Shown here: positions 1 to 64,000 of the stretch, in pieces | Numbering within the stretch: position 1 is the stretch's first letter | How the letters are laid out: each line of letters starts with the position of its first letter | Origin: Escherichia coli | GTDB lineage: Bacteria > Pseudomonadota > Gammaproteobacteria > Enterobacterales > Enterobacteriaceae | Reading direction: 5' to 3' (one strand) | Length of the DNA: 64,000 bases | Assembly: GCF_050320075.1 (NCBI RefSeq) | Contig: NZ_CP190018.1 | Program-made: the position numbers and the translations under genes | The notes under the pieces: generated by a model | Databases searched by the model: none | What the model was told of the DNA's origin: nothing | What the model saw: only the letters and a program-made list of their open reading frames with translations

Positions 1-2959
1 TTTTTGCCGTCAGCCGCCCGTCCGGTGTCAGGGAAAATGCCGGAGGATTACCGCCGCTGGTAATGGTGGGAGCCGTCAGATATTTCAGGAACACTTCATT
101 CATAAATATCTGATCGCCCTGACCAACAAACATCGGCTTTGTGTTGCCATTCGCAGGATTAATCATCGCAATCCTGTCTGCCGCCAGCAGCACCTGACTC
201 TGCATGCCGTCAGGGGTGTTTTCAATACCGGCACCAATACCCGCGATATAAAGGCGTCCGTCCTGCATCTGCTGCAGCTTCACAGCCCACATGCTGCTCA
301 GGTTATTATTTGTATCAACCTGAACCTTCTGTATCTGCTGGATCGCTGCACTCTGGTCTTCCAGTTTCTTATTGACGGTCTGCGTGATTTCATTGCTGAC
401 ATCCGTAATGGACGTCCTGATTTCAGCCAGGTCAGGCGCAAGCTGACCGTTATCAATCTGCGTCCACAGCTCCTGAGCCAGATGGGTTTTCCCTATCTCT
501 CCTTTGAAAAAATCCAGATAGCCGGATGCATCATCACTCGGCTGGCCAACAGCCTCCACAAATGCCGATTTGCCAACGGTGTTCACACTGCGGATGTAAA
601 AATAATAATCACGGCCCGGTTTGATATTGATACTGGCGGCTATCCAGTACAGCGCCGTGCCAAGATAGCGGGCTGTGGTTTCAACCTGCCTGATATCGGT
701 AATCCGCGTTTCCGAGAACCAGAACTCAAACTGTACCGTCGGATCATAAACCGCAAGATGCGGCGTGGCAGTTATCTGAAAATAGCCCGGCGTCAGCTCA
801 ATCCGCGACGGCGCTGCCGGTGCGGCAATCCGGAACGATACCGACGCCGGATCGCCCTGCTGCCCCCAGGCATTTGCCGCCCGGACTGTCAGCCTGTAGT
901 TTCCCAACGCCAGTTGCGTGAAGCGGTATGTGGTTTCCGTCGTCCGGGCCGTGCTGACCAGCCGCTCACTGCCGTCATCCGCTGCCACGGTCAGGCGAAG
1001 CATAAAGCTCACGCCCTTCACCACCTTCGGCGTGTCCCAGCGCGCCAGTACCTGATATTCCCCGCTGTCTGCGGTGACTTCGGCAGTCAGGTGCTGCACC
1101 GCTGGCGGCGTGACACCATTCACCGTGCCACTCTGGTCGCCGTCAAAGTGCGCCCCGTTATCCACGATGGCCTCTTTTTCCGGCACATGCTGCACAGCGG
1201 TGATGGCATACGTGCCGTCGTCGTTCTCACGGATACTCACACAGCGGAACAGGCGCTGACGCAGCATCGGCAGCTTCAGCCCCCACACGCTGTATTCGGC
1301 AACGCCGTCAGGAACACGGCTCACTTTTACCTTCACGCCGTCGGTGACGGACTGGACCTCCACGCTCACCGGATTACCCTGCCCGTCAACCAGGCTTATC
1401 AGCGTGGTACCGGAGGATGGCAGCGTGATTTCACGGTCGAGCGTCAGCGTCCGGGTCTGGCTGTTCACCGCCAGCACGCGACCACCGATGCTGATACCGG
1501 CATAGTCATCATCACAGATTTCAATGACATCGCCCGGTACATGGCGAAGCCCTTCGGCACCCACGCTGAAGTCCACGGTCTGCGTTTCCAGCAGTTCCGT
1601 TTTAATCAGCCACAGCCCGGCGCGGTGCGCCTGCCCCCGGCTGGTACAGCCAAAGGCATCCATCTTCGTGACGTTACGACCGTAACGGAGAATGGCCTGC
1701 GTATCTTCAACAAGCTCTGTCGCCGTCTCCCAGCCGTTATTCGGGTCAATCCAGTTCACCTCAACGGCATTATGGCGGTCCTTCAGGGCGCTGAAGCTGT
1801 AGCGGAACGGCGCGCCATCATCCGGCATCACCACATTACTGTGGTTATAGGTCCACACCTTATCCGACGGTCGGTCCTGCACGAACGTCAGCGTCTGCCC
1901 GTTCCATACCGGCATACAGCGCATCGCCGAACAGAAATCACTGAGCACATCCCACGCCTTACGCTGTGTGGTCAGCCAGGCATTACAGGTGATGCGCGGC
2001 TCCGTACCACCAAAGCCATCCGGCACTGACTGATCGCAATACTGGCCGATGACATACAGCGCCCATTTGTCCACATCCGCCGCACCAAGACGTTTCCCCA
2101 TGCCGTAGCGCGGGTGGGTCAGCATATCCCACAGACACCAGGCCATGTTGTTGCTGTATGCCGGTTTAAACGTCCCGTCCCAGATACCGCTGTATTGCCG
2201 CGTCTGCGGGTTATAGTTCGATGGCACCTGCAGAATGCGCCCGCGAAGATGATAATTACGGCTCACCTGCTGGCTGCCGAACTGTTCCGAGTCCACCTGC
2301 ACGCCGACCAGTGCCGTGTTCGGGTAGCACTGTTTCACATCGATGATTTCAGTGTATGACGACCAGAGCGTTTTGTTCTGCAGCTGGTCTGTGGTGCTGT
2401 CCGGCGTCATCCTGCGCATCCGGATATTAAACGGGCGCGGCGGCAGGTTACCCACCACCACCGATGCCAGATACTGTGAGGTGGTTTTGCCTTTAATGGT
2501 GATGTCTTTTTCCGTCACCCAGCCACCGTTACGCTGTATCTGAACCAGCAGGCGGACTTCCGACGGATTCCGGTCCCCCTTTGAGGTGGTTTCCACCAGT
2601 GCCTGCACACCGAAGGTAAAGCGCAGACGGTCGATGTTTGCAGACGTGATGGTCCGGGTAATCGGCGTGTCGTACTTCACTTCCGTACCCAGCACCGTCT
2701 CGGAGCCGGAGGATTCAAATCCCTCCGGCGGTGTCTGCTCCTGCTCACCTGCCCGGAAAACCACCGTGACACCGGAGATATTGGTATTCCCCTCACTGTC
2801 CAGCACTGGCGTACTGTTCAGCAGCACACTTTTTAATCCGTCCACCGGACCTTCAATCGGCCCTTCACTGATGGCGTCTATCACGCTCAGCATCTGCGTG
2901 GACTTCAGGTTGTCCTTCGCTTCGCGCGGGGTATGCCCCTTACTGCTGCCTTTACCCAT
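1..2959 (-). CDS. J: Tail tip / host specificity protein J (N-terminal ~986 codons; 3' end beyond window)
   Basis: Reverse translation from ATG at 2959 reads [43 protein letters not shown], matching the lambda gpJ N-terminus; not in ORF track because the stop lies outside the window. Confidence 0.9.
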
Positions 2960-3019
2960 TCCTCACGCTCCAGAAACGACAAAACCGCCCTGAGGCGGTT
3001 TCACATAAAACGTTTTTCA

Positions 3020-3691
3020 TCAACGACCAATCACCACAACCTGACCACCGTCCCCCTCGTCTGCCGTGCTGATCTCCTGAGAAACCACGCGTGACCCCAC
3101 GCGCATTTCCCCGTACAGAACAGGCAGAACATTGCCCTGGGCAACCATGTTATCCAGTGAGGAGAAATAGGTGTTCTGCTTACCGTTATCCGTTGTCTGT
3201 GTACGGGGAGTTCTGGCTTTCGGTGCCAGCATCTGCGCCACACCACCGAGCACCATACTGGCACCGAGAGAAAACAGGATGCCGGTCATACCACCGGCCC
3301 CAATGGCTGCCCCCCATGCTGCAAGGGTGGCTCCGGCGGTAAAGAATGATCCGGCAATGGCGGCAGCCCCCAGGACAATCTGGAATACGCCACCTGACTT
3401 GGCCCCGGCGACTCTGGGAACAATATGAATCACAGCGCCATCAGGCAGAGTCTCATGTAACTGCGCCGTTAACCCGGACGTGCTGACGTCCCGCCCGGCA
3501 ATCCGTACCTGATACCAGCCGTCGCTCAGTTTCTGACGAAACGCCGGGAGCTGTGTGGCCAGTGCCCGGATGGCTTCAGCCCCCGTTTTCACACGAAGGT
3601 CGATGCGGCGACCAAATCGTTGTAAATTCCCGTAAAGGCAGATGCGCGCCATGCCCGGTGACGCCAGAGGGAGTGTGTGCGTCGCTGCCAT
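3020..3691 (-). CDS. I: Tail assembly protein I
   Basis: 223-aa ORF MAATHTLPLASPGMARICLYGNLQRFGRR... matches lambda gpI in length and sequence. Confidence 0.93.
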   Translation of the reverse strand: MAATHTLPLASPGMARICLYGNLQRFGRRIDLRVKTGAEAIRALATQLPAFRQKLSDGWYQVRIAGRDVSTSGLTAQLHETLPDGAVIHIVPRVAGAKSGGVFQIVLGAAAIAGSFFTAGATLAAWGAAIGAGGMTGILFSLGASMVLGGVAQMLAPKARTPRTQTTDNGKQNTYFSSLDNMVAQGNVLPVLYGEMRVGSRVVSQEISTADEGDGGQVVVIGR

Positions 3692-4332
3692 TTGTCGGTG
3701 TACCTCTCTCGTTTGCTCAGTTGTTCAGGAATATGGTGCAGCAGCTCGCCGTCGCCGCAGTAAATTGCGGCGTGATTCGGCACCGATGAACCAAAACAGC
3801 ACAGCAGCACATCGCCCGGCTGTGCCGCTGACAACGGCACCTGATACAGCCCCGTCGCCTCCAGATTATCCAGATAGAGATTCTGGCCGTTACGCCACCA
3901 GTCATCCTCACGATGAAAGTCCGGCATCTCAATCCCCGCCAGATGATAAGCATCCCGGAACAGGGTGTAACAGTCCGTCACACCGTGCTCAAAGCGCCGC
4001 CCGGTAAGATGCGGCACACAGCGGAACTTATGAATCGTCCCCCGGCAGACCAGCCACCACGGCAAATCACTCTGCACCTGCAGCCGCCGGTCGGCCTCAC
4101 TCAGCCAGGGCAGACCACCGGGGTGGCTGTGGACCAGCGCCACAATCTCACCCTGCATTTCTGCCTGCAGCCAGTCTTCCGGCGACATACGGAAATACGC
4201 CTCCGGCTCACCGGAGATATTCACGCAGGGGAAATATCTTTCCCCCTCCGGCGTGCTTACCACGAAGCCGCACGACTCCGCTGGCGCACATCGCCGGGCG
4301 TGCGCCAGAATCGCTGATTCTGTCTGTGTCAT
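3589..4332 (-). CDS. K: Tail assembly protein K (JAB/MPN plus NlpC/P60-like); alternative start at 4188 would give the 199-aa lambda-annotated form
   Basis: ORF contains MTQTESAILAHARRCAPAESCGFVV and an HSHPGG JAMM-like motif; overlaps I by ~100 bp as in lambda. Confidence 0.88.
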   Translation of the reverse strand: MTQTESAILAHARRCAPAESCGFVVSTPEGERYFPCVNISGEPEAYFRMSPEDWLQAEMQGEIVALVHSHPGGLPWLSEADRRLQVQSDLPWWLVCRGTIHKFRCVPHLTGRRFEHGVTDCYTLFRDAYHLAGIEMPDFHREDDWWRNGQNLYLDNLEATGLYQVPLSAAQPGDVLLCCFGSSVPNHAAIYCGDGELLHHIPEQLSKRERYTDKWQRRTHSLWRHRAWRASAFTGIYNDLVAASTFV

Positions 4333-4336
4333 GGGA

Positions 4337-5035
4337 TTACTGCGAAAGTTTGTTAATGGAAAGGAAGCCGCCAAAGTTGCCGACGTTATTGCGAAACTTA
4401 CAGCCGCTCAGGCATTTGCTGCATTTATCCTTCGTGATATCGGACGTCGGCTGGTCATATTCATCCGCGACCGCCGGACCGTGATAACCGCACTCATCAC
4501 CGCGATAGGTCCAGGTGCAGGTATTAGCAAGCATGATGCGCCCCGGAAAAACAGCGCCGTCCGTTTCCGTCGGCGTGGACAGTACAAAGGAGGCACTGAC
4601 CGCGCTCAGTTCGCTGCACTGCTCAATACGCCAGCGGCTGATCACCTCCTGCTCCGGATCGGCGTCACTGTTTCCGTTGACGAAGTTCACCGCATCCAGA
4701 AAACGGGCGTAAACCTTACGCCTGACCACCGTTCCGCCGACCAGACTCTGCAGGTCTTCCGCCATCCCGGTGACCATACCGTACAGGTTAGAAACCGTCA
4801 GCGTGGGGCGCGTACTGGTGCCTTTGCCATTCAGTTCAAAACCGCTCCCCTGAATGGGATACGGCTGATACTGTCGCCCCTGCCAGGTGACCGGCTCACC
4901 TTTTTCGTTCTGCTCATTACAGAAAAAATAACGTTCTCCACCGACCTCTGTCAGGTCGATTTCCCAGAGCACCAAGCTGGCCGACTGCTCCGCACGGGTG
5001 CATTCATTCAGTGTTTCCTGCCGGATATCCTGCAT
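4337..5035 (-). CDS. L: Minor tail protein L
   Basis: 232-aa ORF MQDIRQETLNECTRAEQSAS... matches lambda gpL. Confidence 0.93.
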   Translation of the reverse strand: MQDIRQETLNECTRAEQSASLVLWEIDLTEVGGERYFFCNEQNEKGEPVTWQGRQYQPYPIQGSGFELNGKGTSTRPTLTVSNLYGMVTGMAEDLQSLVGGTVVRRKVYARFLDAVNFVNGNSDADPEQEVISRWRIEQCSELSAVSASFVLSTPTETDGAVFPGRIMLANTCTWTYRGDECGYHGPAVADEYDQPTSDITKDKCSKCLSGCKFRNNVGNFGGFLSINKLSQ

Positions 5036-5364
5036 CAGTTCACCACCTGTTCAAACTCTGCGCTGAACTCAACACGCAGCATACTGACCCGCGACGACCA
5101 TTTTGCGCAGGTCACCTTTATCTGCCGCCACTCATAAGGCGGCGTCCACAGAAAGGATTTCCAGCCCCCGTGCTCTTCCAGAAACGACTCCAGTACCATG
5201 GCCTCCTCACGGGGGACAGAAAGCGTCACGCTGTACGTTTTCAGGTTGGCATTCAGCCCGGCAGGCGCTCGCTGGGAATAGCCATCACCAAAGCGCACCT
5301 TTCTTACAGAAGGGGCCGAAGCCACATCCATACCGGGTTTCACTTTCCAGCGGAAGGTTTTCAT
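5035..5364 (-). CDS. M: Minor tail protein M
   Basis: 109-aa ORF MKTFRWKVKPGMDVASAPSVRKVRFGDGYSQ... matches lambda gpM. Confidence 0.93.
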   Translation of the reverse strand: MKTFRWKVKPGMDVASAPSVRKVRFGDGYSQRAPAGLNANLKTYSVTLSVPREEAMVLESFLEEHGGWKSFLWTPPYEWRQIKVTCAKWSSRVSMLRVEFSAEFEQVVN

Positions 5365-7940
5365 CGTCCACCTCCGGAGAACAGGCCACCATCACGCATC
5401 TGTGTCTGAATTTCATCACGGGCACCCTTGCGGGCCATGTCATACACCGCCTTCAGAGCAGCCGGACCTATCTGCCCGTTCGTGCCGTCGTTGTTAATCA
5501 CCACATGGTTATTCTGCTCAAACGTCCCGGACGCCTGCGACCGGCTGTCAGCCAGACTGCCCGGTGTACCGACATAACCACCGGTGGCATAGCCGCGCAT
5601 CAGCCGGTAGAGATTCCCCACGCCAATCCGGCTGGTTGCCTCCTTCGTGAAGACAAATTCACCACGGTGAACAATCCCCGCTGGCTCATATTTGCCGCCG
5701 GTTCCTGTGAATCCTCCGGTTGCAAAATGGAATTTCGCCGCAGCGGCCTGAATGGCTGTACCGCCTGACGCGGATGCGCCGCCACCAACAGCCCCGCCAA
5801 TGGCGCTGCCGATACTCCCGACAATCCCCACCATTGCCTGCTTAAGCAAAATTTCTGTCATCATGGACAGCACGGATCGGGTGAAGCTGCGCCAGTTCTG
5901 TTCACTGCCGGTCAGCATCGCCGCCATATTCTGTGCAATACCATCAAAGGTCTGCGTGGCTGCACTTTTAACCTGCGACATACTGTCCGTGGCGCTCTCT
6001 TCCCACTCACTCCAGCCGGACTTCAGGCCTGCCATCCAGTTCCCGCGAAGCTGGTCTTCAGCCGCCCAGGTCTTTTTCTGCTCTGACATGACGTTATTCA
6101 GCGCCAGCGGATTATCGCCATACTGTTCCTTCAGGCGCTGTTCCGTGGCTTCCCGTTCTGCCTGCCGGTCAGTCAGCCCCCGGCTTTTCGCATCAATGGC
6201 GGCCCGTTTTGCCCGTTGCTGCTGTGCGAATTTATCCGCCTGCTGCGCCAGCGCGTTCAGGCGCTCCTGATACGTAACCTTGTCGCCAAGTGCAGCCAGC
6301 TGGCGTTTGTACTCCAGCGTCTCATCTTTATGCGCCAGCAGGGATTTCTCCTGTGCAGACAGCTGGCGACGTTGCGCCGCCTCCTCCAGTACCGCGAACT
6401 GACTCTCCGCCTTCCACAAATCCCGGCGCTGCTGGCTGATTTTCTCATTTGCTCCGGCATGCTTCTCCAGCGTCCGGAGTTCTGCCTGAAGCGTCAGCAG
6501 GGCAGCATGAGCACTGTCTTCCTGACGATCGCCCGCAGACACCTTCACGCCGGACTGTTTCGGCTTTTTCAGCGTCGCTTCATAATCCTTTTTCGCCGCC
6601 GCCATCAGCGTGTTGTAATCCGCCTGCAGGATTTTCCCGTCTTTCAGTGCCTTGTTCAGTTCTTCCTGACGGGCGGTATATTTCTCCAGCGGCGTCTGCA
6701 GCCGTTCGTAAGCCTTCTGCGCCTCTTCGGTATATTTCAGCCGTGATGCCTCAGACTCGGCCCGATCTTTTGCTGCCATCTCACTGGCCTTTTCAAGATC
6801 TGCCTGCAACGTGGCGGCTGAAAGCCCAAGTCGCGCATTCTCTCTCTTCTCCCATGCCCCCCGGAGATTGGCAAGAAATGCTGACGTTTTACCGCGCCGG
6901 TGGCTTCGGCTCTGATACCACTGCCATTTTTTATCCGCTTCATCAAAAGCCTTTTCAGCTTTGGCGAGCATATCTGCAGAGGAGTCCGGGCGGCCAATAT
7001 CCAGCACCGCATCCCACATGGATTTGAATGCCTGTGCAGTCTTGTCTGCCCAGGTCTCCAGCGTACCCATGTTATCTTTCAGTTTACGGGTCTGGTCATC
7101 AAACCCTTTCGTTGCGGCCTCGTTCGCCGCCTGCAATGCCCCGGCCCCATCGCCGGAACGCTGCAACTGAGCAACATACGCAATCTGCTCCGCCGTCACG
7201 TTATGGAACTGGCGCGCCATCGCCGTCAGCCCCGACGTCGGGTCAGTGGTCAGCTTCCCGAAGGCTTCAGCGACCTTGTCCACCTCCACACCGGATGCAG
7301 AGGAGAAACGCGCCACACTCTGGCTGATTGCCTCAAACTGCTCACCACCACGCACACCGGCATTCACCAGCGCCGTCAGTGACTCGCTGGTCTGGTTAAA
7401 CGTCAGCCCTGCCGCCTGCCCGGATCTGGACAGGGCCAGCATACGATCTGCCGTCAGTCCCGCCTGATTACCGGAAAGGACCAGCGTTTTATTGAAATTG
7501 GACAGGGTTGAGTCACCCTGATACCAGGCATACGCCAGCGCACCGGTCGCCACCGCCAGCGAAGTGATACCAACCATCGGCAGGGTGATCGCACCGGCAA
7601 GCCCCCTGAACATGGGGATCATCCCGCCGAAGGAGTCCTTCACCTGACCACCCTGTTGCAGCAGGATGAGCCACGGATTCTGCCCCCCTGCAAGCTGCGT
7701 GGCCACGTCGGTGAACTGCGCAGGCAGCATACGCATGGCAGCTTTATACTGCCCGACGGAAATCCCCGCTTTCTGTGCAGCCAGCGCCTGCCGGTTTATT
7801 GACTGTTCAACGACTGCCGCTGTTTTTTTCGCATCACTTTCCGTACCGGAAAAATGACGCCTGACTCTGGCCATCTGCTCGTCAAATCTGGCCGCATCCA
7901 GACTTAAATCAACGACCAGATCGCCTACCGGTTCAGCCAT
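5361..7940 (-). CDS. H: Tail tape measure protein H
   Basis: 859-aa ORF MAEPVGDLVVDLSLDAARFDEQMARVRRHF... with coiled-coil middle and Gly-rich C-terminus, as in lambda gpH. Confidence 0.93.
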   Translation of the reverse strand: MAEPVGDLVVDLSLDAARFDEQMARVRRHFSGTESDAKKTAAVVEQSINRQALAAQKAGISVGQYKAAMRMLPAQFTDVATQLAGGQNPWLILLQQGGQVKDSFGGMIPMFRGLAGAITLPMVGITSLAVATGALAYAWYQGDSTLSNFNKTLVLSGNQAGLTADRMLALSRSGQAAGLTFNQTSESLTALVNAGVRGGEQFEAISQSVARFSSASGVEVDKVAEAFGKLTTDPTSGLTAMARQFHNVTAEQIAYVAQLQRSGDGAGALQAANEAATKGFDDQTRKLKDNMGTLETWADKTAQAFKSMWDAVLDIGRPDSSADMLAKAEKAFDEADKKWQWYQSRSHRRGKTSAFLANLRGAWEKRENARLGLSAATLQADLEKASEMAAKDRAESEASRLKYTEEAQKAYERLQTPLEKYTARQEELNKALKDGKILQADYNTLMAAAKKDYEATLKKPKQSGVKVSAGDRQEDSAHAALLTLQAELRTLEKHAGANEKISQQRRDLWKAESQFAVLEEAAQRRQLSAQEKSLLAHKDETLEYKRQLAALGDKVTYQERLNALAQQADKFAQQQRAKRAAIDAKSRGLTDRQAEREATEQRLKEQYGDNPLALNNVMSEQKKTWAAEDQLRGNWMAGLKSGWSEWEESATDSMSQVKSAATQTFDGIAQNMAAMLTGSEQNWRSFTRSVLSMMTEILLKQAMVGIVGSIGSAIGGAVGGGASASGGTAIQAAAAKFHFATGGFTGTGGKYEPAGIVHRGEFVFTKEATSRIGVGNLYRLMRGYATGGYVGTPGSLADSRSQASGTFEQNNHVVINNDGTNGQIGPAALKAVYDMARKGARDEIQTQMRDGGLFSGGGR

Positions 7941-8367
7941 ACCGGACTCCTCCTGCGATCCCTTCTGATACTGTCATCAGCATTACGTCATCCTCCGTCA
8001 TGTCCGCCACATACGGGGAAGCGGGGATAACTTCATTCCCGTCCGGGCCAAAACGAACGCCTCCGGCAAGCCCTGCCGCTTTCTGCATCAGCACATCATC
8101 TTCAGGCTCTTCGCCAGCCTCACGCCGGTTCAGCAGACTGAAATCCAGCGGATGCATATCCGGATCGCTGAAAAACAGGCTGAGCACGGTGTACGTCAGC
8201 CCGGAAAAATGCATATCCAGCAGAACATCATGAAAATAATGGGTACTGTAAAAGCGGTGCCAGTCGGCATACTCCGTGGATGACATCCCGGCAAGCATGG
8301 CGCGCCAGTCGGGTCGCCCCATCTCTCGCGCCAGTTTCAGGGCAAAACTCAGCTCACCGTCGAACAC
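7933..8367 (-). CDS. T: T frame of the tail assembly chaperone; expressed only as the G-T fusion by -1 frameshift
   Basis: ORF (V)FDGELSFALKLAREMGRPDWRAMLAGMSSTEYADWHRFY... matches lambda T; no independent start. Confidence 0.85.
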   Translation of the reverse strand: MFDGELSFALKLAREMGRPDWRAMLAGMSSTEYADWHRFYSTHYFHDVLLDMHFSGLTYTVLSLFFSDPDMHPLDFSLLNRREAGEEPEDDVLMQKAAGLAGGVRFGPDGNEVIPASPYVADMTEDDVMLMTVSEGIAGGVRYG

Positions 8368-8762
8368 TTTCCCGCAGAAACAGGCTCTGCAGGCCCGGCG
8401 TCATCTGCCTGTTCAGGGGCATTATTCACCACAAACTCATACATTCCGGACAGCCGGTACACCACGTTTTCAGCATGAGAAATTGCCTCTGTGGGCCAGG
8501 TGGTAAGCACTTCCTGCTCAATCTGTTTAACGGCTTCATTCATGGACGGCATCTGCGTCTTCTGCGGATGGTTATGCCACAGGGACATCGCCACCACAAA
8601 AGCGCCGGTTCTGATGACGTCTTCCACAGTAAACTTCCGGTTGCTGTCGGATTCTGCCTGCTGTTTCATCAGAGCGAGATGCTCAATACGCTGCAGGGCT
8701 GACAGTTCAGAAAGCGTGACGGTCACGCCGTTATATTCAAATGATTCGGTTTTCAGGAACAT
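8349..8762 (-). CDS. G: Tail assembly chaperone G
   Basis: 137-aa ORF MFLKTESFEYNGVTVTLSELSALQRIEHLALMKQQ... matches lambda gpG. Confidence 0.92.
   Translation of the reverse strand: MFLKTESFEYNGVTVTLSELSALQRIEHLALMKQQAESDSNRKFTVEDVIRTGAFVVAMSLWHNHPQKTQMPSMNEAVKQIEQEVLTTWPTEAISHAENVVYRLSGMYEFVVNNAPEQADDAGPAEPVSAGKCSTVS
8367..8373 (-). promoter_or_regulatory. G-T programmed -1 ribosomal frameshift slippery heptamer GGGAAAG
   Basis: Plus strand CTTTCCC at 8367..8373 is the reverse complement of GGGAAAG, located at the 3' end of G where the T frame opens. Confidence 0.8.
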
Positions 8763-8777
8763 CGCTGACTCTCCGGA

Positions 8778-9518
8778 TTAACTGGCGGTGACGGTGATTT
8801 CTGCAACCGCAGCAAACTCACCATTACCGGATACGACCGGAATGTTGACCTTGCCTGCAGCAACGCCGTTCACGGTGATGGTCATACCACTGACCGACAC
8901 GGTGGCTTTTGTTTTATCCGAAGACACCGCACGGAAGCTCTTGTCGGTTACGCCTTCCGGCTGGAATGCCACGGTCAGCGTGGTGCTCTGTCCTTTCACT
9001 ACGGACGCACTGGCTGGCGTTACCGTCATGCCGGTTGCCGCCGTCACCGTACTGCGATCTTCAGCCATCGACGGGCGTCCCACATTGGTGACCTTCACCG
9101 TGCGGGTGATCACTTCCTTCGCCGTCACCGCTTTACCGATACTGCTGACCCAGCCACGGAACACATCGACCGTGCCGTTAGGAAAGCGGATTTTATAGGC
9201 ACGGGTATCACCTTCATTAAACCACGCCAGCAGCGCCTGCTGCCCCTGCTCTCCGGGCATCCACGCCAGCGTGAAGCTGGTATCTCCGGCAGATTTCTGC
9301 CCCTGCCCGGTCGCAGTCCAGTCCGCATCTTCATCATCGAGATAGCTGTCGTCATAGGACTCAGCGGTCAGTTCGCCGGGTGTCAGGTCTTTAACTTTTG
9401 CCAGACGCGACCAGTCAACGTCTGAAAGCGGGTTCGCATAAGGGTCACCGTTCCCCTTATAAACCCACAGTGTGGTCCCGGCCCCTTTCACCGGTGCCAG
9501 AGGATTTGGTGTTGGCAT
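8778..9518 (-). CDS. V: Major tail tube protein V (with C-terminal Ig-like domain)
   Basis: ORF from internal Met [42 protein letters not shown]... matches lambda gpV (246 aa). Confidence 0.92.
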
Positions 9519-9525
9519 ATCGTCC

Positions 9526-9921
9526 TCACATTTCATAGGTAATGACATAAGTCAGATCGGCTGAACTCCACAGGCCCGCATCATCGTCGCGCCGGTAGTC
9601 ATAGCCACTGGCCACCATACTGGTGATCAAATCTGACAGTGCCGGGATATCGCTCATCACCGGATAAATCCGGGACTCCATCCACGCATCCAGCTCTGAA
9701 TCCGGCACCTGAGCAGGCAGGAAAACTTCGATATGCAGCTCCGCCTGCCAGGTATCGCTGTCCAGCTCTTCGCCCGTGTATTCAGCGCCGGTGAGATAAA
9801 CGGCAACTGCCGGAAAATCCGCCTCATCAAAAACAGCGGGGCGACCATCAAAAAGCGTCGCCCCGGTGTCATGCTTCTCCAGTGCATCCAGTACGGCTGC
9901 ACGGAGTTCAGTATGTTTCAT
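9526..9921 (-). CDS. U: Tail terminator protein U
   Basis: 131-aa [51 protein letters not shown]... matches lambda gpU. Confidence 0.93.
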
Positions 9922-10496
9922 CGCTTTATTACCATTCTCAGTTGATGCTGCAGCGCATAGCCCAGCTCTTTCGGAAGACGCTCACGCCGTATCCGCTCAA
10001 TATTCTGTTTAAACGCCGTGGTCAGCGGCACCGCCATCGGGATTTTCACCACATCAATGGGGTAACGGTTTTTCCCGGCCACACGCTGCATGACATGCCA
10101 CCGGCCATTTTTCAGTTGCTGAATAAACGCGCCGGGAATACGACGGTTTCCCACCACAAGCACGCTGCCGCCACCTTTCAGGGATGAACGCTGCCCCTTT
10201 TTACGACGCCTGCGGCGGGACAGGACAACCCGCGCATTACCCAGCCTGATTACGGGCAAATCCCCCCGGTTAACCCTGATTCTGGCCTGCGGATTTTTGA
10301 CCGTGGCCCTTTTCAGCCTGGCCCTTTCCTTTACCAGTTTCCGGCGTACCTTTGTCTCACGGGCAACCTGTGACGCAGACTGCGATATCGCGGATGAAGC
10401 AACGCGGTTAATGGCCATTGCGGCGGCACCGGGCACCGCCGTTTTGCTGATACGGCTGAGGTTTTCAACGGCCTGCTCAAGACCTTTTATGGCCAT
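9918..10496 (-). CDS. Z: Tail completion protein Z
   Basis: 192-aa ORF in the conserved position between U and FII; size and order match lambda gpZ. Confidence 0.88.
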   Translation of the reverse strand: MAIKGLEQAVENLSRISKTAVPGAAAMAINRVASSAISQSASQVARETKVRRKLVKERARLKRATVKNPQARIRVNRGDLPVIRLGNARVVLSRRRRRKKGQRSSLKGGGSVLVVGNRRIPGAFIQQLKNGRWHVMQRVAGKNRYPIDVVKIPMAVPLTTAFKQNIERIRRERLPKELGYALQHQLRMVIKR

Positions 10497-10507
10497 ACAT
10501 CCCCCTT

Positions 10508-10861
10508 TCAGCGGCGACGGTTAACGGCAGGCGGTACGCCCCGCCCAAGCCAGAGATGACAGCTTCCGCCATCATCCGGCGTAACCCGATCTACCCAGAA
10601 GTTTTCCTCACCGATGATCAGCGTGTCTCCACGCCGCAGCTGCCGCACATCATCAGTCCGGACAAACAGGGACGGGCTGGAGCCTTCAACGCGCACGCCC
10701 TGTCCGGCATAGCTGATATTTTCAGGGTCATCAAAAACACCACGTATCACCGCACCGGACTGCTCACCGGATGTAATGGTGGCTGACGTTCCCATGTACC
10801 CGCGTATCGTTTCATCAGCGCGGGCAATGGCAGCATCGAACAGGTTATCGAAATCAGCCAC
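10508..10861 (-). CDS. FII: Head-tail connector protein FII
   Basis: 117-aa ORF in the lambda FII position and of the lambda FII size. Confidence 0.88.
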   Translation of the reverse strand: MADFDNLFDAAIARADETIRGYMGTSATITSGEQSGAVIRGVFDDPENISYAGQGVRVEGSSPSLFVRTDDVRQLRRGDTLIIGEENFWVDRVTPDDGGSCHLWLGRGVPPAVNRRR

Positions 10862-10872
10862 AGCGCCTCCCG

Positions 10873-11271
10873 TTATTGCATTCTGGCCAGGCCACGTTCT
10901 GTCATTTCGGCTGCCACACCGGCAGAGACACGAAACGCCGTTCCCGGCAGCACAAATGCCACAGGTTTATCCCGCGTGGCGTGAAGCGCATCAGTATGCA
11001 GCGTCACCAGTGCCACGACCGTGACCAGTTCAGCCGTATCCTGAATCACGGTATCCGGCTGCGCTGATACCACCTCATTTTCATGCCCGGTCAGCACATT
11101 TTCCCGGCTGAGAGGGGTGTCCTGACCGGCAGTTTCATCCGTGTCATCAAGCTCTTCTTCCAGCTCTGCCACACGAAGCGCCAGTTCTTCTTTCGTTCCC
11201 GTCAAACTGACATCGCGGTTCAGTTGCTCACCCAGCGACCGGAGACGGACAATCAGTTCATCTTTCGTCAT
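10873..11271 (-). CDS. FI: DNA packaging protein FI
   Basis: MTKDELIVRLRSLGEQLNRDVSLTGTKEELALRVAELEEELDD... matches lambda gpFI (132 aa from the MTKDEL start). Confidence 0.9.
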   Translation of the reverse strand: MTKDELIVRLRSLGEQLNRDVSLTGTKEELALRVAELEEELDDTDETAGQDTPLSRENVLTGHENEVVSAQPDTVIQDTAELVTVVALVTLHTDALHATRDKPVAFVLPGTAFRVSAGVAAEMTERGLARMQ

Positions 11272-11312
11272 GAACTCCTCCACAGAGAGAAAATGGCCCC
11301 GAAGGGCCATGA

Positions 11313-12338
11313 TTACGCCAGTTGTACAGACACGAACTCATCAGGATCAGCCAGCAGCATCAGCGGTGCTGACTGAATCATGGTGAACTCACGCGCCGGA
11401 TCGCCGGTGGTCACCCAGTTTTTCGGGTAACGGGCAGAGGCGTTAATGCCTTCGCGCTGTGCGTCCGCATCCTGAATGCAGCCATAGGTGCGCAGACCGC
11501 GTGCCTGAGTGTTCCCCAGCACCATCGTGTTGTCCGGCAGGAAGTTCTTTTTGACGCCGTTTTCCACGTACTGTCCGGAATACACGACGATGGCCACATC
11601 GCCATACATCCCCTTATAGGACACCGCTTTGCCCAGGTCTTTCACCGCTGTCTCCAGCTCGGAATGAGAGCCACGACGGGTATCCAGCTTCTCCTTGACG
11701 GCTTTGAAGGAACGGAACAGCGCCCAGCCTTTCGGATCGAACACGATGATATTCACCACACCGCTGGCGTTCAGCGCGTAGGCTTCGATATCGTCGGTCG
11801 GGTCATACGTGGACTTGTCACGCTTGCTCCACTCCGTGCCGCCGGACTGCGTGATGTTATTCTCCTCACTGCGGCCCATATCCACCTCAACCGGATCGAA
11901 GGCTTCACCGGTCATGGTGTATTTGCCCTTAAGCACGGCAGAAACTGCCTGCATCTCTTCGACCTGAGCAATGGCCAGCTCTTCGTCACGCATGTTCTGC
12001 AGGATGATGCGACGGCGGCGGTAAGCCGGGTCCGCCAGATTCTGCGGATCTTCATCCGGCAGGCGACGCAGGGTCATCTGCGGATTCACTTCATGCTTCG
12101 GCTTGACATATCCCGGCGTAAATTCAGAGGTGGAGCCGCCACGGGAACGGATAACCTCACCGGAAACAATCGGCGAAACGTACAGCGCCATGTTTACCAG
12201 TCCCGGAATTTGTGAGAGATAGACTTTCTCCGTGGTGAAGGGATAGCTCTCACGGAAAAAGAGACGCAGAAACAGCGGATCAAACTTAAATTTCTGCTCA
12301 TTTGCCGCCAGCAGCTGGGCGGTTGTGTACATCGACAT
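11313..12338 (-). CDS. E: Major capsid protein E
   Basis: MSMYTTAQLLAANEQKFKFDPLFLRLFFRESYPFTTEKVYLSQIPGL... matches lambda gpE (341 aa). Confidence 0.95.
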   Translation of the reverse strand: MSMYTTAQLLAANEQKFKFDPLFLRLFFRESYPFTTEKVYLSQIPGLVNMALYVSPIVSGEVIRSRGGSTSEFTPGYVKPKHEVNPQMTLRRLPDEDPQNLADPAYRRRRIILQNMRDEELAIAQVEEMQAVSAVLKGKYTMTGEAFDPVEVDMGRSEENNITQSGGTEWSKRDKSTYDPTDDIEAYALNASGVVNIIVFDPKGWALFRSFKAVKEKLDTRRGSHSELETAVKDLGKAVSYKGMYGDVAIVVYSGQYVENGVKKNFLPDNTMVLGNTQARGLRTYGCIQDADAQREGINASARYPKNWVTTGDPAREFTMIQSAPLMLLADPDEFVSVQLA

Positions 12339-12393
12339 AAAAAAATCCCGTAAAAAAAGCCGCACAGGCGGCCTTTAGTGATGAAGGGTAAAG

Positions 12394-12726
12394 TTAAACG
12401 ATGCTGATTGCCGTTCCGGCAAACGCGGTCCGTTTTTTCGTCTCGTCGCTGGCAGCCTCCGGCCAGAGCACATCCTCATAACGGAACGTGCCGGACTTGT
12501 AGAACGTCAGCGTGGTGCTGGTCTGGTCAGCAGCAACCGCAAGAATGCCAACGGCAGCACCGTCGGTGGTGCCATCCCACGCAACCAGCTTACGGCTGGA
12601 GGTGTCCAGCATCAGCGGGGTCATTGCAGGCGCTTTCGCACTCAATACGCCGGGCGCGGTTGCGGTATGAGCCGGGTCACTGTTGCCCTGCGGCTGGTAA
12701 TGGGTAAAGGTTTCTTTGCTCGTCAT
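12394..12726 (-). CDS. D: Capsid decoration protein D
   Basis: [26 protein letters not shown]... 110 aa, matches lambda gpD. Confidence 0.95.
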
Positions 12727-12735
12727 AAACATCCC

Positions 12736-14035
12736 TTACACTGGTGTGTTCAGCAAATCGTTAACGGCATCAGATGCCGGGTTACCTGCAGCCAGCGGTG
12801 CCGGTGCCCCCTGCATCAGACGATCCAGCGCAGTGTCACTGCGCGCCTGTGCACTCTGTGGTGCAGCTGCCAGAATGCGGCGGGCCGTTTCCACGGTCAT
12901 ACCGGGGGTTTCTGCCAGCACGCGGGCCTGTTCTTCGCGTCCGTGAGCCTCCTCACAGTTGAGGATCCCCATAATGCGGCTGTTTTCTGCCGCAACCGCA
13001 GCGGTGATCTGCGCGTTCACGTCCGGCTGCGCCGCGCTGGCGTTTTCGCCCTCCGTCGCTGGCACCACGTCAGTAACGTCAGCCTGCGAAGCAGTGGCTG
13101 AAACAGTTGTTGATTGAGTCTCTTTGGTCATTCGCCCTCCTGAGAGACGGGATTTACGTGCATCCAGTGCATCACGCATAACGGTGATCGCATCGGTACT
13201 GTTAACAAGTTCATCAGCCAGTCCGGCATCAATGGCCTCCTGACCGCTGTACACTGCAGCCTCGGTATCCAGCACAGCCTGCACAGACAGGCCGGTATAT
13301 GCCGACACCTTCTGCGCAAACATCTGGCGGGTTGCGTCCATCCGGGACTGCAGTGTCTCCCGGACGTCATCCGGAAGATGGCTGTAGGGATTGCCATCCA
13401 CCTTATGGCTGCCGCTGTAAATCAGCGTGATTTCCACGCCCTGTTTCTCCAGCGCAGCACCGTAATTGCTGTGAGCCATCATGACGCCGATGGAGCCTGT
13501 CCGGGCGGTCTGCGTGACCAGACGCCGGGAGGCGGCGCTGGCAAGCAGCTGACCTGCACTGCAGTTCATGTCGTTGGCCAGCGCCCATACCGGTTTTATG
13601 TCTCGCACACGGGCGATGATGTCAGCACAGTCAAATGCTCCCGCCACCATCCCGCCCGGTGTGTCCATATCCAGCAGAATGCCGTCCACCATCGGATCGC
13701 TGGCAGCCTGTTGCAGACGGGCGATAATGCCGTTGTAACCGGTCATCCCCGAGTACGGCTGCAGCGCCCGCGTCCGGCTGACCAGCGTACCGGACACCGG
13801 CAGCACGGCGATGCCGTTCATGACCTGATAGCTGCGGGCCTGTCGTGGTCCGTCATCATCACCGGATAACGCCAGCGCCGCGGGTGCCTCTCCGGCAGTC
13901 AGGCTGTCGCCGGATACTGCATCCGTCAGGCGGCTGATCCCAAGCTGGCCTGCAAGCGCACAAAAGAAAACCCGCGCATAGGCGGGTTCAAGCATCAGCG
14001 GCTCATTAAAAGCCATGCTGGCAATATGCGGGAGA

Positions 14036-14055
<20 letters not shown>
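12736..14055 (-). CDS. C: Capsid assembly protease C (S49 family); scaffold Nu3 is nested in-frame in its 3' part
   Basis: (GTG start preceded by AGGAG) TAELRNLPHIASMAFNEPLMLEPAYARVFFCALAGQLG... matches lambda gpC (439 aa). Confidence 0.92.
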
Positions 14056-17736
<3,681 letters not shown>

Positions 17737-17762
<26 letters not shown>

Positions 17763-18282
17763 TCAGCAACCCCGGTATCAGTTCATCCAGCGCGGCTGCT
17801 TTGTTCATGGCTTTGATGATATCCCGTTTCAGGAAATCAACATGTCGGTTTTCCAGTTCCGGAAAACGCCGCTGTACCGAGAGAGGGATCCCGTCAAGAA
17901 TACTGGCAATTTCACCTGCGATCCGTGACAGCACGAAAGTACAGAATGCGGTTTCCACCACCTCTGCGGAGTCTCTGGCATTCTTCAGCTCCTGTGCGTC
18001 GGCCTGCGCACGCGTAAGTCGATGGCGTTCGTACTCAATAGTCCCAGGCTGGAGATCTGCCTCACTGGCAGCCCTGTAATCCTCAACCTCTTTACGGAGT
18101 TTTTCATTTTCGATATCAGCTTCCCTCTGCGCATACCACTGAATTGCCATGGCGGTATCAAATACAGATTCAACGCCCTTACCACCTCCGGAGACGCAAG
18201 GGAGTCCCTGAGACTGCCAGCGTTCAATCGTTCGCGGATCCACGTTGAAAATTTCGGCAAGTTTCTTTTTATTAACCTTCAT
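17737..18282 (-). CDS. Nu1: Terminase small subunit Nu1 with a divergent (phage-21-like) N-terminal DNA-binding domain
   Basis: 181-aa ORF; C-terminal ~100 aa match lambda Nu1 ([54 protein letters not shown]...) while the first ~80 aa ([54 protein letters not shown]) differ from lambda as I recall it. Confidence 0.9.
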
Positions 18283-18299
18283 GAAACAGTCTCACAATA

Positions 18300-18420
18300 A
18301 ATACAGGGGCCGACATGAAAGTGCCCGAAAATGACTTTTTTAGGCGTTTTCATGTCGGACCTTTTACGGATTCGATATTAGAAAAAACAAATAGTTATGT
18401 TCGAGAAGTACCGACATGAT
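18300..18420. promoter_or_regulatory. cosB: three R-type repeats (CCGACATG at 18310..18317 and 18411..18418, inverted copy CATGTCGG at 18351..18358); putative small-terminase binding sites
   Basis: Three copies of an 8-bp motif, the middle one inverted, between cosN and the Nu1 start; sequence differs from lambda cosB. Confidence 0.6.
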
Positions 18421-18458
18421 TTTCCCCAGAAAATTTTCATAAATAGCGAAAACCCGCG

Positions 18459-18470
18459 AGGTCGCCGCCC
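18459..18470. other. cosN cohesive-end site (12-nt overhang GGGCGGCGACCT on the minus strand)
   Basis: Plus strand AGGTCGCCGCCC is the reverse complement of the lambda cohesive end; flanking sequence (CGCGGGTTTTCGCTATTTATGAAAATTTTC on minus) matches the lambda left end and the sequence to the right matches the lambda right end. Confidence 0.85.
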
Positions 18471-18669
18471 CGTAACCTGTCGGATCACCGGAAAGGACCC
18501 GTAAAGCGATAATGATTATCATCTACATATCACAACGTGCGTGGAGGCCATCAAACCACGTCAAATAATCAATTATGACGCAGGTATCGTATTAATTGAT
18601 CTGCATCAACCTAACGTAAAAACAACTTCAGACAATACAAATCAGCGACACTGAATACAGGGCAACCTC

Positions 18670-18903
18670 ATGTCAACGAAGAACAGAACCCGCAGAACAA
18701 CAACCCGCAACATCCGCTTTCCTAACCAAATGATTGAACAAATTAACATCGCTCTTGTTCAAAAAGGGTCCGGGAATTTCTCAGCCTGGGTCATTGAAGC
18801 CTGCCGCCGGAGACTGTGCTCAGAAAAAAGAGTTTCGCCTGAAGCAAACAAAGAAAAGAGTGACATTACTGAATTGCTCAGAAAACAGGTCAGACCAGAT
18901 TGA
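18670..18903 (+). CDS. YlcI-like small prophage protein
   Basis: 77-aa ORF MSTKNRTRRTTTRNIRFPNQMIEQINIALVQKGSGNFSAWVIEACRRRL... resembles the DLP12 ylcI product. Confidence 0.6.
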   Translation: MSTKNRTRRTTTRNIRFPNQMIEQINIALVQKGSGNFSAWVIEACRRRLCSEKRVSPEANKEKSDITELLRKQVRPD

Positions 18904-18960
18904 AGCAATTTAGATAATCGTGCAGACTACGCCCCCTCATATCACATGGAAGGTACTACA

Positions 18961-19371
18961 ATGGCTCAGATTGCCATTTTTAAACAAATATTCGATAAAG
19001 TGCGAAATAATTTAAACTATCACTGGTTTTATTCTGAACTAAAACGTCACAATGTCTCACATTACATTTACTATTTAGCCACAGAGAATATTCATCTTGT
19101 TCTTGAAAACGATAATACGGTTTTAATAAAAGGACAGGGTAAGGTTGTAAATGTAAGATTTTCAAAAAATAAATGCCTTATAGAAGCCACCTTAAAAGGA
19201 TTCAAATCAGGAGAGTTATCATTTTACGAATACAGGAAAAATCTTGCTACAGCAGGGGTTTTCAGATGGATTACAAATATCCACGAAAACAAAAGGTATT
19301 ACTATACCTTTGATAATTCATTACTCTTTACTGAGAACATTCAGAACACTACACAAATATTTCCGCACTAA
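18961..19371 (+). CDS. YbcV-like prophage protein (DUF1398 family)
   Basis: [58 protein letters not shown]... resembles DLP12 YbcV; low GC. Confidence 0.65.
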
Positions 19372-19678
19372 ATCATAACGTCCGGTTTCTTCCGTGCCAG
19401 AACCGGACTCGCTGGCATGATGAAATATGTGTACCCGGTAACCCCGGTGTGCATCGTTTTTGATTATTCCCCCACACTTGTGCAGAAGGAGTTCCCCGTC
19501 AGGCTACAGTCATAATTAATGCAAGAGTACAGCGACGATACAGCGCACAGAAATAAATCAGGTATCCATTGACTTCACAAAGACGGTACATAGCATCGAC
19601 AGGAGTAATTGCGTAAATTGAACTCTTGGCACACTTTAGCCACCGGCGAATCTTCAGCGGATTATCCTTGGCCGGTTT

Positions 19679-20155
19679 TTATCTGAGGCATTGCTCTCGA
19701 ATGTATAGCTGTGCCCCTTCAAGTTGTTTTTGCATTATTATCAGTCGCGCTCTGAGGGTGAAATAATCCCGTTCAGCGGTGTCTGCCAATCGGGGGGAGG
19801 CTGCATTATCCACGCCGGAGGCGGTGGTGGCTTCACGCACTGACTGACAGACTGCTTTGATGTGCAACCGACGACGACCAGCGGCAACATCATCACGCAG
19901 AGCATCATTTTCAGCTTTCGCATCAGCTAACTCCTTCGTGTATTTTGCATCGAGCGCAGCAACATCACGCTGACGCATCTGCATGTCAGTAATTGCCGCG
20001 TTCGCCAGCTTCAGTTCTCTGGCATTTTTGTCGCGCTGGGCTTTGTAGGTAATGGCGTTATCACGGTAATGATTAACAGCCCATGACAGGCAGACGATGA
20101 TGCAGATAACCAGAGCGGAGATAATCGCGGTTACTCTGTTCATTGCTGACCCCAC
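19679..20155 (-). CDS. Rz: Spanin inner-membrane subunit Rz (i-spanin); likely true start near 20143
   Basis: (...)[59 protein letters not shown]... matches lambda Rz. Confidence 0.9.
19741..19923 (-). CDS. Rz1: Spanin outer-membrane lipoprotein Rz1 (o-spanin), embedded in Rz in the +1 frame
   Basis: 60-aa [63 protein letters not shown]: lipobox LVVVGC and proline-rich segment as in lambda Rz1. Confidence 0.88.
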
Positions 20156-20637
20156 AAACAGATTTCACGCTCAATCTCACGACGAGTCATGAGACCTTTC
20201 CATTGCTTACCGCCAGCATATGTCCAGCGACGTAACTGATCACATGCGCCTTTGATATCGCCCTGGTTTATTTTGCGAAGAAGCGTCGATGTTCTGAAAT
20301 TGCCAGCACCCACGTTGTAAACGAATGAGTAAAGAGCGCCGCGCGTTGTTTCCGGTATATCGACTTTGATGTACGGGTTAATTTGTCTGGCGACAGTGGC
20401 AAGGTCTTTATTCAAGAGTGCTTTGCATTCTGCTTTGGTATACGTTTTACCGAGCATGATGTCTTTTCCTGTATGCCCGTGACATACAGTCCATACACCA
20501 ACAATATCTTTGTATGGTATGTAGCTGACACCCTCCAGACCATCGTTACCACCTGGACCAGTGATTAACACTGATGCTATAGCAATTGCTCCGCCACCAA
20601 TAGCAGCAGCAACGGCTTTTCGTAATGATGGAGGCAT
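20140..20637 (-). CDS. R: SAR endolysin (T4-lysozyme-family muramidase with N-terminal signal-arrest-release domain), phage-21 R type
   Basis: 165-aa [60 protein letters not shown]...: Gly/Ala-rich weakly hydrophobic N-terminus followed by a lysozyme core; not the lambda R transglycosylase. Confidence 0.88.
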
Positions 20638-20852
20638 TATTCACCTCTCGCAGCCTTGCGCTTATCTTCTTTAATCTTGAAATAAAGGTTTGTCAGGTAC
20701 GTCAGCAGGCCAAATACCAAGCTACCCAGCACACCTATTGCTGCCCACTGTGAGGGCGTGACTTTATCGAGCAGCTGTAAAAACCAGTAGCCAGCACTGC
20801 CTGCGGAGGTGCCGTAGGCAATGCCCGTTGTTAACTTATCCATGGATTTCAT
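20637..20852 (-). CDS. S: Pinholin S (class II, two TMDs, dual-start motif MKSM), phage-21 S type
   Basis: 71-aa [74 protein letters not shown] directly upstream of the SAR endolysin. Confidence 0.88.
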
Positions 20853-21045
20853 AGCCTCACCTCCGCAAATAACGGATGGTGTACACGGTTCGGAACGAAG
20901 AGGAAAGGTATAGAAGTTACATTAGCGTAAGGCTTGAACATCTATTCAAAAAGAAAAACGCCAGCGATTATTCTGGCGTAGCTGAAAGCATCATACAATT
21001 ATCAAATACGAAAATTACAAAATCATTAAAACGCATCACGTTACA

Positions 21046-21627
21046 TCATGTCTTTTCTAAAAAAAATCTTGATGAATATTGATGGGGAGGAACACCAAAA
21101 TATCTTCTGAAAACACTTACAAAATATGACGTGTTTTCATAACCGCATATCTCAGCAACTTTTCCAACAGAATATAAATTGTAGCTTAATAACCTTTCCG
21201 CCATCACCATTCGCTCTTCAAGAATTAACTTACTAAATGATAAGCCTTCGTGCTTTAATTTTCTTTTTAACAGACTTTCACTCAGATACAGTCTTGAAGA
21301 TATATCACAAAGTCTCCATGCTGCAGATATATCCGTGTGAATAATAGCCTTAACTTTACTTCCTAAACTATTAAGACATCCAAATAAAAAACTTTGCACT
21401 ATTTTCTCTGAAGATAAGATAGCAAGACATGCAAGTGATATTTGATTTCTAACAAAATCCACAGTTCTGCCATCACAATTCAAGCATGCAATCAAGTTCT
21501 TTAACAATGAAAAATCTTCACATTCCACCATCAAGTATGCCGGATAAAACCTTCTTACAGAAAAAGGTGAGAGTGTGTTGCTTTTAAAGAAATCATTAAC
21601 TGTTTTCTCTTCAACATCTACGATCAT
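21046..21627 (-). CDS. AraC-family transcriptional regulator (prophage cargo)
   Basis: 193-aa ORF with C-terminal AraC-type HTH region (...LSYNLYSVGKVAEICGYENTSYFVSVFRRYFGVPPHQY); ~30% GC. Confidence 0.75.
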   Translation of the reverse strand: MIVDVEEKTVNDFFKSNTLSPFSVRRFYPAYLMVECEDFSLLKNLIACLNCDGRTVDFVRNQISLACLAILSSEKIVQSFLFGCLNSLGSKVKAIIHTDISAAWRLCDISSRLYLSESLLKRKLKHEGLSFSKLILEERMVMAERLLSYNLYSVGKVAEICGYENTSYFVSVFRRYFGVPPHQYSSRFFLEKT

Positions 21628-22121
21628 TGCATGATCTATATTTGATGAAAAAAATCTTTTAAATTTTAATCAATGAGAACAGCACTTCCTTTTTTAAATA
21701 AAATATCTTCTTTACCAATTCGGACATCAAACGAGTTCAACACCAAAATGATAGAACATATGTATGGCATATTATCCACCTGATATCATTGGGGTTACAC
21801 CAAGTAAGTATAGGTGGAAAATCAATATTCGCCAGTTCAACAATAAGGAAAATCTCATTGCATCACAAGTATAAAATTATGTATTTAACTCACAAAGACA
21901 AATTATTAAACCAATCTGTTATATTATATATAGCTGCGTGGAATCATAATATTATATATTTTGACTGGCATGTTTACCAACTTTAAGTTGCATCTCAATG
22001 GTTTCTTCAGCGTAAACAGAGTTTTTATACAAACTGACACTCTGGGTATCATAGTGTAGTTTTTACGATTGTAAATATCCTGCATGCAGGAACTCATCCT
22101 TTTGGATGATATCGCATACAA

Positions 22122-23081
22122 TTAATTTACCATCAGTCTTAGAGCCAGTTCGTCCGGATAGGGATCGAAGTAATTCTGTGTAAGCAAGTAATCATTAGGA
22201 TACTCACCCAGATAATGCTTCAGCAGAGTCAACGGCGCAAGAAGAGGTAATGTGCCAGAACGATAGTTAAGTATAACCTCGCTCAACTCTTTACGCTGGC
22301 GTGTACTTAAGTAGTTACTAAAATACCCCTGTATATGCATCATCACATTCGTGTGATTTTTACGTGATGCAGGTTTTCTGAGAATCGCCATCAGCTTATC
22401 ACGATACACCTCAAAGTATGATTCAAGGTCCGCCCACTCGTGTATTGCAGCCACAAATGGTCCCATATCTTTATAGCCTGCCTGACTATGCGCCAACAAC
22501 TGAAGCTTATAACGACTATGAAAAGCTAATAACTCTCTTCTTGATAATTTCTCCTTGTAAAGGTGATTGAGCTCATGCAAAGCAAAAACTCTTTCAACAA
22601 AATTCTCACGAAGCACTGGATCATGTAATCGCCCATCCTCTTCAACCGGTAGCCAGGAAAACTTTTCCATCAAAGTGCTCGTAAATAGTCCCACTCCATC
22701 TTTACGACCTCGATTACCATTTTCATCATAGACACGCACGCGCTCCATGCCACAGCTGGGAGATTTAGCACAAACCACAAACCCCGATACATCCTTTAAT
22801 TTGTCCATATAAGAACGACTAAACTCTGTCATTCTCTCTGTCACATCCTCATTCTGGTCGTGGCTGAAACACATCCGTATATTTCCTTGCGTCGAGCGCA
22901 CAAGACGTAGAGCAGGACGCGGAACTGGCAGCCCTATAGCCATTTCCGGACATACTGGTCTGAATGTTACCCATTCCACTAATTTGTCCATTAAAAAGTC
23001 AGCTCTTTTGTGACCACCATCAAAACGAACAGCAGAACCGGCCAGACAACCGCTGATTCCAATCACAGGTTTTTTTATCAT
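22122..23081 (-). CDS. DUF523/DUF1722 (YbgA-like) family protein, Cys-rich N-terminal half (prophage cargo)
   Basis: 319-aa ORF MIKKPVIGISGCLAGSAVRFDGGHKRADFLMDKLVEWVTFRPVCPEMAIGLPVPRPALRL... resembles YbgA-type DUF523-DUF1722 proteins. Confidence 0.7.
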   Translation of the reverse strand: MIKKPVIGISGCLAGSAVRFDGGHKRADFLMDKLVEWVTFRPVCPEMAIGLPVPRPALRLVRSTQGNIRMCFSHDQNEDVTERMTEFSRSYMDKLKDVSGFVVCAKSPSCGMERVRVYDENGNRGRKDGVGLFTSTLMEKFSWLPVEEDGRLHDPVLRENFVERVFALHELNHLYKEKLSRRELLAFHSRYKLQLLAHSQAGYKDMGPFVAAIHEWADLESYFEVYRDKLMAILRKPASRKNHTNVMMHIQGYFSNYLSTRQRKELSEVILNYRSGTLPLLAPLTLLKHYLGEYPNDYLLTQNYFDPYPDELALRLMVN

Positions 23082-23273
23082 ATCCTCCCCCTTGACTAAT
23101 TCATTAACACATAAACTGTGTAGTGCACGGAATAAATTGCCTTTCTGGCGTCATCACTGACAATTTTTCTGTTATGGACTATTCCTAATATAGTATGAAA
23201 GTTCTTTAAGTGATCGGTCGTAATCATCTATCTTTCATACTTACTCTCAACTATCAAAAGTACAGGATTTATT

Positions 23274-23798
23274 ATGAAGTTATGGCCTGTGTTGACTGGC
23301 ATTGCACTCTCTTTCACTCTTATAGCATGTAAGGCCCCGACACCACCTAAAGGTGTGCAGCCGATTACAAATTTTGACGCCAACCGCTACCTCGGAAAGT
23401 GGTATGAAATAGCTCGCCTCGAGAACCGGTTCGAACGTGGTCTGGAACAGGTCAGCGCTACTTATGGAAAACGGAACGACGGAGGGATTCGTGTACTTAA
23501 CCGTGGATACGATCCAACGAAAAATAAATGGAGCGAGAGCGAAGGTAAAGCATACTTTACTGGAGATACTAAAACTGCAGCGTTGAAGGTTTCGTTTTTT
23601 GGCCCCTTCTATGGTGGCTATAATGTAATCAAACTGGATGATGAGTATAAGTATGCTCTTGTCAGTGGTCCGAACAGAGAATACCTATGGATTCTGGCAA
23701 GGACCCCAACTATTCCAGATAAAGTAAAAGCAGACTATGTGCGAACCGCTCAAAAGTTGGGATTCAATGTCAATGAATTATTATGGGTTAAACAATAA
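23274..23798 (+). CDS. Bacterial lipocalin (Blc-like outer-membrane lipoprotein) paralog (prophage cargo)
   Basis: 174-aa ORF with lipobox LIAC and NFDANRYLGKWYEIARLENRFERGLEQVSATYG...KVSFFGPFYGGYNVIKLDDEYKYALVSGPNREYLWILARTPT, closely resembling E. coli Blc. Confidence 0.85.
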   Translation: MKLWPVLTGIALSFTLIACKAPTPPKGVQPITNFDANRYLGKWYEIARLENRFERGLEQVSATYGKRNDGGIRVLNRGYDPTKNKWSESEGKAYFTGDTKTAALKVSFFGPFYGGYNVIKLDDEYKYALVSGPNREYLWILARTPTIPDKVKADYVRTAQKLGFNVNELLWVKQ

Positions 23799-23835
23799 AA
23801 TCCCTACCCGAAATAATACTTATTAGAATAAATAT

Positions 23836-23859
23836 CCTCCGGCATAGCCGGAGGTTTTT
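23836..23859 (+). terminator. Rho-independent terminator downstream of the lipocalin gene
   Basis: CCTCCGGCATAGCCGGAGG hairpin followed by TTTTT. Confidence 0.7.
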
Positions 23860-23865
23860 CAAATG

Positions 23866-24575
23866 CGCCTATAAGGCTCTCTTACCAGCCGCGCCCTAAC
23901 AGGCGCACACGATCTGACATTTGCATCCAACTTCGTTACTTACGGCCCGTAAACGGGCTGCCCGGATAGGGAATCGATAACTGCTCTCCCATTTTATCCT
24001 CTTCAAGCTGGTGCTTTATGTAGTCCTGTATCTTCGCCGTGTTCTTACCCACCGTATCGACATAGTACCCTCGGCACCAGAACTCCCTGTTTCTGTATTT
24101 GAATTTCAAATCCCCAAACTGCTCGTAAAGCATCAGACTGCTTTTCCCTTTCAGATATCCCATAAAGCCGGATACGCTCATTTTGGGTGGGATTTCCACA
24201 AGCATATGGATATGATCTGCGCAGCACTCTGCTTCCAGAATCCGTACGCTTTTCCACTCACACAGCTTTCTCAAAATACTGCCTATCGCCCTACGCTTCT
24301 CTCCGTAAAACGCCAGTCTTCGGTATTTCGGCGCAAAAACTATGTGATATTTACAGTTCCAGCGGGTGTGCACTAAGCTCTTTTCGTCCCCCATTGGGAC
24401 CCCCTTTTGATTTCTTGTTTGACACTTGCAGTTGCCAGACCGCAAGGTGTTTTAACAAATCAAAAGGGGTTTTAATAACTGGCTCAAAGCTGAAAGCTTT
24501 CCGGAACCCCCAGCCTAGCTGGGGGTTTTCTGTGCACAAAAAAACCAGCCTTTGGGGAGGCTGGCTAAATCAGGA
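23866..24575 (-). mobile_element. IS200 insertion sequence (boundaries approximate)
   Basis: Contains the IS200 TnpA gene plus end hairpins (GGCCCGTAAACGGGC near 23945; CCCCCAGCCTAGCTGGGGG and CCAGCCTTTGGGGAGGCTGG near 24500..24570). Confidence 0.8.
23936..24394 (-). CDS. tnpA: IS200/IS605-family Y1 (HUH) transposase TnpA
   Basis: MGDEKSLVHTRWNCKYHIVFAPKYRRLAFYGEKRRAIGSILRKLCEWKSVRILEAECCADHIHMLVEIPP... matches IS200 TnpA (152 aa). Confidence 0.93.
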   Translation of the reverse strand: MGDEKSLVHTRWNCKYHIVFAPKYRRLAFYGEKRRAIGSILRKLCEWKSVRILEAECCADHIHMLVEIPPKMSVSGFMGYLKGKSSLMLYEQFGDLKFKYRNREFWCRGYYVDTVGKNTAKIQDYIKHQLEEDKMGEQLSIPYPGSPFTGRK

Positions 24576-24664
24576 AACAAGCTGTTATATGATAATAACT
24601 ACGTTGCGATTCCAACATTTAAAATGTTAGACTAATGAGAATCAGACAGCAACTTTTCCTTTAA

Positions 24665-25057
24665 TTATTTCGAACAATCAGCATCCATCTCCAATCGGAG
24701 ATCCAACACCATCAGCATACCCTCCACTACGCCCTCAGCTTTCTGGAGCATCCTGCCAACCCAACAATCAGATCGCCCATGCTTACGTGCAAGCGCCATA
24801 AAAGTCATGCCGCCGACATAATAGTCCACCAATAAATCATGCAAATCGCTGTTGTTCTTTTTCAGACGGGCCATGCACCCGCAAATGATCATCGCGTCAT
24901 CGTCACAACATTGTGGGCGAGATTTTACTTTTGAAGGAATTAATCCCTTAAAACCGGCGGCAATGGACGACCAGGTCACATCTTCATGATTATTAGCCGC
25001 CCACGCTCCCCAACGCTCAAGAACCATCTGAATATCACGCATCAACTTACTCCACAA
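24665..25057 (-). CDS. Late-gene antiterminator Q (phage-82 / DLP12 QuuD type); possible start at the MRDIQM Met
   Basis: ORF (MWSKL)[62 protein letters not shown]... resembles QuuD. Confidence 0.8.
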
Positions 25058-25264
25058 AACTCAGACCAGAACGCCAATTACAAGCAAAAATCAACAAAAC
25101 AGTATTAGTTGATTGTTATCTCTGACTTCATACTCCTGCTCCTGTCAGGGTTTTGGCGTAATTCTTCAGTATTCGGTAATCGGTCAAAACAGAACCAGGG
25201 AAACGATATAAGCGCAGGCGCATCCAGCGGTGGCGAAGAAGTTCTGCCATATAAAACTCAAACA

Positions 25265-25627
25265 TCATTCATCTCCCTGTTCAGTGATGGTCAGTTCCAG
25301 CTTTCCACCTTTGACAACCGGCATCTTCACAACGCGGTAATCAACGACCTGAGCATCATCCAACCAGAAACCTGCTTTGGTGAGTGCGTCAAAAGCGGCC
25401 TTTTGTAGATTATCCAGGTCACGGCGACGGCGATCCGGCATGTGACACTCAATGCGGATTTTCACAGGCATAGCCAGGCCGATATCCAGCATTGCGTTTT
25501 TAATGATTCGGGCGACGTTTTCGCGGTATGCCTGCCCCTCTGCGCTGATGTGCGTGCGCCCGCGATTATGGCGGTAATAGCGATTATTGCTCGGCGGCCA
25601 GGGTAATGTGATATTGTAGGTATTCAC
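25265..25627 (-). CDS. rusA: Holliday-junction resolvase RusA
   Basis: 120-aa [57 protein letters not shown]... matches DLP12 RusA. Confidence 0.92.
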
Positions 25628-25914
25628 GCCTTAATTACCCCCTCTTTCAGCCAGATAACCTGCGTTCTCGCCATACCTTCCAGCGCGCATTCTTTTGCAT
25701 ATCCAGCGTCAACAAAATGCGTGCGACGGTCGATCTCGTCGTGACAGGCAGAACATGCAATGGTGGCAATCAGGTCTGGCGGTTTGATACCGGTACCGCA
25801 CAATCCAGCCAGCCGGATATGTGCCAGTACAGACGTTTCAGGATTGCCATTACATACGCCAGGGATTCTTACCTGGCATTCCCGACCACGCGCTGCTTTT
25901 CTCAAATCAGCCAT
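25624..25914 (-). CDS. YbcO-like prophage protein (Cys/His-rich, putative nuclease)
   Basis: [64 protein letters not shown]... resembles DLP12 YbcO (96 aa). Confidence 0.85.
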
Positions 25915-26077
25915 GATTCCTCCTTGCTGCCAGTCGCAACCATTTTTTATCAACCAGGCTGGCGGTATATCCGAGCAGTGTTGGTATTTCGGATGGTTTC
26001 AGCTCAGGCCTACGCTTACGACGATTTGGTACTTTGTAGATGTGTCCGTTCATGACACGAATAAGCGGTGTAGCCAT
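25907..26077 (-). CDS. NinE-family small protein
   Basis: Hand-translated 56-aa [59 protein letters not shown], overlapping the ybcO-like start (ATGGCTGA); position between ninB and ybcO. Confidence 0.6.
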   Translation of the reverse strand: MATPLIRVMNGHIYKVPNRRKRRPELKPSEIPTLLGYTASLVDKKWLRLAARRNHG

Positions 26078-26532
26078 TACGCCTCCTGCTTATCACGCAG
26101 CAGCTGGAACTCGCAGCTCTGCGGAATAGTCAGGTGGCAGCCAATATTCATCGCCCAGGCTTCAACCTTACACAGGAAGACATACATCTCTCCGGTATCA
26201 AGGTCGGAGGTATGGCGTAACGACTGGATAGTGGTGATATCACCGGTTACGACATCAACCAGGTCTTTGGTTTCATAACCGAGATATGTGTGTTTGAGAG
26301 CATCTTTTACCCAAGCTGGAGTGGCGAACGTTTTACCCCTGCTGATGAGGTATTCACTGATTTCGCTGTACCACATGTGGCTGAGTGCATTCTGGGAAAG
26401 ACTGCGTCTCTCGCGCCACGGTTTAAGCACCATGCGAAAGCATTTGCCGTCCTCCAGATAAGGCTGGATCTGCCGACCGATAGCGGTGAAGTTACCGCGA
26501 TGTAATTTGATGCCATCTTGTGGGAGGTTCAC
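26077..26532 (-). CDS. ninB: Recombination protein NinB
   Basis: 151-aa [61 protein letters not shown]... resembles NinB family proteins. Confidence 0.85.
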
Positions 26533-26726
26533 GCTTCACCTCCGCAGAGGTCAAACGTTGGATGCAAAGAATCGCAGGTGCATTTCTGCATCTGTGAAGA
26601 GAGAAGAGAGTTTAGATTGTATGTGCGCATAAACGTCCCCGTTTAGCGCAGAAGTCACCGGAGTTGTTCAGGCTCCAATGGCATGATTATGGCTGGTTGA
26701 TTATTGGAAATCAAATGTGCTGAAAA

Positions 26727-27236
26727 TTAGTCTGCCAAGTCTTCCTCAGTCGCAACTGGGTAATTCCAAATATCAAAAAAAGCTATAGCCTCCTGCCATT
26801 TGCTCCATAAGTTATCAAGTACTTGTGTAGGTTCCGTACTTTTAAAAACAGAATCAGCCGCATCACCGTTATGAACTTCCTCGTACAGTTCCATTATTAG
26901 CAGATTAACAAAGTACTGTTTCAACATTAATGCCTGATTACCTTCTTTCTGCTGGCTATCCTGCTTGATGATCTCCATCGCCCGTACTAGGCACCTGATG
27001 ATATCCGCTGCATCATTAACGCTCCATTCAGATCCGCGCTTATCTTTAGCTGATGAATTGGCTCTCTCAGCGCAAGCCTTTAAAGACTCATAAAGGTAAA
27101 CTCTATTTTGTAGCTGCAGCGCTTTTTTTGACGTGTACCAACTTGCAAGCGCCGACCCCGCTGCGGCTAATGTGCCAAACGCAGAAATACCTGCTGCTAT
27201 TGCACTTAAGTCGGCACTGTCAAAGTTCCACATCAT
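26727..27236 (-). CDS. Hypothetical protein with one N-terminal transmembrane segment (prophage cargo, unknown function)
   Basis: 169-aa ORF MMWNFDSADLSAIAAGISAFGTLAAAGSALASWYTSKK... then a hydrophilic acidic tail; low GC; no family recognised. Confidence 0.55.
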   Translation of the reverse strand: MMWNFDSADLSAIAAGISAFGTLAAAGSALASWYTSKKALQLQNRVYLYESLKACAERANSSAKDKRGSEWSVNDAADIIRCLVRAMEIIKQDSQQKEGNQALMLKQYFVNLLIMELYEEVHNGDAADSVFKSTEPTQVLDNLWSKWQEAIAFFDIWNYPVATEEDLAD

Positions 27237-27905
27237 CGTTACACCTTATATAAATACCCCTCAGTAATATCCAATAAGGTATGTGCACAATCAATATAAT
27301 TTTATCCGTATCGGCACATAGCGATTTGAAGGCTACTGGTAATAGTATATTTTAGATTATATCGTCCAGTTTACAGCACCCGTATTTTATGAAATGGACT
27401 CGCATATTACCCAAAAAATGCCAGCACTTCCGTCATCGTAGAATGCTGGCAGTATTTCTAACTAGTGACTTTATTGGAACAGATTCTGACGGAAATATGG
27501 TAACACTCGACTCCACTTATCATCCAGCCACGGCTGGAATTTTACATGTGCCGTTTATCTGGCGAGGATTGCTCGCGCTCTGTTGAGTATCTGGGGATAT
27601 TCATGCTCGATAGAAGTAAAGCGGCCGGCTTCGCGGTGCTCCGCAACCTGAAGTAGTGGAGTAACGTTCTGGCAGGCAGTTAACATCACATCACCTGCTC
27701 GCCATAACCAAGCACGTGCACAAAGTTTGTTATCAGTGAATTGTTTTGTGATTGGGTATTGTTGAACTGCTAGAACGAGAACGCCAGCATCCATTGGCAG
27801 TCCCTATAGTAAAACCATAGCTCAGGACGCTTCGTTCAGGATAGATAATTTTATTGTACTTACCTAACTTTCTTACTATAGCACGGTTGAAAAAGTGATT
27901 ATTAC

Positions 27906-29432
27906 TCAAAAATAAACCTCACCATCAACCATATATTTGAGAGTACTTATCGCCTGCTGGGCGGATATTATTTTCATTAAAGGATAGTGTTTAAAAACAA
28001 TGCCATTCATAAAATAGATATCACAGGTTTTATTATCTGTATTGATTATGATTTTTTCGAATGTTTTATAGGCAAGTGTACGACATAGCTCTCGCCCATT
28101 TTTACTGGTTAAGTCAATAGCATGAAAATCACCAAGTGAACTCACCGCTTTACTCTTCAAAGTTTTTAATGATACAGAAGCCCTTCGTAATTCCTTATCT
28201 AATACTCTGATTTTTTCTGCTATAGCGGTAACTTCAGGCGCAACAGATAATGCAGCAATTAAATTATTAATTTTCATCTGGAGCTCAATAATTTTCAACT
28301 CTAAAGTTTCATTAGCATCTTTCTTGTTTTCAACTGGTTGGATTTTACTACAATTAAAAAGCAACTCATTAATGATATTATAATCAACCAAATCTCTCTT
28401 TATTGATGGCCTGTCACATCGATGCAGTCTTCTCATCGGACAAACATAATAGCCATGCAAACTTCCAGATACCGCATGAACAATCATGGTATTACCACAA
28501 GCCTCGCACTTCATAACTGTTCGAAGTAGATTTATCAACATAGGATTTTTGCTACTATTGCTAATACCAAAAGGTGCCAACCGAATTTCCTGCACAGCGT
28601 AAAACAAATCATCTGATATGACTCTGGGATAATAGCCAGCGATTTCACTTATTCCTTTACCTCTTGCACGATATGAAGGTACGCATATACCTATCAGAGC
28701 TTTATTCGCTAATAATTTTTCAATTACAGAAGGTCCCCATGCACTTTCTTTTCCTGAGAAATTCTTTACAGCATGATCATTTAAATACTTGGCTATTGCA
28801 TTCAATGAGCGCCTTTCCATCCTGAGTTTAAAAATTAGCTCAATAGTTTTCACCCTGTCGGGGTCTGGAACAAAAGCCGTTCTTTTGTCATCCAATGAGA
28901 GCCATCTCGGACAAGACGCCGTCATAATCGTGCCTGACTCCAGTGCATCCTGCCGTTTTTTCTTCCATGATAATTTAACCCGACTTGACTTTATCTCGCT
29001 TTCTTCATTTGCCCTTTGTGCTATAAGTATGGCTTTTATTAATGAATATGGCTCATTCAATGAGTCAATATTATAGACTGTATTATCGCAAAGAGTTATA
29101 ACATCAATACCGTGATTCAAAATCAATTTCAGACGCTCAATCGCTTCACCGACTTTTTCTCTTGAAAGTCTGTCCAGACTTTCAACTAACAATGTAGTCC
29201 CTGGCAATATATAACCATGTTCTATAGCATCTAAAAATTCCGAAAAAGCTCCTGATTGTGCATGCTTTCCATTGAATGCGCTTAACCCCAAATCTTCATA
29301 CGTTACGGTATCAAGGTAATAATCACTATTTACCTTTAGCCATTCAGTAATAAGCCTTCTCTGGCGGTTTAATGAATCACCAGACATCTGACCTGGTGAT
29401 GAAAATCGCATATATGCTATGGCTTTTTTCAT
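27906..29432 (-). CDS. Large serine recombinase (resolvase/invertase catalytic domain plus recombinase and Cys-rich zinc-ribbon-like domains), DLP12 YbcK type
   Basis: 508-aa ORF MKKAIAYMRFSSPGQMSGDSLNRQRRLITEWL... (catalytic Ser in RFSSPGQ) with downstream CEACGN...CPMRRLHRCDRP cysteine cluster; low GC. Confidence 0.85.
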   Translation of the reverse strand: MKKAIAYMRFSSPGQMSGDSLNRQRRLITEWLKVNSDYYLDTVTYEDLGLSAFNGKHAQSGAFSEFLDAIEHGYILPGTTLLVESLDRLSREKVGEAIERLKLILNHGIDVITLCDNTVYNIDSLNEPYSLIKAILIAQRANEESEIKSSRVKLSWKKKRQDALESGTIMTASCPRWLSLDDKRTAFVPDPDRVKTIELIFKLRMERRSLNAIAKYLNDHAVKNFSGKESAWGPSVIEKLLANKALIGICVPSYRARGKGISEIAGYYPRVISDDLFYAVQEIRLAPFGISNSSKNPMLINLLRTVMKCEACGNTMIVHAVSGSLHGYYVCPMRRLHRCDRPSIKRDLVDYNIINELLFNCSKIQPVENKKDANETLELKIIELQMKINNLIAALSVAPEVTAIAEKIRVLDKELRRASVSLKTLKSKAVSSLGDFHAIDLTSKNGRELCRTLAYKTFEKIIINTDNKTCDIYFMNGIVFKHYPLMKIISAQQAISTLKYMVDGEVYF

Positions 29433-29687
29433 GGTGACACCTGCTAAAGTATGCTTTTATAAACCTTAGTGGTGAGATATGATTTTTGTTTAATTTTTAT
29501 TTAAAAAGACAATTAAGGTCACATTATCTTGAATATACAACAATAATCGTATTGCAATTTTCTTACACCATAATCTTGAAAGCACAAAAGAATGAATAAA
29601 AACTAAAGACATTAACAAAAAGCATAAAACGAGGCCCATATAAATATACGAACCTCCATATTTTAGTCGTTTAAAAACAAATTATTT

Positions 29688-30020
29688 TTAATGTGGCGTG
29701 CTTCGTGACAATAAATTAATAACCAACACACCGGCACAAATCAACATCATGCCTATAATGGCTGGCAGGTCCAATCGTTGGCCGAAAAATCCCCATGATA
29801 GTAAGCTAATCAGGACAATACCGACTCCTGACCAGATAGCATAAGCAATCCCTGTAGGAATATAAGCCAGCGTCTGAGCTAATAACCAGAATGATGCACA
29901 ATAACAAATAATTGTACCAACAGATGGCCATAACCGTGTAAAACCTTCTGAAAACTTCATTAAGGTTGTACCAATGACCTCTGCAAGTATTGCACCACCA
30001 AGATAAATATAAGGATTCAT
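29688..30020 (-). CDS. emrE: Small multidrug resistance (SMR) efflux protein EmrE
   Basis: MNPYIYLGGAILAEVIGTTLMKFSEGFTRLWPSVGTIICYCASFWLLAQTLAYIPTGIAYAIWSGVGIVLISLLSWGFFGQRLDLPAIIGMMLICAGVL... essentially identical to E. coli EmrE (110 aa). Confidence 0.95.
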   Translation of the reverse strand: MNPYIYLGGAILAEVIGTTLMKFSEGFTRLWPSVGTIICYCASFWLLAQTLAYIPTGIAYAIWSGVGIVLISLLSWGFFGQRLDLPAIIGMMLICAGVLVINLLSRSTPH

Positions 30021-30087
30021 AGCATATTCTTTCCTGTTCAAACTGGAGAGAATTGTACTACAGTTTGAACTCAACTCACCTGTTTCA

Positions 30088-30390
30088 TCATTGTGTACCC
30101 ATTGATGTTCTTTTATATACCCTCAATACCCGTTTCATCGCGGCACTCTGGCGACACTCCTTAAAAATCAAATTCGTGCTCACCTTTCCTTCCCATTCTT
30201 CTCTGGTAGCGAACCGATAATACACCGTTCGCCAGACCTTACCATCAACGACCAGGATTCCTGCCCGCGCCATTTTAGCCGCAGCCTGATTTATGCTGGT
30301 TACCGTTGCGCCTGTTACCGCGGCAACGTCCTGCGCACAGAATTTCTTATGAGTCCCCAGGTAATGAATAATTGCCTCTTTGCCCGTCAT
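30088..30390 (-). CDS. ren: Ren protein
   Basis: 100-aa ORF MTGKEAIIHYLGTHKKFCAQDVAAVTGATVTSINQAAAKMARAGILVVDGKVWRTVYYRFATREE... matches lambda Ren. Confidence 0.9.
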   Translation of the reverse strand: MTGKEAIIHYLGTHKKFCAQDVAAVTGATVTSINQAAAKMARAGILVVDGKVWRTVYYRFATREEWEGKVSTNLIFKECRQSAAMKRVLRVYKRTSMGTQ

Positions 30391-31088
30391 ACCCTTGCTC
30401 CTTTCAGCCCAAACTTAGCTTTGATTTCTGCGATCTTCGCCAGAGCCTGAGCACGATTTAGAGGTCTACCGCCCATGACAGGAAGTTGTTTTACTGGTTC
30501 AGGTATAGCCTCACCACGGTTAATTCGTGCGGTCATACAGGACAGTTCATCGGCAGCCTTGCGCCGTAATTCCGCGTCAGTCAACGCATTGGCCCGCATG
30601 TTCTGATACAGGTTGGTAACCAGCCAGTAGTGCGCGTTTGATTTCCACGGATAAGACTCTGCATCCGGATACAGCCCGCGCTTCCGGCAATACTCGTAAA
30701 CCATATCAACCAGCTCGCTGGCGTTTGGCAGCCCAGCGGTAACGGATGCTTCTTCCCGGCACCAGGCGACAAACTGCCCGGGTGATGGCAGGAATGGTCG
30801 ATTCTGCCGACGGGCTACGCGCATTCCAGCGTTAACCTGTTCCATTGTGGTGATCCCGTTTTCCCGAAAAGCCAGCACCCACTGGCGGCGGATTTCGTTC
30901 AGTTCATTCTGGTCACGGTTAGCCAGGCTCGCCGGGAAAGTTGCCAGTAACTGGCTGAACACACCGTTGATGATCTGCGCTACCTGCTGTACCTGTGGCT
31001 TTTCGTCGTACTGTTCCGGCATGTTGTTGGCGATCCGACGCATCTGCTCACGGTCAAAGTTAACCATCTGTGCGGCGATGTTTTTCAT
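30387..31088 (-). CDS. P: Replication protein P (DnaB helicase loader)
   Basis: 233-aa ORF MKNIAAQMVNFDREQMRRIANNMPEQYDEKPQVQQVAQIINGVFSQLLATFPASLANRDQNE... matches lambda P. Confidence 0.95.
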   Translation of the reverse strand: MKNIAAQMVNFDREQMRRIANNMPEQYDEKPQVQQVAQIINGVFSQLLATFPASLANRDQNELNEIRRQWVLAFRENGITTMEQVNAGMRVARRQNRPFLPSPGQFVAWCREEASVTAGLPNASELVDMVYEYCRKRGLYPDAESYPWKSNAHYWLVTNLYQNMRANALTDAELRRKAADELSCMTARINRGEAIPEPVKQLPVMGGRPLNRAQALAKIAEIKAKFGLKGARV

Positions 31089-32104
31089 AGATCCACCCCG
31101 TAAATCCAGTCAGTGTTTGTCAGGTCGAGTTTTGGTTTGCCGACTGTCACGCCAGCCTGTTGCTTGTTCCGGTTGATTTCGAGCTGGGTCCACTTGTCGC
31201 GGAGTTTGGCCGGACTCAGCACGTTACCGGACCAGAAGTTGTCCTGGCAGGCCCAGCGGAACAGTACACACATGTCGCGGTGGTTACGTCCATCACGTTC
31301 ACGCATCAGACGGATATCGTTAGCCCACCCTGCAAAATTCGGTTTTCTGGCTGATGGCGCGATGGTCTTCACCATGTCAAACATCCACTCTGCGGCGGTC
31401 AGGTCTTCTGCTGTCCCCCACTTGCTGCCGCTCTGAATTGCAGCATCCGGTTTCACCACAGGAAGATCGTTTTCTGGTTGGTCAGAGGATTCGCCAGAAT
31501 TCTCGGACGAAAAAGGTTTTATATTGTCTTTTGTTAGTTTGTCTTTTGTGTTTACCTGATTCGGGTAAACGCCTTTACCTGATTTGGGTAAACTTTTTTT
31601 ACCTGATTCAGGTAAATTTACCTCTTTCAGGTAAACTTTATTTTTCTTACCTGATTCGGGTAATGTTGACCATTCACTGACCACATTATTAATGCCGGTA
31701 TTCCGCCCGCTCTGAATAAAAATCCCACGCTTTACCAGAACACTTTTTGCAGCAGAACACTTGTGCGGCAATATCCCGGTTAATTCGGAAAGTTGCTCGT
31801 TGCTAACCCAATCCAGTTTTTTATTAAAGCCATATGTTTTGCGCATGACAGCCAGAAAGACCAGAAGCTGGTGCTGTGTTAATCCGGCCAGCATCACAGC
31901 TTCCAGCAACTCATTTGCAATGCGCGTATAACCATCATCGAGATCTGCCACGCGCGGCTCCTTTTGTGCCTCATCCGGCACTGGAAAATTGAATATCTCA
32001 GCAGTGTTTGCCATAATTCCTTCCGCAATGAGTGCGTTACGATTTGCACCTGAAAGTCGGCTCTGTTCCCGCAGACCGGCTTTCGCCATTTCTGAACCTG
32101 TCAT
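31085..32104 (-). CDS. O: Replication initiator O (non-lambda N-terminal iteron-binding domain, lambda-like C-terminal P-interaction domain); alternative start at 32014
   Basis: 339-aa ORF whose C-terminal ~100 aa match lambda O; start overlaps the upstream ydaT-like stop in ATGA; ori iterons inside the gene. Confidence 0.88.
   Translation of the reverse strand: MTGSEMAKAGLREQSRLSGANRNALIAEGIMANTAEIFNFPVPDEAQKEPRVADLDDGYTRIANELLEAVMLAGLTQHQLLVFLAVMRKTYGFNKKLDWVSNEQLSELTGILPHKCSAAKSVLVKRGIFIQSGRNTGINNVVSEWSTLPESGKKNKVYLKEVNLPESGKKSLPKSGKGVYPNQVNTKDKLTKDNIKPFSSENSGESSDQPENDLPVVKPDAAIQSGSKWGTAEDLTAAEWMFDMVKTIAPSARKPNFAGWANDIRLMRERDGRNHRDMCVLFRWACQDNFWSGNVLSPAKLRDKWTQLEINRNKQQAGVTVGKPKLDLTNTDWIYGVDL
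31545..31660. repeat. Replication origin iterons inside O: about five ~18-bp palindromic repeats (TTACCTGATTCGGGTAAA-like) plus AT-rich tract
   Basis: Direct repeats seen in sequence: TACCTGATTCGGGTAAAC, TACCTGATTTGGGTAAAC, TACCTGATTCAGGTAAAT, ACCTCTTTCAGGTAAAC, TACCTGATTCGGGTAATG; position equivalent to lambda ori within O. Confidence 0.8.
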
Positions 32105-32646
32105 ATTGCCCCCAGCATGGTGGTAACCATCGCCATTAATGGACCAGCCAGATCCGGGTCCACACGAAACATCGACACAATACCTTCACTCATTTCCTTC
32201 AGTTTCTGGTGGCGTGGTGCGTTGAGAATGACCGCCTGCTTTGCCTCACAGAGTTCCTTTTCCATTTCAGCCAGCCGAGCCATGAAGCTATCCTGCTCAA
32301 CCAGGTGGCCGCGATATTCCAGCGGTAGTACCGCCAGAATTGCCGGGGTCAGTTCACGCACGTTATTTCGGTATTTTTCAGAATCGAATTTGTTATCGAG
32401 GAAGCGGAACAGCTTCTGGCGTGCACGGCTGACATCATCAGGGAAATCGATGGTGCCGCCGCCCTGCTCCCGATACTCATTCACAATGAGTGCGGCAACA
32501 ACATCCTGATTATCTGCAGCCGACCACGCGCGAACGGCATCACGGATTTTTTCGTGGCCTGGCACCTGTTTTATTTGAGAACGATTTATCACCGCAGTCG
32601 GGCTAAATCCGCTAGTCTGTTGGTATGTAAGTGGTTGCATAGTCAT
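32101..32646 (-). CDS. YdaT-like protein (Rac-prophage ydaT family) in the cII position
   Basis: 181-aa ORF containing ...ELTPAILAVLPLEYRGHLVEQDSFMARLA..., resembling Rac YdaT as I recall it. Confidence 0.6.
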   Translation of the reverse strand: MTMQPLTYQQTSGFSPTAVINRSQIKQVPGHEKIRDAVRAWSAADNQDVVAALIVNEYREQGGGTIDFPDDVSRARQKLFRFLDNKFDSEKYRNNVRELTPAILAVLPLEYRGHLVEQDSFMARLAEMEKELCEAKQAVILNAPRHQKLKEMSEGIVSMFRVDPDLAGPLMAMVTTMLGAI

Positions 32647-32670
32647 TGCCTTATCAGTTAACGCCGCAGT

Positions 32671-32904
32671 TTAGGCGGCAGAATTACTCGCGTTAAACAA
32701 TGGTGCAAGGTCGGGACGAATATCTGCTGGTTTAATCTTTCCACCAGTGGCTGAGACAATTTTCATTACATAGCGGGCATCAATTCCGCCACCGTGTAGC
32801 CAACGCCAAACAGTGGGCTGGGCTACACCGCATAGATCTGCCAGTCGTTTTTGACTACCTGTAATACTGATTGCGAGTTGAATGGTTTGATTTGTCATTA
32901 TCAA
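32671..32904 (-). CDS. Cro/YdaS-like HTH DNA-binding protein (lytic-side regulator)
   Basis: 77-aa ORF ...QKRLADLCGVAQPTVWRWLHGGGIDARYVMKIVSATGG... (helix-turn-helix), divergent from the repressor gene. Confidence 0.75.
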   Translation of the reverse strand: MIMTNQTIQLAISITGSQKRLADLCGVAQPTVWRWLHGGGIDARYVMKIVSATGGKIKPADIRPDLAPLFNASNSAA

Positions 32905-33008
32905 TTCCTATTGGTATTACAATGAATGGATAATAGCAATGCGTATTAATCCAATCAATAGCAAAACGTGTTTTGACCATCAATACGCAAGCGTATAAAT
33001 TAAAACTT
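32905..33008. promoter_or_regulatory. Immunity-region divergent promoter/operator region (OR equivalent) with ATACGC/GCGTAT half-sites including the palindrome ATACGCAAGCGTAT (32983..32996)
   Basis: AT-rich 104-bp spacer between divergent cro-like and cI-like genes; repeated half-sites seen in sequence; operator assignment is inferred. Confidence 0.5.
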
Positions 33009-33701
33009 ATGAAAAAAGAAACTCTTGCTGATCGCTTAAACCTAGCGATGGAACAATCTGGAATGTCTCAAGGCGCTCTTGCAAAGGCGTCTGGCGTAGC
33101 TCAACCCACAATCTGGAGACTGACAAGCGGCAACGCACGCGGCTCAACAAAAATTGTTGAAATAGCTAATGCATTGGGTGTTCGAACAGAGTGGCTCTCA
33201 TCAGGCATAGGCCCGATGAGAAATGACGGTCAACAATCAGGGAAGCCTGCTGTCAACCATTCCAAATACTTCAAAATTGACGTTCTTGATATAGAAGTCA
33301 GTGCTGGGCCGGGTGTCATCAACCGTGAGTTTGTAGAAGTCCTACGCTCGGTTGAGTACTCGTTTGACGATGCTCGTCACATGTTCGATGGCAGGAAGGC
33401 AGAAAATATCCGCATCATTAACGTACGCGGTGACAGCATGTCAGGAACGATCGAACCAGGTGATCTTCTGTTCGTTGATATCACTGTTAAATCTTTCGAC
33501 GGTGATGGTATCTATGCGTTTCTGTACGACGACACAGCCCATGTAAAGCGCCTGCAAATGATGAAGGATAAGCTGCTGGTTATCTCTGATAACAAGAGCT
33601 ACTCACCGTGGGACCCGATCGAAAAAGACGAAATGAATCGGGTATTTATATTTGGGAAAGTTATTGGGAGTATGCCACAGACATATAGAAAACATGGGTA
33701 G
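33009..33701 (+). CDS. CI-type prophage repressor (N-terminal HTH, C-terminal S24 LexA-like autopeptidase domain)
   Basis: MKKETLADRLNLAMEQSGMSQGALAKASGVAQPTIWRLTSGN... plus C-terminal RGDSMSGTIEPGDLLFV...VKRL motifs and a candidate Ala-Gly cleavage site (VSAGPG); not lambda cI. Confidence 0.88.
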   Translation: MKKETLADRLNLAMEQSGMSQGALAKASGVAQPTIWRLTSGNARGSTKIVEIANALGVRTEWLSSGIGPMRNDGQQSGKPAVNHSKYFKIDVLDIEVSAGPGVINREFVEVLRSVEYSFDDARHMFDGRKAENIRIINVRGDSMSGTIEPGDLLFVDITVKSFDGDGIYAFLYDDTAHVKRLQMMKDKLLVISDNKSYSPWDPIEKDEMNRVFIFGKVIGSMPQTYRKHG

Positions 33702-33807
33702 ATTATTAATGACAGATTTCATCAAGATAACCAGATGATGTTTTGGTGAGACATGCTGACATCCTCATAATTTATAGAATGGATGTTTCAAGCAGAGCTT
33801 AAGGTAT

Positions 33808-35415
33808 ATGGATATGTCAAAAAAAATTTTTGAATTCAAAAATTACCCAATAGTCTTTATTGGCTCAGGCATTTCAAAAAGATATTTAGAGAACTACCCA
33901 ACGTGGGAAGAGCTATTAAACGAGTATTGGAAAATAACAAATCCCACAAATGATTTCTATAGTTATCTTTTAACAATAAAAGAATCACATAAAAATAACA
34001 GTGATAATGATATCGATCATAAGATTTATACAGAGGCAGCAAGTAAAATTGAAAATGATTACAATCTATTGTTTAGGACTGGCAAATTAAAATTAAATGG
34101 ACTAGATGCCAAGAGGGTTTTTAGTGAAGATATTTCACCATTTAAATACGCCATATGCCAAAGATTTTCTAATAACACAATCAGAAAGGATGTAAATCTT
34201 GATGAATTAGCATCATTTAAAACATTAATAAAAAAGGCCAAGATAATCATCACTACAAATTATGATGCTTTCATAGAAAATTTACTTCAAGAGCAAAATG
34301 TAACTCCAAAACTCTATATTGGAAATAATGGTTTTTTCGAAGATACTATTGGCTGGAGTGAGTTATACAAAATACATGGTGATATAAAGGATCCACACTC
34401 AATAATCATAAATAAAGATGATTACGAAAAATATGACAACAAATCTATACTCATTAGTGCCAAGATACTATCTAACATGATTAAAAATCCAATAGTTTTT
34501 CTTGGATATTCTTTAACTGACAGGAATGTAAAGAAACTTCTTTCTGATTTTTCCTCACAACTACCTAGAGAAGATGGTCGAAAATCAGCTGAAAGAATAA
34601 TTTTGATTGAATATAAAGAGAATGAACAGGAAGTAGTACCAAAACAGATTACCGATCAACAGCTACAAATTACATATACATCTGTTAAAACAGATAACTA
34701 TAAACAGATCTATGATGAGATCAGTGCTGTTGATGAAGGGCTCTCACCTTATGATGTTTTAAGGTATCAAAGAGCCATTAAAACACTTATCATTAATGAG
34801 GGTGAAAAAGGGCACTTAGATACTCTATTGGTTTCACCTTCTGACTTAGACAGACTTGAAGAAAGTGTTAAACAAGGAAAAAATTTAGTTGTTGCTCTAG
34901 GCGATAAAAAGTATGTATTCACACAAGTTAAAGAAATAAATTATCTTGAAGACTACTTATTTAATAAAAATGAAATATCTAATAAATTAGCTATAGATTT
35001 CATATTAGGTTCAGTAAACTCATTACAACTTCCATTTTCAAAAACTATAACCTCATGTAATTTGAAAGAGTTAAGTTTGCCAGCTAAATATGTGTTAAAA
35101 CTAAATCAACGCATTGAACGCCACGGAAAACTAGACGACTTGCTCAATAAAATCACCTTAGATAAAATCAATGCAAATAAAATTTACACCAACATCAAAG
35201 ATATAAAGGATGCAAAGTTCAAAAAGTACAAAGAATTGTCTATAGTCATTAAGAACATAAAAAATATCCCCAAAGAGGAGATTGAAGATTATGTTAAAAA
35301 AGAAGCGTTTGTTCAATTCAAGGCATGCGACGTTGACAATTTAAAAACCCAGTATAGGAAACTATTTCTTGCCTACGACTTGTTGATTCATGGAAATGTT
35401 GAAAAGATAAATTAA
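33808..35415 (+). CDS. SIR2-like (sirtuin-family, SIR2_2-type) domain protein with uncharacterised C-terminal half; candidate single-gene anti-phage defence protein in the rexAB-equivalent position
   Basis: 535-aa ORF, about 28-30% GC; motifs FIGSGISK (res 17-24), IIITTNYD (N151), YKIHGD (H190), IVFLGYSLTD (229-238) with Asn-His spacing of 39 as in defence-associated SIR2 domains; directly downstream and co-oriented with the repressor. Confidence 0.7.
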   Translation: MDMSKKIFEFKNYPIVFIGSGISKRYLENYPTWEELLNEYWKITNPTNDFYSYLLTIKESHKNNSDNDIDHKIYTEAASKIENDYNLLFRTGKLKLNGLDAKRVFSEDISPFKYAICQRFSNNTIRKDVNLDELASFKTLIKKAKIIITTNYDAFIENLLQEQNVTPKLYIGNNGFFEDTIGWSELYKIHGDIKDPHSIIINKDDYEKYDNKSILISAKILSNMIKNPIVFLGYSLTDRNVKKLLSDFSSQLPREDGRKSAERIILIEYKENEQEVVPKQITDQQLQITYTSVKTDNYKQIYDEISAVDEGLSPYDVLRYQRAIKTLIINEGEKGHLDTLLVSPSDLDRLEESVKQGKNLVVALGDKKYVFTQVKEINYLEDYLFNKNEISNKLAIDFILGSVNSLQLPFSKTITSCNLKELSLPAKYVLKLNQRIERHGKLDDLLNKITLDKINANKIYTNIKDIKDAKFKKYKELSIVIKNIKNIPKEEIEDYVKKEAFVQFKACDVDNLKTQYRKLFLAYDLLIHGNVEKIN

Positions 35416-35919
35416 ATAAACGCCCCGTACAAAGCGATGGCGGGGCTAATAAGTCATTTATGTATCATTTAGCAACTGACTAAAAAAATACACATAAGAA
35501 CTCAGACTACCAATATTCGATTAAATTTGCTGCCAACCTACCGAGCTCACCACAACCCGATGCCCCTCTGTCACGAGGCACATTAAAGCTGTACAAATTT
35601 CAGCCACACCAATAAGTCTTCATACTCTTTTTTATAAAAATTCATTTAATTATCAATCAGAACAAGTATATCAAACATTATCAATACTAATTGCTATTGA
35701 CTACACCAATAGCTATTGCTATTGTCATGCTATTGCATCGATGTTGGTATCACAAAATTTATAACTTCACCGTTGCGATGACCGCTTAGATCCGCAGCTT
35801 GAATTTCAGCAGGCTCCGGGGAGTGCGAGGGGTGAAGCGGACGCGTGAACGTCGGTGTGACCAGCTGAAATCAACTCAACACTTCATACCTCAGTCGCTT
35901 CAACGAGGCGACTTAGTTA

Positions 35920-36209
35920 TGACAACCGGCGGCCATCCACCGCCTGAATACGCGCAGAAGTCTCTATATGTTCAGCAGCCCAGCTTACGGGCAGGAGTTT
36001 TTATGGTTCATCAACATTACGGAACGCAGACCGTTAATCGAGGTGCGGTCATGCCAGGAATGCTGGTCAAACACAAAGATGGTACCTGGACTGCATCAGC
36101 TAATTTACGCGGACGGCTATATCTGCATCGCGGCATCGAGCGCACTTATACCCGTGATTTGCTCGTGGAAGTTTTTCTCGACGGACGCGGTAACGGCCTG
36201 AATCACTAA
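35920..36209 (+). CDS. Hypothetical protein (96 aa from ATG; a TTG-initiated 136-aa version starts at 35799)
   Basis: [38 protein letters not shown]... with upstream GAGG; sits where lambda has N-ral-cIII-kil but resembles none of them. Confidence 0.35.
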
Positions 36210-36284
36210 TCCCCTTTCCTGTTTTCCTAATCAGCCTGGCATTTCGCGGGCGATATTTTCACAGCCATTTTCAGGAGTTCAGCC

Positions 36285-36581
36285 ATGAACGCTTATTACA
36301 TTCAGGATCGTCTTGAGGCTCAGAGCTGGGCGCGTCACTACCAGCAGATCGCCCGTGAAGAGAAAGAGGCAGAACTGGCAGACGACATGGAAAAAGGTCT
36401 GCCCCAGCACCTGTTTGAATCACTCTGCATCGATCATTTGCAACGTCACGGGGCCAGCAAAAAAGCCATTACCCGTGCGTTTGATGACGATGTTGAGTTT
36501 CAGGAGCGCATGGCAGAACACATCCGGTACATGGTTGAAACCATTGCTCACCACCAGGTTGATATTGATTCAGAGGTATAA
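36285..36581 (+). CDS. gam: Gam (RecBCD inhibitor; 98-aa short form)
   Basis: [60 protein letters not shown]... matches lambda Gam. Confidence 0.93.
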
Positions 36582-36586
36582 AACGG

Positions 36587-37372
36587 ATGAGTACAGCACT
36601 CGCAACGCTGGCTGGGAAGCTGGCTGAACGAGTCGGCATGGATTCTGTCGACCCACAGGAACTGATCACCACTCTTCGCCAGACGGCATTTAAAGGTGAT
36701 GCCAGCGATGCGCAGTTCATCGCATTGCTGATCGTCGCCAACCAGTACGGTCTTAATCCGTGGACGAAAGAAATTTACGCCTTCCCTGATAAGCAGAACG
36801 GCATCGTTCCGGTGGTGGGCGTTGATGGCTGGTCCCGCATCATCAACGAAAACCAGCAGTTTGACGGCATGGACTTTGAACAGGACAACGAATCCTGCAC
36901 ATGCCGGATTTACCGCAAAGACCGCAATCATCCGATCTGCGTTACCGAGTGGATGGATGAATGCCGCCGCGAACCATTCAAAACCCGCGAAGGCAGAGAA
37001 ATCACCGGACCGTGGCAGTCGCATCCCAAACGGATGTTACGGCATAAAGCCATGATTCAGTGTGCCCGTCTGGCCTTCGGATTTGCTGGTATCTATGACA
37101 AGGATGAAGCCGAGCGCATTGTCGAAAATACTGCATACACTGCAGAACGTCAGCCGGAACGCGACATCACTCCGGTTAACGATGAAACCATGCAGGAGAT
37201 TAACACTCTGCTGATCGCCTTGGATAAAACATGGGATGACGACTTATTGCCGCTCTGTTCCCAGATATTTCGCCGCGACATTCGCGCATCGTCAGAACTG
37301 ACACAGGCCGAAGCAGTGAAAGCTCTTGGATTCCTGAAACAGAAAGCCACTGAGCAGAAGGTGGCAGCATGA
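36587..37372 (+). CDS. bet: Bet (Red-beta single-strand annealing protein)
   Basis: 261-aa [69 protein letters not shown]... matches lambda Beta. Confidence 0.95.
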
Positions 37373-38049
37373 CACCGGACATTATCCTGCAGCGTACCGG
37401 GATCGACGTGAGAGCTGTCGAACAGGGGGATGATGCATGGCACAAATTACGGCTCGGCGTCATCACCGCTTCAGAAGTTCACAACGTGATAGCAAAGCCC
37501 CGATCAGGAAAGAAGTGGCCTGACATGAAAATGTCCTACTTCCACACCCTGCTAGCTGAGGTTTGCACCGGTGTGGCTCCGGAAGTTAACGCTAAAGCGC
37601 TGGCCTGGGGAAAACAGTACGAGAACGACGCCAGAACCCTGTTTGAGTTCACTTCCGGCGTAAATGTTATTGAATCCCCGATCATCTATCGCGACGAAAG
37701 TATGCGCACCGCCTGCTCTCCCGATGGTTTATGCAGTGACGGCAATGGCCTTGAGCTGAAATGCCCGTTTACCTCCCGGGATTTCATGAAATTCCGGCTC
37801 GGTGGTTTCGAGGCCATAAAGTCGGCTTACATGGCCCAGGTGCAGTACAGCATGTGGGTGACGCGAAAAGATGCCTGGTACTTTGCCAACTATGACCCGC
37901 GTATGAAGCGTGAAGGCCTGCATTATGTCGTGATTGAGCGGAATGAAAAGTATATAGCGAGTTTTGACGAGATGGTGCCGGAGTTCATCGAAAAAATGGA
38001 CGAGGCACTGGCTGAAATTGGTTTTGTATTTGGGGAGCAATGGCGATGA
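37369..38049 (+). CDS. exo: Exo (lambda exonuclease, Red-alpha)
   Basis: 226-aa [68 protein letters not shown]... matches lambda Exo. Confidence 0.95.
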
Positions 38050-38228
38050 AACATCCTCACGATAATATCCGCGTAGGCACGATCACTTTCGTCTACTCCG
38101 TTACGAAGCGAGGCTGGGTATTTCCCGGCCTTTCTGTTATCCGAAATCCCCTGAAAGCACAGCGGCTGGCTGAGGAGATAAATAATAAACGGGGAGCTGT
38201 ATGCACAAAGCATCTCCCGTTGAGTTAA
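38040..38228 (+). CDS. Lambda orf60a-like small protein
   Basis: 62-aa [65 protein letters not shown] in the position of the small lambda ORF following exo. Confidence 0.7.
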
Positions 38229-38392
38229 GAACGAGTATCGAGATGGCACATAGCCTCGCTCAAATTGGAGTCAGGTTTGTGCCAATACCAGTAGAAACAG
38301 ACGAAGAATTTCATACGTTAGCCGCATCCCTTTCACAAAAGCTGGAAATGATGGTGGCGAAAGCAGAAGCAGATGAGAGAGACCAGGTATGA
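38201..38392 (+). CDS. Lambda orf63-like small protein
   Basis: 63-aa [66 protein letters not shown]. Confidence 0.65.
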   Translation: MHKASPVELRTSIEMAHSLAQIGVRFVPIPVETDEEFHTLAASLSQKLEMMVAKAEADERDQV

Positions 38393-38468
38393 CAACCACG
38401 GAATGCATTTTTCTGGCAGCGGGCTTCATATTCTGTGTGCTTATGCTTGCCGACATGGGACTTGTTCA

Positions 38469-38684
38469 ATGACACCTCAGCAGGAAAACGCCCTTCGCAG
38501 CATTGCCCGTCAGGCTAATTCTGAAATCAAAAAAGCCAGACAGCAGTTTCCGGATAAAAACGTCGATGACATTTGCCGTAGCGTACTGAAGAAGCACCGC
38601 GAAACGGTAACGCTGATGGGATTCACACCGACTCATTTAAGCCTGGCAATCGGCATGTTAAACGGCGTCTTTAAGGAACGATGA
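38469..38684 (+). CDS. Lambda orf61-like small protein
   Basis: ORF MTPQQENALRSIARQANSEIKKARQQFPDKNVDDICRSVLKKHRETVTLMGFTPTHLSLAIGMLNGVFKER from internal ATG. Confidence 0.6.
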   Translation: MTPQQENALRSIARQANSEIKKARQQFPDKNVDDICRSVLKKHRETVTLMGFTPTHLSLAIGMLNGVFKER

Positions 38685-38782
38685 ACATGAAAAGCAAAAT
38701 CATCAGGGAGCTACAGGCTCCTTTTTTATTATTCGCATTCACCCTCAAGCGTATTAACCAACAATTCAGGGATTAATGGAAG

Positions 38783-39004
38783 ATGGCAGACATCATTGAT
38801 TCAGCATCAGAAATTGAAGAATTACAGCGCAACACAGCAATAAAAATGCGCCGCCTGAACCACCAGGCTATATCTGCCACTCATTGTTGTGAGTGTGGCG
38901 ATCCGATAGATGAACGAAGACGCCTGGTCGTTCAGGGTTGTCGGACTTGTGCAAGTTGCCAGGAGGATCTGGAGCTTATCAGTAAACAGAGAGGTTCGAA
39001 GTGA
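38783..39004 (+). CDS. TraR/DksA-family C4 zinc-finger protein (lambda orf73-like, probable RNA-polymerase-binding factor)
   Basis: 73-aa ORF with CCECGDPIDERRR...CRTCASCQ four-cysteine motif. Confidence 0.75.
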   Translation: MADIIDSASEIEELQRNTAIKMRRLNHQAISATHCCECGDPIDERRRLVVQGCRTCASCQEDLELISKQRGSK

Positions 39005-39214
39005 GCGAAATTAACTAGAAGCCAAAGATAAAATCATCGCTGAGCAGGAGAAAATCGCTAACGGAGAAAAGACAGTAAGTCAGTATATGAAAACCGCATG
39101 ATATCATCAGATAAAAATCGGTCGTAAAGCGAAATATTAATACCAGAACAAACGAGTCGAGGTAAATTATATTACCTCGATAAATTAACTAAAACTTGCC
39201 CGCTATATACTATA

Positions 39215-39817
39215 TCATTCAGTATCATCACGCGCGGTCTGTGCATATGTCACTACCGCACCTAATATATTAATTTTCTTTTCAACATAGATAATATTAT
39301 CGTACTCATAATTGCCATACGGATAGCAAATGCGAATATTCTCATGTAGATCGGGGTCATCCACCTCAGCTCCAGAACAACTTTTTGAACTACCGGAAGT
39401 ATACCGATACGGTGCAACATAAGACGATGTCTCTCCAGGCAAAAAATAAGTTAGTGTCGTAAGGGGTATAATCAGAAAAAATCCAGCAAATATGCACATC
39501 CCTGCATAAACCTTAAGGTATGCTGACAGACTCTTCCAGCCTCTTTGTTTTACTATCCCCTTCTTAACCCAAAACAGAGATAACAGAAAAGCTATTCCCA
39601 TGCTAAACAGAATGTAATAGTGGGATATACTCTGATTAAGAAACGTGACCCTGTAGATATCTGCCCGCCACCAGAAGAAAAGGAAAATAAAGATCAGCCC
39701 TGAAACTGTCATGCAAATCAAATAAGGATACGAATCTTTTTTCATGTTTAGCGCCCATAAAATTTTTCCTGACCCGGACAAATTTACCATCCATTTTTTG
39801 CGCAGAAAATAGCTCAT
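39215..39817 (-). CDS. Hypothetical polytopic membrane protein (prophage cargo; likely start at the MKKDSY Met, 39745)
   Basis: 200-aa ORF with at least three hydrophobic helices (LICMTVSGLIFIFLFFWW; YYILFSMGIAFLLSLFWV; VYAGMCIFAGFFLIIPLTTLTYFL) and a hydrophilic C-terminal domain; low GC; opposite strand to surrounding early-left genes. Confidence 0.55.
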   Translation of the reverse strand: MSYFLRKKWMVNLSGSGKILWALNMKKDSYPYLICMTVSGLIFIFLFFWWRADIYRVTFLNQSISHYYILFSMGIAFLLSLFWVKKGIVKQRGWKSLSAYLKVYAGMCIFAGFFLIIPLTTLTYFLPGETSSYVAPYRYTSGSSKSCSGAEVDDPDLHENIRICYPYGNYEYDNIIYVEKKINILGAVVTYAQTARDDTE

Positions 39818-40266
39818 TACTTACTGCACAATAATACACAAAATTGCGTAAATTTTTTGCATGGATTTTAGCTCTTTCAGCCGACATTTAAGGGGTAAAT
39901 AGCATTTCCTAAAAGCAACTGCACCAACCCAACAGAATGGGCTACCGCTTACGTTGAGAGCAAAAAAGTGTATAGCAGCAATGAACAGCATCCTCGCACT
40001 GACGAGGATTTCTTTTATCTGAACTCGCTACGGCGGGTTTTGTTTTATGGCGATGATAAATGCACTTCCGAGTCACAGGAGAATGGAATGGAGAGCCATT
40101 CAACAGAGTTATCGAAGCGGAGAACATCAACGACTGCTACGACCACTGGATGATATGGGCGCAGATAGCACATGCAGACATAACCAATATTCGAATTGAA
40201 GAACTGAAAGAACACCAAGCCGCCTGATGGCGGTTTTTTCTTGCGTGTAATTGCGGAGACTTTGCG

Positions 40267-40485
40267 ATGTACTTGACACTTCAGGAGTGGAACGCACGCC
40301 AGCGACGCCCAAGAAGCCTTGAAACAGTTCGTCGATGGGTGCGCGAATGCAGGATATTCCCTCCTCCGGTTAAGGATGGAAGAGAATATCTGTTCCACGA
40401 ATCAGCGGTAAAGGTTGACTTAAATCGACCAGTAACAGGTAGCCTTTTGAAGAGGATCAGAAATGGGAAGAAGGCGAAGTCATGA
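40267..40485 (+). CDS. xis: Excisionase Xis
   Basis: 72-aa ORF MYLTLQEWNARQRRPRSLETVRRWVRECRIFPPPVKDGREYLFHESAVKVDLNRPVTGSLLKRIRNGKKAKS matches lambda Xis. Confidence 0.95.
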   Translation: MYLTLQEWNARQRRPRSLETVRRWVRECRIFPPPVKDGREYLFHESAVKVDLNRPVTGSLLKRIRNGKKAKS

Positions 40486-41533
40486 GCGCCGGGATTTACC
40501 CCCTAACCTTTATATAAGAAACAATGGATATTACTGCTACAGGGACCCAAGGACGGGTAAAGAGTTTGGATTAGGCAGAGACAGGCGAATCGCAATCACT
40601 GAAGCCATACAGGCCAACATTGAGTTATTTTCAGGACACAAACACAAGCCTCTGACAGCGAGAATCAACAGTGATAATTCCGTTACGTTACATTCATGGC
40701 TTGATCGCTACGAAAAAATCCTGGCCAGCAGAGGAATCAAGCAGAAGACACTCATAAATTACATGAGCAAAATTAAAGCAATAAGGAGGGGGCTGCCTGA
40801 TGCTCCACTTGAAGACATCACCACAAAAGAAATTGCGGCAATGCTCAATGGATACATAGACGAGGGCAAGGCGGCGTCAGCCAAGTTAATCAGATCAACA
40901 CTGAGCGATGCATTCCGAGAGGCAATAGCTGAAGGCCATATAACAACAAACCCTGTCGCTGCCACTCGCGCAGCAAAATCAGAGGTAAGGAGATCAAGAC
41001 TTACGGCTGACGAATACCTGAAAATTTATCAAGCAGCAGAATCATCACCATGTTGGCTCAGACTTGCAATGGAACTGGCTGTTGTTACCGGGCAACGAGT
41101 TGGTGATTTATGCGAAATGAAGTGGTCTGATATCGTAGATGGATATCTTTATGTCGAGCAAAGCAAAACAGGCGTAAAAATTGCCATCCCAACAGCATTG
41201 CATGTTGATGCTCTCGGAATATCAATGAAGGAAACACTTGATAAATGCAAAGAGATTCTTGACGGAGAAACCATAATTGCATCTACTCGTCGTGAACCGC
41301 TTTCATCCGGCACAGTATCAAGGTATTTTATGCGCGCACGAAAAGCATCAGGTCTTTCCTTCGAAGGGGATCCGCCTACCTTTCACGAGTTGCGCAGTTT
41401 GTCTGCAAGACTCTATGAGAAGCAGATAAGCGATAAGTTTGCTCAACATCTTCTCGGGCATAAGTCGGACACCATGGCATCACAGTATCGTGATGACAGA
41501 GGCAGGGAGTGGGACAAAATTGAAATCAAATAA
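40463..41533 (+). CDS. int: Integrase Int (tyrosine recombinase)
   Basis: 356-aa ORF MGRRRSHERRDLPPNLYIRNNGYYCYRDPRTGKEFGLGRDRRIAITEAIQANIELFSGHKHKPLTARINSD... matches lambda Int. Confidence 0.95.
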   Translation: MGRRRSHERRDLPPNLYIRNNGYYCYRDPRTGKEFGLGRDRRIAITEAIQANIELFSGHKHKPLTARINSDNSVTLHSWLDRYEKILASRGIKQKTLINYMSKIKAIRRGLPDAPLEDITTKEIAAMLNGYIDEGKAASAKLIRSTLSDAFREAIAEGHITTNPVAATRAAKSEVRRSRLTADEYLKIYQAAESSPCWLRLAMELAVVTGQRVGDLCEMKWSDIVDGYLYVEQSKTGVKIAIPTALHVDALGISMKETLDKCKEILDGETIIASTRREPLSSGTVSRYFMRARKASGLSFEGDPPTFHELRSLSARLYEKQISDKFAQHLLGHKSDTMASQYRDDRGREWDKIEIK

Positions 41534-41606
41534 TGATTTTATTTTGACTGATAGTGACCTGTTCGTTGCAACAAATTGATAAGCAATGCTTTTTTATAAT
41601 GCCAAC

Positions 41607-41621
41607 TTAGTATAAAAAAGC
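41607..41621. other. attL core (15-bp lambda att core, GCTTTTTTATACTAA on the minus strand) with the P' arm toward int
   Basis: Plus strand TTAGTATAAAAAAGC at 41607..41621; P'-arm sequence (minus strand ...GTTGGCATTATAAAAAAGCATTGCTTATCAATTTGTTGCAACGAACAGGTCACTATCAGTCAAAATAAAATCATTA) at 41534..41606; host ybhC-side sequence to the right. Confidence 0.85.
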
Positions 41622-41667
41622 AGGCTTCAACGGATTCATTTTTCTATTTCATAGCCCGGAGCAACCT

Positions 41668-42951
41668 GTGAACACATTTTCAGTTTCCCGTCTGGCGCTG
41701 GCATTGGCTTTTGGCGTGACGCTGACCGCCTGTAGCTCAACACCGCCCGATCAACGTCCTTCTGATCAAACCGCGCCTGGTACCTCTTCTCGCCCGATTC
41801 TGTCGGCAAAAGAAGCGCAGAATTTCGATGCTCAACACTATTTTGCATCCCTGACACCAGGTGCTGCAGCGTGGAATCCTTCCCCGATTACCCTGCCTGC
41901 ACAACCTGACTTTGTTGTCGGCCCGGCGGGTACTCAAGGTGTAACGCATACCACGATTCAGGCGGCGGTAGATGCGGCAATTATCAAGCGTACCAACAAG
42001 CGCCAGTATATTGCCGTGATGCCTGGTGAGTATCAGGGAACGGTGTATGTCCCTGCCGCTCCGGGTGGAATTACTCTGTACGGTACAGGTGAAAAACCGA
42101 TTGATGTGAAAATTGGGCTTTCCCTTGATGGGGGCATGAGCCCAGCCGACTGGCGTCACGACGTCAACCCACGCGGCAAATATATGCCGGGTAAACCAGC
42201 GTGGTATATGTACGATAGCTGCCAGAGCAAACGCAGCGACAGCATTGGCGTGCTCTGTTCTGCGGTCTTCTGGTCACAAAACAATGGCCTGCAACTGCAA
42301 AACCTGACCATCGAAAACACACTGGGCGATAGCGTAGATGCGGGTAACCATCCGGCGGTGGCACTGCGTACTGATGGCGACAAAGTGCAGATCAATAACG
42401 TCAATATTCTCGGTCGCCAGAATACCTTCTTTGTCACCAACAGCGGTGTGCAAAACCGTCTGGAAAGCAACCGTCAGCCGCGTACCCTGGTGACTAACAG
42501 CTACATTGAAGGGGATGTGGATATCGTTTCTGGTCGCGGCGCAGTGGTGTTCGATAACACCGAATTCCGCGTGGTGAACTCCCGTACCCAGCAAGAAGCG
42601 TATGTGTTTGCACCGGCTACGCTGTCCAACATTTACTACGGTTTCCTCGCCGTAAACAGCCGTTTCAATGCTTCCGGGGATGGCGTGGCGCAACTGGGCC
42701 GCTCGCTGGATGTTGATGCCAATACCAACGGTCAGGTAGTGATCCGTGATAGCGCCATCAACGAAGGTTTTAACACGGCGAAACCGTGGGCCGATGCGGT
42801 GATTTCCAATCGTCCGTTTGCGGGTAATACTGGCAACGTTGATGATAACGACGAAGTACAGCGCAATCTGAATGACACTAACTACAACCGCATGTGGGAA
42901 TACAATAACCGCGGCGTGGGTAGCAAAGTGGTTGCAGAGGCGAAGAAGTAA
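41668..42951 (+). CDS. ybhC: Pectinesterase-family outer-membrane lipoprotein / putative acyl-CoA thioester hydrolase YbhC
   Basis: 427-aa ORF MNTFSVSRLALALAFGVTLTACSSTPPDQRP... with lipobox; gene order matches the E. coli gal-bio interval. Confidence 0.9.
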   Translation: MNTFSVSRLALALAFGVTLTACSSTPPDQRPSDQTAPGTSSRPILSAKEAQNFDAQHYFASLTPGAAAWNPSPITLPAQPDFVVGPAGTQGVTHTTIQAAVDAAIIKRTNKRQYIAVMPGEYQGTVYVPAAPGGITLYGTGEKPIDVKIGLSLDGGMSPADWRHDVNPRGKYMPGKPAWYMYDSCQSKRSDSIGVLCSAVFWSQNNGLQLQNLTIENTLGDSVDAGNHPAVALRTDGDKVQINNVNILGRQNTFFVTNSGVQNRLESNRQPRTLVTNSYIEGDVDIVSGRGAVVFDNTEFRVVNSRTQQEAYVFAPATLSNIYYGFLAVNSRFNASGDGVAQLGRSLDVDANTNGQVVIRDSAINEGFNTAKPWADAVISNRPFAGNTGNVDDNDEVQRNLNDTNYNRMWEYNNRGVGSKVVAEAKK

Positions 42952-42993
42952 AAAAGAAAACCCGATAGTCTGAACCATCGGGTTAATGAAACT

Positions 42994-43022
42994 GGGCGCT
43001 ATATTTCATAGCGCCTTTTTTT
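42994..43022. terminator. Bidirectional rho-independent terminator between convergent ybhC and ybhJ
   Basis: GGGCGCTATATTTCATAGCGCC hairpin followed by T7; a second hairpin CCCGATAGTCTGAACCATCGGG lies at 42961..42982. Confidence 0.7.
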
Positions 43023-45282
43023 ACATCTGACGGTTTTTATTGAAGTTAATCAAACTACCCGCCTTGATAATCTCGCGCTCTTCGGCCGTCAGGCTTTCCA
43101 TGTAAAGCGTAATTTCCGTTACCGGCGCATCTTCATGGATCACATAACCTTTAAACGTCGTACCCGGATTATCCAGCGCTGCTTTAATGCCAGGGATGTA
43201 AATGTAATCACCTACGTCAAAGTTCGGTGCTTCCGCCATCTGCAGCGGTAACATCCCCCAGTTGATGACGTTAGAACGATAGCGTTTAGTCGCGTACTCC
43301 TCGGCAATATTCGCCAGACCGCCAATCACACGCTGACAACTCGCCGCCTGTTCACGCGCAGACCCATCGCCTGGTTTCACCGCATAAACCATGCTGCCAA
43401 TTTCAGTTTGCAGCGGATCAATATGCTCCTGACCAGCAATCTGCTTAATGCGCGCAAACACCTCTGTCAGCTCGCTGACATTTCCCGCCAGACGCTGATT
43501 TTCCAGCTCAGCAGTCGCTTTACTTCTACCAACATAACCTGGATCGCGGCGTGACAGGGTAAACTCCGTCAGACCAATCGGATTTGAACGATAAGAAGAG
43601 GTTTCACCGGAAGGAATCAGTTCGTCGGTGGTGGTCACTTCGTCGAGGATCTTCGAGCACACTTTGAGGACGATATTGTCAGTCAGCGCACCCAATTCTG
43701 GCCAGTCTTTAATGTTCGGTCCGTAAATCAGCGGTTGCTGGGTCGCCCCTTTCACAAAGCCCTGATAAACACGGTTTTTATACGGCGTTACATCGAAGGC
43801 GTACTCCGGCACGTTGTCCCAGCAATCCAGCTCGCTGGCAGAGGTTAAATAGCCACCGTTTGCCGCAGTCGCCGCAATAGAACGAGCGTCCATCAACGCC
43901 ACCGCTGACATCTGCCCATTAGCTGGCTTAGAGCCTTCGCGGTTCGGGAAGTTACGCGTGGTGTGGCGAATACTCAAACCGTTGTTGATTGGCGTATCGC
44001 CCGCGCCAAAGCATGGGCCGCAGAACGCGGTTCTGATGATTGAGCCTGCGCCAATCAAATCTGCGACCACACCTTTTTTGGCGAGATCCATAAACACCGG
44101 CTGTGATGACGGGTAAACCGCCAGCGAGAAGGTGTCATTGCCACAGGATTGACCGCGCAGTGCATTCGCCGCCGCGATGACGTTTTCGTAGTTACCGCCA
44201 GAACAGCCCGCGATAATCCCCTGCTGCACTTTCAGGCGACCGTTTTCGACTTTATCCAGCAGCGAGAGTTTGGCTTTACCGTGCGCCACGCGTTCGGACT
44301 CAATTTCAATCTCACGCAGAATGTCGGTCAGGTTCTGGTTCAGCGTGTCGATTTCATAGACGTTGCTCGGGTGGAACGGCAGCGCAATCATTGGTTTGAT
44401 GGCGCTTAAATCAACGCTGATGCAGCCATCGTAGTACGCCATTGGTTGAGGGTTAAGCTGGCAGTAATCCTGGCCGCGACCGTGCAACGCCAGCCAGTTA
44501 TGGACTTCTTCATCGGTTTGCCAGACAGAACTTAAACAGGTCGTTTCAGTGGTCATCACGTCAACGCTGTTGCGGAAATCGGTAGAGAGCGCTGCAACAC
44601 CGGGACCTACGAACTCCATCACTTTGTTTTTGACGTAACCGTTTTTGAACACGGCACCGATGATAGCCAGCGCCACATCCTGCGGCCCCACATACGGCGC
44701 AGGTTTTCCGGTCAGATGCACCGCAACCACGCCCGGATAGTCGATATCCCAGGTGTCATTAAGCAGTTGTTTTACCAACTCGCCGCCGCCCTCGCCAACC
44801 GCCATTGTCCCTAACGCACCGTAACGGGTATGGCTGTCTGACCCGAGGATCATTTTGCCGCCGCCTGCCATCATCTCACGCATATATTGATGGATGACCG
44901 CAATGTGCGGAGGCACAAAAATACCGCCATAACGCTGGGCTGCCGATAAACCAAAAACATGATCATCACCGTTAATAGTGCCGCCGACGGCGCAGAGTGA
45001 GTTATGGCAGTTGGTCAGCACATACGGCAGCGGGAAACGTTCCATACCGGACGCTTTAGCGGTCTGTACAATACCAACAAAGGTAATATCGTGAGAGGCT
45101 AATGAATCAAACTTAATTTTAAGTTTATCCATATTTCCGGACGTATTATGAGAAGAGAGAATAGACCAGGCAATAGTGCCTTTTTTGGCTTCTTCTTTTT
45201 TAATTTCGCCGGTGAAATGTTCTTCGGCAATTATTTCGTTATTACTGGCGAGAAACACGCCTTTTTCAGATAACTTGATCAT
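43021..45282 (-). CDS. ybhJ: Aconitase-family protein YbhJ
   Basis: [79 protein letters not shown]... aconitase-like; 753 aa from the second Met. Confidence 0.88.
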
Positions 45283-45464
45283 CAAATGCTCCAGATATCT
45301 GCGCACCGGAAAGTGCGCAGAAAGATAATAAATGGATATACTCTAAATAATTCGAGTTGCAGGAAGGCGACAAGAGAGTGAATCCCCAGGCGCTTACATA
45401 AGTAAGTGACTGGGGTGAGCGAACGCAGACGCAGCACATGCAACTTGAAGTATGACGAGTATAT

Positions 45465-46898
45465 TTACAGCATGTTCCAGCCGATCAGCATATTCCACCA
45501 CCACACGCCGAGGGTGATATGCACCAGGAAGGTTAATATCGTCAGTACCGCACCGACCAACCACCAGGATTTAATATCGTTGTAACCCACGCCAAAGATG
45601 ACCGGACCTGCCGCGCCGCCATAGTGAGTAACCATGCCGCCATAGGAGTTAGAGAACAACAGTGCCAGCGCGGTTAACATTAACGGTGCGCCGGAGACAT
45701 TCGCCAGCATGGCAAATACCGGTAACATGGCAACGATATAGGCACTACCAGAAGCGAAGAAATAACGCACGATGATGCTGAGGAAAATAATAACGAAGAA
45801 AGCAACGTTCCCGTGACCATCAAATGCCAGGTTATTTTTAAAGACTTCAGCTAACCATTCGAAGAATTTAACTTTCGATAATAAGGAGCTTAAGCCGATA
45901 ATACCGCCGTACCAGATTAAGGTATTCCAGCCGCCTTTATTTTTAACCACGTCTTCCCAGGTAACGATACCCAGCAGCAGCATAGTTGCCATAACAACGA
46001 TTGCCACGGTGGATTCATCAACCCCCAGAGACTTACTGAAAATCCAGCCCAGCAGCGCCAGCACAAAGACACCGAGCAGCATTTTTTCGCGGATTTTCAT
46101 CGGTCCCAGTTCGGCAAGGCCCGCTTTAGCGATGGTTTTGTTATCCACCTTCTTAATTTCTGGTGGATACATGGTGTAAATCACCAGCGGGGTGACCAGC
46201 AGCATAATGATGCCAGGCAATCCGGCGGCTAGCGCCCATCCACCCCAGCTAATTTGCAGGTGCAGAATGTCGTTGATCATTTTCAGCGCCAGAATGTTCC
46301 CCGCCATTGCGGTAAAGAACATATAGCTGGTGGTTTTGGTGACCATGTAAATGGACATCATCAGGTAATGTCCGACACGACGCGGACTTTTTTCCGGTTC
46401 TGACCCCAAAGCCACCGCCACGCTGTTGATGATCGGTAACACAATGCCGCCCGCACGCGCGGTGTTAGACGGTGTTGCCGGAGCCAGTACCAGATCGAGA
46501 AATACCGTAACGTAACCCAGACCCAGGGTAGTGCTACCAATTTTACCAATCAGCAGATAGGCAATACGTTTACCTAAGCCTGTGGTTACAAACGCGGCGC
46601 TTAAAGTAAACGCAGAAAACACCAGCCAGGTGGTACCGGAAGAGTAACCGCTTAATACGGCGGTGGTTTTAAATTCCCCACCTGATAAGTTACCCACCAC
46701 TACCATCGATGCGGCGACGGCAATTAACAGTACGACAGGTTCCGGGAAAGGCTTGATAACCAGCCCCACAATGGCCGCCAGGTAAATACCAAAAAGCACC
46801 CACGCCAGTTCGCTTAATCCTGCTGGAGCTGGCATAAAGCCAATAATACATGGGATTGCTAATATCAGAATTAGCTTCCATAACGATTTCTTATTCAT
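45465..46898 (-). CDS. ybhI: DASS-family anion transporter YbhI
   Basis: 477-aa polytopic membrane ORF MNKKSLWKLILILAIPCIIGFMPAPAGLSELAWVLFGIYLAAIVGLVIKPFPEP... Confidence 0.88.
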   Translation of the reverse strand: MNKKSLWKLILILAIPCIIGFMPAPAGLSELAWVLFGIYLAAIVGLVIKPFPEPVVLLIAVAASMVVVGNLSGGEFKTTAVLSGYSSGTTWLVFSAFTLSAAFVTTGLGKRIAYLLIGKIGSTTLGLGYVTVFLDLVLAPATPSNTARAGGIVLPIINSVAVALGSEPEKSPRRVGHYLMMSIYMVTKTTSYMFFTAMAGNILALKMINDILHLQISWGGWALAAGLPGIIMLLVTPLVIYTMYPPEIKKVDNKTIAKAGLAELGPMKIREKMLLGVFVLALLGWIFSKSLGVDESTVAIVVMATMLLLGIVTWEDVVKNKGGWNTLIWYGGIIGLSSLLSKVKFFEWLAEVFKNNLAFDGHGNVAFFVIIFLSIIVRYFFASGSAYIVAMLPVFAMLANVSGAPLMLTALALLFSNSYGGMVTHYGGAAGPVIFGVGYNDIKSWWLVGAVLTILTFLVHITLGVWWWNMLIGWNML

Positions 46899-46973
46899 TT
46901 AATATCCTGTTCTTTCTGTATGACTCATACAGAAGTCCTTTATTGATTGTCCTTATCCTGACAACGAATTTTT

Positions 46974-48026
46974 TCAGGGAAGATAAACTTCACCGGAAAA
47001 TATTTTTCTGGTCGTCCGAATAACAGATGCGCGTAACGTCGTGGCATCCTGACCTTCATTACTTAAATGAACGTCGAGCGCACCACTGGGGTGTTCAATA
47101 TTGATATTGCCGTATCCTACAGAAGGGACGATTTGTCGGGTGACGGTGCCTTCCAATGCACAACTACTGGAAATAGCAATAGCACCGGTTATCGCCAAAG
47201 CGCGATGGCAAGAATGCGGCATAAAATAACGCACATTAATTGCCCCGCCTTTCTGCGCTGGAGAAATAAGTACAGGTTTAGGGATAACCATATTACTGAC
47301 ATCGCCTAAGCCCATTGCTTTACCCGCTTGTAGACGGATAGATTCAATGCGAGCTAATAATGCTTTGTCGGCATCCAACTCCGTCGGTAATTCATAGCCT
47401 GTTTTTCCCAGATATTCAGCAGGAATAATGACAACTGGCATCGCCATATCGATACAGGTCACCGGGACATCGTCAAAATAATCAATCTGATTATCCGTCG
47501 GGAAGACTTTTCCGGTTTTGGTTCCGGCGGCATTCAGGAAAGTGAGCGCAACCGGTGCGGCAGTACCCGGTACGCCGTCAATTCTGGCGCTGCCCTCGTA
47601 CTCGACAACACCATTTGGCGTTTGCACATCAGCTTCGGTGAACGTACCCGTATTGACGTTGCGGATACGTACGCGGGTAACTGGCGAAGTCGCTGCAATC
47701 AAACCATTTTCAATGGCGAATGCCCCAACGCCAGACAGCATATTGCCGCAGTTAGGCGTGGTATCGACACGTTGCTCATGGACGATAACTTGAGCAAACA
47801 GATAATCGACATCTGCACGCGGATCGCTGGAGCGGCTAATAATGGCGACTTTACTGGTCAGCGGATTACCGCCGCCAATACCGTCAATTTCCAGATCGTT
47901 ACCGGAACCCATAATTGCCATCAATATTTTATCGCGCTGCGTTTGATCTTCGGGTAGATGTTCCGCTAACAGGAACGCGCCCCTCGAGGTTCCACCTCGC
48001 ATCATCACGCAGGGTATTTTTTTCAT
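46974..48026 (-). CDS. ybhH: PrpF-family putative isomerase YbhH
   Basis: 350-aa ORF MKKIPCVMMRGGTSRGAFLLAEHLPEDQTQRDKILMAIMGSGNDLEIDGIGGGNPLTSKVAII... Confidence 0.88.
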   Translation of the reverse strand: MKKIPCVMMRGGTSRGAFLLAEHLPEDQTQRDKILMAIMGSGNDLEIDGIGGGNPLTSKVAIISRSSDPRADVDYLFAQVIVHEQRVDTTPNCGNMLSGVGAFAIENGLIAATSPVTRVRIRNVNTGTFTEADVQTPNGVVEYEGSARIDGVPGTAAPVALTFLNAAGTKTGKVFPTDNQIDYFDDVPVTCIDMAMPVVIIPAEYLGKTGYELPTELDADKALLARIESIRLQAGKAMGLGDVSNMVIPKPVLISPAQKGGAINVRYFMPHSCHRALAITGAIAISSSCALEGTVTRQIVPSVGYGNINIEHPSGALDVHLSNEGQDATTLRASVIRTTRKIFSGEVYLP

Positions 48027-48209
48027 AATAATGCCCTCAATTTAAAAACATAACTTATTGCGATATGGTTACATTAAGGGCAAAGCATCTCTAATGACTT
48101 TAGCTCAACGATTAATAACATTTTTTCATTAATTTAAGTTGGTTAAATGCAGTTAAAATTTTTAACGGTCAGCCACCCAAAATCGACGCTTCCATTTTCC
48201 GGAGTAATA

Positions 48210-49163
48210 ATGAAGCATGAATTATCAAGTATGAAGGCATTTGTCATACTGGCAGAGTCCAGTTCATTTAACAATGCCGCTAAATTACTCAATATTACGC
48301 AACCTGCATTAACGCGAAGAATAAAAAAGATGGAGGAAGATTTACATATCCAACTATTTGAGCGTACAACTCGCAAGGTTACGTTAACAAAAGTAGGAAA
48401 AAGATTGCTCCCGGAGGCGCGGGAATTAATAAAGAAATTCGATGAAACGCTTTTTAATATTCGTGATATGAATGCTTATCATCGTGGTATGGTGACATTA
48501 GCGTGTATTCCGACCGCAGTATTTTATTTTTTACCGCTGGCAATCGGTAAATTTAATGAGCTGTATCCCAATATTAAAGTGCGGATTCTGGAACAAGGCA
48601 CGAATAATTGCATGGAATCGGTGCTGTGTAACGAATCAGACTTTGGCATAAACATGAACAACGTCACAAATTCATCCATCGATTTTACCCCACTGGTCAA
48701 CGAGCCGTTCGTGCTGGCCTGTCGGCGTGACCATCCATTGGTCAAAAAGCAGCTTGTAGAATGGCAGGAGTTAGTGGGTTACAAAATGATTGGCGTACGC
48801 TCCTCCAGCGGCAACCGACTGTTGATAGAACAACAGCTAGCCGACAAGCCCTGGAAGCTGGACTGGTTTTACGAAGTGCGTCATCTTTCGACGTCATTAG
48901 GACTGGTGGAGGCAGGACTGGGGATTTCGGCGCTTCCTGGTCTGGCAATGCCCCATGCGCCCTATTCTTCGATTATTGGTATCCCACTGGTGGAACCCGT
49001 TATACGTCGGACATTGGGGATTATTCGCCGCAAAGATGCCGTGCTTTCTCCGGCAGCTGAACGCTTTTTTGCCTTGCTGATTAATTTGTGGACTGACGAT
49101 AAAGACAATTTGTGGACCAATATCGTCGAACGCCAGAGACATGCGTTACAGGAGATAGGTTAA
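48210..49163 (+). CDS. ybhD: LysR-family transcriptional regulator YbhD (divergent from ybhH)
   Basis: MKHELSSMKAFVILAESSSFNNAAKLLNITQPALTRRIKKMEEDLHIQLFERTTRKVTLTKVGKRLL... LysR HTH; 317 aa from the internal Met. Confidence 0.9.
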   Translation: MKHELSSMKAFVILAESSSFNNAAKLLNITQPALTRRIKKMEEDLHIQLFERTTRKVTLTKVGKRLLPEARELIKKFDETLFNIRDMNAYHRGMVTLACIPTAVFYFLPLAIGKFNELYPNIKVRILEQGTNNCMESVLCNESDFGINMNNVTNSSIDFTPLVNEPFVLACRRDHPLVKKQLVEWQELVGYKMIGVRSSSGNRLLIEQQLADKPWKLDWFYEVRHLSTSLGLVEAGLGISALPGLAMPHAPYSSIIGIPLVEPVIRRTLGIIRRKDAVLSPAAERFFALLINLWTDDKDNLWTNIVERQRHALQEIG

Positions 49164-49167
49164 TACA

Positions 49168-49191
49168 CCGGCGCAGGAGAGACTGCGCCGG
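49168..49191. terminator. Bidirectional terminator hairpin between convergent ybhD and pgl
   Basis: CCGGCGCAG-GAGAGA-CTGCGCCGG inverted repeat. Confidence 0.6.
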
Positions 49192-49203
49192 GTAAATCAG
49201 CGG

Positions 49204-50235
<1,032 letters not shown>

Positions 50236-50353
50236 CTAAAATTAGTCGCTTTTGGCGGTGAATGCTGAATTAAAACGCAGAATTTTGTCCGATAGTGGTA
50301 TCGGTGTACCATTCGCGCAGAAGAAAATTCTTAACCTTAATCTGGAATACGCC

Positions 50354-51172
50354 ATGACCACACGCGTGATTGCTCTCGACTTAGACGGCACCTTATTGAC
50401 CCCGAAAAAGACCTTGCTTCCATCATCGATAGAAGCCCTGGCCCGCGCTCGCGAAGCAGGCTATCAATTAATCATCGTCACAGGTCGCCATCACGTCGCT
50501 ATTCATCCTTTTTATCAGGCGCTGGCGCTGGATACACCTGCTATTTGCTGTAATGGCACCTATTTGTATGATTATCATGCAAAAACAGTGCTGGAAGCGG
50601 ACCCAATGCCCGTTAATAAAGCCCTGCAACTCATTGAGATGCTGAATGAACACCACATTCACGGTCTGATGTATGTCGATGATGCAATGGTCTATGAGCA
50701 CCCGACCGGGCATGTCATTCGCACGTCTAACTGGGCGCAAACCCTGCCGCCGGAACAGCGTCCGACTTTCACACAAGTCGCTTCTCTGGCTGAAACGGCG
50801 CAACAAGTTAACGCCGTATGGAAGTTCGCCCTGACGCACGATGACCTGCCGCAATTGCAGCATTTTGGTAAGCATGTCGAACATGAACTGGGACTTGAGT
50901 GTGAATGGTCCTGGCACGATCAGGTTGATATTGCACGCGGCGGCAACAGCAAAGGTAAACGTTTGGCGAAATGGGTTGAGGCACAAGGTTGGTCGATGGA
51001 AAACGTCGTGGCATTCGGCGATAACTTTAATGATATCAGTATGCTGGAAGCCGCTGGTACAGGCGTGGCGATGGGCAACGCCGATGATGCGGTAAAAGCG
51101 CGCGCCAACATTGTGATTGGTGATAACACCACCGACAGCATTGCCCGGTTCATTTATAGCCACCTGATTTAA
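50354..51172 (+). CDS. ybhA: HAD-family (Cof-type) pyridoxal phosphate phosphatase YbhA
   Basis: MTTRVIALDLDGTLLTPKKTLLPSSIEALARAREAGYQLIIVTGRHH... HAD motif DLDGTLL; 272 aa. Confidence 0.92.
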   Translation: MTTRVIALDLDGTLLTPKKTLLPSSIEALARAREAGYQLIIVTGRHHVAIHPFYQALALDTPAICCNGTYLYDYHAKTVLEADPMPVNKALQLIEMLNEHHIHGLMYVDDAMVYEHPTGHVIRTSNWAQTLPPEQRPTFTQVASLAETAQQVNAVWKFALTHDDLPQLQHFGKHVEHELGLECEWSWHDQVDIARGGNSKGKRLAKWVEAQGWSMENVVAFGDNFNDISMLEAAGTGVAMGNADDAVKARANIVIGDNTTDSIARFIYSHLI

Positions 51173-52231
51173 TCAGGCGGTTATCGACACACTTTTAATT
51201 TGCGCGTACAGCCACAGGCCTGGTTTGATCGCCAGTTCATCCCTGGCCCACGGGCTGATACGCGCCCACAGCGTTTTACCGCCGACTTCCAGCTCCACTT
51301 CCACCTGGCCGTTGTCGTCATAACTATTAACAACTTTTGCCCGCAATACGTTACGAATGCTGGTTTGCTGCGGCGGTTGTAAAACCAGAGAAACATCGGA
51401 AGCCTGAATGCGGATACGTAGCGCAGCTTGCAGCGGTTCGTCCAGCTTATTGACCCACAAATGCTGATCGCCCAGCGCCAGCGCGGTCATCGCGTAATGC
51501 GGATGATGCTCAAGCACCGTCACTTTCAGAATGCTACTTTGTTGCTCTTTCGGCAGCCACGGATTCATCACGCTACTGCCCCACACTTCCTCCAGCGCGC
51601 CAAAGGCTTTCACCTGACCGTTTTCCAGTACCATCACTCTGTCTGCCAGATGGAGGATCTCATCCAGCGAATGGCTGACATACAACATCGGAATGTTGAT
51701 TTCCCGTATCAGCCGTTGCAGATAAGGCAACAGTTCGCGTTTACGCGGAATATCCAGTGACGCCAGCGGTTCATCCAGCAACAGCAATTCCGGTGCTGTC
51801 AGCAAAGCCCGACCAATCGCCACGCGCTGTTTTTCGCCTCCGGACAGGCTGCCTGGTAAACGGTCAAGCAACGGTTCAATGCCTAAAAGCGCCACCAGCT
51901 TATCGAACTGATCGACCATACTTTTCGACATGCCGTAGCGCAGATTGCCACGCACTTTGTAATGCGGGAACAGCCGTGCATCCTGAAAAACATAGCCAAC
52001 GCGACGCTTTTCTGGCGTCAGGCAGATACCTTTTTCGGCATCATTTAGTACCCGCCCATTGAGGACAATCCGCCCTTTTTGCGGGCGCGTCAGTCCACTG
52101 ATGGCGTTAATCAGCGAAGTTTTTCCGGCACCGGAGACGCCAAAGATAGCAGTGATGCCATTGGCGGGCAGCGTTTCATTAATGGTCAGGCAATGGTTGC
52201 CCAACGTCTGGGAAAAATTCAGTTCCAGCAT
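51173..52231 (-). CDS. modC: Molybdate ABC transporter ATP-binding protein ModC
   Basis: 352-aa [50 protein letters not shown]... Walker A and ABC signature ([15 protein letters not shown]). Confidence 0.95.
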
Positions 52232-52233
52232 GA

Positions 52234-52923
52234 TTAGCGCCCCGCCCGTTCACGGCTGATTCTGGCCAGCCATTCTGAAATCAACAGGGAGATCATCGCC
52301 AGTGCAATAGAAATAATGCACAGTCTCGCCGCGCCACTTTCCCCGCCGGGAGTCTGGATCAGGGTATACATGGCAGAAGGAATGGTTCGCGTTTCACCAG
52401 GAATGTTCGACACAAAGGTGATGGTTGCACCAAACTCACCGAGAGAACGAGCAAAAGCCAGTACCGTACCAACAATAATGCCCGGTAAGGTCAGCGGTAA
52501 CGTGATAGTAAAGAAAACGCGCCAGCGCCCGGCACCCAGTGTTCTTGCGGCCTGTTCCAGTTTGACATCAACCCCTTCCAGCGCCAGACGAATTGCCCGC
52601 ACCATCAGCGGAAACGACATGACGGCGGCAGCGAGAACCGCGCCGCGCCAGCTAAACGCGAAAGAAAGACCAAACCAGTCATACAGACGTTCACCGATAA
52701 ATCCGCGCCGTCCCATCGAAACTAATAATAAGTAACCGACGACCACGGGCGGTAACACCAGCGGTAGATGCAGTACGCTATCGAGCAGAGCTTTGCCCGG
52801 AAACGTGCAACGTACCAGTAACCAGGCAAAAAAGATCCCAAACGGCAGGCTAAACAGCACAGCCAGGGAAGAAACTTTCAGGCTTAATAAAACTGCCTGC
52901 CATTCTGGATCGGTCAGTATCAT
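52234..52923 (-). CDS. modB: Molybdate ABC transporter permease ModB
   Basis: 229-aa membrane [52 protein letters not shown]... Confidence 0.95.
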
Positions 52924-53696
52924 TACTTGGTTGTAAATCCGTAACGTTTAAAGATTTCCGCAGCCTGCGGCCCCTTCAGATAATCATAAAATGCTATCAC
53001 TGTCGCATTATTATGCCCTTCCACAACAGCAACCGGATATTCCACTTTTTTATGTGAATCTTCCGGGAAGGTGGCAACCACTTTTACCCCTTTGCTGGCA
53101 ACTGCGTCAGAACCGTAAACAATACCCAGCGGCGCTTCATTGCGTTCGACCAACGCCAGCGCGCCACGAACATCTTCCGCCGGAGCCAGTTTCGGGGAGA
53201 GCGTATCCCATGCGCCCAGTTTTTGCAGTGCTTCTTTTGCATAAATGCCAGCAGGGACATGTTCCGGATCGCCAACCGCGAGGCGACCGCCATTCAGCAG
53301 CGAAGTCCAGTTAGTTTTGCTGTCGATGGTGAAATCTTTCTGCTCGCTGGCTTTCGGTGCTACAACGACCAGGCTATTGCCGAGCAGTGTCTGGCGCGAA
53401 GCCGTATCGATCGCTTTTTTATCAACCGCATAATCCATCCATTTCTGATCGGCAGAAATAAACAGATCCGCAGGCGCACCCGCTTCAATCTGACGGGCCA
53501 AAGTAGATGACGAAGCGAAAGAAGAAACCACATCCACGCCTTTCTCTTTTTTATACTGCGTAGCAATGTCCTGCATTGCGTTAGTCAGTGATGCGGCGGC
53601 GAACACCGTGATTTTCCCTTCATCTGCCAGTGCATTGCCAGCAACAGCGAAAGAGAGTGCCGCCCCGGTAAACAAGTTCAACCATTTACGAGCCAT
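52923..53696 (-). CDS. modA: Molybdate ABC transporter periplasmic binding protein ModA
   Basis: 257-aa ORF MARKWLNLFTGAALSFAVAGNALADEGKITVFAAASLTNAMQDIATQYKKEKG... Confidence 0.95.
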   Translation of the reverse strand: MARKWLNLFTGAALSFAVAGNALADEGKITVFAAASLTNAMQDIATQYKKEKGVDVVSSFASSSTLARQIEAGAPADLFISADQKWMDYAVDKKAIDTASRQTLLGNSLVVVAPKASEQKDFTIDSKTNWTSLLNGGRLAVGDPEHVPAGIYAKEALQKLGAWDTLSPKLAPAEDVRGALALVERNEAPLGIVYGSDAVASKGVKVVATFPEDSHKKVEYPVAVVEGHNNATVIAFYDYLKGPQAAEIFKRYGFTTK

Positions 53697-53713
53697 TGGT
53701 AACCCCTTAATCT

Positions 53714-53740
53714 AACGTTATGTAGGCGTCAATATAACGG
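53714..53740. promoter_or_regulatory. ModE operator in the modABC promoter (CGTTATAT...ATATAACG inverted repeat)
   Basis: Minus-strand sequence CCGTTATATTGACGCCTACATAACGTTAGATTAAGGGGTT upstream of modA matches the known modA operator architecture. Confidence 0.7.
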
Positions 53741-53862
53741 CAAGTTCGGAATTTTCCCAGCAGTTATTTCTAACCTTTGTGAGGTAGATGAGAAAAAATA
53801 TCGGCAGGAAAAGCAGGAAGTTGAGAAAAAGAAAATGCCCGACTAAGCGGGCATTCAGGGAA

Positions 53863-54030
<168 letters not shown>

Positions 54031-54140
54031 TCATGAGACTATTCTAACCGCTAAGCACAGAAAAGCACTCCCCTTTTGTGCGGTCAGCTTTGCGTGGCGT
54101 TCGTTTTCCGTCACAATAAGACTTTTGCCAGGATATTGTT

Positions 54141-54929
54141 ATGCAGGCCGAAATCCTTCTCACCCTTAAGCTCCAACAAAAATTATTCGCCGACCCGCGC
54201 CGCATTTCGCTACTAAAACACATTGCGCTTTCCGGTTCCATTAGCCAGGGAGCGAAAGATGCCGGTATCAGCTATAAAAGCGCCTGGGATGCCATTAACG
54301 AAATGAATCAGTTAAGTGAGCATATTCTGGTCGAGCGCGCAACAGGCGGTAAAGGTGGCGGCGGCGCGATGCTGACTCGCTATGGTCAGCGACTGATTCA
54401 GCTCTATGACTTACTGGCGCAAATCCAGCAAAAAGCCTTTGATGTGTTAAGTGACGATGACGCCCTGCCGCTGAACAGCCTGCTGGCCGCGATCTCACGT
54501 TTTTCACTGCAAACCAGCGCCCGTAACCAGTGGTTCGGTACCATCACCGCCCGCGATCATGATGACGTTCAACAGCATGTTGATGTCTTACTGGCTGATG
54601 GAAAAACACGCCTGAAAGTCGCAATTACCGCACAAAGCGGCGCGCGTCTGGGGCTGGATGAAGGCAAAGAAGTGTTGATATTGCTAAAAGCGCCGTGGGT
54701 AGGCATTACTCAGGACGAAGCGATCGCGCAAAACGCCGACAACCAATTACCGGGTATTATTAGTCATATTGAGCGTGGCGCAGAGCAGTGCGAAGTAATA
54801 ATGTCGCTACCCGACGGGCAAACACTGTGCGCCACAGTGCCGGTAAATGAAGCGACTTCTCTTCAGCAAGGACAGAATGTCACGGCCTACTTTAATGCCG
54901 ACAGCGTGATTATCGCCACGCTGTGCTAA
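54141..54929 (+). CDS. modE: Molybdate-responsive transcriptional regulator ModE
   Basis: 262-aa ORF MQAEILLTLKLQQKLFADPRRISLLKHIALSGSISQGAKDAGISYKSAWDAINEMNQLSEH... Confidence 0.95.
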   Translation: MQAEILLTLKLQQKLFADPRRISLLKHIALSGSISQGAKDAGISYKSAWDAINEMNQLSEHILVERATGGKGGGGAMLTRYGQRLIQLYDLLAQIQQKAFDVLSDDDALPLNSLLAAISRFSLQTSARNQWFGTITARDHDDVQQHVDVLLADGKTRLKVAITAQSGARLGLDEGKEVLILLKAPWVGITQDEAIAQNADNQLPGIISHIERGAEQCEVIMSLPDGQTLCATVPVNEATSLQQGQNVTAYFNADSVIIATLC

Positions 54930-54996
54930 GCGTGTTGACAATTTGTTATGAAACACGTATCCCTGTCAGTAATCGCTGCACAAAATGGGATATAAA

Positions 54997-56469
54997 ATGT
55001 CATCGTTGCAAATTTTGCAAGGCACGTTTCGTCTTAGCGACACAAAAACGCTGCAATTGCCTCAGCTAACGTTAAACGCGGGTGATAGTTGGGCGTTTGT
55101 CGGTTCGAATGGAAGCGGGAAATCGGCCCTGGCCCGCGCGCTGGCGGGGGAACTTCCGCTTTTGAAAGGTGAACGGCAAAGCCAGTTTTCCCACATCACT
55201 CGTCTCTCCTTCGAGCAATTGCAAAAGCTCGTCAGCGACGAATGGCAGCGGAATAACACCGATATGCTTAGTCCTGGCGAAGATGACACCGGGCGTACCA
55301 CGGCTGAGATCATTCAGGATGAAGTAAAGGATACTCCGCGTTGCATGCAACTGGCGCAGCAGTTCGGTATTACCGCCCTCCTCGACCGACGCTTTAAATA
55401 CCTTTCCACTGGCGAGACGCGAAAAACCCTGCTGTGTCAGGCGCTGATGTCGGAGCCTGACTTGTTGATCCTTGATGAACCGTTCGATGGCCTGGATGTT
55501 GCCTCACGTCAGCAGCTGGCTGAGCTACTCGCCTCGTTACATCAGTCCGGTATTACTCTGGTACTGGTGCTCAATCGCTTCGATGAGATACCAGAATTTG
55601 TCCAGTTTGCTGGCGTGCTGGCGGATTGTACGTTAGCGGAAACTGGCGCTAAAGAGGAACTGCTCCAGCAAGCACTCGTCGCGCAACTGGCGCATAGCGA
55701 ACAGCTTGAAGGTGTACAACTGCCGGAGCCGGATGAACCTTCAGCACGTCACGCCTTACCCGCCAACGAACCGCGCATTGTGCTGAACAATGGCGTGGTT
55801 TCTTATAATGATCGCCCCATTCTTAATAACCTTAGCTGGCAGGTGAATCCAGGTGAACACTGGCAAATTGTCGGGCCAAATGGCGCGGGAAAATCGACGT
55901 TATTAAGCCTGATTACTGGCGATCATCCGCAAGGTTACAGCAACGATTTGACGCTTTTCGGACGACGTCGCGGCAGCGGCGAAACCATCTGGGATATCAA
56001 AAAGCATATCGGTTACGTCAGCAGTAGTTTGCATCTGGATTACCGGGTCAGTACTACTGTGCGTAATGTGATTCTTTCTGGCTATTTTGATTCGATTGGC
56101 ATTTATCAGGCCGTTTCGGATCGCCAGCAAAAACTGGTGCAGCAGTGGCTGGATATTCTCGGCATTGATAAACGCACGGCTGACGCTCCGTTCCATAGTC
56201 TTTCCTGGGGGCAACAACGCCTGGCGCTGATCGTCCGCGCGCTGGTGAAACATCCGACGTTGCTTATTCTCGATGAACCACTACAGGGGCTTGATCCGCT
56301 CAATCGCCAGCTTATCCGCCGGTTTGTTGATGTGCTGATTAGCGAAGGTGAAACGCAATTGTTGTTTGTTTCGCACCACGCTGAAGATGCGCCTGCCTGT
56401 ATTACCCATCGTCTTGAGTTCGTGCCAGACGGCGGACTCTATCGCTATGTGCTGACAAAAATAAATTGA
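54997..56469 (+). CDS. modF: ABC-family ATPase ModF (two ATP-binding cassettes)
   Basis: MSSLQILQGTFRLSDTKTLQLPQLTLNAGDSWAFVGSNGSGKSALARALAGEL... two Walker A motifs (GSNGSGKS, GPNGAGKS). Confidence 0.93.
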   Translation: MSSLQILQGTFRLSDTKTLQLPQLTLNAGDSWAFVGSNGSGKSALARALAGELPLLKGERQSQFSHITRLSFEQLQKLVSDEWQRNNTDMLSPGEDDTGRTTAEIIQDEVKDTPRCMQLAQQFGITALLDRRFKYLSTGETRKTLLCQALMSEPDLLILDEPFDGLDVASRQQLAELLASLHQSGITLVLVLNRFDEIPEFVQFAGVLADCTLAETGAKEELLQQALVAQLAHSEQLEGVQLPEPDEPSARHALPANEPRIVLNNGVVSYNDRPILNNLSWQVNPGEHWQIVGPNGAGKSTLLSLITGDHPQGYSNDLTLFGRRRGSGETIWDIKKHIGYVSSSLHLDYRVSTTVRNVILSGYFDSIGIYQAVSDRQQKLVQQWLDILGIDKRTADAPFHSLSWGQQRLALIVRALVKHPTLLILDEPLQGLDPLNRQLIRRFVDVLISEGETQLLFVSHHAEDAPACITHRLEFVPDGGLYRYVLTKIN

Positions 56470-56487
56470 GTCGGTAGTGCTGACCGT

Positions 56488-56560
56488 GCCGGAGGCGGCC
56501 TAAGCGCCCTCTCCGGCCAACGGTTCGACGCATCCAGGCATGAAACCGCGTCTTTTTTTT
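56488..56560 (+). terminator. Probable terminator region downstream of modF
   Basis: GCCGGAGGCGGCCTAAGCGCCCTCTCCGGC hairpin and downstream T8 tract. Confidence 0.5.
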
Positions 56561-56637
56561 CAGATAAAAAGCGCAATCATTCATAAACCCTCTGTTTTAT
56601 AATCACTTAATCGCGCATAAAAAACGGCTAAATTCTT

Positions 56638-56653
56638 GTGTAAACGATTCCAC
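56638..56653. promoter_or_regulatory. gal external operator OE (GalR/GalS site GTGTAAACGATTCCAC) within the galP1/P2 promoter region with adjacent CRP site
   Basis: Exact match to the classical OE sequence, followed by TTTATTCCATGTCACACTTTTCGCATCTTTGTTATGCTATGGTTATTTCATACCATAAGCC. Confidence 0.85.
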
Positions 56654-56731
56654 TAATTTATTCCATGTCACACTTTTCGCATCTTTGTTATGCTATGGTT
56701 ATTTCATACCATAAGCCTAATGGAGCGAATT

Positions 56732-57748
56732 ATGAGAGTTCTGGTTACCGGTGGTAGCGGTTACATTGGAAGTCATACCTGTGTGCAATTACTGCAAAAC
56801 GGTCATGATGTCATCATTCTTGATAACCTCTGTAACAGTAAGCGCAGCGTACTGCCCGTTATCGAGCGTTTAGGCGGCAAACATCCAACGTTTGTTGAAG
56901 GCGATATTCGTAACGAAGCGTTGATGACCGAGATCCTGCACGATCACGCTATCGACACCGTGATCCACTTCGCCGGGCTGAAAGCCGTTGGCGAATCGGT
57001 ACAAAAACCGCTGGAATATTACGACAACAATGTCAACGGTACTCTCCGCCTGATTAGCGCCATGCGCGCCGCGAACGTCAAAAACTTTATTTTTAGCTCC
57101 TCTGCCACCGTTTATGGCGATCAGCCCAAAATTCCATACGTTGAAAGCTTCCCGACCGGCACACCGCAAAGCCCTTACGGCAAAAGCAAACTGATGGTTG
57201 AACAGATCCTCACCGATCTGCAAAAAGCCCAGCCGGACTGGAGCATTGCTCTGCTGCGCTACTTCAACCCGGTTGGCGCACATCCGTCGGGCGATATGGG
57301 CGAAGATCCGCAAGGCATTCCGAATAACCTGATGCCATACATCGCCCAGGTTGCTGTAGGCCGTCGCGACTCGCTGGCGATTTTTGGTAACGATTATCCG
57401 ACCGAAGACGGTACTGGCGTACGCGATTACATCCACGTAATGGATCTGGCGGACGGTCACGTCGTGGCGATGGAGAAACTGGCGAACAAGCCAGGCGTAC
57501 ACATCTACAACCTCGGCGCTGGCGTAGGCAGCAGCGTGCTGGACGTGGTTAATGCCTTCAGCAAAGCCTGCGGCAAACCGGTTAACTATCATTTTGCACC
57601 GCGTCGCGAGGGCGACCTTCCGGCCTACTGGGCGGACGCCAGCAAAGCCGACCGTGAACTGAACTGGCGCGTGACGCGCACACTCGATGAAATGGCGCAG
57701 GACACCTGGCACTGGCAGTCACGCCATCCACAGGGATATCCCGATTAA
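56732..57748 (+). CDS. galE: UDP-glucose 4-epimerase
   Basis: MRVLVTGGSGYIGSHTCVQLLQNGHDVIILDNLCNSKRSVLPVIERLGGKHPTFVEGDIRNEALM... 338 aa. Confidence 0.97.
   Translation: MRVLVTGGSGYIGSHTCVQLLQNGHDVIILDNLCNSKRSVLPVIERLGGKHPTFVEGDIRNEALMTEILHDHAIDTVIHFAGLKAVGESVQKPLEYYDNNVNGTLRLISAMRAANVKNFIFSSSATVYGDQPKIPYVESFPTGTPQSPYGKSKLMVEQILTDLQKAQPDWSIALLRYFNPVGAHPSGDMGEDPQGIPNNLMPYIAQVAVGRRDSLAIFGNDYPTEDGTGVRDYIHVMDLADGHVVAMEKLANKPGVHIYNLGAGVGSSVLDVVNAFSKACGKPVNYHFAPRREGDLPAYWADASKADRELNWRVTRTLDEMAQDTWHWQSRHPQGYPD
56751..56766. promoter_or_regulatory. gal internal operator OI (GTGGTAGCGGTTACAT) inside the 5' end of galE
   Basis: Exact match to the classical OI sequence about 20 bp into galE. Confidence 0.85.
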
Positions 57749-57757
57749 GGAACGACC

Positions 57758-58804
57758 ATGACGCAATTTAATCCCGTTGATCATCCACATCGCCGCTACA
57801 ACCCGCTCACCGGGCAATGGATTCTGGTTTCACCGCACCGCGCTAAGCGCCCCTGGCAGGGGGCGCAGGAAACGCCAGCCAAACAGGTGTTACCTGCGCA
57901 TGATCCAGATTGCTTCCTCTGCGCAGGTAATGTGCGGGTGACAGGCGATAAAAACCCCGATTACACCGGGACTTACGTTTTCACTAATGACTTTGCGGCC
58001 TTGATGTCTGACACGCCAGATGCGCCAGAAAGCAAAGATCCGCTGATGCGTTGCCAGAGCGCGCGCGGTACCAGCCGGGTGATCTGCTTTTCACCGGATC
58101 ACAGTAAAACGTTGCCAGAACTGAGCGTTGCGGCATTGACGGAAATCGTCAAAACCTGGCAGGAGCAAACCGCAGAACTGGGGAAAACATACCCATGGGT
58201 GCAGGTCTTTGAAAACAAAGGTGCGGCGATGGGCTGCTCTAACCCGCATCCGCACGGACAGATTTGGGCAAATAGCTTCCTGCCTAACGAAGCTGAGCGT
58301 GAAGACCGCCTGCAAAAAGAATATTTTGCCGAACAGAAATCACCAATGCTGGTGGATTATGTTCAGCGCGAGCTGGCAGACGGTAGCCGTACCGTTGTCG
58401 AAACCGAACACTGGTTAGCCGTAGTGCCTTACTGGGCTGCCTGGCCGTTCGAAACGCTACTACTGCCCAAAGCCCACGTTTTGCGGATCACCGATTTGAC
58501 CGACGGCCAGCGCAGCGATTTGGCGCTGGCGTTGAAAAAGCTGACCAGTCGTTATGACAACCTCTTCCAGTGCTCCTTCCCCTACTCTATGGGCTGGCAC
58601 GGCGCACCGTTTAATGGCGAAGAGAATCAACACTGGCAGCTGCACGCGCACTTTTATCCGCCTCTGTTGCGCTCCGCCACCGTACGTAAATTTATGGTTG
58701 GTTATGAAATGCTGGCAGAGACCCAGCGAGACCTGACCGCAGAACAGGCAGCAGAGCGTTTGCGCGCAGTCAGCGATATCCATTTTCGCGAATCCGGAGT
58801 GTAA
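57758..58804 (+). CDS. galT: Galactose-1-phosphate uridylyltransferase
   Basis: 348-aa [41 protein letters not shown]... with HPHGQ active-site motif. Confidence 0.97.
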
Positions 58805-58807
58805 GAA

Positions 58808-59956
58808 ATGAGTCTGAAAGAAAAAACACAATCTCTGTTTGCCAACGCATTTGGCTACCCTGCCACTCACACCATTCAGGCGCCTGGCCGCGTGAATTTG
58901 ATTGGTGAACACACCGACTACAACGACGGTTTCGTTCTGCCCTGCGCGATTGATTATCAAACCGTGATCAGTTGTGCGCCACGCGATGACCGTAAAGTTC
59001 GCGTAATGGCAGCCGATTATGAAAATCAGCTCGACGAGTTTTCCCTTGATGCGCCCATTGTCGCACATGAAAACTATCAATGGGCTAACTACGTTCGTGG
59101 CGTGGTGAAACATCTGCAACTGCGTAACAACAGCTTCGGCGGCGTGGACATGGTGATTAGCGGCAACGTGCCGCAGGGTGCCGGGTTAAGTTCTTCCGCC
59201 TCACTGGAAGTCGCAGTCGGAACCGTATTGCAGCAGCTTTATCATCTGCCGCTGGACGGCGCACAAATCGCGCTTAACGGCCAGGAAGCAGAAAACCAGT
59301 TTGTTGGCTGTAACTGCGGGATCATGGATCAGCTAATTTCCGCACTCGGCAAGAAAGATCATGCCTTGCTGATCGATTGCCGTTCACTGGGTACCAAAGC
59401 AGTCTCCATGCCGAAAGGTGTGGCTGTCGTCATTATCAACAGTAACTTCAAACGTACCCTGGTTGGCAGCGAATACAACACCCGTCGTGAACAGTGCGAA
59501 ACCGGTGCGCGTTTCTTCCAGCAGCCAGCCCTGCGCGATGTCACCATTGAAGAGTTCAACGCTGTTGCGCATGAACTGGACCCAATCGTGGCGAAACGCG
59601 TGCGTCATATCCTGACTGAAAACGCCCGCACCGTTGAAGCTGCCAGCGCGCTGGAGCAAGGCGACCTGAAACGTATGGGCGAGTTGATGGCGGAGTCTCA
59701 TGCCTCTATGCGCGATGATTTCGAAATCACCGTTCCGCAAATTGACACTCTGGTAGAAATCGTCAAAGCTGTGATTGGCGACAAAGGTGGCGTACGCATG
59801 ACCGGCGGCGGATTTGGCGGCTGTATCGTCGCGCTGATCCCGGAAGAGCTGGTGCCTGCCGTACAGCAAGCTGTCGCTGAACAATATGAAGCAAAAACAG
59901 GTATTAAAGAGACTTTTTACGTTTGTAAACCATCACAAGGAGCAGGACAGTGCTGA
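58808..59956 (+). CDS. galK: Galactokinase
   Basis: 382-aa [55 protein letters not shown]... Confidence 0.97.
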
Positions 59957-60990
59957 ACGAAACTCCCGCACTGGCACCCGATGGTCAGCCGTACCGACTG
60001 TTAACTTTGCGTAACAACGCAGGGATGGTAGTCACGCTGATGGACTGGGGTTCGACTTTACTTTCCGCCCGTATTCCGCTTTCCGATGGCAGCGTCCGAG
60101 AGGCGCTGCTTGGCTGCGCCAGCCCGGAATGCTATCAGGATCAGGCCGCATTTCTGGGGGCCTCTATTGGTCGTTATGCCAACCGCATCGCCAATAGCCG
60201 TTATACCTTTGACGGTGAAACCGTGACGCTTTCACCAAGTCAGGGCGTTAACCAGCTGCACGGCGGCCCGGAAGGGTTCGACAAACGTCGCTGGCAGATT
60301 GTGAACCAGAATGATCGTCAGGTGCTGTTTGCCCTGAGTTCAGATGATGGCGATCAGGGCTTCCCGGGTAATCTCGGCGCGACGGTGCAATATCGTCTGA
60401 CCGACGATAACCGTATCTCCATTACTTATCGCGCCACAGTTGATAAACCTTGCCCGGTGAATATGACTAATCACGTCTATTTCAATCTTGACGGCGAGCA
60501 GTCTGACGTGCGCAATCACAAGTTGCAGATTCTGGCGGACGAATATCTGCCGGTTGATGAAGGCGGCATTCCGCACGACGGCCTGAAATCTGTCGCCGGA
60601 ACGTCTTTTGATTTCCGCAGCGCCAAAATCATCGCCAGTGAGTTTCTTGCCGACGACGATCAGCGCAAAGTGAAAGGTTACGATCACGCGTTCTTGTTAC
60701 AGGCCAAAGGCGATGGCAAGAAAGTGGCGGCGCATGTCTGGTCAGCAGATGAAAAATTGCAGCTGAAGGTCTACACCACCGCTCCGGCTCTGCAATTCTA
60801 CTCCGGCAACTTCCTCGGCGGCACACCGTCGCGGGGAACCGAACCTTACGCCGACTGGCAAGGGCTGGCTCTGGAAAGCGAATTTCTGCCGGACAGCCCG
60901 AACCACCCTGAATGGCCGCAACCAGACTGCTTCCTGCGTCCTGGCGAAGAGTATTCCAGCCTGACGGAATATCAGTTTATTGCTCAGTAA
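59950..60990 (+). CDS. galM: Aldose 1-epimerase (galactose mutarotase)
   Basis: 346-aa [59 protein letters not shown]... Confidence 0.95.
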
Positions 60991-61192
60991 TGTTAAGCCC
61001 TCGTCATGAGGGCTTTATCCTCATATTGTTCAAATCACCAGCAAACACCGACATATTTGCAACTCAATATTCACAACAACCTTACACTGCGACACTATTT
61101 TCGCTATGGTTATGCGTAAGCATTGCTGTTGCTTCGTCACGGCAATATAATGAGAATTATTATCATTAAAAGATGATTTGAGGAGTAAGTAT

Positions 61193-61945
61193 ATGGCTGT
61201 AACTAAGCTGGTTCTGGTTCGTCATGGCGAAAGTCAGTGGAACAAAGAAAACCGTTTCACCGGTTGGTACGACGTGGATCTGTCTGAGAAAGGCGTAAGC
61301 GAAGCAAAAGCAGCAGGTAAGCTGCTGAAAGAGGAAGGTTACAGCTTTGACTTTGCTTACACCTCTGTGCTGAAACGCGCTATTCATACCCTGTGGAATG
61401 TGCTGGACGAACTGGATCAGGCATGGCTGCCCGTTGAGAAATCCTGGAAACTGAACGAACGTCACTACGGTGCGTTGCAGGGTCTGAACAAAGCGGAAAC
61501 TGCTGAAAAGTATGGCGACGAGCAGGTGAAACAGTGGCGTCGTGGTTTTGCAGTGACTCCGCCGGAACTGACTAAAGATGATGAGCGTTATCCGGGTCAC
61601 GATCCACGTTACGCGAAGCTGAGCGAGAAAGAACTGCCACTGACGGAAAGCCTGGCGCTGACCATTGACCGCGTGATCCCTTACTGGAATGAAACTATTC
61701 TACCGCGTATGAAGAGCGGTGAGCGCGTAATCATCGCTGCACACGGTAACTCGTTACGTGCGCTGGTGAAATATCTTGATAACATGAGCGAAGAAGAGAT
61801 TCTTGAGCTGAATATCCCGACCGGCGTGCCGCTGGTTTATGAGTTTGACGAGAACTTCAAACCGCTGAAACGCTATTATCTGGGTAATGCTGACGAGATC
61901 GCGGCGAAAGCAGCAGCCGTTGCGAACCAGGGTAAAGCGAAGTAA
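61193..61945 (+). CDS. gpmA: 2,3-bisphosphoglycerate-dependent phosphoglycerate mutase
   Basis: [68 protein letters not shown]... 250 aa. Confidence 0.96.
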
Positions 61946-61968
61946 ACGTCTTTCGTTTAAAAATGAGA

Positions 61969-61998
61969 AAGCCGACTGCAAGTGAGTCGGCTTTTTTG
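61969..61998. terminator. Rho-independent terminator downstream of gpmA
   Basis: AGCCGACT-GCAAGTG-AGTCGGCT hairpin followed by TTTTTTG. Confidence 0.8.
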
Positions 61999-62025
61999 TT
62001 TGTCGTTGCTAACAATGGAGCACAT

Positions 62026-62105
62026 TGCCTGATGCTACGCTGCGCGTCTTATCAGGGCTACGGTGATTCATCGGATATGCCACTCTGACGGCGCATCCGA
62101 CAATT
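62026..62105. repeat. REP (repetitive extragenic palindromic) element(s) between gpmA and aroG
   Basis: GCCTGATGCTACGCTGCGCGTCTTATCAGGGCTACG resembles the E. coli REP consensus; a second inverted partial copy (GACGGCGCATCCGACA) follows. Confidence 0.7.
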
Positions 62106-62110
62106 AAACC

Positions 62111-63163
62111 TTACCCGCGACGCGCTTTTACTGCATTCGCCAGTTGACGTAACAGAGCATCGGTATCTTCCCAGCCGATGCAGGCATCAGTGATGCTCTT
62201 GCCATAGGCCAGCGGTTCCCCACTCTCGAGGCTCTGATTGCCTTCCACCAGATGGCTTTCCACCATCACGCCAATAATGGCCTTTTCGCCACCGGCAATC
62301 TGCTGGCAAACGTCAGCACAAACATCCATCTGCTTTTTGAATTGTTTTGACGAGTTAGCATGGCTGAAATCGATCATCACCTGTGCTGGCAGGCCTGCTT
62401 TGTTCAGCCCTTCTTTCACTTCAGCAACGTGCTTCGCGCTGTAGTTAGGCTCTTTACCACCGCGCAGAATGATATGGCAATCGCCGTTACCGCTGGTATT
62501 CACAATCGCCGAATGCCCCCATTTCGTTACGGACAGGAAGCAGTGCGGCGTACCGGCGGCATTAATGGCATCGATAGCCACTTTAATCGTACCGTCGGTG
62601 CCATTTTTGAAGCCTACCGGGCAAGAAAGCCCTGATGCCAGTTCGCGGTGCACCTGCGATTCCGTAGTACGTGCGCCAATTGCGCCCCAGCTCATCAGGT
62701 CAGCGAGATATTGTGGGGTGATCATATCCAGGAATTCACCCGCCGCTGGCAGACCGCTGTCGTTAATATCGAGCAGCAATTTGCGGGCAATACGCAGACC
62801 GTCGTTGATCTGGAAGCTGTTATCCATATGCGGATCGTTAATCAGCCCTTTCCAGCCCACCGTAGTACGCGGCTTTTCAAAATAGACGCGCATCACGATT
62901 TCCAGCTCATCTTGCAGCTCTTCACGCAGCGTCAGCAAGCGAGCGGCATACTCTTTAGCCGCGACAGGATCATGAATTGAGCACGGACCAATCACCACCA
63001 ACAGGCGATCATCATTACCTTTCAGGATTTTATGGATCGCTTTTCGGGCATGGGCGACCGTATTCGCGGCATTTTCAGTAGCGGGGAATTTTTCCAGCAA
63101 TGCGACAGGAGGAAGTAACTCTTTGATTTCTTTGATGCGTAAATCGTCGTTCTGATAATTCAT
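62111..63163 (-). CDS. aroG: Phe-sensitive 3-deoxy-D-arabino-heptulosonate-7-phosphate (DAHP) synthase
   Basis: 350-aa ORF MNYQNDDLRIKEIKELLPPVALLEKFPATENAANTVAHARKAIHKILKGNDDRLLVVIGPCSIHDP... Confidence 0.96.
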   Translation of the reverse strand: MNYQNDDLRIKEIKELLPPVALLEKFPATENAANTVAHARKAIHKILKGNDDRLLVVIGPCSIHDPVAAKEYAARLLTLREELQDELEIVMRVYFEKPRTTVGWKGLINDPHMDNSFQINDGLRIARKLLLDINDSGLPAAGEFLDMITPQYLADLMSWGAIGARTTESQVHRELASGLSCPVGFKNGTDGTIKVAIDAINAAGTPHCFLSVTKWGHSAIVNTSGNGDCHIILRGGKEPNYSAKHVAEVKEGLNKAGLPAQVMIDFSHANSSKQFKKQMDVCADVCQQIAGGEKAIIGVMVESHLVEGNQSLESGEPLAYGKSITDACIGWEDTDALLRQLANAVKARRG

Positions 63164-63478
63164 GTCTGTTCCAGTGTTGCCATACTTATCTTAGTGAATG
63201 CAATACTTCCAATCTATATCTTCCGTCAGAATGTGTAAACGGGGTTTTACACTATGAACGGATTAATCCTGGAATTAGCAAGAAAAACGCCAGATTGTCG
63301 CGAAAAACGAGATCTCTCCTACAATTTCTAACTGTAACTCCTTTGTTTGTTAATTATTTCAAGATTCTCTGCTGGGTATCTTTGCTTGGCTGAAATCTTA
63401 AACCATTGCCTTATATTCACCTGCAAATGCACTGTTGGAAGAGGTTATCCGACATAACGACCATAACAGGAGCATCCT

Positions 63479-63859
63479 ATGAAAATGACAAAACTGGCCA
63501 CACTATTTTTGACTGCCACTCTAAGCCTTGCCAGCGGTGCCGCACTGGCTGCCGATAGCGGAGCGCAAAGCAATAACGGCCAGGCAAACGCCGCAGCTGA
63601 TGCGGGCCAGGTAGCCCCTGATGCCCGTGAAAATGTCGCGCCAAATAACGTCGACAATAACGGGGTAAATACCGGTTCTGGCGGCACAATGCTGCATCCG
63701 GATGGTTCTTCAATGAACAATGACGGCATGACCAAAGATGAAGAGCACAAGAACACCATGTGCAAAGATGGTCGCTGTCCGGATATCAATAAAAAGGTAC
63801 AAACTGGTGATGGCATCAACAATGATGTCGATACCAAAACCGACGGTACCACGCAGTAA
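63479..63859 (+). CDS. ybgS: Secreted Gly/Asn/Asp-rich protein YbgS
   Basis: 126-aa [47 protein letters not shown]... with signal peptide. Confidence 0.9.
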
Positions 63860-63972
63860 CCCTGCGAAATAGCCAATAATGGGAGAGCGGAGTCTCTCCC
63901 TTTTAATTTTTCCCTTCTAAAAGCAGTATGATGTCATAAAGTTAAGTGAGAATAATTAAGGGATGACTCGTC

Positions 63973-64000
63973 ATGGCGCACTCACACTCACACACTTCCT
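63973..64000 (+). CDS. zitB: Zinc efflux transporter ZitB (first 9 codons only; continues beyond window)
   Basis: ATG GCG CAC TCA CAC TCA CAC ACT TCC = MAHSHSHTS, the His-rich ZitB N-terminus; expected gene order after ybgS. Confidence 0.6.

What the first reader, a model, noticed from the sequence alone, without database searches (positions are those of the whole stretch)
8349..8373. Conserved G-T programmed frameshift site
The slippery heptamer GGGAAAG (minus strand) sits a few codons before the G stop, and the T frame has no start codon of its own. This reproduces the lambda gpG/gpGT tail-chaperone frameshift and indicates the tail assembly module is intact.
Basis: established knowledge. 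Interest (0 to 1): 0.2.

Follow-up and report, generated by a model that had tools for sequence, protein, structure and literature searches.

The report
Lambda G-T tail chaperone frameshift site
This is the textbook ribosome-slip signal that lets a lambda-like prophage in E. coli make two tail-assembly helper proteins (G and the longer G-T) from one message; it is real and conserved, but already well known.

Summary
On the minus strand, GGGAAAG lies at 8373..8367, phased G_GGA_AAG in gene G (8762..8349, 137 aa), five sense codons before the G stop (8351..8349). The -1 frame stays open for 146 codons to 7933 and encodes the lambda T domain.

The region is 96% identical to phage lambda G-T. The roughly 60 nt around the slip site are identical to lambda. 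In 75 of 77 relatives with a complete G-frame ORF, the heptamer keeps the same phase and the same distance from the stop. The codons GCG GGA AAG never vary, although the G tail just upstream varies at every position.

Two details in the finding need correcting:
- The T frame does have a start-type codon, GTG 8367..8365. GenBank and PGAP both use it as the T start. It has no ribosome-binding site, and relatives replace it with GTC, GCC or GCG, so it is unlikely to be a real start.
- The slip site alone does not show that the tail module is intact. Comparing each gene with lambda shows Z to I are full length. J is cut by the window edge.

The host prophage has no recognisable N gene and carries an IS200 between Q and the late genes, so expression after induction is uncertain.

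Verdict: an already known feature of low interest.

The parts
8349..8762 (-). Gene G, tail assembly chaperone. 137 aa, ATG start at 8762, stop TGA at 8351..8349.
   Evidence: Matches TIGR01674 at E=6e-61 and PF06894 at E=1e-56. It is 93.6% aa identical to lambda G, with a 3-codon deletion.
8771..8774 (-). Shine-Dalgarno GGAG, 8 nt upstream of the G start codon.
   Evidence: Read directly from the sequence. The phage 434 record annotates a ribosome-binding site at the same place.
8367..8373 (-). Slippery heptamer G_GGA_AAG, the -1 shift site. Gly-Lys is encoded in both frames.
   Evidence: Identical to the lambda heptamer at 10109..10115. Invariant in 58 distinct G sequences. Named as the lambda G/GT slippery sequence in PMC3296357 Table 1 and in PMC7618472.
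8349..8351 (-). G-frame stop codon TGA, five sense codons after the heptamer. Shifted ribosomes bypass it.
   Evidence: The five-codon distance is kept in 75 of 75 intact relatives.
8401..8403 (-). Nearest upstream stop (TGA) in the T frame. Any shift that yields G-T must occur between this stop and the G stop, within 8400..8352.
7933..8367 (-). T reading frame (-1 relative to G). 144 codons from GTG 8367 to TGA 7935..7933, translated as the C-terminal extension of G-T.
   Evidence: Matches TIGR01715 at E=8e-56 and PF06223 at E=1.5e-13. It is 98.6% aa identical to lambda T. The GTG is replaced by GTC, GCC or GCG in relatives.
7933..8762 (-). Predicted G-T fusion CDS: 8762..8367, then base 8367 is read again, then 8367..7933. 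276 aa, 30.8 kDa, junction ...PVSAGK|VFDGEL...
   Evidence: 96.1% identical to lambda G-T. phrog_32165, a 290-position profile, covers G and T as a single protein. Curated records for phages 434 and O276 annotate the same two-piece join.
8778..9518 (-). Gene V, major tail tube protein, the upstream neighbour.
   Evidence: Matches PF16461 and Big_2. It is 97.6% identical to lambda V.
5361..7940 (-). Gene H, tape measure protein, the downstream neighbour. Its start overlaps the T stop by 8 nt.
   Evidence: Matches PF06791 and PF09718. It is 859 aa against 853 aa in lambda, and 90.7% identical.

Best explanation
This is the G/G-T programmed -1 ribosomal frameshift site of a lambda-type tail gene cluster. 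The cluster belongs to a lambdoid prophage integrated at the lambda attB site of an E. coli chromosome.

Most ribosomes translating the late mRNA read GCG GGA AAG, then five more codons, and stop. This gives G (137 aa, 15.2 kDa). A small fraction slip back one base while tRNA-Gly and tRNA-Lys occupy GGA AAG. They re-pair on GGG AAA, bypass the G stop and continue through the T frame. This gives G-T (276 aa, 30.8 kDa).

By analogy with lambda, the slip rate is a few per cent, so the G to G-T ratio is roughly 30:1. G and the G part of G-T coat the tape measure protein H. The T part recruits the tube protein V. Neither protein ends up in the finished tail.

Shown here: the anatomy, the homology and the conservation of the site. 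Inferred from lambda: that slipping occurs, its rate and the chaperone mechanism.
For: Anatomy:
- The phase, the distance to the stop and the 146-codon -1 ORF are as described.
- It is the only one of the 10 GGGAAAG copies in the window with this arrangement.

Homology:
- 96.2% nt identity to lambda, with the sequence around the site identical.
- G and T match equivalog-level NCBIfam models and Pfam models above cut-off.
- A PHROG profile spans G and T as one protein.
- The fusion is 96.1% identical to lambda G-T.
- The gene order V-G-T-H matches lambda.

Selection on the site:
- 75 of 77 IMG/VR relatives with a complete G-frame ORF keep G_GGA_AAG five codons before the stop, with a long -1 ORF. 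Their nt identity to the window is 76-97%.
- GCG GGA AAG is invariant in 58 distinct sequences. Only 34% of conserved-residue codons are invariant overall, and the 14 amino-acid columns just upstream all vary.
- Between the heptamer and the G stop, the differences among relatives include four changes that are synonymous in the T frame, while every change is non-synonymous in the G frame (my count from the contexts listed). This suggests that selection acts on the T frame from the heptamer onward.

Literature:
- The lambda slippery sequence is GGGAAAG, with about 96% zero-frame reading. The same tRNA-Lys(UUU) decodes AAG and AAA (PMC3296357).
- The G to G-T ratio is about 30:1 and the chaperone model is described in PMC5009743.
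- G_GGA_AAG is highly shift-prone in E. coli (PMC5009743).
Against: - There is no protein or ribosome-profiling evidence for this strain.
- A GTG codon sits at the 5' end of the T frame, and both GenBank J02459 and PGAP annotate T as an independent CDS.
- No stable RNA structure is predicted around or downstream of the site (z = -0.96), so no stimulator was identified. From my own recollection, not checked here, lambda is not known to need one.
- The prophage may not express its late genes.
Confidence: 0.95

Rival explanations
1. T is translated on its own from GTG 8367..8365, as a separate 144-aa protein, with no frameshift. This is how J02459 and PGAP annotate it.
For: The mechanical ORF call starts at that GTG. 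T is annotated as a separate CDS in lambda J02459, HK630 and both E. coli genomes.
Against: - There is no Shine-Dalgarno sequence. The only GGA lies 2 nt from the GTG, whereas G has GGAG 8 nt upstream and H has a GGAGGAG run shortly before its ATG.
- At the same position, 15 of the 75 relatives have GTC, GCC or GCG, which are not start codons, while the heptamer never changes.
- Curated phage records annotate a joined G-T CDS.
- Reviews state that the T domain is produced as the frameshift product gpGT (PMC5009743, PMC4493119).
Confidence: 0.03
2. The site is intact but silent. The prophage is cryptic or defective, so G and G-T are not made on induction, and the sequence is simply inherited from a recent lambda-like ancestor. 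This is compatible with the best explanation for what the site is. It disputes only the 'intact' and 'inducible' reading.
For: - There is no ORF of 40 aa or more in the ~590 nt between the SIR2 gene and the kil-like gene. tblastn with lambda N, cIII, ea10 and ral finds nothing, and there is no lambda boxA or boxB.
- IS200 lies between Q and the lysis and late genes. A sister genome has ISCro1 inserted into that IS200.
- PGAP marks two prophage genes as pseudogenes.
Against: - All 20 head and tail genes from Nu1 to J are full length, with no internal stops, and most are 90-100% identical to lambda (Nu1 and J are 83%).
- int, xis, exo, bet, O, P, Q, holin, endolysin and Rz are present.
- Antiterminators of lambdoid phages are diverse, so a search with lambda N can miss one.
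- By analogy with Q-dependent antitermination in lambda (established knowledge), Q-modified polymerase would be expected to read through inserted DNA.
Confidence: 0.3
3. The heptamer is there by chance, or G-T arises from RNA polymerase slippage rather than ribosomal slippage.
For: The heptamer count in the window is no higher than expected (10 against 7.2).
Against: - The position, phase and distance to the stop are conserved in 75 of 77 relatives, and the codons are invariant at synonymous sites.
- The longest homopolymer runs are only 3 nt (GGG, AAA). From established knowledge, this is far shorter than the runs of 6-9 or more that support transcriptional slippage.
- In lambda, the frameshift rate responds to tRNA-Lys U34 modification, which points to a ribosomal event (PMC3296357).
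Confidence: 0.01

Closest known systems
Phage lambda G / G-T -1 programmed ribosomal frameshift (Levin, Hendrix and Casjens 1993; Xu, Hendrix and Duda 2013, 2014)
   Same: The heptamer G_GGA_AAG, the five codons to the G stop, the roughly 60 nt around the site, the V-G-T-H gene order, the T ORF length (144 codons) and the overlap of the T stop with the H start are all the same. The G-T protein is 96.1% identical.
   Different: G lacks three codons (lambda ...RQAEQAESD... against ...QQAESD... here), so G is 137 aa rather than 140 and G-T is 276 aa rather than 279. There are eight further substitutions in G-T. H is 6 aa longer. The site lies in a chromosomal prophage with non-lambda immunity, Q and lysis genes.
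Conserved tail assembly chaperone frameshift of long-tailed dsDNA phages (Xu, Hendrix and Duda 2004)
   Same: Two overlapping ORFs lie between the major tail gene and the tape measure gene. The second is reached by a low-rate shift near the end of the first (PMC5009743, PMC4493119).
   Different: That class is defined by gene position and often has no sequence similarity, with various slippery sequences. The present case is a close sequence relative of the founding member.
E. coli dnaX gamma/tau frameshift (A_AAA_AAG)
   Same: It is a -1 shift that depends on weak AAG decoding by the single tRNA-Lys (mnm5s2UUU) of E. coli (PMC5009743).
   Different: From established knowledge, dnaX uses an upstream Shine-Dalgarno-like element and a downstream stem-loop to reach about 50% shifting. 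Here no significant structure is predicted and the expected rate is a few per cent.

Membership tests
Lambda-type G/G-T tail chaperone -1 frameshift | Two overlapping ORFs located between the major tail tube gene and the tape measure gene | tested here: met
   The order is V 8778..9518, G 8349..8762, T 7933..8367 and H 5361..7940, all on the minus strand.
Lambda-type G/G-T tail chaperone -1 frameshift | The upstream ORF is a lambda G-family tail assembly chaperone | tested here: met
   TIGR01674 (equivalog) scores 204 bits against a cut-off of 74. PF06894 scores 191 bits against 27.
Lambda-type G/G-T tail chaperone -1 frameshift | The downstream ORF is in the -1 frame and encodes the T domain | tested here: met
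   The frame was checked. TIGR01715 scores 187 bits against a cut-off of 77. PF06223 scores 51 bits against 26.
Lambda-type G/G-T tail chaperone -1 frameshift | A slippery heptamer X_XXY_YYZ, in phase with G, inside the stretch where both frames are open | tested here: met
   G_GGA_AAG at 8373..8367 lies within the 8400..8352 overlap.
Lambda-type G/G-T tail chaperone -1 frameshift | The site is conserved among relatives beyond what protein coding requires | tested here: met
   75 of 77 relatives keep the site. The three codons are invariant in 58 distinct sequences, against a background of 34% invariant codons.
Lambda-type G/G-T tail chaperone -1 frameshift | T has no translation start of its own and is made only as a fusion | tested here: inconclusive
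   A GTG is present at 8367. It has no Shine-Dalgarno sequence and is not conserved, being GTC, GCC or GCG in 15 relatives. Showing that no initiation occurs there requires an experiment.
Lambda-type G/G-T tail chaperone -1 frameshift | G and G-T are both produced, at a low fixed ratio of about 30:1 | not testable with these tools
   This needs a western blot, mass spectrometry or a reporter assay. The lambda values come from PMC3296357 and PMC5009743.
Lambda-type G/G-T tail chaperone -1 frameshift | G binds the tape measure protein and the T domain binds the tail tube protein | not testable with these tools
   This is inferred from 94-99% identity to the lambda proteins. No solved structure matches by sequence.

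The most novel reading that the evidence does not exclude
The prophage may be defective for induction: it has no recognisable N gene and carries an IS200 between Q and the late operon. Even so, its whole head-tail module, including the exact G-T recoding signal, may be kept by selection because the host uses it, for example for tailocin-like or transducing particles, or for rescue by recombination with infecting lambdoid phages. Nothing found here requires this reading. Recent acquisition explains the intact genes equally well.
Probability: 0.05. Interest if true: 0.35.

Novelty: already known. Interest (0 to 1): 0.05.

Why it matters
It matters little as a discovery. The site is a near-identical copy of one of the first programmed frameshifts ever described.

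Its practical value lies in annotation. PGAP, the original lambda record and the HK630 record list G and T as two separate genes (HK630 even names the T ORF 'GT'). The biologically meaningful product, a 276-aa G-T fusion, is therefore missing from the protein sets of thousands of E. coli genomes.

The site is also a convenient positive control for frameshift-finding methods. The heptamer is not enriched on its own, and only its context and conservation identify it.

Tried and rejected
- Counting heptamers as a significance test. The count is not informative (10 against 7.2 expected), so I replaced it with a test of context and of conservation.
- A downstream or flanking RNA stimulator. The 131 nt around the site (8400..8270) fold no better than shuffled sequence (z = -0.96), so I claim no structure.
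- A solved structure for G-T. There was no PDB sequence match at E <= 0.01. I did not run structure prediction because it would not change the verdict.
- The primary lambda papers by Xu et al. 2013 and 2014 (PMC3762263, PMC3907469) are not held in the library. Levin et al. 1993 is cited only through reviews, and my statements about it are from memory where marked.
- I first used the NZ_CP123240 annotation for the whole window. Beyond about window 24132 it is offset by a 2707-nt ISCro1 insertion that the window lacks. I switched to NZ_CM192149.1, which has 3 mismatches over 28 kb.
- A search for lambda N and nut sites found nothing. This does not prove that an antiterminator is absent.
- The large protein-database, metagenome and genome scans were deliberately not run, because the question was settled without them.

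Full report
**What is at the coordinates.** The minus strand at 8380..8341 reads tttctgcGGGAAAGtgttcgacggtgagcTGAgttttgcc. GGGAAAG occupies 8373..8367. It starts 389 nt after the ATG of a 137-codon ORF (8762..8349). The zero-frame reading is therefore GCG GGA AAG TGT TCG ACG GTG AGC TGA, which is the phased pattern G_GGA_AAG followed by five sense codons and the stop at 8351..8349. In the -1 frame the same bases read GGG AAA GTG TTC GAC..., and this frame stays open for 146 codons to TGA 7935..7933. That stop overlaps the ATG (7940) of the next gene. Upstream, the -1 frame is closed by TGA 8403..8401. Any shift that joins the two ORFs must therefore occur within 8400..8352, and the heptamer is the only slippery pattern in that stretch.

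**One detail is wrong as written.** The finding says the T frame has no start codon of its own. The frame's first start-type codon is GTG 8367..8365, which overlaps the last base of the heptamer. The original lambda record J02459 and NCBI's PGAP both annotate T as a separate 144-aa CDS starting at that GTG. What holds is that there is no ATG before 8322 and no Shine-Dalgarno sequence at a workable distance, since the only GGA lies 2 nt from the GTG. By contrast, G has GGAG 8 nt upstream of its ATG, and H has a GGAGGAG run shortly before its own. The relatives give the strongest argument against the GTG being a start (see the conservation paragraph).

**Is it more than chance?** The heptamer alone is not. 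The window holds 10 copies against 7.2 expected, and 19 of 100 shuffles reach 10. Context separates the copies. Only the 8367 copy has a long zero-frame ORF upstream (135 codons), a stop within 7 codons and a long -1 ORF (146 codons, 138 of them beyond the zero-frame stop).

**Identity of the genes.**
- The 901-nt segment 7900..8800 is 96.2% identical to lambda J02459 9673..10582 and 98% identical to prophage YDC107_1. The alignment shows no differences for roughly 60 nt around the slip site.
- The upstream ORF matches TIGR01674 (phage tail assembly chaperone G, 204 bits against a cut-off of 74) and PF06894.
- The downstream ORF matches TIGR01715 (tail assembly protein T, 187 bits against 77) and PF06223.
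- phrog_32165, a 290-position profile, aligns to G over positions 1-142 and to T over 140-285, so it models the fused protein.
- The neighbours are the tube protein V (8778..9518) and the tape measure protein H (5361..7940).
- The predicted fusion (8762..8367, base 8367 read again, then to 7933) is 276 aa and 30.8 kDa. It is 96.1% identical to lambda G-T, with one 3-residue gap.
- Curated records for phages 434 and O276 annotate exactly this two-piece join.

**Conservation.**
- A scan of IMG/VR with the G protein returned 80 loci, 65-94% identical at the protein level. Of the 77 with a complete G-frame ORF, 75 have G_GGA_AAG in phase, exactly five codons before the stop, followed by a -1 ORF. 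That ORF is 105-154 codons long wherever the locus does not end first.
- The two exceptions (L066, L084) still hold the heptamer but have 4-nt and 10-nt insertions upstream in G. They are broken copies or assembly errors.
- Among 58 distinct G sequences (76-97% nt identity to the window), the codons GCG GGA AAG never vary. Only 34% of codons for conserved, degenerate residues are invariant across G, and all 14 amino-acid columns just upstream vary.
- The codon after the slip in the T frame is GTG, GTC, GCC or GCG. The supposed GTG start is therefore not conserved, while the heptamer is.
- Between the heptamer and the G stop, the differences among relatives include four changes that are synonymous in the T frame (GTG/GTC, GCC/GCG, GAC/GAT, GGT/GGC). 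Every change alters the G-frame residue (C/S/R/P, T/S/M, V/A). This is my count from the contexts and columns. Selection thus appears to act on the T frame from the heptamer onward, as expected if T is translated as a continuation of G.

**Mechanism.** Shown here: the anatomy, the homology and the selective constraint. Inferred from lambda:
- About 4% of ribosomes slip back one base on GGGAAAG. Both AAG and AAA are read by the single E. coli tRNA-Lys (mnm5s2UUU), and lower thiolation of that tRNA raises the slip rate (PMC3296357, PMC7618472).
- G and G-T are needed at about 30:1. G and the G part of G-T bind the tape measure protein, the T part recruits the tube protein, and neither is found in the virion (PMC5009743, PMC4493119).
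- G_GGA_AAG is listed among the most shift-prone heptamers in E. coli (PMC5009743).
- No stable RNA structure is predicted around the site (MFE -53 kcal/mol against -49.4 +/- 3.7 for shuffles, z = -0.96), so I claim no stimulator.

**Is the tail module intact?** The slip site cannot show this on its own, as L066 and L084 illustrate. I tested it directly against lambda. Z, U, V, G, T, H, M, L, K and I are all full length, without internal stops, and 90.7-100% identical to lambda (K and I over the aligned part). The differing K and I lengths reflect the choice of start codon. J runs off the window, which holds 2959 of its 3480 nt. In NZ_CP123240, which is identical to the window over bases 1..24000, J is a complete 1159-aa ORF followed by lom and tail-fibre genes. 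The head genes Nu1 to FII are also full length.

**Genomic setting.**
- The window is E. coli chromosome and essentially identical to strain Ec-U3 (NZ_CM192149.1): bases 1..24000 match fully, and 17000..45000 differ at 3 positions in 28 kb.
- The prophage sits in the lambda attachment site between gal and bio. The core GCTTTTTTATACTAA is at 41621..41607, next to int (40463..41533) and ybhC.
- Its late region is lambda-like, but its immunity, Q and lysis genes are not.
- I could not recognise an N-type antiterminator. About 590 nt separate a SIR2-family gene from the kil-like gene, with no ORF of 40 aa or more. tblastn with lambda N, cIII, ea10 and ral finds nothing, and there is no lambda boxA or boxB.
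- An IS200 lies between Q and the lysis and late genes, and PGAP marks two prophage genes as pseudogenes.
Expressing the cloned G-T segment is the cleaner test.

**Verdict.** The finding is real and its main interpretation is correct. It is also entirely ordinary: a near-identical copy of the lambda G/G-T recoding site, present in a large share of E. coli genomes (at least 80% of the first 24 kb of the window is matched in 1230 of 5426 complete genomes). Novelty is 'already known' and interest is very low. The only practical point is that automatic annotation still lists G and T separately and omits the fusion protein.

Noticed in passing
window 33814..35415 (+): A 533-aa SIR2-family gene lies directly downstream of the cI-like repressor (33009..33701), in the position that rexAB occupies in lambda. 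It matches the PADLOC candidate defence family PDC-S25 at E=3e-235, and more weakly the SIR2 region of Thoeris ThsA at E=1e-21. It is probably a prophage-borne anti-phage defence gene expressed in the lysogen.
   Followed up: partly
window 35416..36003: About 590 nt separate the SIR2 gene from the kil-like gene, with no ORF of 40 aa or more. tblastn with lambda N, cIII, ea10 and ral finds nothing anywhere in the window, and there is no lambda boxA or boxB. No N-type antiterminator is recognisable, so the prophage may be defective for induction or may use a different mechanism.
   Followed up: partly
window 23936..24394 (-): An IS200-family transposase gene lies between the Q antiterminator gene (24665..25042) and the lysis and late genes. 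In the otherwise identical prophage of strain YZLc1-3, this IS200 is itself split by a 2707-nt ISCro1 (IS66 family) insertion near window 24132.
   Followed up: partly
window 21046..21770 (-) and about 27471..27794 (-): PGAP marks two prophage genes as pseudogenes in the identical Ec-U3 record: a frameshifted helix-turn-helix gene upstream of the holin, and a P22AR C-terminal-domain gene with an internal stop.
   Followed up: no
window 41607..41621 (-), with int at 40463..41533: The lambda att core GCTTTTTTATACTAA marks the junction between prophage and host next to ybhC, so the prophage occupies the classical lambda attB between gal and bio. The other junction lies outside the window, beyond the truncated J gene (window 1..2959).
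   Followed up: yes
window 29688..30020 (-) (emrE) and 27906..29432 (-) (ybcK): The efflux gene emrE and a serine-recombinase gene (ybcK) sit in the region between ren and Q, as in the cryptic prophage DLP12. This shows the mosaic make-up of the element: a lambda-like late region joined to a DLP12-like right arm.
   Followed up: no
window 7933..8762 (-); records NZ_CP123240.1, NZ_CM192149.1, J02459.1, JQ086376.1: PGAP and older phage records annotate G and T as separate CDSs, with T starting at GTG, and have no ribosomal-slippage join. HK630 even names the T ORF 'GT'. Prophage YDC107_1 omits G and shortens T to 93 aa. The 276-aa fusion is therefore missing from these records' protein lists.
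   Followed up: yes
L066 about 1865..1905; L084 about 1610..1625: Two IMG/VR relatives carry 4-nt and 10-nt insertions inside G that break its frame, while the heptamer and the T frame remain unchanged. They are decaying prophage copies or assembly errors.
   Followed up: partly
window 5361..7940 (-) and 8640..8670 (-): The tape measure protein H is 859 aa against 853 aa in lambda (90.7% identical), which predicts a slightly longer tail. G lacks three codons (QAE) of a short repeat that lambda has, and prophage YDC107_1 shares this deletion.
   Followed up: no

Follow-up and report, generated by a model that had tools for sequence, protein, structure and literature searches.

The window analysed here, a 64,000-nucleotide stretch of the Escherichia coli chromosome, contains a lambda-like prophage at attB-lambda that hosts the cos site and small terminase gene described below (Table 1). 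On the right, the int and xis genes of the prophage adjoin ybhC and the gal operon, and the region reads in the lambda orientation, on the minus strand, with lambda base pair N corresponding to window position 18471-N. The small terminase subunit (TerS/Nu1), the large subunit (TerL/gpA) and every annotated head and tail gene are intact open reading frames, and the lysis, replication and recombination genes of the prophage are intact as well. The window is 99.99% identical to the genome of E. coli YZLc1-3, except for one additional IS66 copy in the latter. Laboratory or vector contamination was considered and rejected, as the window is chromosomal, the prophage occupies attB-lambda with ybhC and gal as neighbours, the match to YZLc1-3 is nearly perfect, and the cos/TerS allele occurs in hundreds of wild isolates.

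Table 1. Features of the cos-terminase region and neighbouring lysis genes, in window coordinates.
Feature	Coordinates	Strand	Remarks
Lysis genes S, R, Rz	20852..19679		
cosQ-side 'R4' box, CGGGTCCTTTCC, upstream of cosN	18490..18501	-	coordinates from M81255 annotation
cosN 12-nt cohesive end, GGGCGGCGACCT	18470..18459	-	lambda bp 1-12; direct sequence reading
I2, IHF-type site adjoining cosN	18427..18441	-	coordinates from M81255 annotation
R3 (AATCATGTCGGTACTT), critical TerS binding site	18406..18421	-	lambda bp 50-65; G at bp 56 and bp 59
I1, IHF site between R3 and R2	18385..18399	-	homology to annotated phage 21 I1, 13/15
R2, inverted relative to R3 and R1	18348..18363	-	phage 21 16/16, lambda 9/16
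R1	18305..18320	-	phage 21 14/16 ungapped positions; unlike lambda
CCGACATGA, first copy	18310-18318	+	
CCGACATGA, second copy	18350-18358	-	inverted
CCGACATGA, third copy	18411-18419	+	
TerS/Nu1	18282..17737	-	181 aa
TerS codons 1-68, 21-type winged-helix DNA-binding and dimerisation domain	18079..18282	-	
TerS recognition helix, aa 17-24	18234..18211	-	
TerS wing, aa 31-39	18192..18166	-	
Right junction zone, TerS codons 65-73	18066..18090	-	25 bp; lambda and 21 sites interleaved
TerS codons 74-181, lambda-type oligomerisation and TerL-binding domains	17737..18065	-	
TerL/gpA	17762..15837	-	641 aa; intact ORF

Elsewhere in the prophage, an IS200-type (Y1 transposase) element lies at 23936-24445 (-), between Q (24665-25042) and the late/lysis genes, where it might affect late-gene expression; in YZLc1-3 the same element is split by a 2.7-kb IS66/ISCro1 copy (junction at 24124-24131) that is missing from the window. 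Upstream of the holin gene is an AraC-family HTH regulator gene (21046-21770, -) that RefSeq lists as frameshifted, the intact part of this pseudogene being a 193-aa ORF (21046-21627) with HTH_18/HTH_AraC domains. The interval between Rz and cos, which is occupied by bor in lambda and by iss in strain 144, holds opposite-strand YlcI/YnfO (DUF3950) and DUF1398 genes at 18670-18903 (+) and 18961-19371 (+), both moron-like cargo. Directly downstream of the ORF for a CI-like XRE repressor (32973-33701), in the immunity-region position of lambda rexAB, a gene at 33808-35415 (+) encodes a 535-aa SIR2_2-domain protein that matches the PADLOC candidate defence family PDC-S25 (E = 6e-236) and, more weakly, ThsA; it probably represents an anti-phage defence gene of the prophage. 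The nin region (~27906-30100, -) resembles that of the K-12 defective prophage DLP12 and includes the large serine recombinase ybcK (508 aa), as well as emrE (multidrug efflux), which was placed by its position in the YZLc1-3 annotation.

The DNA around cosN is of lambda type. Over lambda positions -16 to +30 the window agrees with lambda at all 47 positions and with phage 21 at 43, and the 250 bp upstream of cos are 97-100% identical to lambda; the cohesive end with its conserved flanks marks a lambda-like cos, as an initial sequence-only reading of this DNA had asserted. The R4 box is the same in the window, lambda and phage 21 (12/12). Lambda and 21 have cosQ and cosN in common, but the preference of each for packaging its own DNA over that of the other exceeds 1000-fold (PMC4669245). 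To the right of cosN the window changes type. It was aligned with lambda (NC_001416, circularised) and with the phage 21 head-operon record M81255, in which R4, cosN, I2, R3, I1, R2, R1, I0 and gene 1 are annotated, and each position at which the two phages differ (an informative site) was scored by which of them the window matches. The mosaic can be read directly from this three-way alignment: lambda-type and 21-type sites number 12 and 1 in the left flank, 12 and 119 in an internal cassette, 117 and 5 in the C-terminal part of TerS, and 597 and 14 in gpA. The cassette is ~355 bp long, extends from window position 18426 to ~18070 (lambda bp 45 to TerS codon ~65-73), and comprises R3-I1-R2(inverted)-R1 together with the entire winged-helix DNA-binding domain of TerS. 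A sliding-window comparison gives the same partition, with 96-100% identity to lambda from at least 18760 down to 18427, 69-94% identity to phage 21 versus 42-66% to lambda from 18425 to ~18091, and lambda-type sequence again below ~18066, continuing across the remaining TerS codons and the whole of gpA. The last lambda-informative site (18427) and the first 21-informative site (18425) place the left junction at lambda bp 44-46, at the 3' edge of I2, after cosN/I2 and immediately before R3. The right junction is fuzzy; its informative sites comprise six of lambda type, four of 21 type and one matching neither, an interleaving that weakens the case for one clean crossover with a parent resembling 21. 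Over its whole length the cassette is ~87% identical to phage 21.

Within the cassette, the DNA between cosN and the TerS gene forms a complex cosB of the phage 21 kind. The nonamer CCGACATGA occurs exactly three times in the window, all within 110 bp, where ~0.72 copies would be expected by chance in the window as a whole, and a repeat finder shows the three to be parts of longer direct and inverted repeats. They fall on R1, R2 and R3 as annotated in M81255, which bears out the initial observation that three repeats, one of them inverted, separate cosN from Nu1 and differ from lambda cosB; the R sites have 6-10 of 16-18 positions in common with those of lambda. R3 matches phage 21 at 15 of 16 positions and lambda at 10 of 16, and the cosN-R3 interval aligns with both phages without a single indel. 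R2 pairs as an inverted repeat with R1 and with R3, and the order, orientation and distance from cosN of R3, R2 and R1 are all as in phage 21, with R2 inverted and R3 at bp 50-65. Between R3 and R2, the I1 site differs from the IHF consensus WATCAANNNNTTR at one position (18385-18397), a match that on its own is at chance level. A scan of the window for this consensus returned 79 matches versus ~61 expected, close to chance, and I1 is accordingly assigned by its homology to the site annotated in phage 21.

The small terminase protein is chimeric in the same sense. Its residues 1-68 are identical to phage 21 at 60 of 68 positions and to lambda at 41 of 68, whereas residues 73-181 agree with lambda at 107 of 109 positions and with phage 21 at 54 of 109. 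The sequence-only reading had taken the first ~80 residues of Nu1 to be divergent and the remainder to be lambda-like; the lambda-like remainder stands, and so does the divergence, although its extent was put slightly too high, as the switch occurs at codons ~65-73. The full protein scores 302.6 bits against the Pfam family Phage_Nu1 (PF07471; cutoff 30), covering profile positions 1-164 of 164, and is thus a member of this family. Its DNA-binding domain matches PDB entries 7lwr (aa 1-54), 1j9i and 6hn7, which cover both the lambda and the 21-type domains; in 1j9i the domain was solved as residues 1-68, the end of which coincides with the right junction. A literature search on entry 7LWR returned unrelated papers alone. 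The recognition helix (aa 17-24, TIERWQSQ) is identical to that of phage 21 (8/8) and matches lambda at five of eight positions. The wing reads SGGGKGVES, compared to SKGSKGIES in phage 21, and differs at three of nine residues (32, 34 and 37), with a further difference at residue 30; with its lambda-like GGGKG it is intermediate between the two phages.

The large subunit is that of lambda with one local exception. Outside an N-terminal patch gpA is 96-100% identical to lambda, and over residues 1-60 identity is 88% to lambda versus 53% to phage 21. Residues 8-37 (window ~17735-17650), in the TerS-binding region, carry seven substitutions relative to lambda that are not 21-like, and the same N-terminal variant is present in the three hybrid carriers examined (the window, strain 144 and O157:H7 ATCC 35150). 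The patch may reflect co-evolution with the hybrid lineage, or no more than linkage to it. The C-terminal domain of TerS and the N-terminal domain of TerL are of the same type, in a lambda-type TerS:TerL pairing.

The residues and base pairs reported to set packaging specificity lie in the cassette and are of 21 type. Feiss and co-workers trace the discrimination between lambda and 21 to recognition-helix residues 20 and 24 of TerS, together with bp 56 and 59 of R3, with lambda E24 clashing with the G:C pair at bp 56 of R3-21 (PMC4669245). TerS of the window has E20/S24, as in 21, versus Q20/E24 in lambda, and its R3 has G at bp 56 (18415) and at bp 59 (18412), as in M81255, where lambda has T and C. 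The dimer interface of the DNA-binding domain is formed by residues 11-13, 43, 47 and 51 (PMC9026076), and these are likewise all inside the cassette, so that the cosB sites, the DNA-reading head and its dimer contacts moved as one unit. From these features the locus is very probably a natural lambda/21 packaging hybrid, in which homologous recombination put a 21-type specificity cassette into a lambda backbone. This agrees with the swap of lambda versus 21 packaging specificity, within a lambda-like morphogenetic operon, that had been proposed at the outset; the alignment then suggested as a check shows Nu1 and cosB both to differ from lambda and to be of 21 type at 119 of the 131 informative cassette sites, and the published determinants concur. 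Recombination is stimulated next to cos, and lambda readily acquires functional nu1 alleles from defective prophages (PMC3945230).

By extension from the published genetics of the two phages, dimers of the 21-type winged helix would occupy R3 and R2 on either side of a bend that IHF induces at I1, with E20 and S24 of the recognition helix reading the CATGTCGG cores of the R sites. The lambda-type C-terminal half of the same protein would oligomerise and bind lambda-type gpA, and TerL would thereby come into position for nicking at the shared cosN and for docking with proheads of lambda type. Such a phage would be expected to package 21-type cos DNA, to discriminate against lambda cosB DNA, and to use the lambda head-assembly machinery. 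Phage 21 is reported to depend strictly on IHF, and by analogy a phage with this cassette probably has the same strict need. Its specificity may differ somewhat from that of 21, and equivalence is not guaranteed, given that three of nine wing residues differ and that R3 has A at bp 54 where phage 21 has G. A third packaging specificity, neither lambda nor 21 and created by co-variation of the TerS wing with R-site flanks, would be consistent with the four altered residues in and beside the wing, with the base at bp 54 of R3 (A in each of the three variant sequences that were examined, G in both phage 21 and MS7163, a strain with full 21-type gene 1), and with the proposed minor-groove contact of the wing, 5' of the contacts made in the major groove (PMC9026076). 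However, the recognition helix is identical to that of 21, the core CATGTCGG is the one used by 21 in R2 and R1, and both published determinant pairs are of 21 type, and we regard a third specificity as very unlikely.

A lambda/21 packaging hybrid of this kind has a laboratory precedent in lambda-21 hy51, which reportedly goes back to Frackman, Siegele and Feiss (1985, J Mol Biol 183:225). The hy51 phage combines cosB-21 and the 5' half of gene 1 with the 3' half of Nu1, and is viable and 21-specific (PMC4669245, PMC9026076); it has served as a 21-specific helper (PMC4669245) and in mapping the domains of TerS. Like hy51, the window joins a 21-type cosB and TerS N-terminus to a lambda-type TerS C-terminus, lambda gpA and, judging from the genes here, lambda heads. 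Unlike hy51, a laboratory recombinant in which the entire ~600 bp left end comes from phage 21, the window has only ~355 bp replaced, with the left junction inside cos (I2/R3) and the right one at TerS codons ~65-73; its cassette is ~13% divergent from phage 21, and its allele is natural and widespread. The possibility that the window is hy51 itself was rejected on the length of the cassette and its ~87% identity to phage 21, and is also countered by lambda-type bases at bp 18, 24 and 42-44 near cosN and by the occurrence of the allele in animal, water and human isolates. Compared to phage 21 (M81255), the locus shares the R4-cosN-I2-R3-I1-R2-R1 layout, the cosN-R3 spacing, the core of the R sites and the recognition helix, but has a TerS that is lambda-type after residue ~72, a lambda-type TerL, its own wing, A at R3 bp 54, and a diverged I0/RBS region (6/15). 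Compared to lambda (NC_001416), it shares cosQ and cosN, TerS from residue 73 onwards, gpA and the upstream right end (96-100%), and attB-lambda, but not the cosB R sites, the TerS DNA-binding domain with E20/S24, or G/G at R3 bp 56/59. The lambda-N15 hybrid hy4 and the Monarch-group prophages (PMC4669245) resemble it in that cosB and the N-terminal domain of TerS form an exchangeable unit on a lambda-type terminase; unlike the window, they belong to another specificity class, with N15-type R3 and recognition helix. The principle is textbook knowledge, the sequence is common in databases and the mechanism is known; our literature search found no paper explicitly describing a natural lambda/21 chimeric TerS.

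The hybrid is abundant in E. coli. When the 744-bp segment from cosN to the TerS stop codon was searched at a coverage of at least 80%, it was found in 539 of 5426 complete E. coli genomes (~10%), many of them matching at 100%. The cassette alone, at an identity of at least 95%, is present in 552 genomes, among them O157:H7 at 98%; O157:H7 ATCC 35150 has the same chimera, with a TerS that is 99% identical. At 80-90% identity the cassette query detects ~815 genomes, which are of true phage 21 type with full 21-type gene 1, e.g. strain MS7163. Members of the class at 95% identity or above that were examined have the wing SGGGKGVES in common, and O157:H7, strain 144 and IdasGreatGrand (PP925829) agree in left junction and TerS sequence, IdasGreatGrand being an isolated phage with the cassette at 99% identity and the sole such isolate in the phage collection; a literature search on IdasGreatGrand returned nothing specific. 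The genome NZ_CP123240.1, which matches the window, contains a second copy of the 744-bp hybrid in another prophage (~2,127,267-2,128,010, reported at 100%), and the two co-resident prophages would have one packaging specificity. The cassette is a distinct sub-lineage that occurs almost solely in hybrid form, and the hybrid is a widespread, stable allele as opposed to a one-off event in this strain.

This distribution also bears on whether the locus has lost its function in a defective prophage, so that the match between cosB and TerS serves no present purpose. Many lambdoid prophages of E. coli are defective (PMC2669165), and this one carries an AraC-type pseudogene, plus an IS200 element separating Q from the lysis genes. 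We nevertheless think decay unlikely, as TerS, TerL and all annotated head and tail ORFs are intact, the cos subsites are conserved, the cassette recurs at 99% identity in IdasGreatGrand, which was isolated as a plaque former, and the allele is 98-100% conserved across hundreds of genomes.

The donor of the cassette would have been not phage 21 itself but a relative ~13% diverged from it and endowed with the lambda-like GGGKG wing. The phage collection yielded no donor in which this exact cassette is joined to a non-lambda C-terminus, and the coverage and identity counts for E. coli (552 variant, 539 hybrid) indicate none on a non-lambda backbone. A different history can be drawn from the same data, in which the allele, instead of arising by a recent swap, would be an ancestral form belonging to an old and independent third lineage whose flanks were recently exchanged with lambda; lambda PaPa could then just as well be the recombinant. 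The cassette is 13% divergent from phage 21 while its flanks are 96-100% lambda, 539 of the 552 variant carriers (at least 95% identity) are hybrids, the left junction and TerS are the same in O157:H7, strain 144 and IdasGreatGrand, and the carriers examined have their own common gpA N-terminal variant, all of which would fit such an ancestry. On the other hand, two points of abrupt change in similarity still call for recombination at some stage of the ancestry, and the sub-lineage with full 21-type gene 1 is commoner (~815 genomes), which fits a cassette moving between backbones. We consider an old third lineage plausible, though short of probable; it would alter the history alone and leave the function unchanged.

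Rpp proteins of phage-inducible chromosomal islands (PICIs) bind the DNA-binding domain of TerS. It is conceivable, if doubtful, that the cassette variant is a separately maintained specificity allele, with the boundaries from bp 45 to the end of the DNA-binding domain marking the minimal natural exchange unit, and that selection keeps it by limiting cross-packaging of co-resident lambda-like prophages or by altering the interaction with Rpp. A slightly different specificity or selective maintenance is less favoured because the recognition helix and the R-site core are identical to those of 21. The locus opens no new mechanism. As a lambda/21 packaging hybrid it is the natural counterpart of the laboratory swap by which the functional domains of lambda terminase were defined, and it is widely spread, O157:H7 prophages included. 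Its junctions closely frame the specificity unit, which begins shortly after cosN and ends with the DNA-binding/dimerisation domain, and the allele is of use in annotating the cos specificity classes of E. coli prophages and in predicting which co-resident prophages, cosmids and PICIs a terminase packages.

Follow-up and report, generated by a model that had tools for sequence, protein, structure and literature searches.

A lysis cassette of the phage 21/DLP12 type, with a probably phage 21-like mechanism, in a lambdoid prophage of Escherichia coli

In a 64,000-nucleotide stretch of Escherichia coli DNA (hereafter the window), four genes on the minus strand, running from the S start codon at 20852 to the Rz stop at 19679, form a cassette that is very probably the late-gene lysis module of a lambdoid prophage at att-lambda. 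The module is of the phage 21/DLP12 (essD-rrrD-rzpD-rzoD) type and, by analogy with its relatives, would act by a phage 21-like mechanism. This reading best explains what we observed of the genes, namely their presence, intactness, families, motifs, near-identity to known counterparts, purifying selection and prophage context, and published accounts of the pinholin/SAR endolysin/spanin pathway agree with it (PMC9636201, PMC9239132, PMC6139136). The cassette is real but ordinary, since its genes are nearly identical to those of phage 21 and K-12 DLP12 and occur in most E. coli genomes; the pathway itself is already known.

Results

The ends of the cassette, taken from the ORF listing and the raw sequence, coincide exactly with those given in the initial annotation (19679–20852), to which we add the minus strand. 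S encodes a long product of 71 residues starting at M1, the antipinholin form (20637..20852, minus strand; ORF and PF04971), and a second ATG at 20843 would yield the short product of 68 residues starting at M4, the pinholin form (20637..20843, minus strand). The following gene, R (20140..20637, minus strand; PF00959), encodes a SAR endolysin of 165 residues, a GH24 lysozyme. Rz (19679..20143, minus strand; PF03245) encodes the i-spanin, the inner-membrane subunit of 154 residues, and Rz1 (19741..19923, minus strand; PF06085), in the +1 frame inside Rz, encodes an o-spanin lipoprotein of 60 residues. Both junction overlaps are kept, TAATG between the S stop and the R start and ATGA between the R stop and the Rz start. 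All four gene products pass their Pfam cut-offs by wide margins, far above chance, and the lysis genes carry no inactivating mutation. RefSeq names the window's S, R and Rz essD, rrrD and rzpD; Rz1 (rzoD) is missing from the RefSeq annotation of an identical strain, which could be corrected by adding the embedded gene.

S matches the family 'Bacteriophage P21 holin S' (PF04971) over residues 5–67 at 120.9 bits (cut-off 26; 2e-35). Its N-terminus reads M1-K2-S3-M4, so that the second start is the fourth codon and Lys2 is an extra basic residue of the long form only. The dual start in a 71-residue S had been proposed in the initial annotation; it can be read directly from the sequence, and the same two codons are labelled as the starts of antiholin S71 and holin/pinholin S68 in the expert-annotated records of phages 21 and 434, which name the homologues of the other three genes SAR endolysin, i-spanin and o-spanin. 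Residues 7–28 are uncharged, with a mean Kyte-Doolittle value of 0.71 and 55% Gly, Ala, Ser or Thr, the profile of a SAR-type first transmembrane segment (TMD1) as in S21. Residues 31–58, also uncharged, form a strongly hydrophobic TMD2 with a 17-residue Kyte-Doolittle peak of 2.02. The two-segment topology is thus assigned from composition only, with the same profile as that of S21. The absence of two transmembrane helices had been named as grounds for rejecting S, and a plain hydropathy cut-off indeed returns TMD2 alone, since the hydrophobicity of TMD1 is weak, as it is in S21; composition recovers TMD1 as well, and the hydropathy test is too blunt for this protein. TMD2 retains G40, S44 and G48, which we take to be the GxxxSxxxG helix-packing motif of pinholin TMD2 known from phage 21.

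S is identical at 62/71 residues (87%) to phage 21 S and at 70/71 (98.6%) to phage 434 S and K-12 EssD; the figure of 70/71 also holds for the S of PhiR11_1, like 434 a functional phage. On sequence, the allele therefore classes as DLP12/434 'EssD' type and not as the phage 21 allele (62/71 residues; 77% nucleotide identity). S is under strong purifying selection, with pN/pS values of 0.03–0.10 and pS of up to 0.74 (against phage 21). For S21, small (~2 nm) depolarising channels, triggering by energy poisons and no release of soluble endolysin are documented (PMC9239132, PMC9636201).

The Shine-Dalgarno sequence of S lies within a predicted hairpin (20858..20881, minus strand; stem CACC-TCCGT / GCGGA-GGTG), which is a candidate for translational control of the S71:S68 ratio. 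The hairpin is kept in phage 21, phage 434 and K-12 with one compensatory change from an A-U to a G-C pair. Statistical support for it is weak: the folding z is −0.17 and the covariation term +0.48, and the three distinct sequence types supply a single compensatory pair. Homology to phage 21 begins at 20883, immediately upstream of the hairpin.

R matches PF00959 (Phage_lysozyme) at 155.2 bits (cut-off 22.3; 1e-45). Its first 28 residues are identical to those of R21, and residues 8–27, which precede the catalytic domain, include 7 Ala and 4 Gly, with Gly, Ala, Ser or Thr making up 65% of the stretch. The predicted arrangement of a Gly/Ala-rich SAR segment fused to a lysozyme domain is thereby borne out. 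Loss of the catalytic residues would have spoken against R being an endolysin; E35, D44 and T50 are all present, and the triad E35-X8-D44-X5-T50 is intact. E-X8-D-X5-T is defined as the motif of GH24 endolysins in PMC9239132. The proposed alignment with phage 21 gave 62/71 identical residues for S and 163/165 for R. The crystallised phage 21 SAR endolysin (PDB 3HDE; also 3HDF) differs from R at two positions only (163/165, 98.8%; G29/S and T98/M), as does K-12 RrrD (PDB 4ZPU; 163/165; G29/S and I159/V), and the R proteins of phages 434 and PhiR11_1 likewise match at 163/165. Gly29 is found here in place of Ser29 in six compared sequences (phage 21, 434, K-12, PhiR11_1, IdasGreatGrand and 3HDE). 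Strong purifying selection acts on R as well (pN/pS 0.04–0.07 against phage 21, K-12 and IdasGreatGrand).

Rz matches PF03245 at 178.9 bits (cut-off 25.4; 5e-53), has an N-terminal transmembrane segment at residues 4–24 and retains C99 and C152; the role of these spanin cysteines is described in PMC6139136. Its ATG at 20143 aligns with the Rz starts of lambda and phage 21. A GTG at 20155, chosen by the ORF finder, gives an upstream extension only and was rejected as the start. Rz is identical at 147/154 residues (95.5%) to lambda Rz, at 145/154 to phage 21 Rz and at 148/154 to PhiR11_1 Rz, and in its last ~20 residues it does not differ from the Rz tail of phage PhiR12_1. Judged from these alignments, Rz appears chimeric, with a lambda/21-type body and a PhiR12-type tail. 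We considered the divergent 3′ end as damage and rejected this, since the tail retains Cys152 and recurs in ~230 E. coli genomes as well as in PhiR12_1, a functional phage.

Rz1 matches PF06085 at 71.3 bits (cut-off 27.9; 5e-20). It carries a VVGC lipobox with C20, consistent with the o-spanin consensus [LVI][ASTVI][GAS]C (PMC6139136), as well as C29, and 10 of the 41 residues from C20 onward are Pro. As initially annotated, it lies wholly within Rz; in the +1 frame it occupies 0.47–0.87 of the length of Rz, comparable with the typical span of embedded o-spanins, from 0.4–0.5 to 0.9–1.0 of the i-spanin gene (PMC6139136). Rz1 is identical at 59/60 residues to its phage 21 counterpart and at 58/60 (96.7%) to that of lambda, and carries G60D. 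There is a small possibility that the chimeric Rz, together with G60D in Rz1, alters spanin pairing.

The cassette follows the operon logic of lambda, with a dual-start holin, an endolysin and an embedded two-component spanin, and from the Rz ATG onward the DNA is 95% identical to lambda. The lambda-like Rz/Rz1 and the lambda-like prophage backbone are the only points in favour of a canonical system, with a large-hole holin and a soluble cytoplasmic endolysin. However, lambda S is a holin with three transmembrane segments and lambda R is a soluble transglycosylase, and neither is homologous to its counterpart here, where S belongs to the P21 holin family and R is a GH24 enzyme with a SAR N-terminus. 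Forced global alignment of S and R with those of lambda gave 22% and 19% identity, no DNA homology between the S/R regions was detectable, and homology to lambda sets in precisely with the Rz start codon. A lambda-type system is thus already refuted, and we give it practically no chance. The contrast with lambda drawn in the initial annotation holds, with unrelated S and R beside Rz and Rz1 at 95.5% and 96.7% identity. The module exchange that it proposed is also real, as the onset of lambda homology at the Rz ATG shows, but it is not new. Phage 21 has the same mosaic, its Rz and Rz1 being 97–98% identical to those of lambda (149/153 and 59/60), so the locus represents a long-known exchange.

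Phage 21 (GenBank OL657228) resembles the cassette in gene order, gene lengths, overlaps and the MKSM dual start, with homologous DNA that sets in 31 nt upstream of S, covers the entire cassette and ends close to the Rz stop. Nucleotide identity, however, is 77% for S and 97.6% for R, which points to a recombination boundary at the S/R junction. The flanks also differ. Phage 21 carries two tRNA genes and has only ~330 nt from pR′ to S, whereas the window has 3.8 kb of cargo and IS200 and no tRNA gene, either between Q and S or anywhere else in it. The Rz tails are unlike, and bor, downstream of Rz in phage 21, is absent here, where 140 bp separate Rz from the ybcV-side homology compared with 446 bp in lambda.

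K-12 DLP12 (essD-rrrD(ybcS)-rzpD-rzoD) and phage 434 carry one identical cassette, which matches that of the window at 70/71 residues in S, 163/165 in R and 58/60 in Rz1, with 94.8% DNA identity over 1176 bp. The K-12 nin/Q block upstream (ybcN-ninE-ybcO-rusA-ylcG-quuD) is shared at 94%. By contrast, nmpC (with IS5) lies between Q and S in DLP12/434, where the window has lipocalin and YbgA genes, an AraC-like pseudogene and IS200; Rz starts with GTG in K-12 and 434 and with ATG here; and borD is present in DLP12, while the window has no bor. S allele, R, Rz body and Rz tail each have a different nearest relative, the mark of tidy lambdoid recombination at gene boundaries.

The cassette lies in an apparently complete lambdoid prophage at att-lambda, with int/xis, replication, head and tail genes through J. 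The att core lies at 41607–41621, and the remaining tail-fibre genes are present in a 100%-identical strain. The cargo comprises a lipocalin gene, a YbgA-family gene, a SIR2-like candidate defence gene and emrE. The locus can serve as a marker of this lambda-like prophage and its cargo genes, a prophage that looks complete and may be inducible.

This context bears on whether the cassette has been domesticated, as proposed for K-12 DLP12, with low, Q-independent expression from a local promoter and with host roles in peptidoglycan turnover, control of outer-membrane vesicles and biofilm besides or instead of phage release. S and R are 98.6–98.8% identical to K-12 EssD and RrrD, which are reported to serve the host in producing OMVs and maintaining the cell wall (PMC7918800). 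Copies at ≥80% coverage are retained in 3312 of 5426 complete E. coli genomes, and 3.8 kb with IS200 and two terminator-like hairpins insulates S from Q. DLP12, however, sits elsewhere in the chromosome and is a defective remnant, whereas the prophage here is full-length, and ordinary phage lysis is the simpler reading because int, xis, replication, head and tail genes and the att core are all kept. Further arguing against domestication, a promoter scan found no consensus-type match on the S strand within ~1 kb upstream of S, and plaque-forming phages have the same cassette type and cargo layout. Many isolated phages carry a copy of the cassette, with near-identical copies in hundreds. We consider domestication unlikely and retain phage lysis as the probable role of the cassette.

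Upstream, the QuuD-type antiterminator gene Q (24665..25042, minus strand; RefSeq 'antiterminator Q family protein'; ORF) is 94% identical in DNA to K-12 ybcN-quuD, and its product presumably drives late transcription into the cassette. A terminator scan found a hairpin (24543..24566, minus strand) with a 9-bp stem and a T7 run, a candidate tR′, ~100 nt downstream of Q. The late promoter pR′ probably lies just downstream of Q, yet a sigma-70 consensus scan of the 100 nt that separate Q from the hairpin found no convincing late promoter, hand-picked candidates matching at 7/12 positions. The Q–S gap of ~3.8 kb holds IS200, the lipocalin/YbgA cargo and the broken AraC-like gene, whose decay indicates some erosion of the prophage. 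IS200 lies in sense orientation in the late-operon leader, directly after the tR′-like hairpin, and contains the RNA element STnc490, the only match in an Rfam scan of the window; the same scan found no known phage late-leader RNA there. A second terminator-like hairpin follows the AraC-like pseudogene ~105 nt upstream of S (20958..20979, minus strand; terminator scan), and late transcripts bound for S would have to traverse it.

The same Q, lipocalin, YbgA and AraC-like genes precede 21-type S-R genes in temperate phages IdasGreatGrand (PP925829), 1H12 and the Lambda_2E9 group, with cargo DNA 99% and 89% identical to that of the window, the 99% being for IdasGreatGrand. Unlike the window, these phages are without IS200. 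IdasGreatGrand further differs in having an intact AraC-like gene of 243 aa, a different Rz (91/154) and a phage 21-like S allele. Because IdasGreatGrand and 1H12 share the Q–cargo–S layout, so great a distance from Q to S need not keep a phage from functioning.

These comparisons also bear on whether the cassette is intact but silent, in a lysis-defective prophage that is becoming cryptic, with IS200 and the cargo terminators blocking late transcription. IS200 sits directly after the tR′-like hairpin, a hairpin also present in the otherwise 99% identical IdasGreatGrand but with no IS200 behind it. Strain YZLc1-3, a 100% match, has acquired an extra 2.7-kb ISCro1 at the IS200 spot, an element that the window lacks. 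The neighbouring AraC-like gene is a pseudogene. Q-modified polymerase of lambdoid phages, however, crosses intrinsic terminators over many kilobases, for example in the stx region of 933W-type phages, and such passage argues against a block. Moreover, IS200 lies downstream of the hairpin, outside the Q-to-hairpin interval where Q would load, and the lysis genes have escaped inactivation. A silent cassette is accordingly quite improbable in our view, and an expressed lysis module is the reading that we carry forward.

Discussion

For expression and the dynamic membrane steps, we infer a course of events from the phage 21 system, which has been dissected experimentally and to which the cassette is nearly identical. 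Upon induction, RNA polymerase modified by Q would start just downstream of Q and transcribe the ~3.8 kb to S-R-Rz/Rz1, passing the tR′-like hairpin, IS200, the cargo genes and the second terminator-like hairpin on the way. S would be translated from both starts, and the 68-residue pinholin would build up in the inner membrane; in the 71-residue form, the extra N-terminal Lys would slow the exit of the weakly hydrophobic TMD1, making it the antipinholin. Once TMD1 has left the bilayer, TMD2 oligomers may form heptameric pinholes of ~2 nm that collapse the proton-motive force. R would meanwhile be exported by Sec and kept inactive by its Gly/Ala-rich SAR segment. Depolarisation would free it into the periplasm, where it would refold and cut peptidoglycan through the E35/D44/T50 site. 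Rz, anchored in the inner membrane and bearing coiled coils, and the outer-membrane lipoprotein Rz1 would assemble into a complex bridging the periplasm, which, with the wall gone, would fuse both membranes and finish lysis.

The copy lies only a few residues away from characterised genes, and its importance beyond correct annotation is slight. The lack of bor and the exchanged Rz tail are small local departures.

Two features of the interval deserve mention in their own right. IS200 with its own terminator structure, and the second terminator-like hairpin, could cut late transcription if antitermination is imperfect. The IS200 terminator is believed to shield the element from outside transcription. 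It is conceivable, if improbable, that Q-antiterminated polymerase overrides this terminator, in which case the IS200 transposase and the YbgA cargo located downstream would be expressed in step with prophage induction.

Organization of the lysis cassette

The lysis cassette was confirmed to be of the phage 21 type, with minor corrections. It lies on the minus strand, which the initial annotation left unstated, and the limits it had been given, 19679-20852, run exactly from the Rz stop codon to the S start codon. According to the ORF listing and the raw sequence, S (20852..20637, minus strand) encodes 71 aa beginning with MKSM. It is followed on the same strand by R (20637..20140, 165 aa), by Rz (20143..19679, 154 aa) and by Rz1 (19923..19741, 60 aa), the last being embedded wholly within Rz in the +1 frame. 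The ATG at 20143 aligns with the starts of lambda and phage 21 Rz, and the GTG at 20155 chosen by an ORF finder was rejected as a mere upstream extension. In the raw sequence, the stop codon of S overlaps the start codon of R in TAATG, and that of R overlaps the Rz start in ATGA; lambdoid lysis operons typically have such compact junctions. All four genes are free of frameshifts and premature stops. For the sequence-identical E. coli strain YZLc1-3, RefSeq (PGAP) annotates essD, rrrD and rzpD and leaves out the embedded Rz1/rzoD (19741-19923), which is an annotation gap and not a biological difference.

Protein families and diagnostic residues

In a Pfam search scored against curated cut-offs, all four products were far over threshold: S matched PF04971, "Bacteriophage P21 holin S" (120.9 bits, cut-off 26), R matched PF00959, Phage_lysozyme (155.2 bits, cut-off 22.3), Rz matched PF03245 (178.9 bits, cut-off 25.4) and Rz1 matched PF06085 (71.3 bits, cut-off 27.9). 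R is identical at 163/165 residues both to the phage 21 lysozyme structure 3HDE (differences G29/S and T98/M) and to the K-12 RrrD structure 4ZPU (differences G29/S and I159/V). The assignment of R as a lysozyme depended on its catalytic residues, and E35, D44 and T50 are all present in the arrangement E35-X8-D44-X5-T50, the triad motif defined previously (PMC9239132). The proposed signal-arrest-release (SAR) segment at its N-terminus was likewise borne out, as residues 8-27 are 65% Gly/Ala/Ser/Thr, a composition characteristic of SAR segments.

S had been described as having two transmembrane helices. Two uncharged stretches were found: one, at residues 31-58, is strongly hydrophobic (Kyte-Doolittle peak of 2.02 over 17 residues), and the other, at residues 7-28, only weakly so (Kyte-Doolittle mean of 0.71, 55% Gly/Ala/Ser/Thr). 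A naive hydropathy threshold detected one helix, which does not refute the two-helix reading, because TMD1 in the phage 21 model is itself a releasable SAR-like helix and a single detected helix is what that model expects. S21 profiled in parallel gave the same TMD2 peak and uncharged segments. In TMD2, G40, S44 and G48 are conserved, a motif to which significance is attached in phage 21. Rz has an N-terminal TMD at residues 4-24 together with Cys99 and Cys152. In Rz1, VVGC (C20) fits the lipobox consensus, Cys29 is present and the mature part is rich in Pro; the roles of these spanin residues have been described (PMC6139136).

Comparison with lambdoid relatives

The reference set comprised expert-annotated phage collection records OL657228 (phage 21) and OL657227 (phage 434), plus lambda and DLP12, the cryptic prophage of K-12. 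The two records label the homologous genes antiholin S71, class II holin S68, SAR endolysin, i-spanin and o-spanin. S is identical at 62/71 residues to that of phage 21 and at 70/71 to those of 434 and DLP12, and R at 163/165 to all three, whereas the 22% (S) and 19% (R) obtained with lambda come from forced alignments of unrelated proteins. Rz is identical at 145/154 residues in phage 21, 142/154 in 434 and DLP12 and 147/154 in lambda, and Rz1 at 59/60, 58/60 and 58/60, respectively. DNA homology with phage 21, 434 and K-12 sets in 11-31 nt upstream of S and ends no more than 10 nt from the Rz stop, whereas that with lambda starts precisely on the ATG of Rz (position 20143). A canonical holin/endolysin system of the lambda type is therefore refuted, and has practically no chance of being correct, given the Pfam families, the match of R to 3HDE and 4ZPU, the unrelated S and R of lambda and the homology starting at the Rz ATG.

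The initial annotation also saw module exchange here. Relative to lambda this holds, as S and R are non-homologous, Rz/Rz1 are ~95% identical and the boundary falls at the Rz start codon. It does not hold as a feature specific to this locus, since phage 21 already has lambda-like Rz/Rz1 (149/153 and 59/60 residues identical to lambda), and RzRz1 of the two phages are handled together in the spanin literature (PMC6139136). Within the cassette (20140-20852), S shares 77% DNA identity with phage 21 and the neighboring R 97.6%, which places a mosaic boundary between S and R; the S allele is of the DLP12/434 "EssD" type. The last ~20 residues of Rz diverge from the lambda/21 type, keep Cys152 and match exactly those of Rz in the functional phage PhiR12_1; this tail comes from a third lineage. 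The C-terminal residue of Rz1 is D in place of G. Such fine mosaicism is routine among lambdoid phages.

In lambda, phage 21, 434 and DLP12, Rz is followed by bor. The gene was searched for downstream of Rz in the window and was absent, with 140 bp in place of the 446 bp of lambda (19548-19760). This bor-less junction occurs in ~230/5426 complete E. coli genomes and, at ≥99% identity, in ~210, among them NU14 and the type strain ATCC 11775.

A copy of the cassette at ≥80% coverage is present in 3312 of the 5426 complete E. coli genomes, with partial matches in 5209; 562 records of the phage collection match it, 51 of which cover at least 80%. Given this prevalence, the existing RefSeq names and a functional study of the DLP12 version (PMC7918800), the cassette is already known, and "established knowledge" was an apt basis for the reading.

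Proposed lysis mechanism

The lysis mechanism of phage 21 is established (PMC9636201, PMC9239132, PMC6139136), and we assigned it to the window cassette on the near-identity of the proteins. S68 would build up in the inner membrane until TMD1 leaves the bilayer, whereupon TMD2 would form heptameric pinholes of ~2 nm, through which the proton-motive force would collapse. S71, which bears an extra N-terminal positive charge, would act as the antipinholin and delay this pinhole step. R would be Sec-exported and remain membrane-tethered and inactive until freed on depolarization, then refold and degrade the murein, after which the Rz/Rz1 complex would fuse the inner and outer membranes. The Shine-Dalgarno sequence of S lies in a predicted hairpin (20881..20858) that would sequester it. 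Phage 21, 434 and K-12 keep this hairpin, with one compensatory pair; its statistical support is weak. The hairpin may be the translational control element for the S21 dual start that was reportedly described by Barenboim et al. in 1999 (cited in PMC9636201).

Integrity of the cassette and its prophage

Synonymous divergence far exceeds non-synonymous divergence in S and R: S versus phage 21 gave pS 0.74 and pN 0.076 (ratio 0.10), and R gave pN/pS of 0.04-0.07 against three references. Near-identical lysis proteins occur in plaque-forming phages; those of PhiR11_1, propagated on K-12, are identical at 70/71 (S), 163/165 (R) and 148/154 (Rz) residues.

The window is E. coli chromosome, 99.99-100% identical to YZLc1-3 apart from an extra ISCro1 in that strain. 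The cassette belongs to a lambda-like prophage, one end of which is an exact lambda att core, GCTTTTTTATACTAA, at 41607-41621, adjoining int/xis and the host gene ybhC; the other end, seen in YZLc1-3, abuts ybhB-bioA. The integration site is thus the classical att-lambda, between bio and gal. From ~41.7 kb to 64 kb the DNA is ordinary chromosome, running from ybhC past the mod and gal operons to zitB. The prophage has the full usual set of modules, namely int/xis, red/gam, the repressor region, O/P/ren, the nin block, Q, lysis, terminase and head/tail through J; the nin block is DLP12-like, with a QuuD-type Q. A domesticated host role like that of DLP12 is compatible with phage lysis too, but with a prophage this complete there is no need to invoke it, and we consider it unlikely.

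The Q-to-S interval

Q (25042..24665, minus strand) lies ~3.8 kb from S. About 100 nt after Q is a terminator-like hairpin (24566..24543), directly followed on its 3' side by an intact IS200 (23833-24537) in the orientation of late transcription, within which lies the Hfq-binding element STnc490 of Rfam (24404-24527). In YZLc1-3, the additional ISCro1 sits inside this IS200, at approximately 24124-24131 of the window. A cargo island (21046-23798) sits where other lambdoid phages have stx or nmpC. It carries a Blc-like lipocalin (23274-23798, plus strand), a YbgA-family protein with 2-thiouracil desulfurase and DUF1722 domains (22122-23081, minus strand) and an AraC-like pseudogene (21046-21770, minus strand), disrupted by a premature stop and by the loss of 1 nt near 21654. 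Another terminator-like hairpin (20979..20958) lies ~105 nt before S. The isolated phages IdasGreatGrand, 1H12 and the Lambda_2E9 group have the same cargo ahead of a 21-type S gene, without IS200; in IdasGreatGrand the IS200 site is empty and the AraC-like gene is intact (243 aa). Since isolated phages carry the Q-cargo-S layout, it is compatible with a functional phage.

IS200 and the cargo terminators could in principle silence transcription of the cassette. However, the presumed Q-loading region is upstream of IS200, and polymerase modified by Q resists terminators, so that silencing is disfavored and appears improbable. A consensus scan for the late promoter gave no convincing candidate; we infer that it lies between Q and the first hairpin.

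Other genes of the prophage

A ylcI-like gene (DUF3950, 18670-18903, plus strand) and a ybcV-like gene (DUF1398, 18946-19371, plus strand) separate the lysis cassette from the terminase genes. Both are on the other strand and are placed as in DLP12. Between ren and the nin region are genes for a ybcK-type serine recombinase (27906-29432) and the multidrug efflux protein EmrE (emrE, 29688-30020), both of which K-12 DLP12 also has in such placement. At ~27471-27794 is a pseudogene for a P22AR C-terminal domain, interrupted by an internal stop; the coordinates of these last three features were converted from the YZLc1-3 annotation. The immunity region encodes, beside an XRE-type repressor, a 535-aa SIR2-family protein (33808-35415, plus strand) that matches PDC-S25, a candidate defence family of PADLOC (E = 6e-236). 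The protein includes a ThsA-like SIR2 segment and is probably the product of a prophage-borne anti-phage gene.

Follow-up and report, generated by a model that had tools for sequence, protein, structure and literature searches.

The described system closest to the locus examined here is RudS_vir, the product of gp66 of phage 1H12 (NC_049947), which was cloned and assayed by Jamontas et al. (NAR 2024, PMC11417400) among a set of RudS variants, each of which lowered the 4-thiouridine (s4U) content of tRNA in E. coli. According to the same study, overexpression of the Pseudomonas enzyme RudS_KT shortened the UVA growth delay from ~105 to ~60 min, RudS genes are placed in light-responsive operons, and E. 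coli of the K-12 type has YbgA only and no RudS; the context, prevalence and role of the phage gene were outside its analysis (PMC11417400). The second gene relevant to the present case, blc, is a common moron of lambda phages, found in >50% of 19 infant-gut lambdas (PMC6969025). The third component resembles PatE, PsrA and PsrB of EHEC and AppY of DLP12, regulators that are likewise prophage-borne, consist of ~245 aa with a C-terminal double helix-turn-helix (HTH) and are encoded by AT-rich genes. Finally, the slot between the late antiterminator Q and the holin of lambdoid phages, downstream of pR'/tR', houses cargo of foreign base composition, such as stxAB in Stx phages, that is read through by Q-modified polymerase. 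In K-12, nmpC of DLP12 and cspB-cspF of Qin are cargo at this slot.

The window analyzed here, that is, the entire stretch of 64,000 nucleotides of the E. coli contig NZ_CP190018.1, carries a three-gene, AT-rich block in the same slot of a lambdoid prophage, as the preliminary description had stated: the open reading frames (21046-21627 and 22122-23081 on the minus strand, 23274-23798 on the plus strand), the low GC content and both borders were all found, and the assignment to non-phage-type cargo is supported. The family assignments of the three proteins, given below, lie well outside what chance would produce. The block lies on the minus strand, between Q/pR'/tR' and the holin. The upstream border is Q (24665-25042, minus strand; 125 aa from the ATG), an identical copy of which is named 'antiterminator Q family protein' by PGAP, and the downstream border is a class II holin of the EssD type (20637-20852, minus strand), to which PGAP gives the name 'phage lysis protein EssD'; beside the cassette, Q is 97-100% conserved in 30+ viral contigs and the holin is 92-100% conserved. 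The GC content is 38.4% in 20856-23865, compared with 49.9% in the window, and is lowest, near 29-33%, over the araC-like gene and between the genes. Late transcription runs in the direction of rudS and the araC-like gene, and blc alone is antisense to it. Compared with the other cargo known from this slot, the block differs in content, in the antisense orientation of blc and in the presence of a conserved terminator that separates the cargo from the holin.

The upstream edge of the block carries an insertion sequence. A candidate late promoter pR' (TTGCTG-17 nt-TAACAT; 24624-24652, minus strand) lies 13 nt past the stop codon of Q and is kept in IS-free relatives; it is followed by a predicted tR' hairpin with a T-run, AGCCAGCCTCCCCAAAGGCTGGTTTTTTT (24535-24566, minus strand), that would end the pR' leader. 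Alignment with L008, 1H12 and L026 shows that tR' is native phage DNA and not part of IS200, and in the IS-free relatives this hairpin is the meeting point of the pR' leader and the 3' end of blc. Directly after the T-run of tR', the window contains an IS200-family insertion of 709 bp (23829-24537, minus strand; tnpA at 23936-24396), identified by the NCBIfam transpos_IS200 model (6.6e-42) and by the Rfam family STnc490, the IS200 5' UTR RNA (146 bits, 24404-24527). The latter was the sole match at the gathering score in an Rfam search of 20000-25500, where two weaker, sub-threshold matches were taken as chance. Since IS200 starts at about 23829, the last ~35 nt of the interval 20856-23865 belong to this element, which is absent from the IS-free relatives; most matches to E. 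coli genomes end at query position 2977. The hairpin at 23836-23854 that had been taken for the own terminator of blc is the end of IS200 and is missing in the IS-free relatives.

The central gene (22122-23081, minus strand) encodes a protein of 319 aa that consists of an N-terminal TudS/DUF523 domain (PF04463, 2-thiour_desulf; residues 7-149, 1.6e-39) and a C-terminal DUF1722 domain (PF08349; residues 192-309, 4.6e-40). It aligns with RudS_vir, which is of equal length, without gaps and at 93% identity, and all seven cluster or catalytic residues, at the positions given by the mutagenesis and by Table 1 of PMC11417400, are present (Cys12, Cys44, Cys110, Glu46, Arg55, Ser107 and Ser109), RudS_vir having the same Cys12/44/110 ligands and the same Glu/Arg/Ser/Ser set. 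Judged by its sequence, this DUF523-DUF1722 protein is RudS, a predicted [4Fe-4S] tRNA 4-thiouridine desulfidase; the earlier view of it as a putative Fe-S enzyme is thereby borne out by the domains, the three Cys ligands and the identity to an assayed enzyme. The neighbors of rudS in 1H12 are those seen in the window, with blc upstream, an AraC-like gene downstream, and Q and the holin outside. The two loci differ in that the window carries allele group A and 1H12 carries group C (dS ~0.3), and in that the window has a broken regulator next door and IS200 upstream. The two-domain architecture and the Cys positions are also shared with RudS_ST, or ORF319 (STM1389), of the Salmonella SPI-2 region.

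The nearest chromosomal relatives of the window RudS are 70-76% identical, the closest one (76%) being that of Citrobacter, where the gene lies inside a conserved seven-gene cluster with genes for an SDR, an amine oxidase, DUF1365, CFA-synthase, DUF2878, an unnamed protein and DUF3833, neighbors that the phage copy lacks. Elsewhere, chromosomal RudS genes adjoin MerR/LitR regulators, whereas the phage rudS, at 43% GC, does not. A chromosomal origin of the blc-rudS pair was considered and rejected: no ancestral linkage was found, and the Citrobacter gene sits in an unrelated cluster, in which the two neighbors of ~175 aa showed no BLASTP similarity to Blc, one of them having only a marginal, chalcone-isomerase-like Pfam match. 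A literature search on lipocalins in connection with LitR or light regulons found nothing relevant. RudS of another clade, 73% identical to that of the window, is encoded in the nin region of Gifsy-like phages of Citrobacter and Salmonella, adjoining dinI; these phages captured RudS independently, as a second lineage.

In the published assays, RudS_vir had the weakest tRNA activity among the RudS enzymes tested, though its protein levels were good, and its rescue of a uracil auxotroph on free 4-thiouracil had the shortest lag among these enzymes (PMC11417400), so tRNA may not be the sole substrate. These properties, together with the co-direction of rudS with the late operon and its strong Shine-Dalgarno sequence (GGGGGAGG, in the divergent control region described below), are compatible with a role in lytic growth, namely, salvage or detoxification of free thiolated pyrimidines in the manner of stand-alone TudS rather than the erasure of a tRNA mark. 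The pyrimidines in question would be 4-thiouracil and 4-thio-UMP released by RNA turnover. However, every RudS tested lowered tRNA s4U, the same study concludes that no RudS has thiouracils as its primary substrates (PMC11417400), and the tRNA-binding DUF1722 domain is kept under purifying selection where a stand-alone TudS would suffice. We regard salvage as quite unlikely.

On the plus strand, blc (23274-23798) encodes a lipocalin of 174 aa that scores 316 bits against the NCBIfam Blc subfamily (cut-off 267), matches the solved E. coli Blc structure 3MBT (3.5e-69, 64% identity over the mature chain) and belongs to phrog_2809. A signal peptide, MKLWPVLTGIALSFTLIAC, and a lipobox, LIAC, with Cys19 followed by Lys, can be read from the translation, so that the protein is predicted to be an outer-membrane lipoprotein, as is chromosomal Blc (PDB 1QWD, 2ACO, 3MBT), which likewise has a lipobox. 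The Blc-like character claimed for this protein is thus confirmed but not its description as a paralogue of chromosomal Blc: it is a phage-borne xenologue rather than a recent paralogue, and is paired divergently with rudS. The surface-proximal position of Blc, the prominence of membrane proteins among lambda morons and the frequent presence of exclusion or defense genes in this slot might suggest superinfection exclusion, with the lipocalin hiding a receptor in the manner of Cor and Llp, or with tRNA de-modification blocking an incoming phage. Against this idea, none of the three proteins had a PADLOC match at E <= 0.01, a result that speaks against the earlier suggestion of a defense cassette; the three PHROG families are all annotated as 'unknown function', and a separate candidate defense gene (SIR2/PDC-S25) is located elsewhere in the prophage. 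Furthermore, we know of no defense that acts through s4U. An anti-phage function appears very unlikely.

The third gene is a pseudogene (21041-21770, minus strand) of a PatE-like AraC/XylS regulator, as delineated by alignment to 1H12 gp67 and to an intact allele of group A. Intact alleles encode 237-243 aa, and the full-length gene of the window would encode 243 aa; it is interrupted by a TAC>TAA change at codon 35 (21668-21666), by a T8>T7 frameshift at 21654-21648 and by the loss of one more nucleotide close to the 3' end. The 193-aa frame at 21046-21627, previously taken for a short AraC regulator, begins at the internal Met49 and is the 3' part of this broken gene, and a locus identical to it is flagged 'frameshifted' by PGAP. 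The full-length frame (about 237-247 aa), missing in the window, is intact in 22 of 26 viral copies. The double HTH is still recognizable in the 193-aa frame (HTH_18, 1.2e-14; HTH_AraC, 3.5e-07). The best NCBIfam matches of the intact regulator, which corresponds to phrog_1450, are YdeO, GadX and HilD, but the equivalog cut-offs are all missed by far (for YdeO, 105 bits against 348). The intact allele is 53% identical to ECs_0287, the sole AraC-type gene of prophage Sp1 in O157 Sakai, which is probably PatE, an assignment made by position and not by sequence. The regulator is related to, but distinct from, YdeO, GadX and PatE. It further differs from PatE, PsrA, PsrB and AppY in being inactivated in the window by the stop codon and the frameshift, and in its location in the Q-to-holin slot, genes of the PatE type being found at the prophage end.

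This inactivation is not peculiar to the window. In allele group A, the intact 5' segment was matched exactly in only 243 genomes, the stop codon together with the frameshift of the window is found in 49, and the T7 frameshift alone occurs in roughly 270-290 (an estimate from ranked rows); overall, roughly one carrier in three has an inactivated regulator. It is the dispensable member of the cassette, often lost via the T8 slippage tract, and, given this loss in ~1/3 of the carriers, the genes do not depend on one another as an obligatory unit of function. These observations bear on the possibility that the cassette is primarily a regulatory or virulence module, in which the PatE-like protein reprograms host acid resistance (gadE, hdeA) as well as the type III secretion genes of pathogens, with rudS and blc as passengers or targets. 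The similarity of the intact regulator to ECs_0287, YdeO, GadX and HilD, the roles of the prophage-borne PatE, PsrA and PsrB in acid resistance and type III secretion, the purifying selection on the intact alleles (dN/dS 0.21-0.28), and a conserved promoter-like site and leader hairpin all fit such a module; yet the gene is dead in the window and broken in many group A carriers, and rudS and blc remain intact in genomes where the regulator is broken. We consider this explanation unlikely.

The intergenic regions contain several candidate control elements that were compared between alleles A, B and C. The divergent blc/rudS control region (23082-23273; 34% GC) is conserved between alleles above the level of the synonymous sites of the flanking genes and contains a putative promoter-like site at 23250-23223 on the minus strand. 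Just past the rudS stop codon lies a candidate promoter of the araC-like gene, the sigma-70-like TTTACA-16 nt-TATGAT (22048-22075, minus strand; 10 of 12 matches), which is kept in all three allele groups, with indels in the DNA that follows. The promoter scan gave no enrichment over shuffles, and all promoters named here are consensus matches only. A predicted 5'-leader hairpin (21757-21835, minus strand; MFE -20.1 kcal/mol, z = -2.7) would pair the Shine-Dalgarno sequence and the AUG of the araC-like gene. Its arms are conserved and its loop is variable, with no compensatory change among the alleles, so it is suggestive only; the probable PatE leader also sequesters the Shine-Dalgarno sequence, and, since its arms are not homologous to those of the cassette leader, it adds no covariation support. 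Between the cargo and the holin, an intrinsic terminator, ACGCCAGAATAATCGCTGGCG followed by TTTTTCTTTTT (20958-20979, minus strand), is nearly invariant in alleles A, B and C, with one loop substitution in allele B, and has indels in its flanks. Neither a LexA-box-like site (CTG-N10-CAG, up to 6-7 mismatches), in 20600-25100 or anywhere in the window, nor a tRNA gene, in the window, was detected, and direct SOS control of the cassette was accordingly rejected.

The gene order Q, blc (antisense), rudS, araC-like gene, terminator and holin is kept in 36 IMG/VR viral contigs and, with the same orientation, in the genomes of 12 isolated phages, which include 1H12, the Lambda_ev series and IdasGreatGrand. 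Of 5,426 complete E. coli genomes, 994 match the 3-kb block over at least 80% of its length, and 1,063 have full-length rudS on a lambdoid prophage or remnant; about a fifth of the genomes carry the cassette and ~80% are without it. That the three genes travel together, which the preliminary description had proposed to check, is therefore clear from both the genomes and the viral contigs. The exact 41-nt pattern of the most conserved intergenic stretch had no match in a set of representative genomes, one for each of 100,044 species, and, this being an exact-match scan, the absence holds for these genomes only. In the viral contigs, the same framework of Q and holin is joined to differing nin and lysozyme modules. 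The foreign composition (38% against 50% GC) and patchy presence at the same slot, and the own terminator formed by the hairpin and T-run at 20979-20958 before the holin, are those of a moron in the sense of Hendrix and Juhala. What the interval contains is one copy of a moron cassette that is conserved among the lambdoid phages of E. coli and sits within the late operon.

Purifying selection acts on each of the three genes, with dN/dS of 0.06-0.28, similar to Q and the holin: 0.06-0.19 for blc between phage alleles, 0.10-0.22 for rudS and 0.21-0.28 for the intact alleles of the regulator. This pattern is pertinent to the notion of neutral, hitch-hiking DNA kept by linkage to the Q and holin modules, with which the constant association of the cassette with the same types of Q and holin, the frequent decay of the regulator and the occasional disruption of rudS by IS elements would agree. 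Neutrality, however, predicts dN/dS near 1, whereas the values of rudS and blc (0.06-0.22, at dS up to 0.3) are as low as that of Q. In addition, the control region and the terminator are conserved, RudS was captured independently elsewhere, and the cassette is kept in cryptic remnants, for example in E. coli HS, whose Qin-like remnant has decayed but still holds it intact. Such neutrality is very unlikely. BL21, the parent of the BL21(DE3) host of the RudS study, contains the phage blc and a 147-nt stump of rudS.

The reading that we favor, with a probability of roughly 0.6, is that the cassette serves lysogenic conversion, reducing tRNA s4U and so blunting the growth arrest that UVA induces. 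E. coli itself possesses only the DUF1722 half, in YbgA, so the prophage would supply an activity that the species lacks. RudS would convert s4U8/9 of mature tRNA to uridine, a reaction shown for the 93%-identical phage orthologue. Expressed at a low level in the lysogen and strongly, in dependence on Q, once the prophage is induced, rudS would reduce tRNA s4U; with less s4U, fewer s4U8-C13 cross-links would be made by UVA, and with fewer cross-links uncharged tRNA and ppGpp would be reduced and growth would resume sooner. Lysogens might then be favored in sunlight, and translation could continue in cells where induction is set off by UV damage; the connection of near-UV and SOS with s4U is drawn from secondary citations. 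Because the conserved terminator would halt transcripts of the cassette ahead of the holin gene, the lysogen could express the cargo without being lysed. Divergent transcription of blc from the shared control region would add an outer-membrane lipocalin lipoprotein. Chromosomal Blc binds lysophospholipids, and its phage homologue may accordingly contribute to envelope maintenance. By analogy, an intact PatE/YdeO-type regulator, dead in the window, would cross-talk with H-NS-silenced acid-resistance genes. Several facts weigh against the proposed reduction of s4U as protection from UVA: the phenotype came from overexpressed Pseudomonas RudS_KT and not from the phage enzyme at native levels, and the phage cassette has neither light-responsive neighbors nor a LexA box. 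Most carriers live in the gut, with little exposure to UVA. That the block is a fitness or virulence cassette, as also raised in the preliminary description, is an inference.

The observation is sound, but most of it had been described before: RudS was characterized in 2024, the 93%-identical phage copy included, blc is a listed moron and regulators of the PatE type are well known. The earlier statement that the module was not a recognized one accordingly does not stand, given that the central gene is RudS, with RudS_vir cloned and assayed (PMC11417400), and blc is listed as a moron (PMC6969025); of that account as a whole, the block and its joint travel hold up, and the length of the regulator, the terminator of blc and the unrecognized module do not. 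A literature search with the RefSeq protein accessions of the cassette found no mention of them. What is added here is the prevalence of the cassette, its nature as one conserved block under selection with a terminator, the second capture of RudS and the loss of the regulator.

The statement in the literature that E. coli is without RudS is valid for K-12-type strains only, and work on s4U and UVA should take into account that E. coli strains differ, BL21 being an example. The finding raises a concrete and testable question, namely, why temperate phages should encode an enzyme that erases a UV-sensing mark from tRNA. A broader proposal, which we put forward tentatively and consider rather doubtful, is that the s4U eraser uncouples translation from near-UV damage, that about one-fifth of the strains differ from K-12 in this respect and that the three genes form a co-selected module. 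If this were true, a prophage induced by DNA damage of the sunlight type would still make its proteins; approximately one E. coli strain in five would depart from K-12 in tRNA s4U and in the UVA and stringent response; and blc, rudS and the regulator, switchable through its T8 tract, would constitute a module for survival outside the host, under UVA, envelope stress and acid.

The window from about 1 to 41.5 kb is occupied by a lambda/DLP12-like prophage whose late genes are read from the minus strand. Between its antiterminator gene Q and its holin gene lie three cargo genes, in an interval (20856-23865) with a GC content of 38.4%, against 49.9% for the window. In the order of transcription, taken from the open reading frames (ORFs) and from the way PGAP annotates an E. 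coli locus of 100% identity, Q (24665-25042) comes first, followed by an IS200-family transposase gene, a lipocalin ORF on the plus strand, opposite to the late genes (blc, 23274-23798), a 319-aa ORF (rudS, 22122-23081, minus strand), a 193-aa helix-turn-helix ORF (araC-like, 21046-21627, minus strand), and the holin gene (20637-20852), with endolysin, Rz and terminase Nu1 and A beyond it. Across the interval, GC drops from ~50% to 29-44% (araC-like gene, 32%; rudS, 43%; blc, 44%), and the family matches lie far above chance level, so the low-GC block of three genes reported in the preliminary description is real; three details of that description need correction. A large serine recombinase gene (YbcK-like, 508 aa, 32-40% GC, 27906-29432, minus strand) and the multidrug efflux gene emrE make up a further cargo island of low GC; emrE, between the nin genes and those for replication, is placed at about 29.5-30.3 kb from its homology to L002, an identical locus. 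Between Rz and cos, the place occupied by bor in lambda, are a YlcI/YnfO-family gene and a gene for a DUF1398 protein of 141 aa (18670-19371, plus strand, 33-43% GC); the PHROG 413 label of the latter, 'head protein', seems doubtful.

Judged from its sequence, the 319-aa protein is very probably RudS, a tRNA 4-thiouridine (s4U) desulfidase. It matches two Pfam domains, 2-thiouracil desulfurase (TudS/DUF523) at residues 7-149 and DUF1722 at 192-309, a fusion named RudS by Jamontas et al. 2024 (PMC11417400), who described it as a [4Fe-4S] enzyme stripping 4-thiouridine from tRNA and who also cloned and assayed RudS_vir, the viral representative encoded by gp66 of Escherichia phage 1H12. This phage is among the database matches to the interval, and the window protein is 93% identical to gp66, without gaps, keeps the cluster ligands Cys12, Cys44 and Cys110, and has equivalents of the catalytic Glu51, Arg60, Ser111 and Ser113 of the Pseudomonas enzyme RudS_KT (numbering from PMC11417400). 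What had been called a putative Fe-S enzyme of the DUF523-DUF1722 type can accordingly be given a name. The NCBIfam model of the 169-aa E. coli YbgA matches the C-terminal half of the protein only, in agreement with the statement that, of this fusion, E. coli has just the DUF1722 part, as YbgA (PMC11417400).

In E. coli, tRNA s4U fell with every RudS tested; the effect of RudS_vir was the smallest, although the protein was well produced, and its lag on free 4-thiouracil was the shortest (PMC11417400). The two results on RudS_vir speak for the alternative that RudS salvages free thiopyrimidines, the first one speaks against it, and we consider this role unlikely. In the same study, overexpression of RudS_KT brought the growth delay after UVA down from ~105 to ~60 min; thiI mutants escape UVA/UVC synergy, and RudS could sustain protein synthesis for repair (PMC11417400). 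Our overall explanation, to which we assign a probability of roughly 0.6, is that the RudS cassette lowers tRNA s4U and so blunts UVA-induced growth arrest; this estimate combines the well-founded enzymatic assignment with a physiological part, leading from lowered s4U to weaker UVA arrest, that we hold tentatively, at slightly less than even odds. Reduction of tRNA s4U by RudS would result in fewer UVA-induced s4U8-C13 cross-links and hence in less uncharged tRNA, less ppGpp and less growth arrest; by the same logic, phage protein synthesis might be sustained after UV induction.

The three genes, a combination that the preliminary description did not recognize as a module, co-occur widely. 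A scan of IMG/VR for RudS returned 42 loci, 36 of which have, as far as the contig reaches, the order Q, blc (antisense), rudS, araC-like gene and holin, in three allele groups defined by identity to the window RudS: A (99-100%, the group of the window), B (97%) and C (93%, that of 1H12). The same Q and holin types are combined with differing rusA/nin and lysozyme modules. The cassette is present in 12 phage genomes, including 1H12, the Lambda_ev series and IdasGreatGrand; blc has been described as a moron in >50% of 19 lambdas (Mathieu et al. 2020, PMC6969025). Coverage of at least 80% is reached by the 3-kb interval as a whole in 994 of 5,426 complete E. coli genomes, and by rudS in 1,063. 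Qin-like remnants carry the cassette as well: in E. coli HS, a commensal, all three genes are intact amid decayed phage genes, and in BL21 (NZ_CP053601.1, 1554651-1562797), the parent of the host used in the RudS study, BL21(DE3), the phage Q and an intact phage blc remain, and IS3 has truncated rudS to 147 nt.

Comparison of the alleles gave dN/dS values of 0.10-0.22 (rudS), 0.06-0.19 (blc) and 0.21-0.28 (regulator gene), next to 0.04-0.11 (Q) and 0.05-0.09 (holin); these values demonstrate purifying selection on the cassette genes, and neutral hitch-hiking of the block seems hardly probable at all. A defence or exclusion function, in turn, finds no support, none of the three proteins matching PADLOC, and appears highly improbable. 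Conservation extends to the intergenic regions: the 192 nt between the divergent blc and rudS are conserved above the surrounding synonymous sites, a TTTACA-16-TATGAT site is conserved downstream of the rudS stop codon, and the terminator ahead of the holin gene (20979-20958) is essentially invariant, with indels in its flanks. Elsewhere in the prophage, a 535-aa SIR2-family ORF adjoining the cI-like repressor gene (33808-35415, plus strand) matches the PADLOC candidate model PDC-S25 over its full length (6e-236), as well as ThsA-type SIR2/STALD models, and is likely to be an anti-phage gene at the immunity region.

The lipocalin (174 aa) is a Blc-like lipoprotein, as first described: it scores 316 bits against the NCBIfam Blc cut-off of 267, is 64% identical to the solved E. 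coli Blc and has the lipobox LIAC, with Cys19. The terminator attributed to it belongs to IS200 and is absent from IS-free relatives; this hairpin and T-run (23836-23854) lie outside the three-gene cassette, within a 709-bp insertion (about 23829-24537) that, on alignment with those relatives, directly follows the T-run of a native hairpin (24566-24543) and holds the transposase gene and the IS200 leader RNA STnc490. Most E. coli matches to the interval end at query position 2977, which is the IS200 boundary within a few ambiguous bases. In the IS-free arrangement, only ~160 nt separate the stop codons of Q and blc, and these contain a promoter-like TTGCTG-17-TAACAT, the candidate late promoter pR', and the native hairpin, the late-leader terminator tR', that also faces the convergent blc. 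IS200 is thus placed between pR'/tR' and all late genes; among the matches listed, only three E. coli genomes share the insertion, one of them with ISCro1 inside IS200. After induction, Q-modified polymerase would read from pR' through rudS and the regulator gene; in the lysogen, both are probably expressed at a low level from candidate promoters of their own, and the conserved terminator would shield the lysogen from holin expression. No LexA box was found in 20600-25100 or elsewhere in the window.

The supposed short AraC regulator of 193 aa turned out to be a fragment. Aligned with its intact counterpart, 1H12 gp67 (243 aa), and with intact copies of its own allele, the gene has three lesions: codon 35 reads TAA instead of TAC, a T8>T7 change shifts the frame seven codons farther on, and one more nucleotide is deleted close to the 3' end. 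PGAP labels the identical locus 'frameshifted', and the 193-aa ORF begins at the internal Met49, with no evident Shine-Dalgarno sequence. Among viral contigs with a complete araC-like gene, 22 of 26 copies are intact (237-243 aa), and the other four are all broken, each with this T-run altered to T7 or T6. Among complete E. coli genomes, with counts surely inflated by clonal sampling, the intact T8 5' segment has exact matches in 243 and the double lesion of the window in 49, the T7 frameshift alone is found in roughly 270-290 (an estimate from ranked matches), and the allele-B segment in ~328; the allele-B regulator is intact wherever checked (HS and eight IMG/VR copies). The T8 homopolymer (21648-21654, codons 41-43), which has shrunk to T7 or T6 in numerous independent copies (the viral contigs L010, L015, L016 and L018, E. 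coli PT109 and the ~270-290 genomes), is either a hot spot of slippage or a switch for phase variation; sequencing error in homopolymers may add to the pattern, although the extra TAA in the window goes beyond what such error explains.

The intact regulator scores best against the NCBIfam models of YdeO, HilD and GadX, all far below the cut-offs, and shares 53% identity with ECs_0287, the sole gene of AraC type in the Sakai prophage Sp1, which, by position, we take to be PatE (PatE, PsrA and PsrB are reviewed in PMC10877973). These affinities speak for, and the decay of the gene in the window against, a virulence or acid module centred on the regulator, which we regard as rather unlikely. A predicted RNA hairpin (21757-21835, minus strand; -20.1 kcal/mol, z = -2.7) pairs the Shine-Dalgarno sequence and AUG of the araC-like gene and may exert translational (thermo?)control; across the three alleles, its arms are conserved and its loop is variable, and since no compensatory change was found among them, it is no more than a lead. 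In Sakai, the leader of the probable PatE likewise sequesters its Shine-Dalgarno sequence, with different arms.

The remaining six viral contigs of the scan (L041-L046) encode a RudS only 73% identical to that of the window, its gene standing by itself within the nin region of lambdoid, Gifsy-like phages from Citrobacter and Salmonella (L041, 6001-6960, followed by a DinI homologue at 7157-7423); the protein is 98-100% identical to 'YbgA family' proteins of these genera and is an independent acquisition, beside the gene of an SOS modulator (dinI). The closest chromosomal relatives of the window RudS (76% identity) come from Citrobacter, where, in contigs L049-L052, rudS closes a conserved cluster whose genes encode, in this order, an SDR protein, an FAD amine oxidase, DUF1365, a cyclopropane-fatty-acid-synthase-like protein, DUF2878, a protein of 175 aa that has no significant Pfam match, DUF3833 and RudS; neither blc nor an AraC gene is in this cluster, which presumably resembles the lipid-modification clusters of photo-oxidative stress. 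Given the 73% form in Gifsy-like phages and chromosomal kin without blc or an AraC gene, there have been at least two entries of RudS into lambdoid phages.

Published phage genomes already contain the components and the cassette itself, and an assay of RudS_vir is in print, so the finding is known in kind. Compared with the literature searched, the prevalence of the cassette, its organization as a block under selection, the second uptake of RudS beside dinI and the T-tract decay of the regulator gene seem to be new. Given the prevalence of rudS, the statement that RudS is lacking in E. coli does not hold for the species as a whole. These additions are incremental, and they frame a testable question, namely, why temperate phages carry an eraser of a tRNA modification.

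Follow-up and report, generated by a model that had tools for sequence, protein, structure and literature searches.

A complete IS200 element directly behind the presumed late terminator of a lambda-like prophage in Escherichia coli

The stretch of E. coli DNA which we have analyzed (64,000 nt, the window) contains a complete IS200 element, inserted directly behind the first intrinsic terminator downstream of the antiterminator gene Q in a lambda-like prophage. The insertion leaves this terminator intact, and its position agrees with a target preference shared by nearly all the IS200 copies we have collected, a hairpin followed by a run of T. We consider it probable that a standard IS200 entered by peel-and-paste insertion behind a Q-controlled terminator, that the site was set by the target preference of the element and that the insertion is near-neutral for the phage.

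The window matches the chromosome of the urine isolate E. coli Ec-U3 (NZ_CM192149.1) with 100% identity. The prophage occupies the attachment site of lambda, with ybhC on one side and ybhB/bio on the other. One copy of the attachment core, GCTTTTTTATACTAA, is located at 41607–41621, and the second one lies 49.8 kb away, just past the left edge of the window, a distance which corresponds to the length of the prophage from core to core. The cos packaging range of lambda is roughly 38–51 kb; the prophage with its IS200 still fits in it. The rightward-early and the late genes are on the minus strand, in the order O/P, ren, a DLP12-like nin region, Q, a block of cargo genes, holin-lysozyme-Rz, terminase, head and tail.

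The boundaries of the element have been established by comparison with phage IdasGreatGrand (PP925829), whose region from Q to blc is 98.4–99.5% identical to the flanks in the window and does not contain IS200. Alignment with this empty site shows a 711 bp insertion at 23827–24537, on the minus strand; a placement at 23829–24539 is equally valid, given a TT/AA ambiguity of 2 nt at the junctions. When read on the late strand, the empty site of IdasGreatGrand is GGCTGGTTTTTTT joined to CTAATAAG, and the uninterrupted sequence is GGCTGGTTTTTTTCTAATAAG. The filled site in the window is GGCTGGTTTTTTT, followed by IS200 (GTGCACAG...GGATATTTATT) and then by CTAATAAG. The difference between both sites is exactly the 711 bp of IS200, with no target-site duplication. 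The identity of the element and its insertion point are thus directly observed. Other IS200 copies from E. coli give the same limit: their match to the window ends exactly at 23827. IS200 is present only once in the 64 kb window, and copies from other loci in E. coli share 99.9% identity with it.

These limits differ from those in the initial annotation, 23866–24575, which are shifted by about 38 bp. That interval takes in 24538–24575, which is the phage's own hairpin and T7 terminator, also present in the empty site, and leaves out 23827–23865, which contains the real right-end hairpin (23836–23854) and the ATATTTATT tail. Hairpins exist at both ends of IS200, as had been proposed, but the one cited for the right-hand side (24545–24564) belongs to the phage. 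The hairpin at 24545–24568 has accordingly been rejected as a part of IS200, since the empty site contains it too. The ends of IS200 are easily mis-called beside a host hairpin, as happened in this case, and comparison with an empty site is the remedy.

The element contains one open reading frame of 152 amino acids and no tnpB. This frame is tnpA (23936–24394, minus strand), coding for a Y1 transposase of the HUH type, annotated as WP_001550720.1; the NCBI pipeline PGAP calls the same gene IS200/IS605 transposase in E. coli Ec-U3. The protein matches the Pfam family Y1_Tnp (PF01797) with an E value of 8e-37. In an alignment with the IS608 TnpA, a transposase whose structure has been solved, its H61-I-H63 motif falls on the catalytic motif DHIHIL and its Tyr125 on QYI. 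The Pfam match, the HUH and Tyr125 residues, the STnc490 leader described below and the 711 bp insertion confirm the presence of an intact IS200 with a 152 amino acid TnpA, as initially suggested.

On the minus strand, the left end of IS200 is found at 24537 (5'-GTGCACAGAAAACC...) and the right end at 23827 (...GGATATTTATT-3'). The two ends, GTGCACAG... and ...GGATATTTATT, are not inverted repeats, and each of them has a subterminal hairpin. The left-end hairpin (24505–24527, minus strand) corresponds to nucleotides 11–33 of IS200 and has a 10 bp stem with a predicted folding energy of -19 kcal/mol; only two U residues come after it in the late direction. A hairpin at nucleotides 12–34 of IS200 has been described as a bidirectional rho-independent terminator against impinging transcription (Ellis et al. 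2015, PMC4513863). The right end (23827–23854, minus strand) consists of the hairpin CCTCCGGCTATGCCGGAGG at 23836–23854 and the 9 nt tail ATATTTATT. Its folding energy is -15.9 kcal/mol (z -4.5), and a terminator scan gives the hairpin followed by AUAUUUAUU a terminator-like score on the late strand.

The leader between the left end and tnpA (24404–24527, minus strand) matches the Rfam family STnc490 (RF01405) with 146 bits, the gathering score being 56. Its predicted fold hides the ribosome-binding site, in agreement with a published description (PMC4513863). The Rfam match is on the tnpA strand, opposite to the published art200/STnc490 small RNA, which is antisense to the leader of tnpA; the Rfam model seems to describe the sense strand here.

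The element is identical in kind to the IS200 of Salmonella and E. coli, including variants such as IS200C. They share a size of about 0.7 kb, a 152 amino acid Y1 HUH TnpA, the left-end terminator, a leader which sequesters the Shine-Dalgarno sequence and includes STnc490/art200, and the right-end hairpin; they likewise have no inverted repeats and no target duplication. Only the location behind a phage late terminator is particular. To judge from its sequence, this is a standard, intact and apparently functional member of the IS200 group in the IS200/IS605 family. The element and its RefSeq annotation are already known.

The sequence next to the left end is an intrinsic terminator of the phage (24538–24566, minus strand). 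It has a GC-rich stem of 6 bp, CCAGCC/GGCTGG (24545–24564), or 9 bp when the flanking A-U pairs are included, with a predicted folding energy of -14.4 kcal/mol, and a U7 tract at 24538–24544. It is located 98–127 nt after the stop codon of Q, it is the first intrinsic terminator after this gene and it is conserved in the empty site. The left end of IS200 begins directly after the last T, so the hairpin and the full U7 tract are kept. The comparison with the empty site therefore shows intact IS200 ends and a target formed by this hairpin and its U7 tract.

We infer from its position alone that the hairpin at 24545–24564 is tR', the terminator which controls late transcription in lambdoid phages. 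In such phages the constitutive promoter pR' follows Q closely, and in lysogens transcription from it ends at tR' unless Q is present (PMC7547250). The Q gene of the prophage (24665–25042, minus strand) codes for an antiterminator of the Q21/933W family, identified by PGAP and by a match to PF06530 (E value 2.5e-51). It is only distantly related to the structurally studied Q21 protein (PDB 6P18/6JNX, E value 1.9e-8).

By analogy with lambda and with Stx phages (PMC7547250), pR' and the Q-loading site would be expected in the interval between Q and the terminator (24567–24664, minus strand). A consensus scan of this interval, together with inspection of two alleles, has given no convincing sigma-70 promoter, the single weak candidate overlapping the end of Q. 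A scan and inspection of the same two alleles have revealed no direct repeat for Q binding. The arrangement shares with the pR'-tR' switches of lambda (6S RNA), StxS and Q21 the presence of Q, an intrinsic terminator within about 100–130 nt and co-oriented late genes downstream. It differs from them in that the terminator is followed by IS200 and 3 kb of cargo, instead of lysis or toxin genes, and in that the scan has located neither the promoter nor the Q-loading elements.

In order to define the target of IS200, we have collected the sequences which flank its left end in 31 IMG/VR contigs containing the exact left-end pattern, in four E. coli chromosomal sites and in the relatives of the window. 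They give 24 distinct flanks from about 22 sites. Each flank was examined for two features directly next to GTGCACAG: a stem of 5 bp or more, including 3 or more GC pairs, and 5 or more T among the final 8 nt. They are found together in 21 of the 24 flanks; of 5000 positions drawn at random from the same loci, 0.42% have both. The other three flanks still have either a hairpin or a T-run. Each of the 24 ends in TT, and the junction lies 6–9 nt past the GC stem. This geometry is that of the right end of IS200 itself, a hairpin and a 9 nt tail ending in TTATT.

The genes found upstream of these copies are diverse: nuoN and sra in the chromosome, and genes for Lom, the tape-measure protein, gpD, integrase and an antirepressor-like protein in prophages. 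Where the upstream gene can be read, tnpA usually has the same orientation. Two IMG/VR contigs (L022, position 8186, and L035, position 13452) have IS200 after a gene for a lambda-type head decoration protein (PF02924), in the middle of the head operon. Their site, a strong hairpin followed by CTGATT, is among the few which do not have a T-run. None of the IMG/VR copies we have collected is found at the same terminator as in the window.

Target preference alone explains why IS200 is found behind the terminator, an observed regularity. It also accounts for orientation: tnpA is co-directional with the late transcript because the target is a hairpin and T-run on the same strand, so the agreement is no coincidence. 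The sequences of these flanks suggest that structure and sequence both contribute to the target. A base-pairing guide at nucleotides 7–10 of IS200, recognizing a TTNTT target by analogy with IS608, has been considered and dropped, as the variable middle base is unfit for simple pairing. The initial annotation had taken the insertion as a mark of a recombination hot spot between Q and the lysis genes; targeted insertion is a better reading, since the left ends of IS200 nearly always abut a hairpin and a T-run.

These results agree with what has been established for IS608 and ISDra2, which belong to the same family: insertion takes place on single-stranded DNA, with the left end placed 3' of a short specific target (PMC5027513). 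IS200 shares with them transposition as a single strand, subterminal hairpins bound by TnpA and the conserved catalytic residues. It differs from both in lacking tnpB. The target of IS608 is a bare tetranucleotide, TTAC, while the sites described here are a hairpin and a T-run ending in TT. The IS200/IS605 family also prefers the template of the lagging strand (PMC5027513). According to the GC skew of the adjacent host DNA, the top strand of this IS200 is the lagging-strand template, as the family rule predicts. This strand call also rests on the known map position of the lambda attachment site.

A recent preprint (10.1101/2025.07.22.666184) reports that sequences similar to intrinsic terminators are strongly over-represented directly upstream of insertion sequences, most of all in the IS200/IS605 family, a signal which agrees with our 21 of 24 flanks. 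That survey is statistical, at the level of families, and takes the signal as a means of keeping transposase expression low; it describes neither a phage tR' as a recurrent site nor the resemblance between the target and the right end. It was the only published statement of an IS200 target given by a full-text literature search which did not cover the classic IS200 papers. The principle that IS200 lies behind terminators is at least partly known already.

The same site has been filled in other strains. Among 5426 complete E. coli genomes, up to 1070 have the empty junction of the module formed by Q, the terminator and blc. The filled junction is observed in four records, which correspond to three strains: Ec-U3, 22AH104 and CB7286, the last one deposited twice. 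There are two alleles of this module, about 5% apart. In the allele found in the window, the empty site has seven T, and the filled site has seven T before IS200 and none after it. In the CB7286 allele, the empty site has eight T (a 100% match over 602 nt is found in many genomes), and the filled site has seven T before IS200 and one after it. Both filled alleles keep the flanks of their own haplotype up to the junctions, and their IS200 variants, which in CB7286 is IS200C, differ by 3.2%. The IS200 copies of Ec-U3 and 22AH104 differ in 9 nt (1.3%) and their flanks in 2 and 13 nt (98.3–99.7% identity), values which do not decide whether these two insertions are independent. Judging from these sequences, IS200 has probably hit the site at least twice, at the same distance from the hairpin.

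Another explanation is that the three filled alleles derive from one insertion, spread between prophage backgrounds by homologous recombination. Lambdoid modules recombine freely, and the near-identity of the Ec-U3 and 22AH104 flanks, with IS200 copies only 1.3% apart, is compatible with such an origin. Nevertheless, we find it rather unlikely for the three of them: in CB7286 the haplotype-specific flanks reach both junctions, the variant is a different one and the T count of each filled allele (7+1 in CB7286, 7+0 in the window) equals that of its own empty site.

The initial annotation had placed IS200 between Q and the lysis genes, with tnpA in the orientation of late transcription. The second statement holds, as the minus strand carries tnpA and Q as well as the lysis and morphogenesis genes; downstream of Q come the genes for holin, lysozyme, Rz, terminase, portal, head and tail. 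The first is correct in that IS200 is downstream of Q and upstream of the lysis and morphogenesis genes, but only loosely, because about 3 kb of cargo separate it from the holin gene. The cargo block (21046–23798) consists of a gene for a lipocalin similar to Blc (23274–23798, plus strand), a ybgA-like gene (22122–23081, minus strand) and a frameshifted AraC-like HTH gene (21046–21770, minus strand), which is intact in IdasGreatGrand, 22AH104 and CB7286. The lysis cassette (19679–20852, minus strand) comes next, with the holin gene essD at 20637–20852, lysozyme at 20140–20637 and Rz at 19679–20143; these are the first late genes which depend on read-through.

Other insertion sequences are found in the same cargo block. 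CB7286 contains IS2 between blc and ybgA (L004, 4239–5467), and strains GN02270 and 51489 have IS1 inside the lipocalin gene. On sequence grounds, the block between Q and the lysis genes is one which tolerates insertions. When read on the plus strand, the right-end hairpin of IS200 (23836–23860) is followed by TTTTT and becomes a canonical terminator for the convergent blc-like gene. When IS200 is absent, the hairpin which blc runs into is that of tR', with no T-run after it on the plus strand.

A few other features of the prophage may be mentioned. A 535 amino acid protein of the SIR2 family is encoded at 33808–35415 (plus strand), between a cI-like repressor gene (32973–33701) and kil, the position of rexAB in lambda. 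The protein matches PDC-S25, a candidate defence family of PADLOC, from end to end (E value 6e-236), with weaker matches to ThsA-like SIR2 proteins. Between this gene and kil (35415–36003) we have found no N-like open reading frame of at least 35 amino acids, nor does the annotation give one; this prophage may do without a lambda-type N antiterminator in its early operons. The nin region (27906–30074, minus strand) includes DLP12-like cargo, the multidrug efflux gene emrE and the 508 amino acid serine recombinase gene ybcK, and also a fragment of a P22AR C-terminal domain, antirepressor-like, with an internal stop. A 515 amino acid open reading frame (482–2029, plus strand) is antisense inside the tail-tip gene gpJ, which passes the left edge of the window, and is almost certainly not a gene.

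The most probable course of events combines this target preference with the activity of Q. IS200 would have inserted as a single strand, by peel-and-paste, directly 3' of the T-tract of a Q-controlled terminator, a target similar to the right end of the element itself, where ATATTTATT follows a hairpin. In the lysogen, short transcripts from pR' would still stop at the intact terminator, and any leak would next meet the left-end terminator of IS200. After induction, RNA polymerase loaded with Q would pass tR' and the two hairpins of IS200, cross the 3 kb of cargo and reach the lysis and morphogenesis genes. The late leader would then gain 711 nt, with tnpA as a passenger and little or no polarity. 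Q proteins of the Q21 type form a nozzle on the RNA exit channel; they stay in place for tens of thousands of nucleotides and keep terminator hairpins from forming (10.1101/651190). We infer read-through and the neutrality of the insertion from this knowledge of the Q family.

Several phages and prophages present comparable arrangements. The plaque-forming relative IdasGreatGrand has the same layout of Q, cargo and lysis genes, and its late transcript crosses about 3 kb of cargo, including the convergent lipocalin gene. In phage PhiR63_2, a co-oriented IS200 is found directly behind a terminator hairpin (GCAGGCC and T5ATT), in the gap between ren and ninB, upstream of the genes from ninB to Q. 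We take this site to be lambda tR2, by position and sequence. The GenBank record of PhiR63_2 names a propagation host, from which the phage is presumably viable; a full-text literature search found no paper describing it or its plaque formation. In other prophages, co-oriented IS200 copies are located inside late operons, for example between Lom and the side tail fibre or after gpD.

The initial annotation had also suggested that IS200 could attenuate late transcription and leave the prophage poorly inducible. Worked out in detail for this site, the proposal is that the left-end terminator, the structured leader and the right-end hairpin with its T-rich tail would stop a sizeable fraction of late transcripts despite Q, with poor lysis and small bursts as a result. 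It is favored by the reported terminator activity of the left-end hairpin and by the polar effect of the first IS200 insertion to be described (PMC4513863), and also by the terminator-like score of the right-end hairpin followed by AUAUUUAUU on the late strand. The rarity of IS200 in deposited phage genomes, with one seen in our search among 50,697, points in the same direction and could reflect selection against carriers. The prophages with a filled site also show other decay, with a frameshift in rusA in 22AH104, an additional IS2 in CB7286 and the AraC-like pseudogene in the window.

Nevertheless, an appreciable polar effect seems improbable to us. As IS200 lies downstream of tR', essentially the only polymerase which arrives is Q-modified and resistant to terminators, or else a leak which has already passed a canonical terminator, so strong attenuation of the late genes is unlikely. 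The block of hairpin formation by Q21-family proteins is processive (10.1101/651190), co-oriented IS200 copies are found in other antiterminated phage operons, including that of PhiR63_2, and the left-end hairpin has only two U after it in the late direction. We would thus maintain a near-neutral insertion as the preferred reading.

We consider it very unlikely that the insertion is mildly useful to the lysogen, by adding a tandem terminator which cuts the basal leak from pR' and by giving the blc-like gene a terminator with a T-run: pR' is indeed constitutive and stopped only by tR' in lysogens (PMC7547250), tandem hairpins now exist at 24545–24564 and 24505–24527, the right-end hairpin is followed by TTTTT on the plus strand and the same site is filled in three strains, but only 4 of about 1070 records of this module contain IS200, with no sign of selective spread, and target preference alone accounts for the position.

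In summary, the insertion, set by target preference and probably near-neutral, is of little consequence for the Ec-U3 genome: the phage genes and the late terminator are left intact. As IS200 lands behind intrinsic terminators and in the same orientation, it would rarely be harmful, and a copy can sit in an antiterminated phage operon. A bolder proposal, to which we assign only a slight chance of being correct, is that IS200 uses intrinsic terminators as a structural landing signal, with the tR' of Q21-family phages as a repeated target and the one terminator at which arriving polymerase turns terminator-proof, and that read-through by Q transcribes the otherwise silent tnpA leader as strongly as the late operon at induction, amid abundant single-stranded DNA from replication; expression and transposition of IS200, and its spread in virions, would then be coupled to induction. 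IS200 is notoriously inactive in the laboratory (PMC4513863). If induction does drive tnpA transcription from copies such as this one, it would provide a testable trigger for an element which has resisted laboratory activation.
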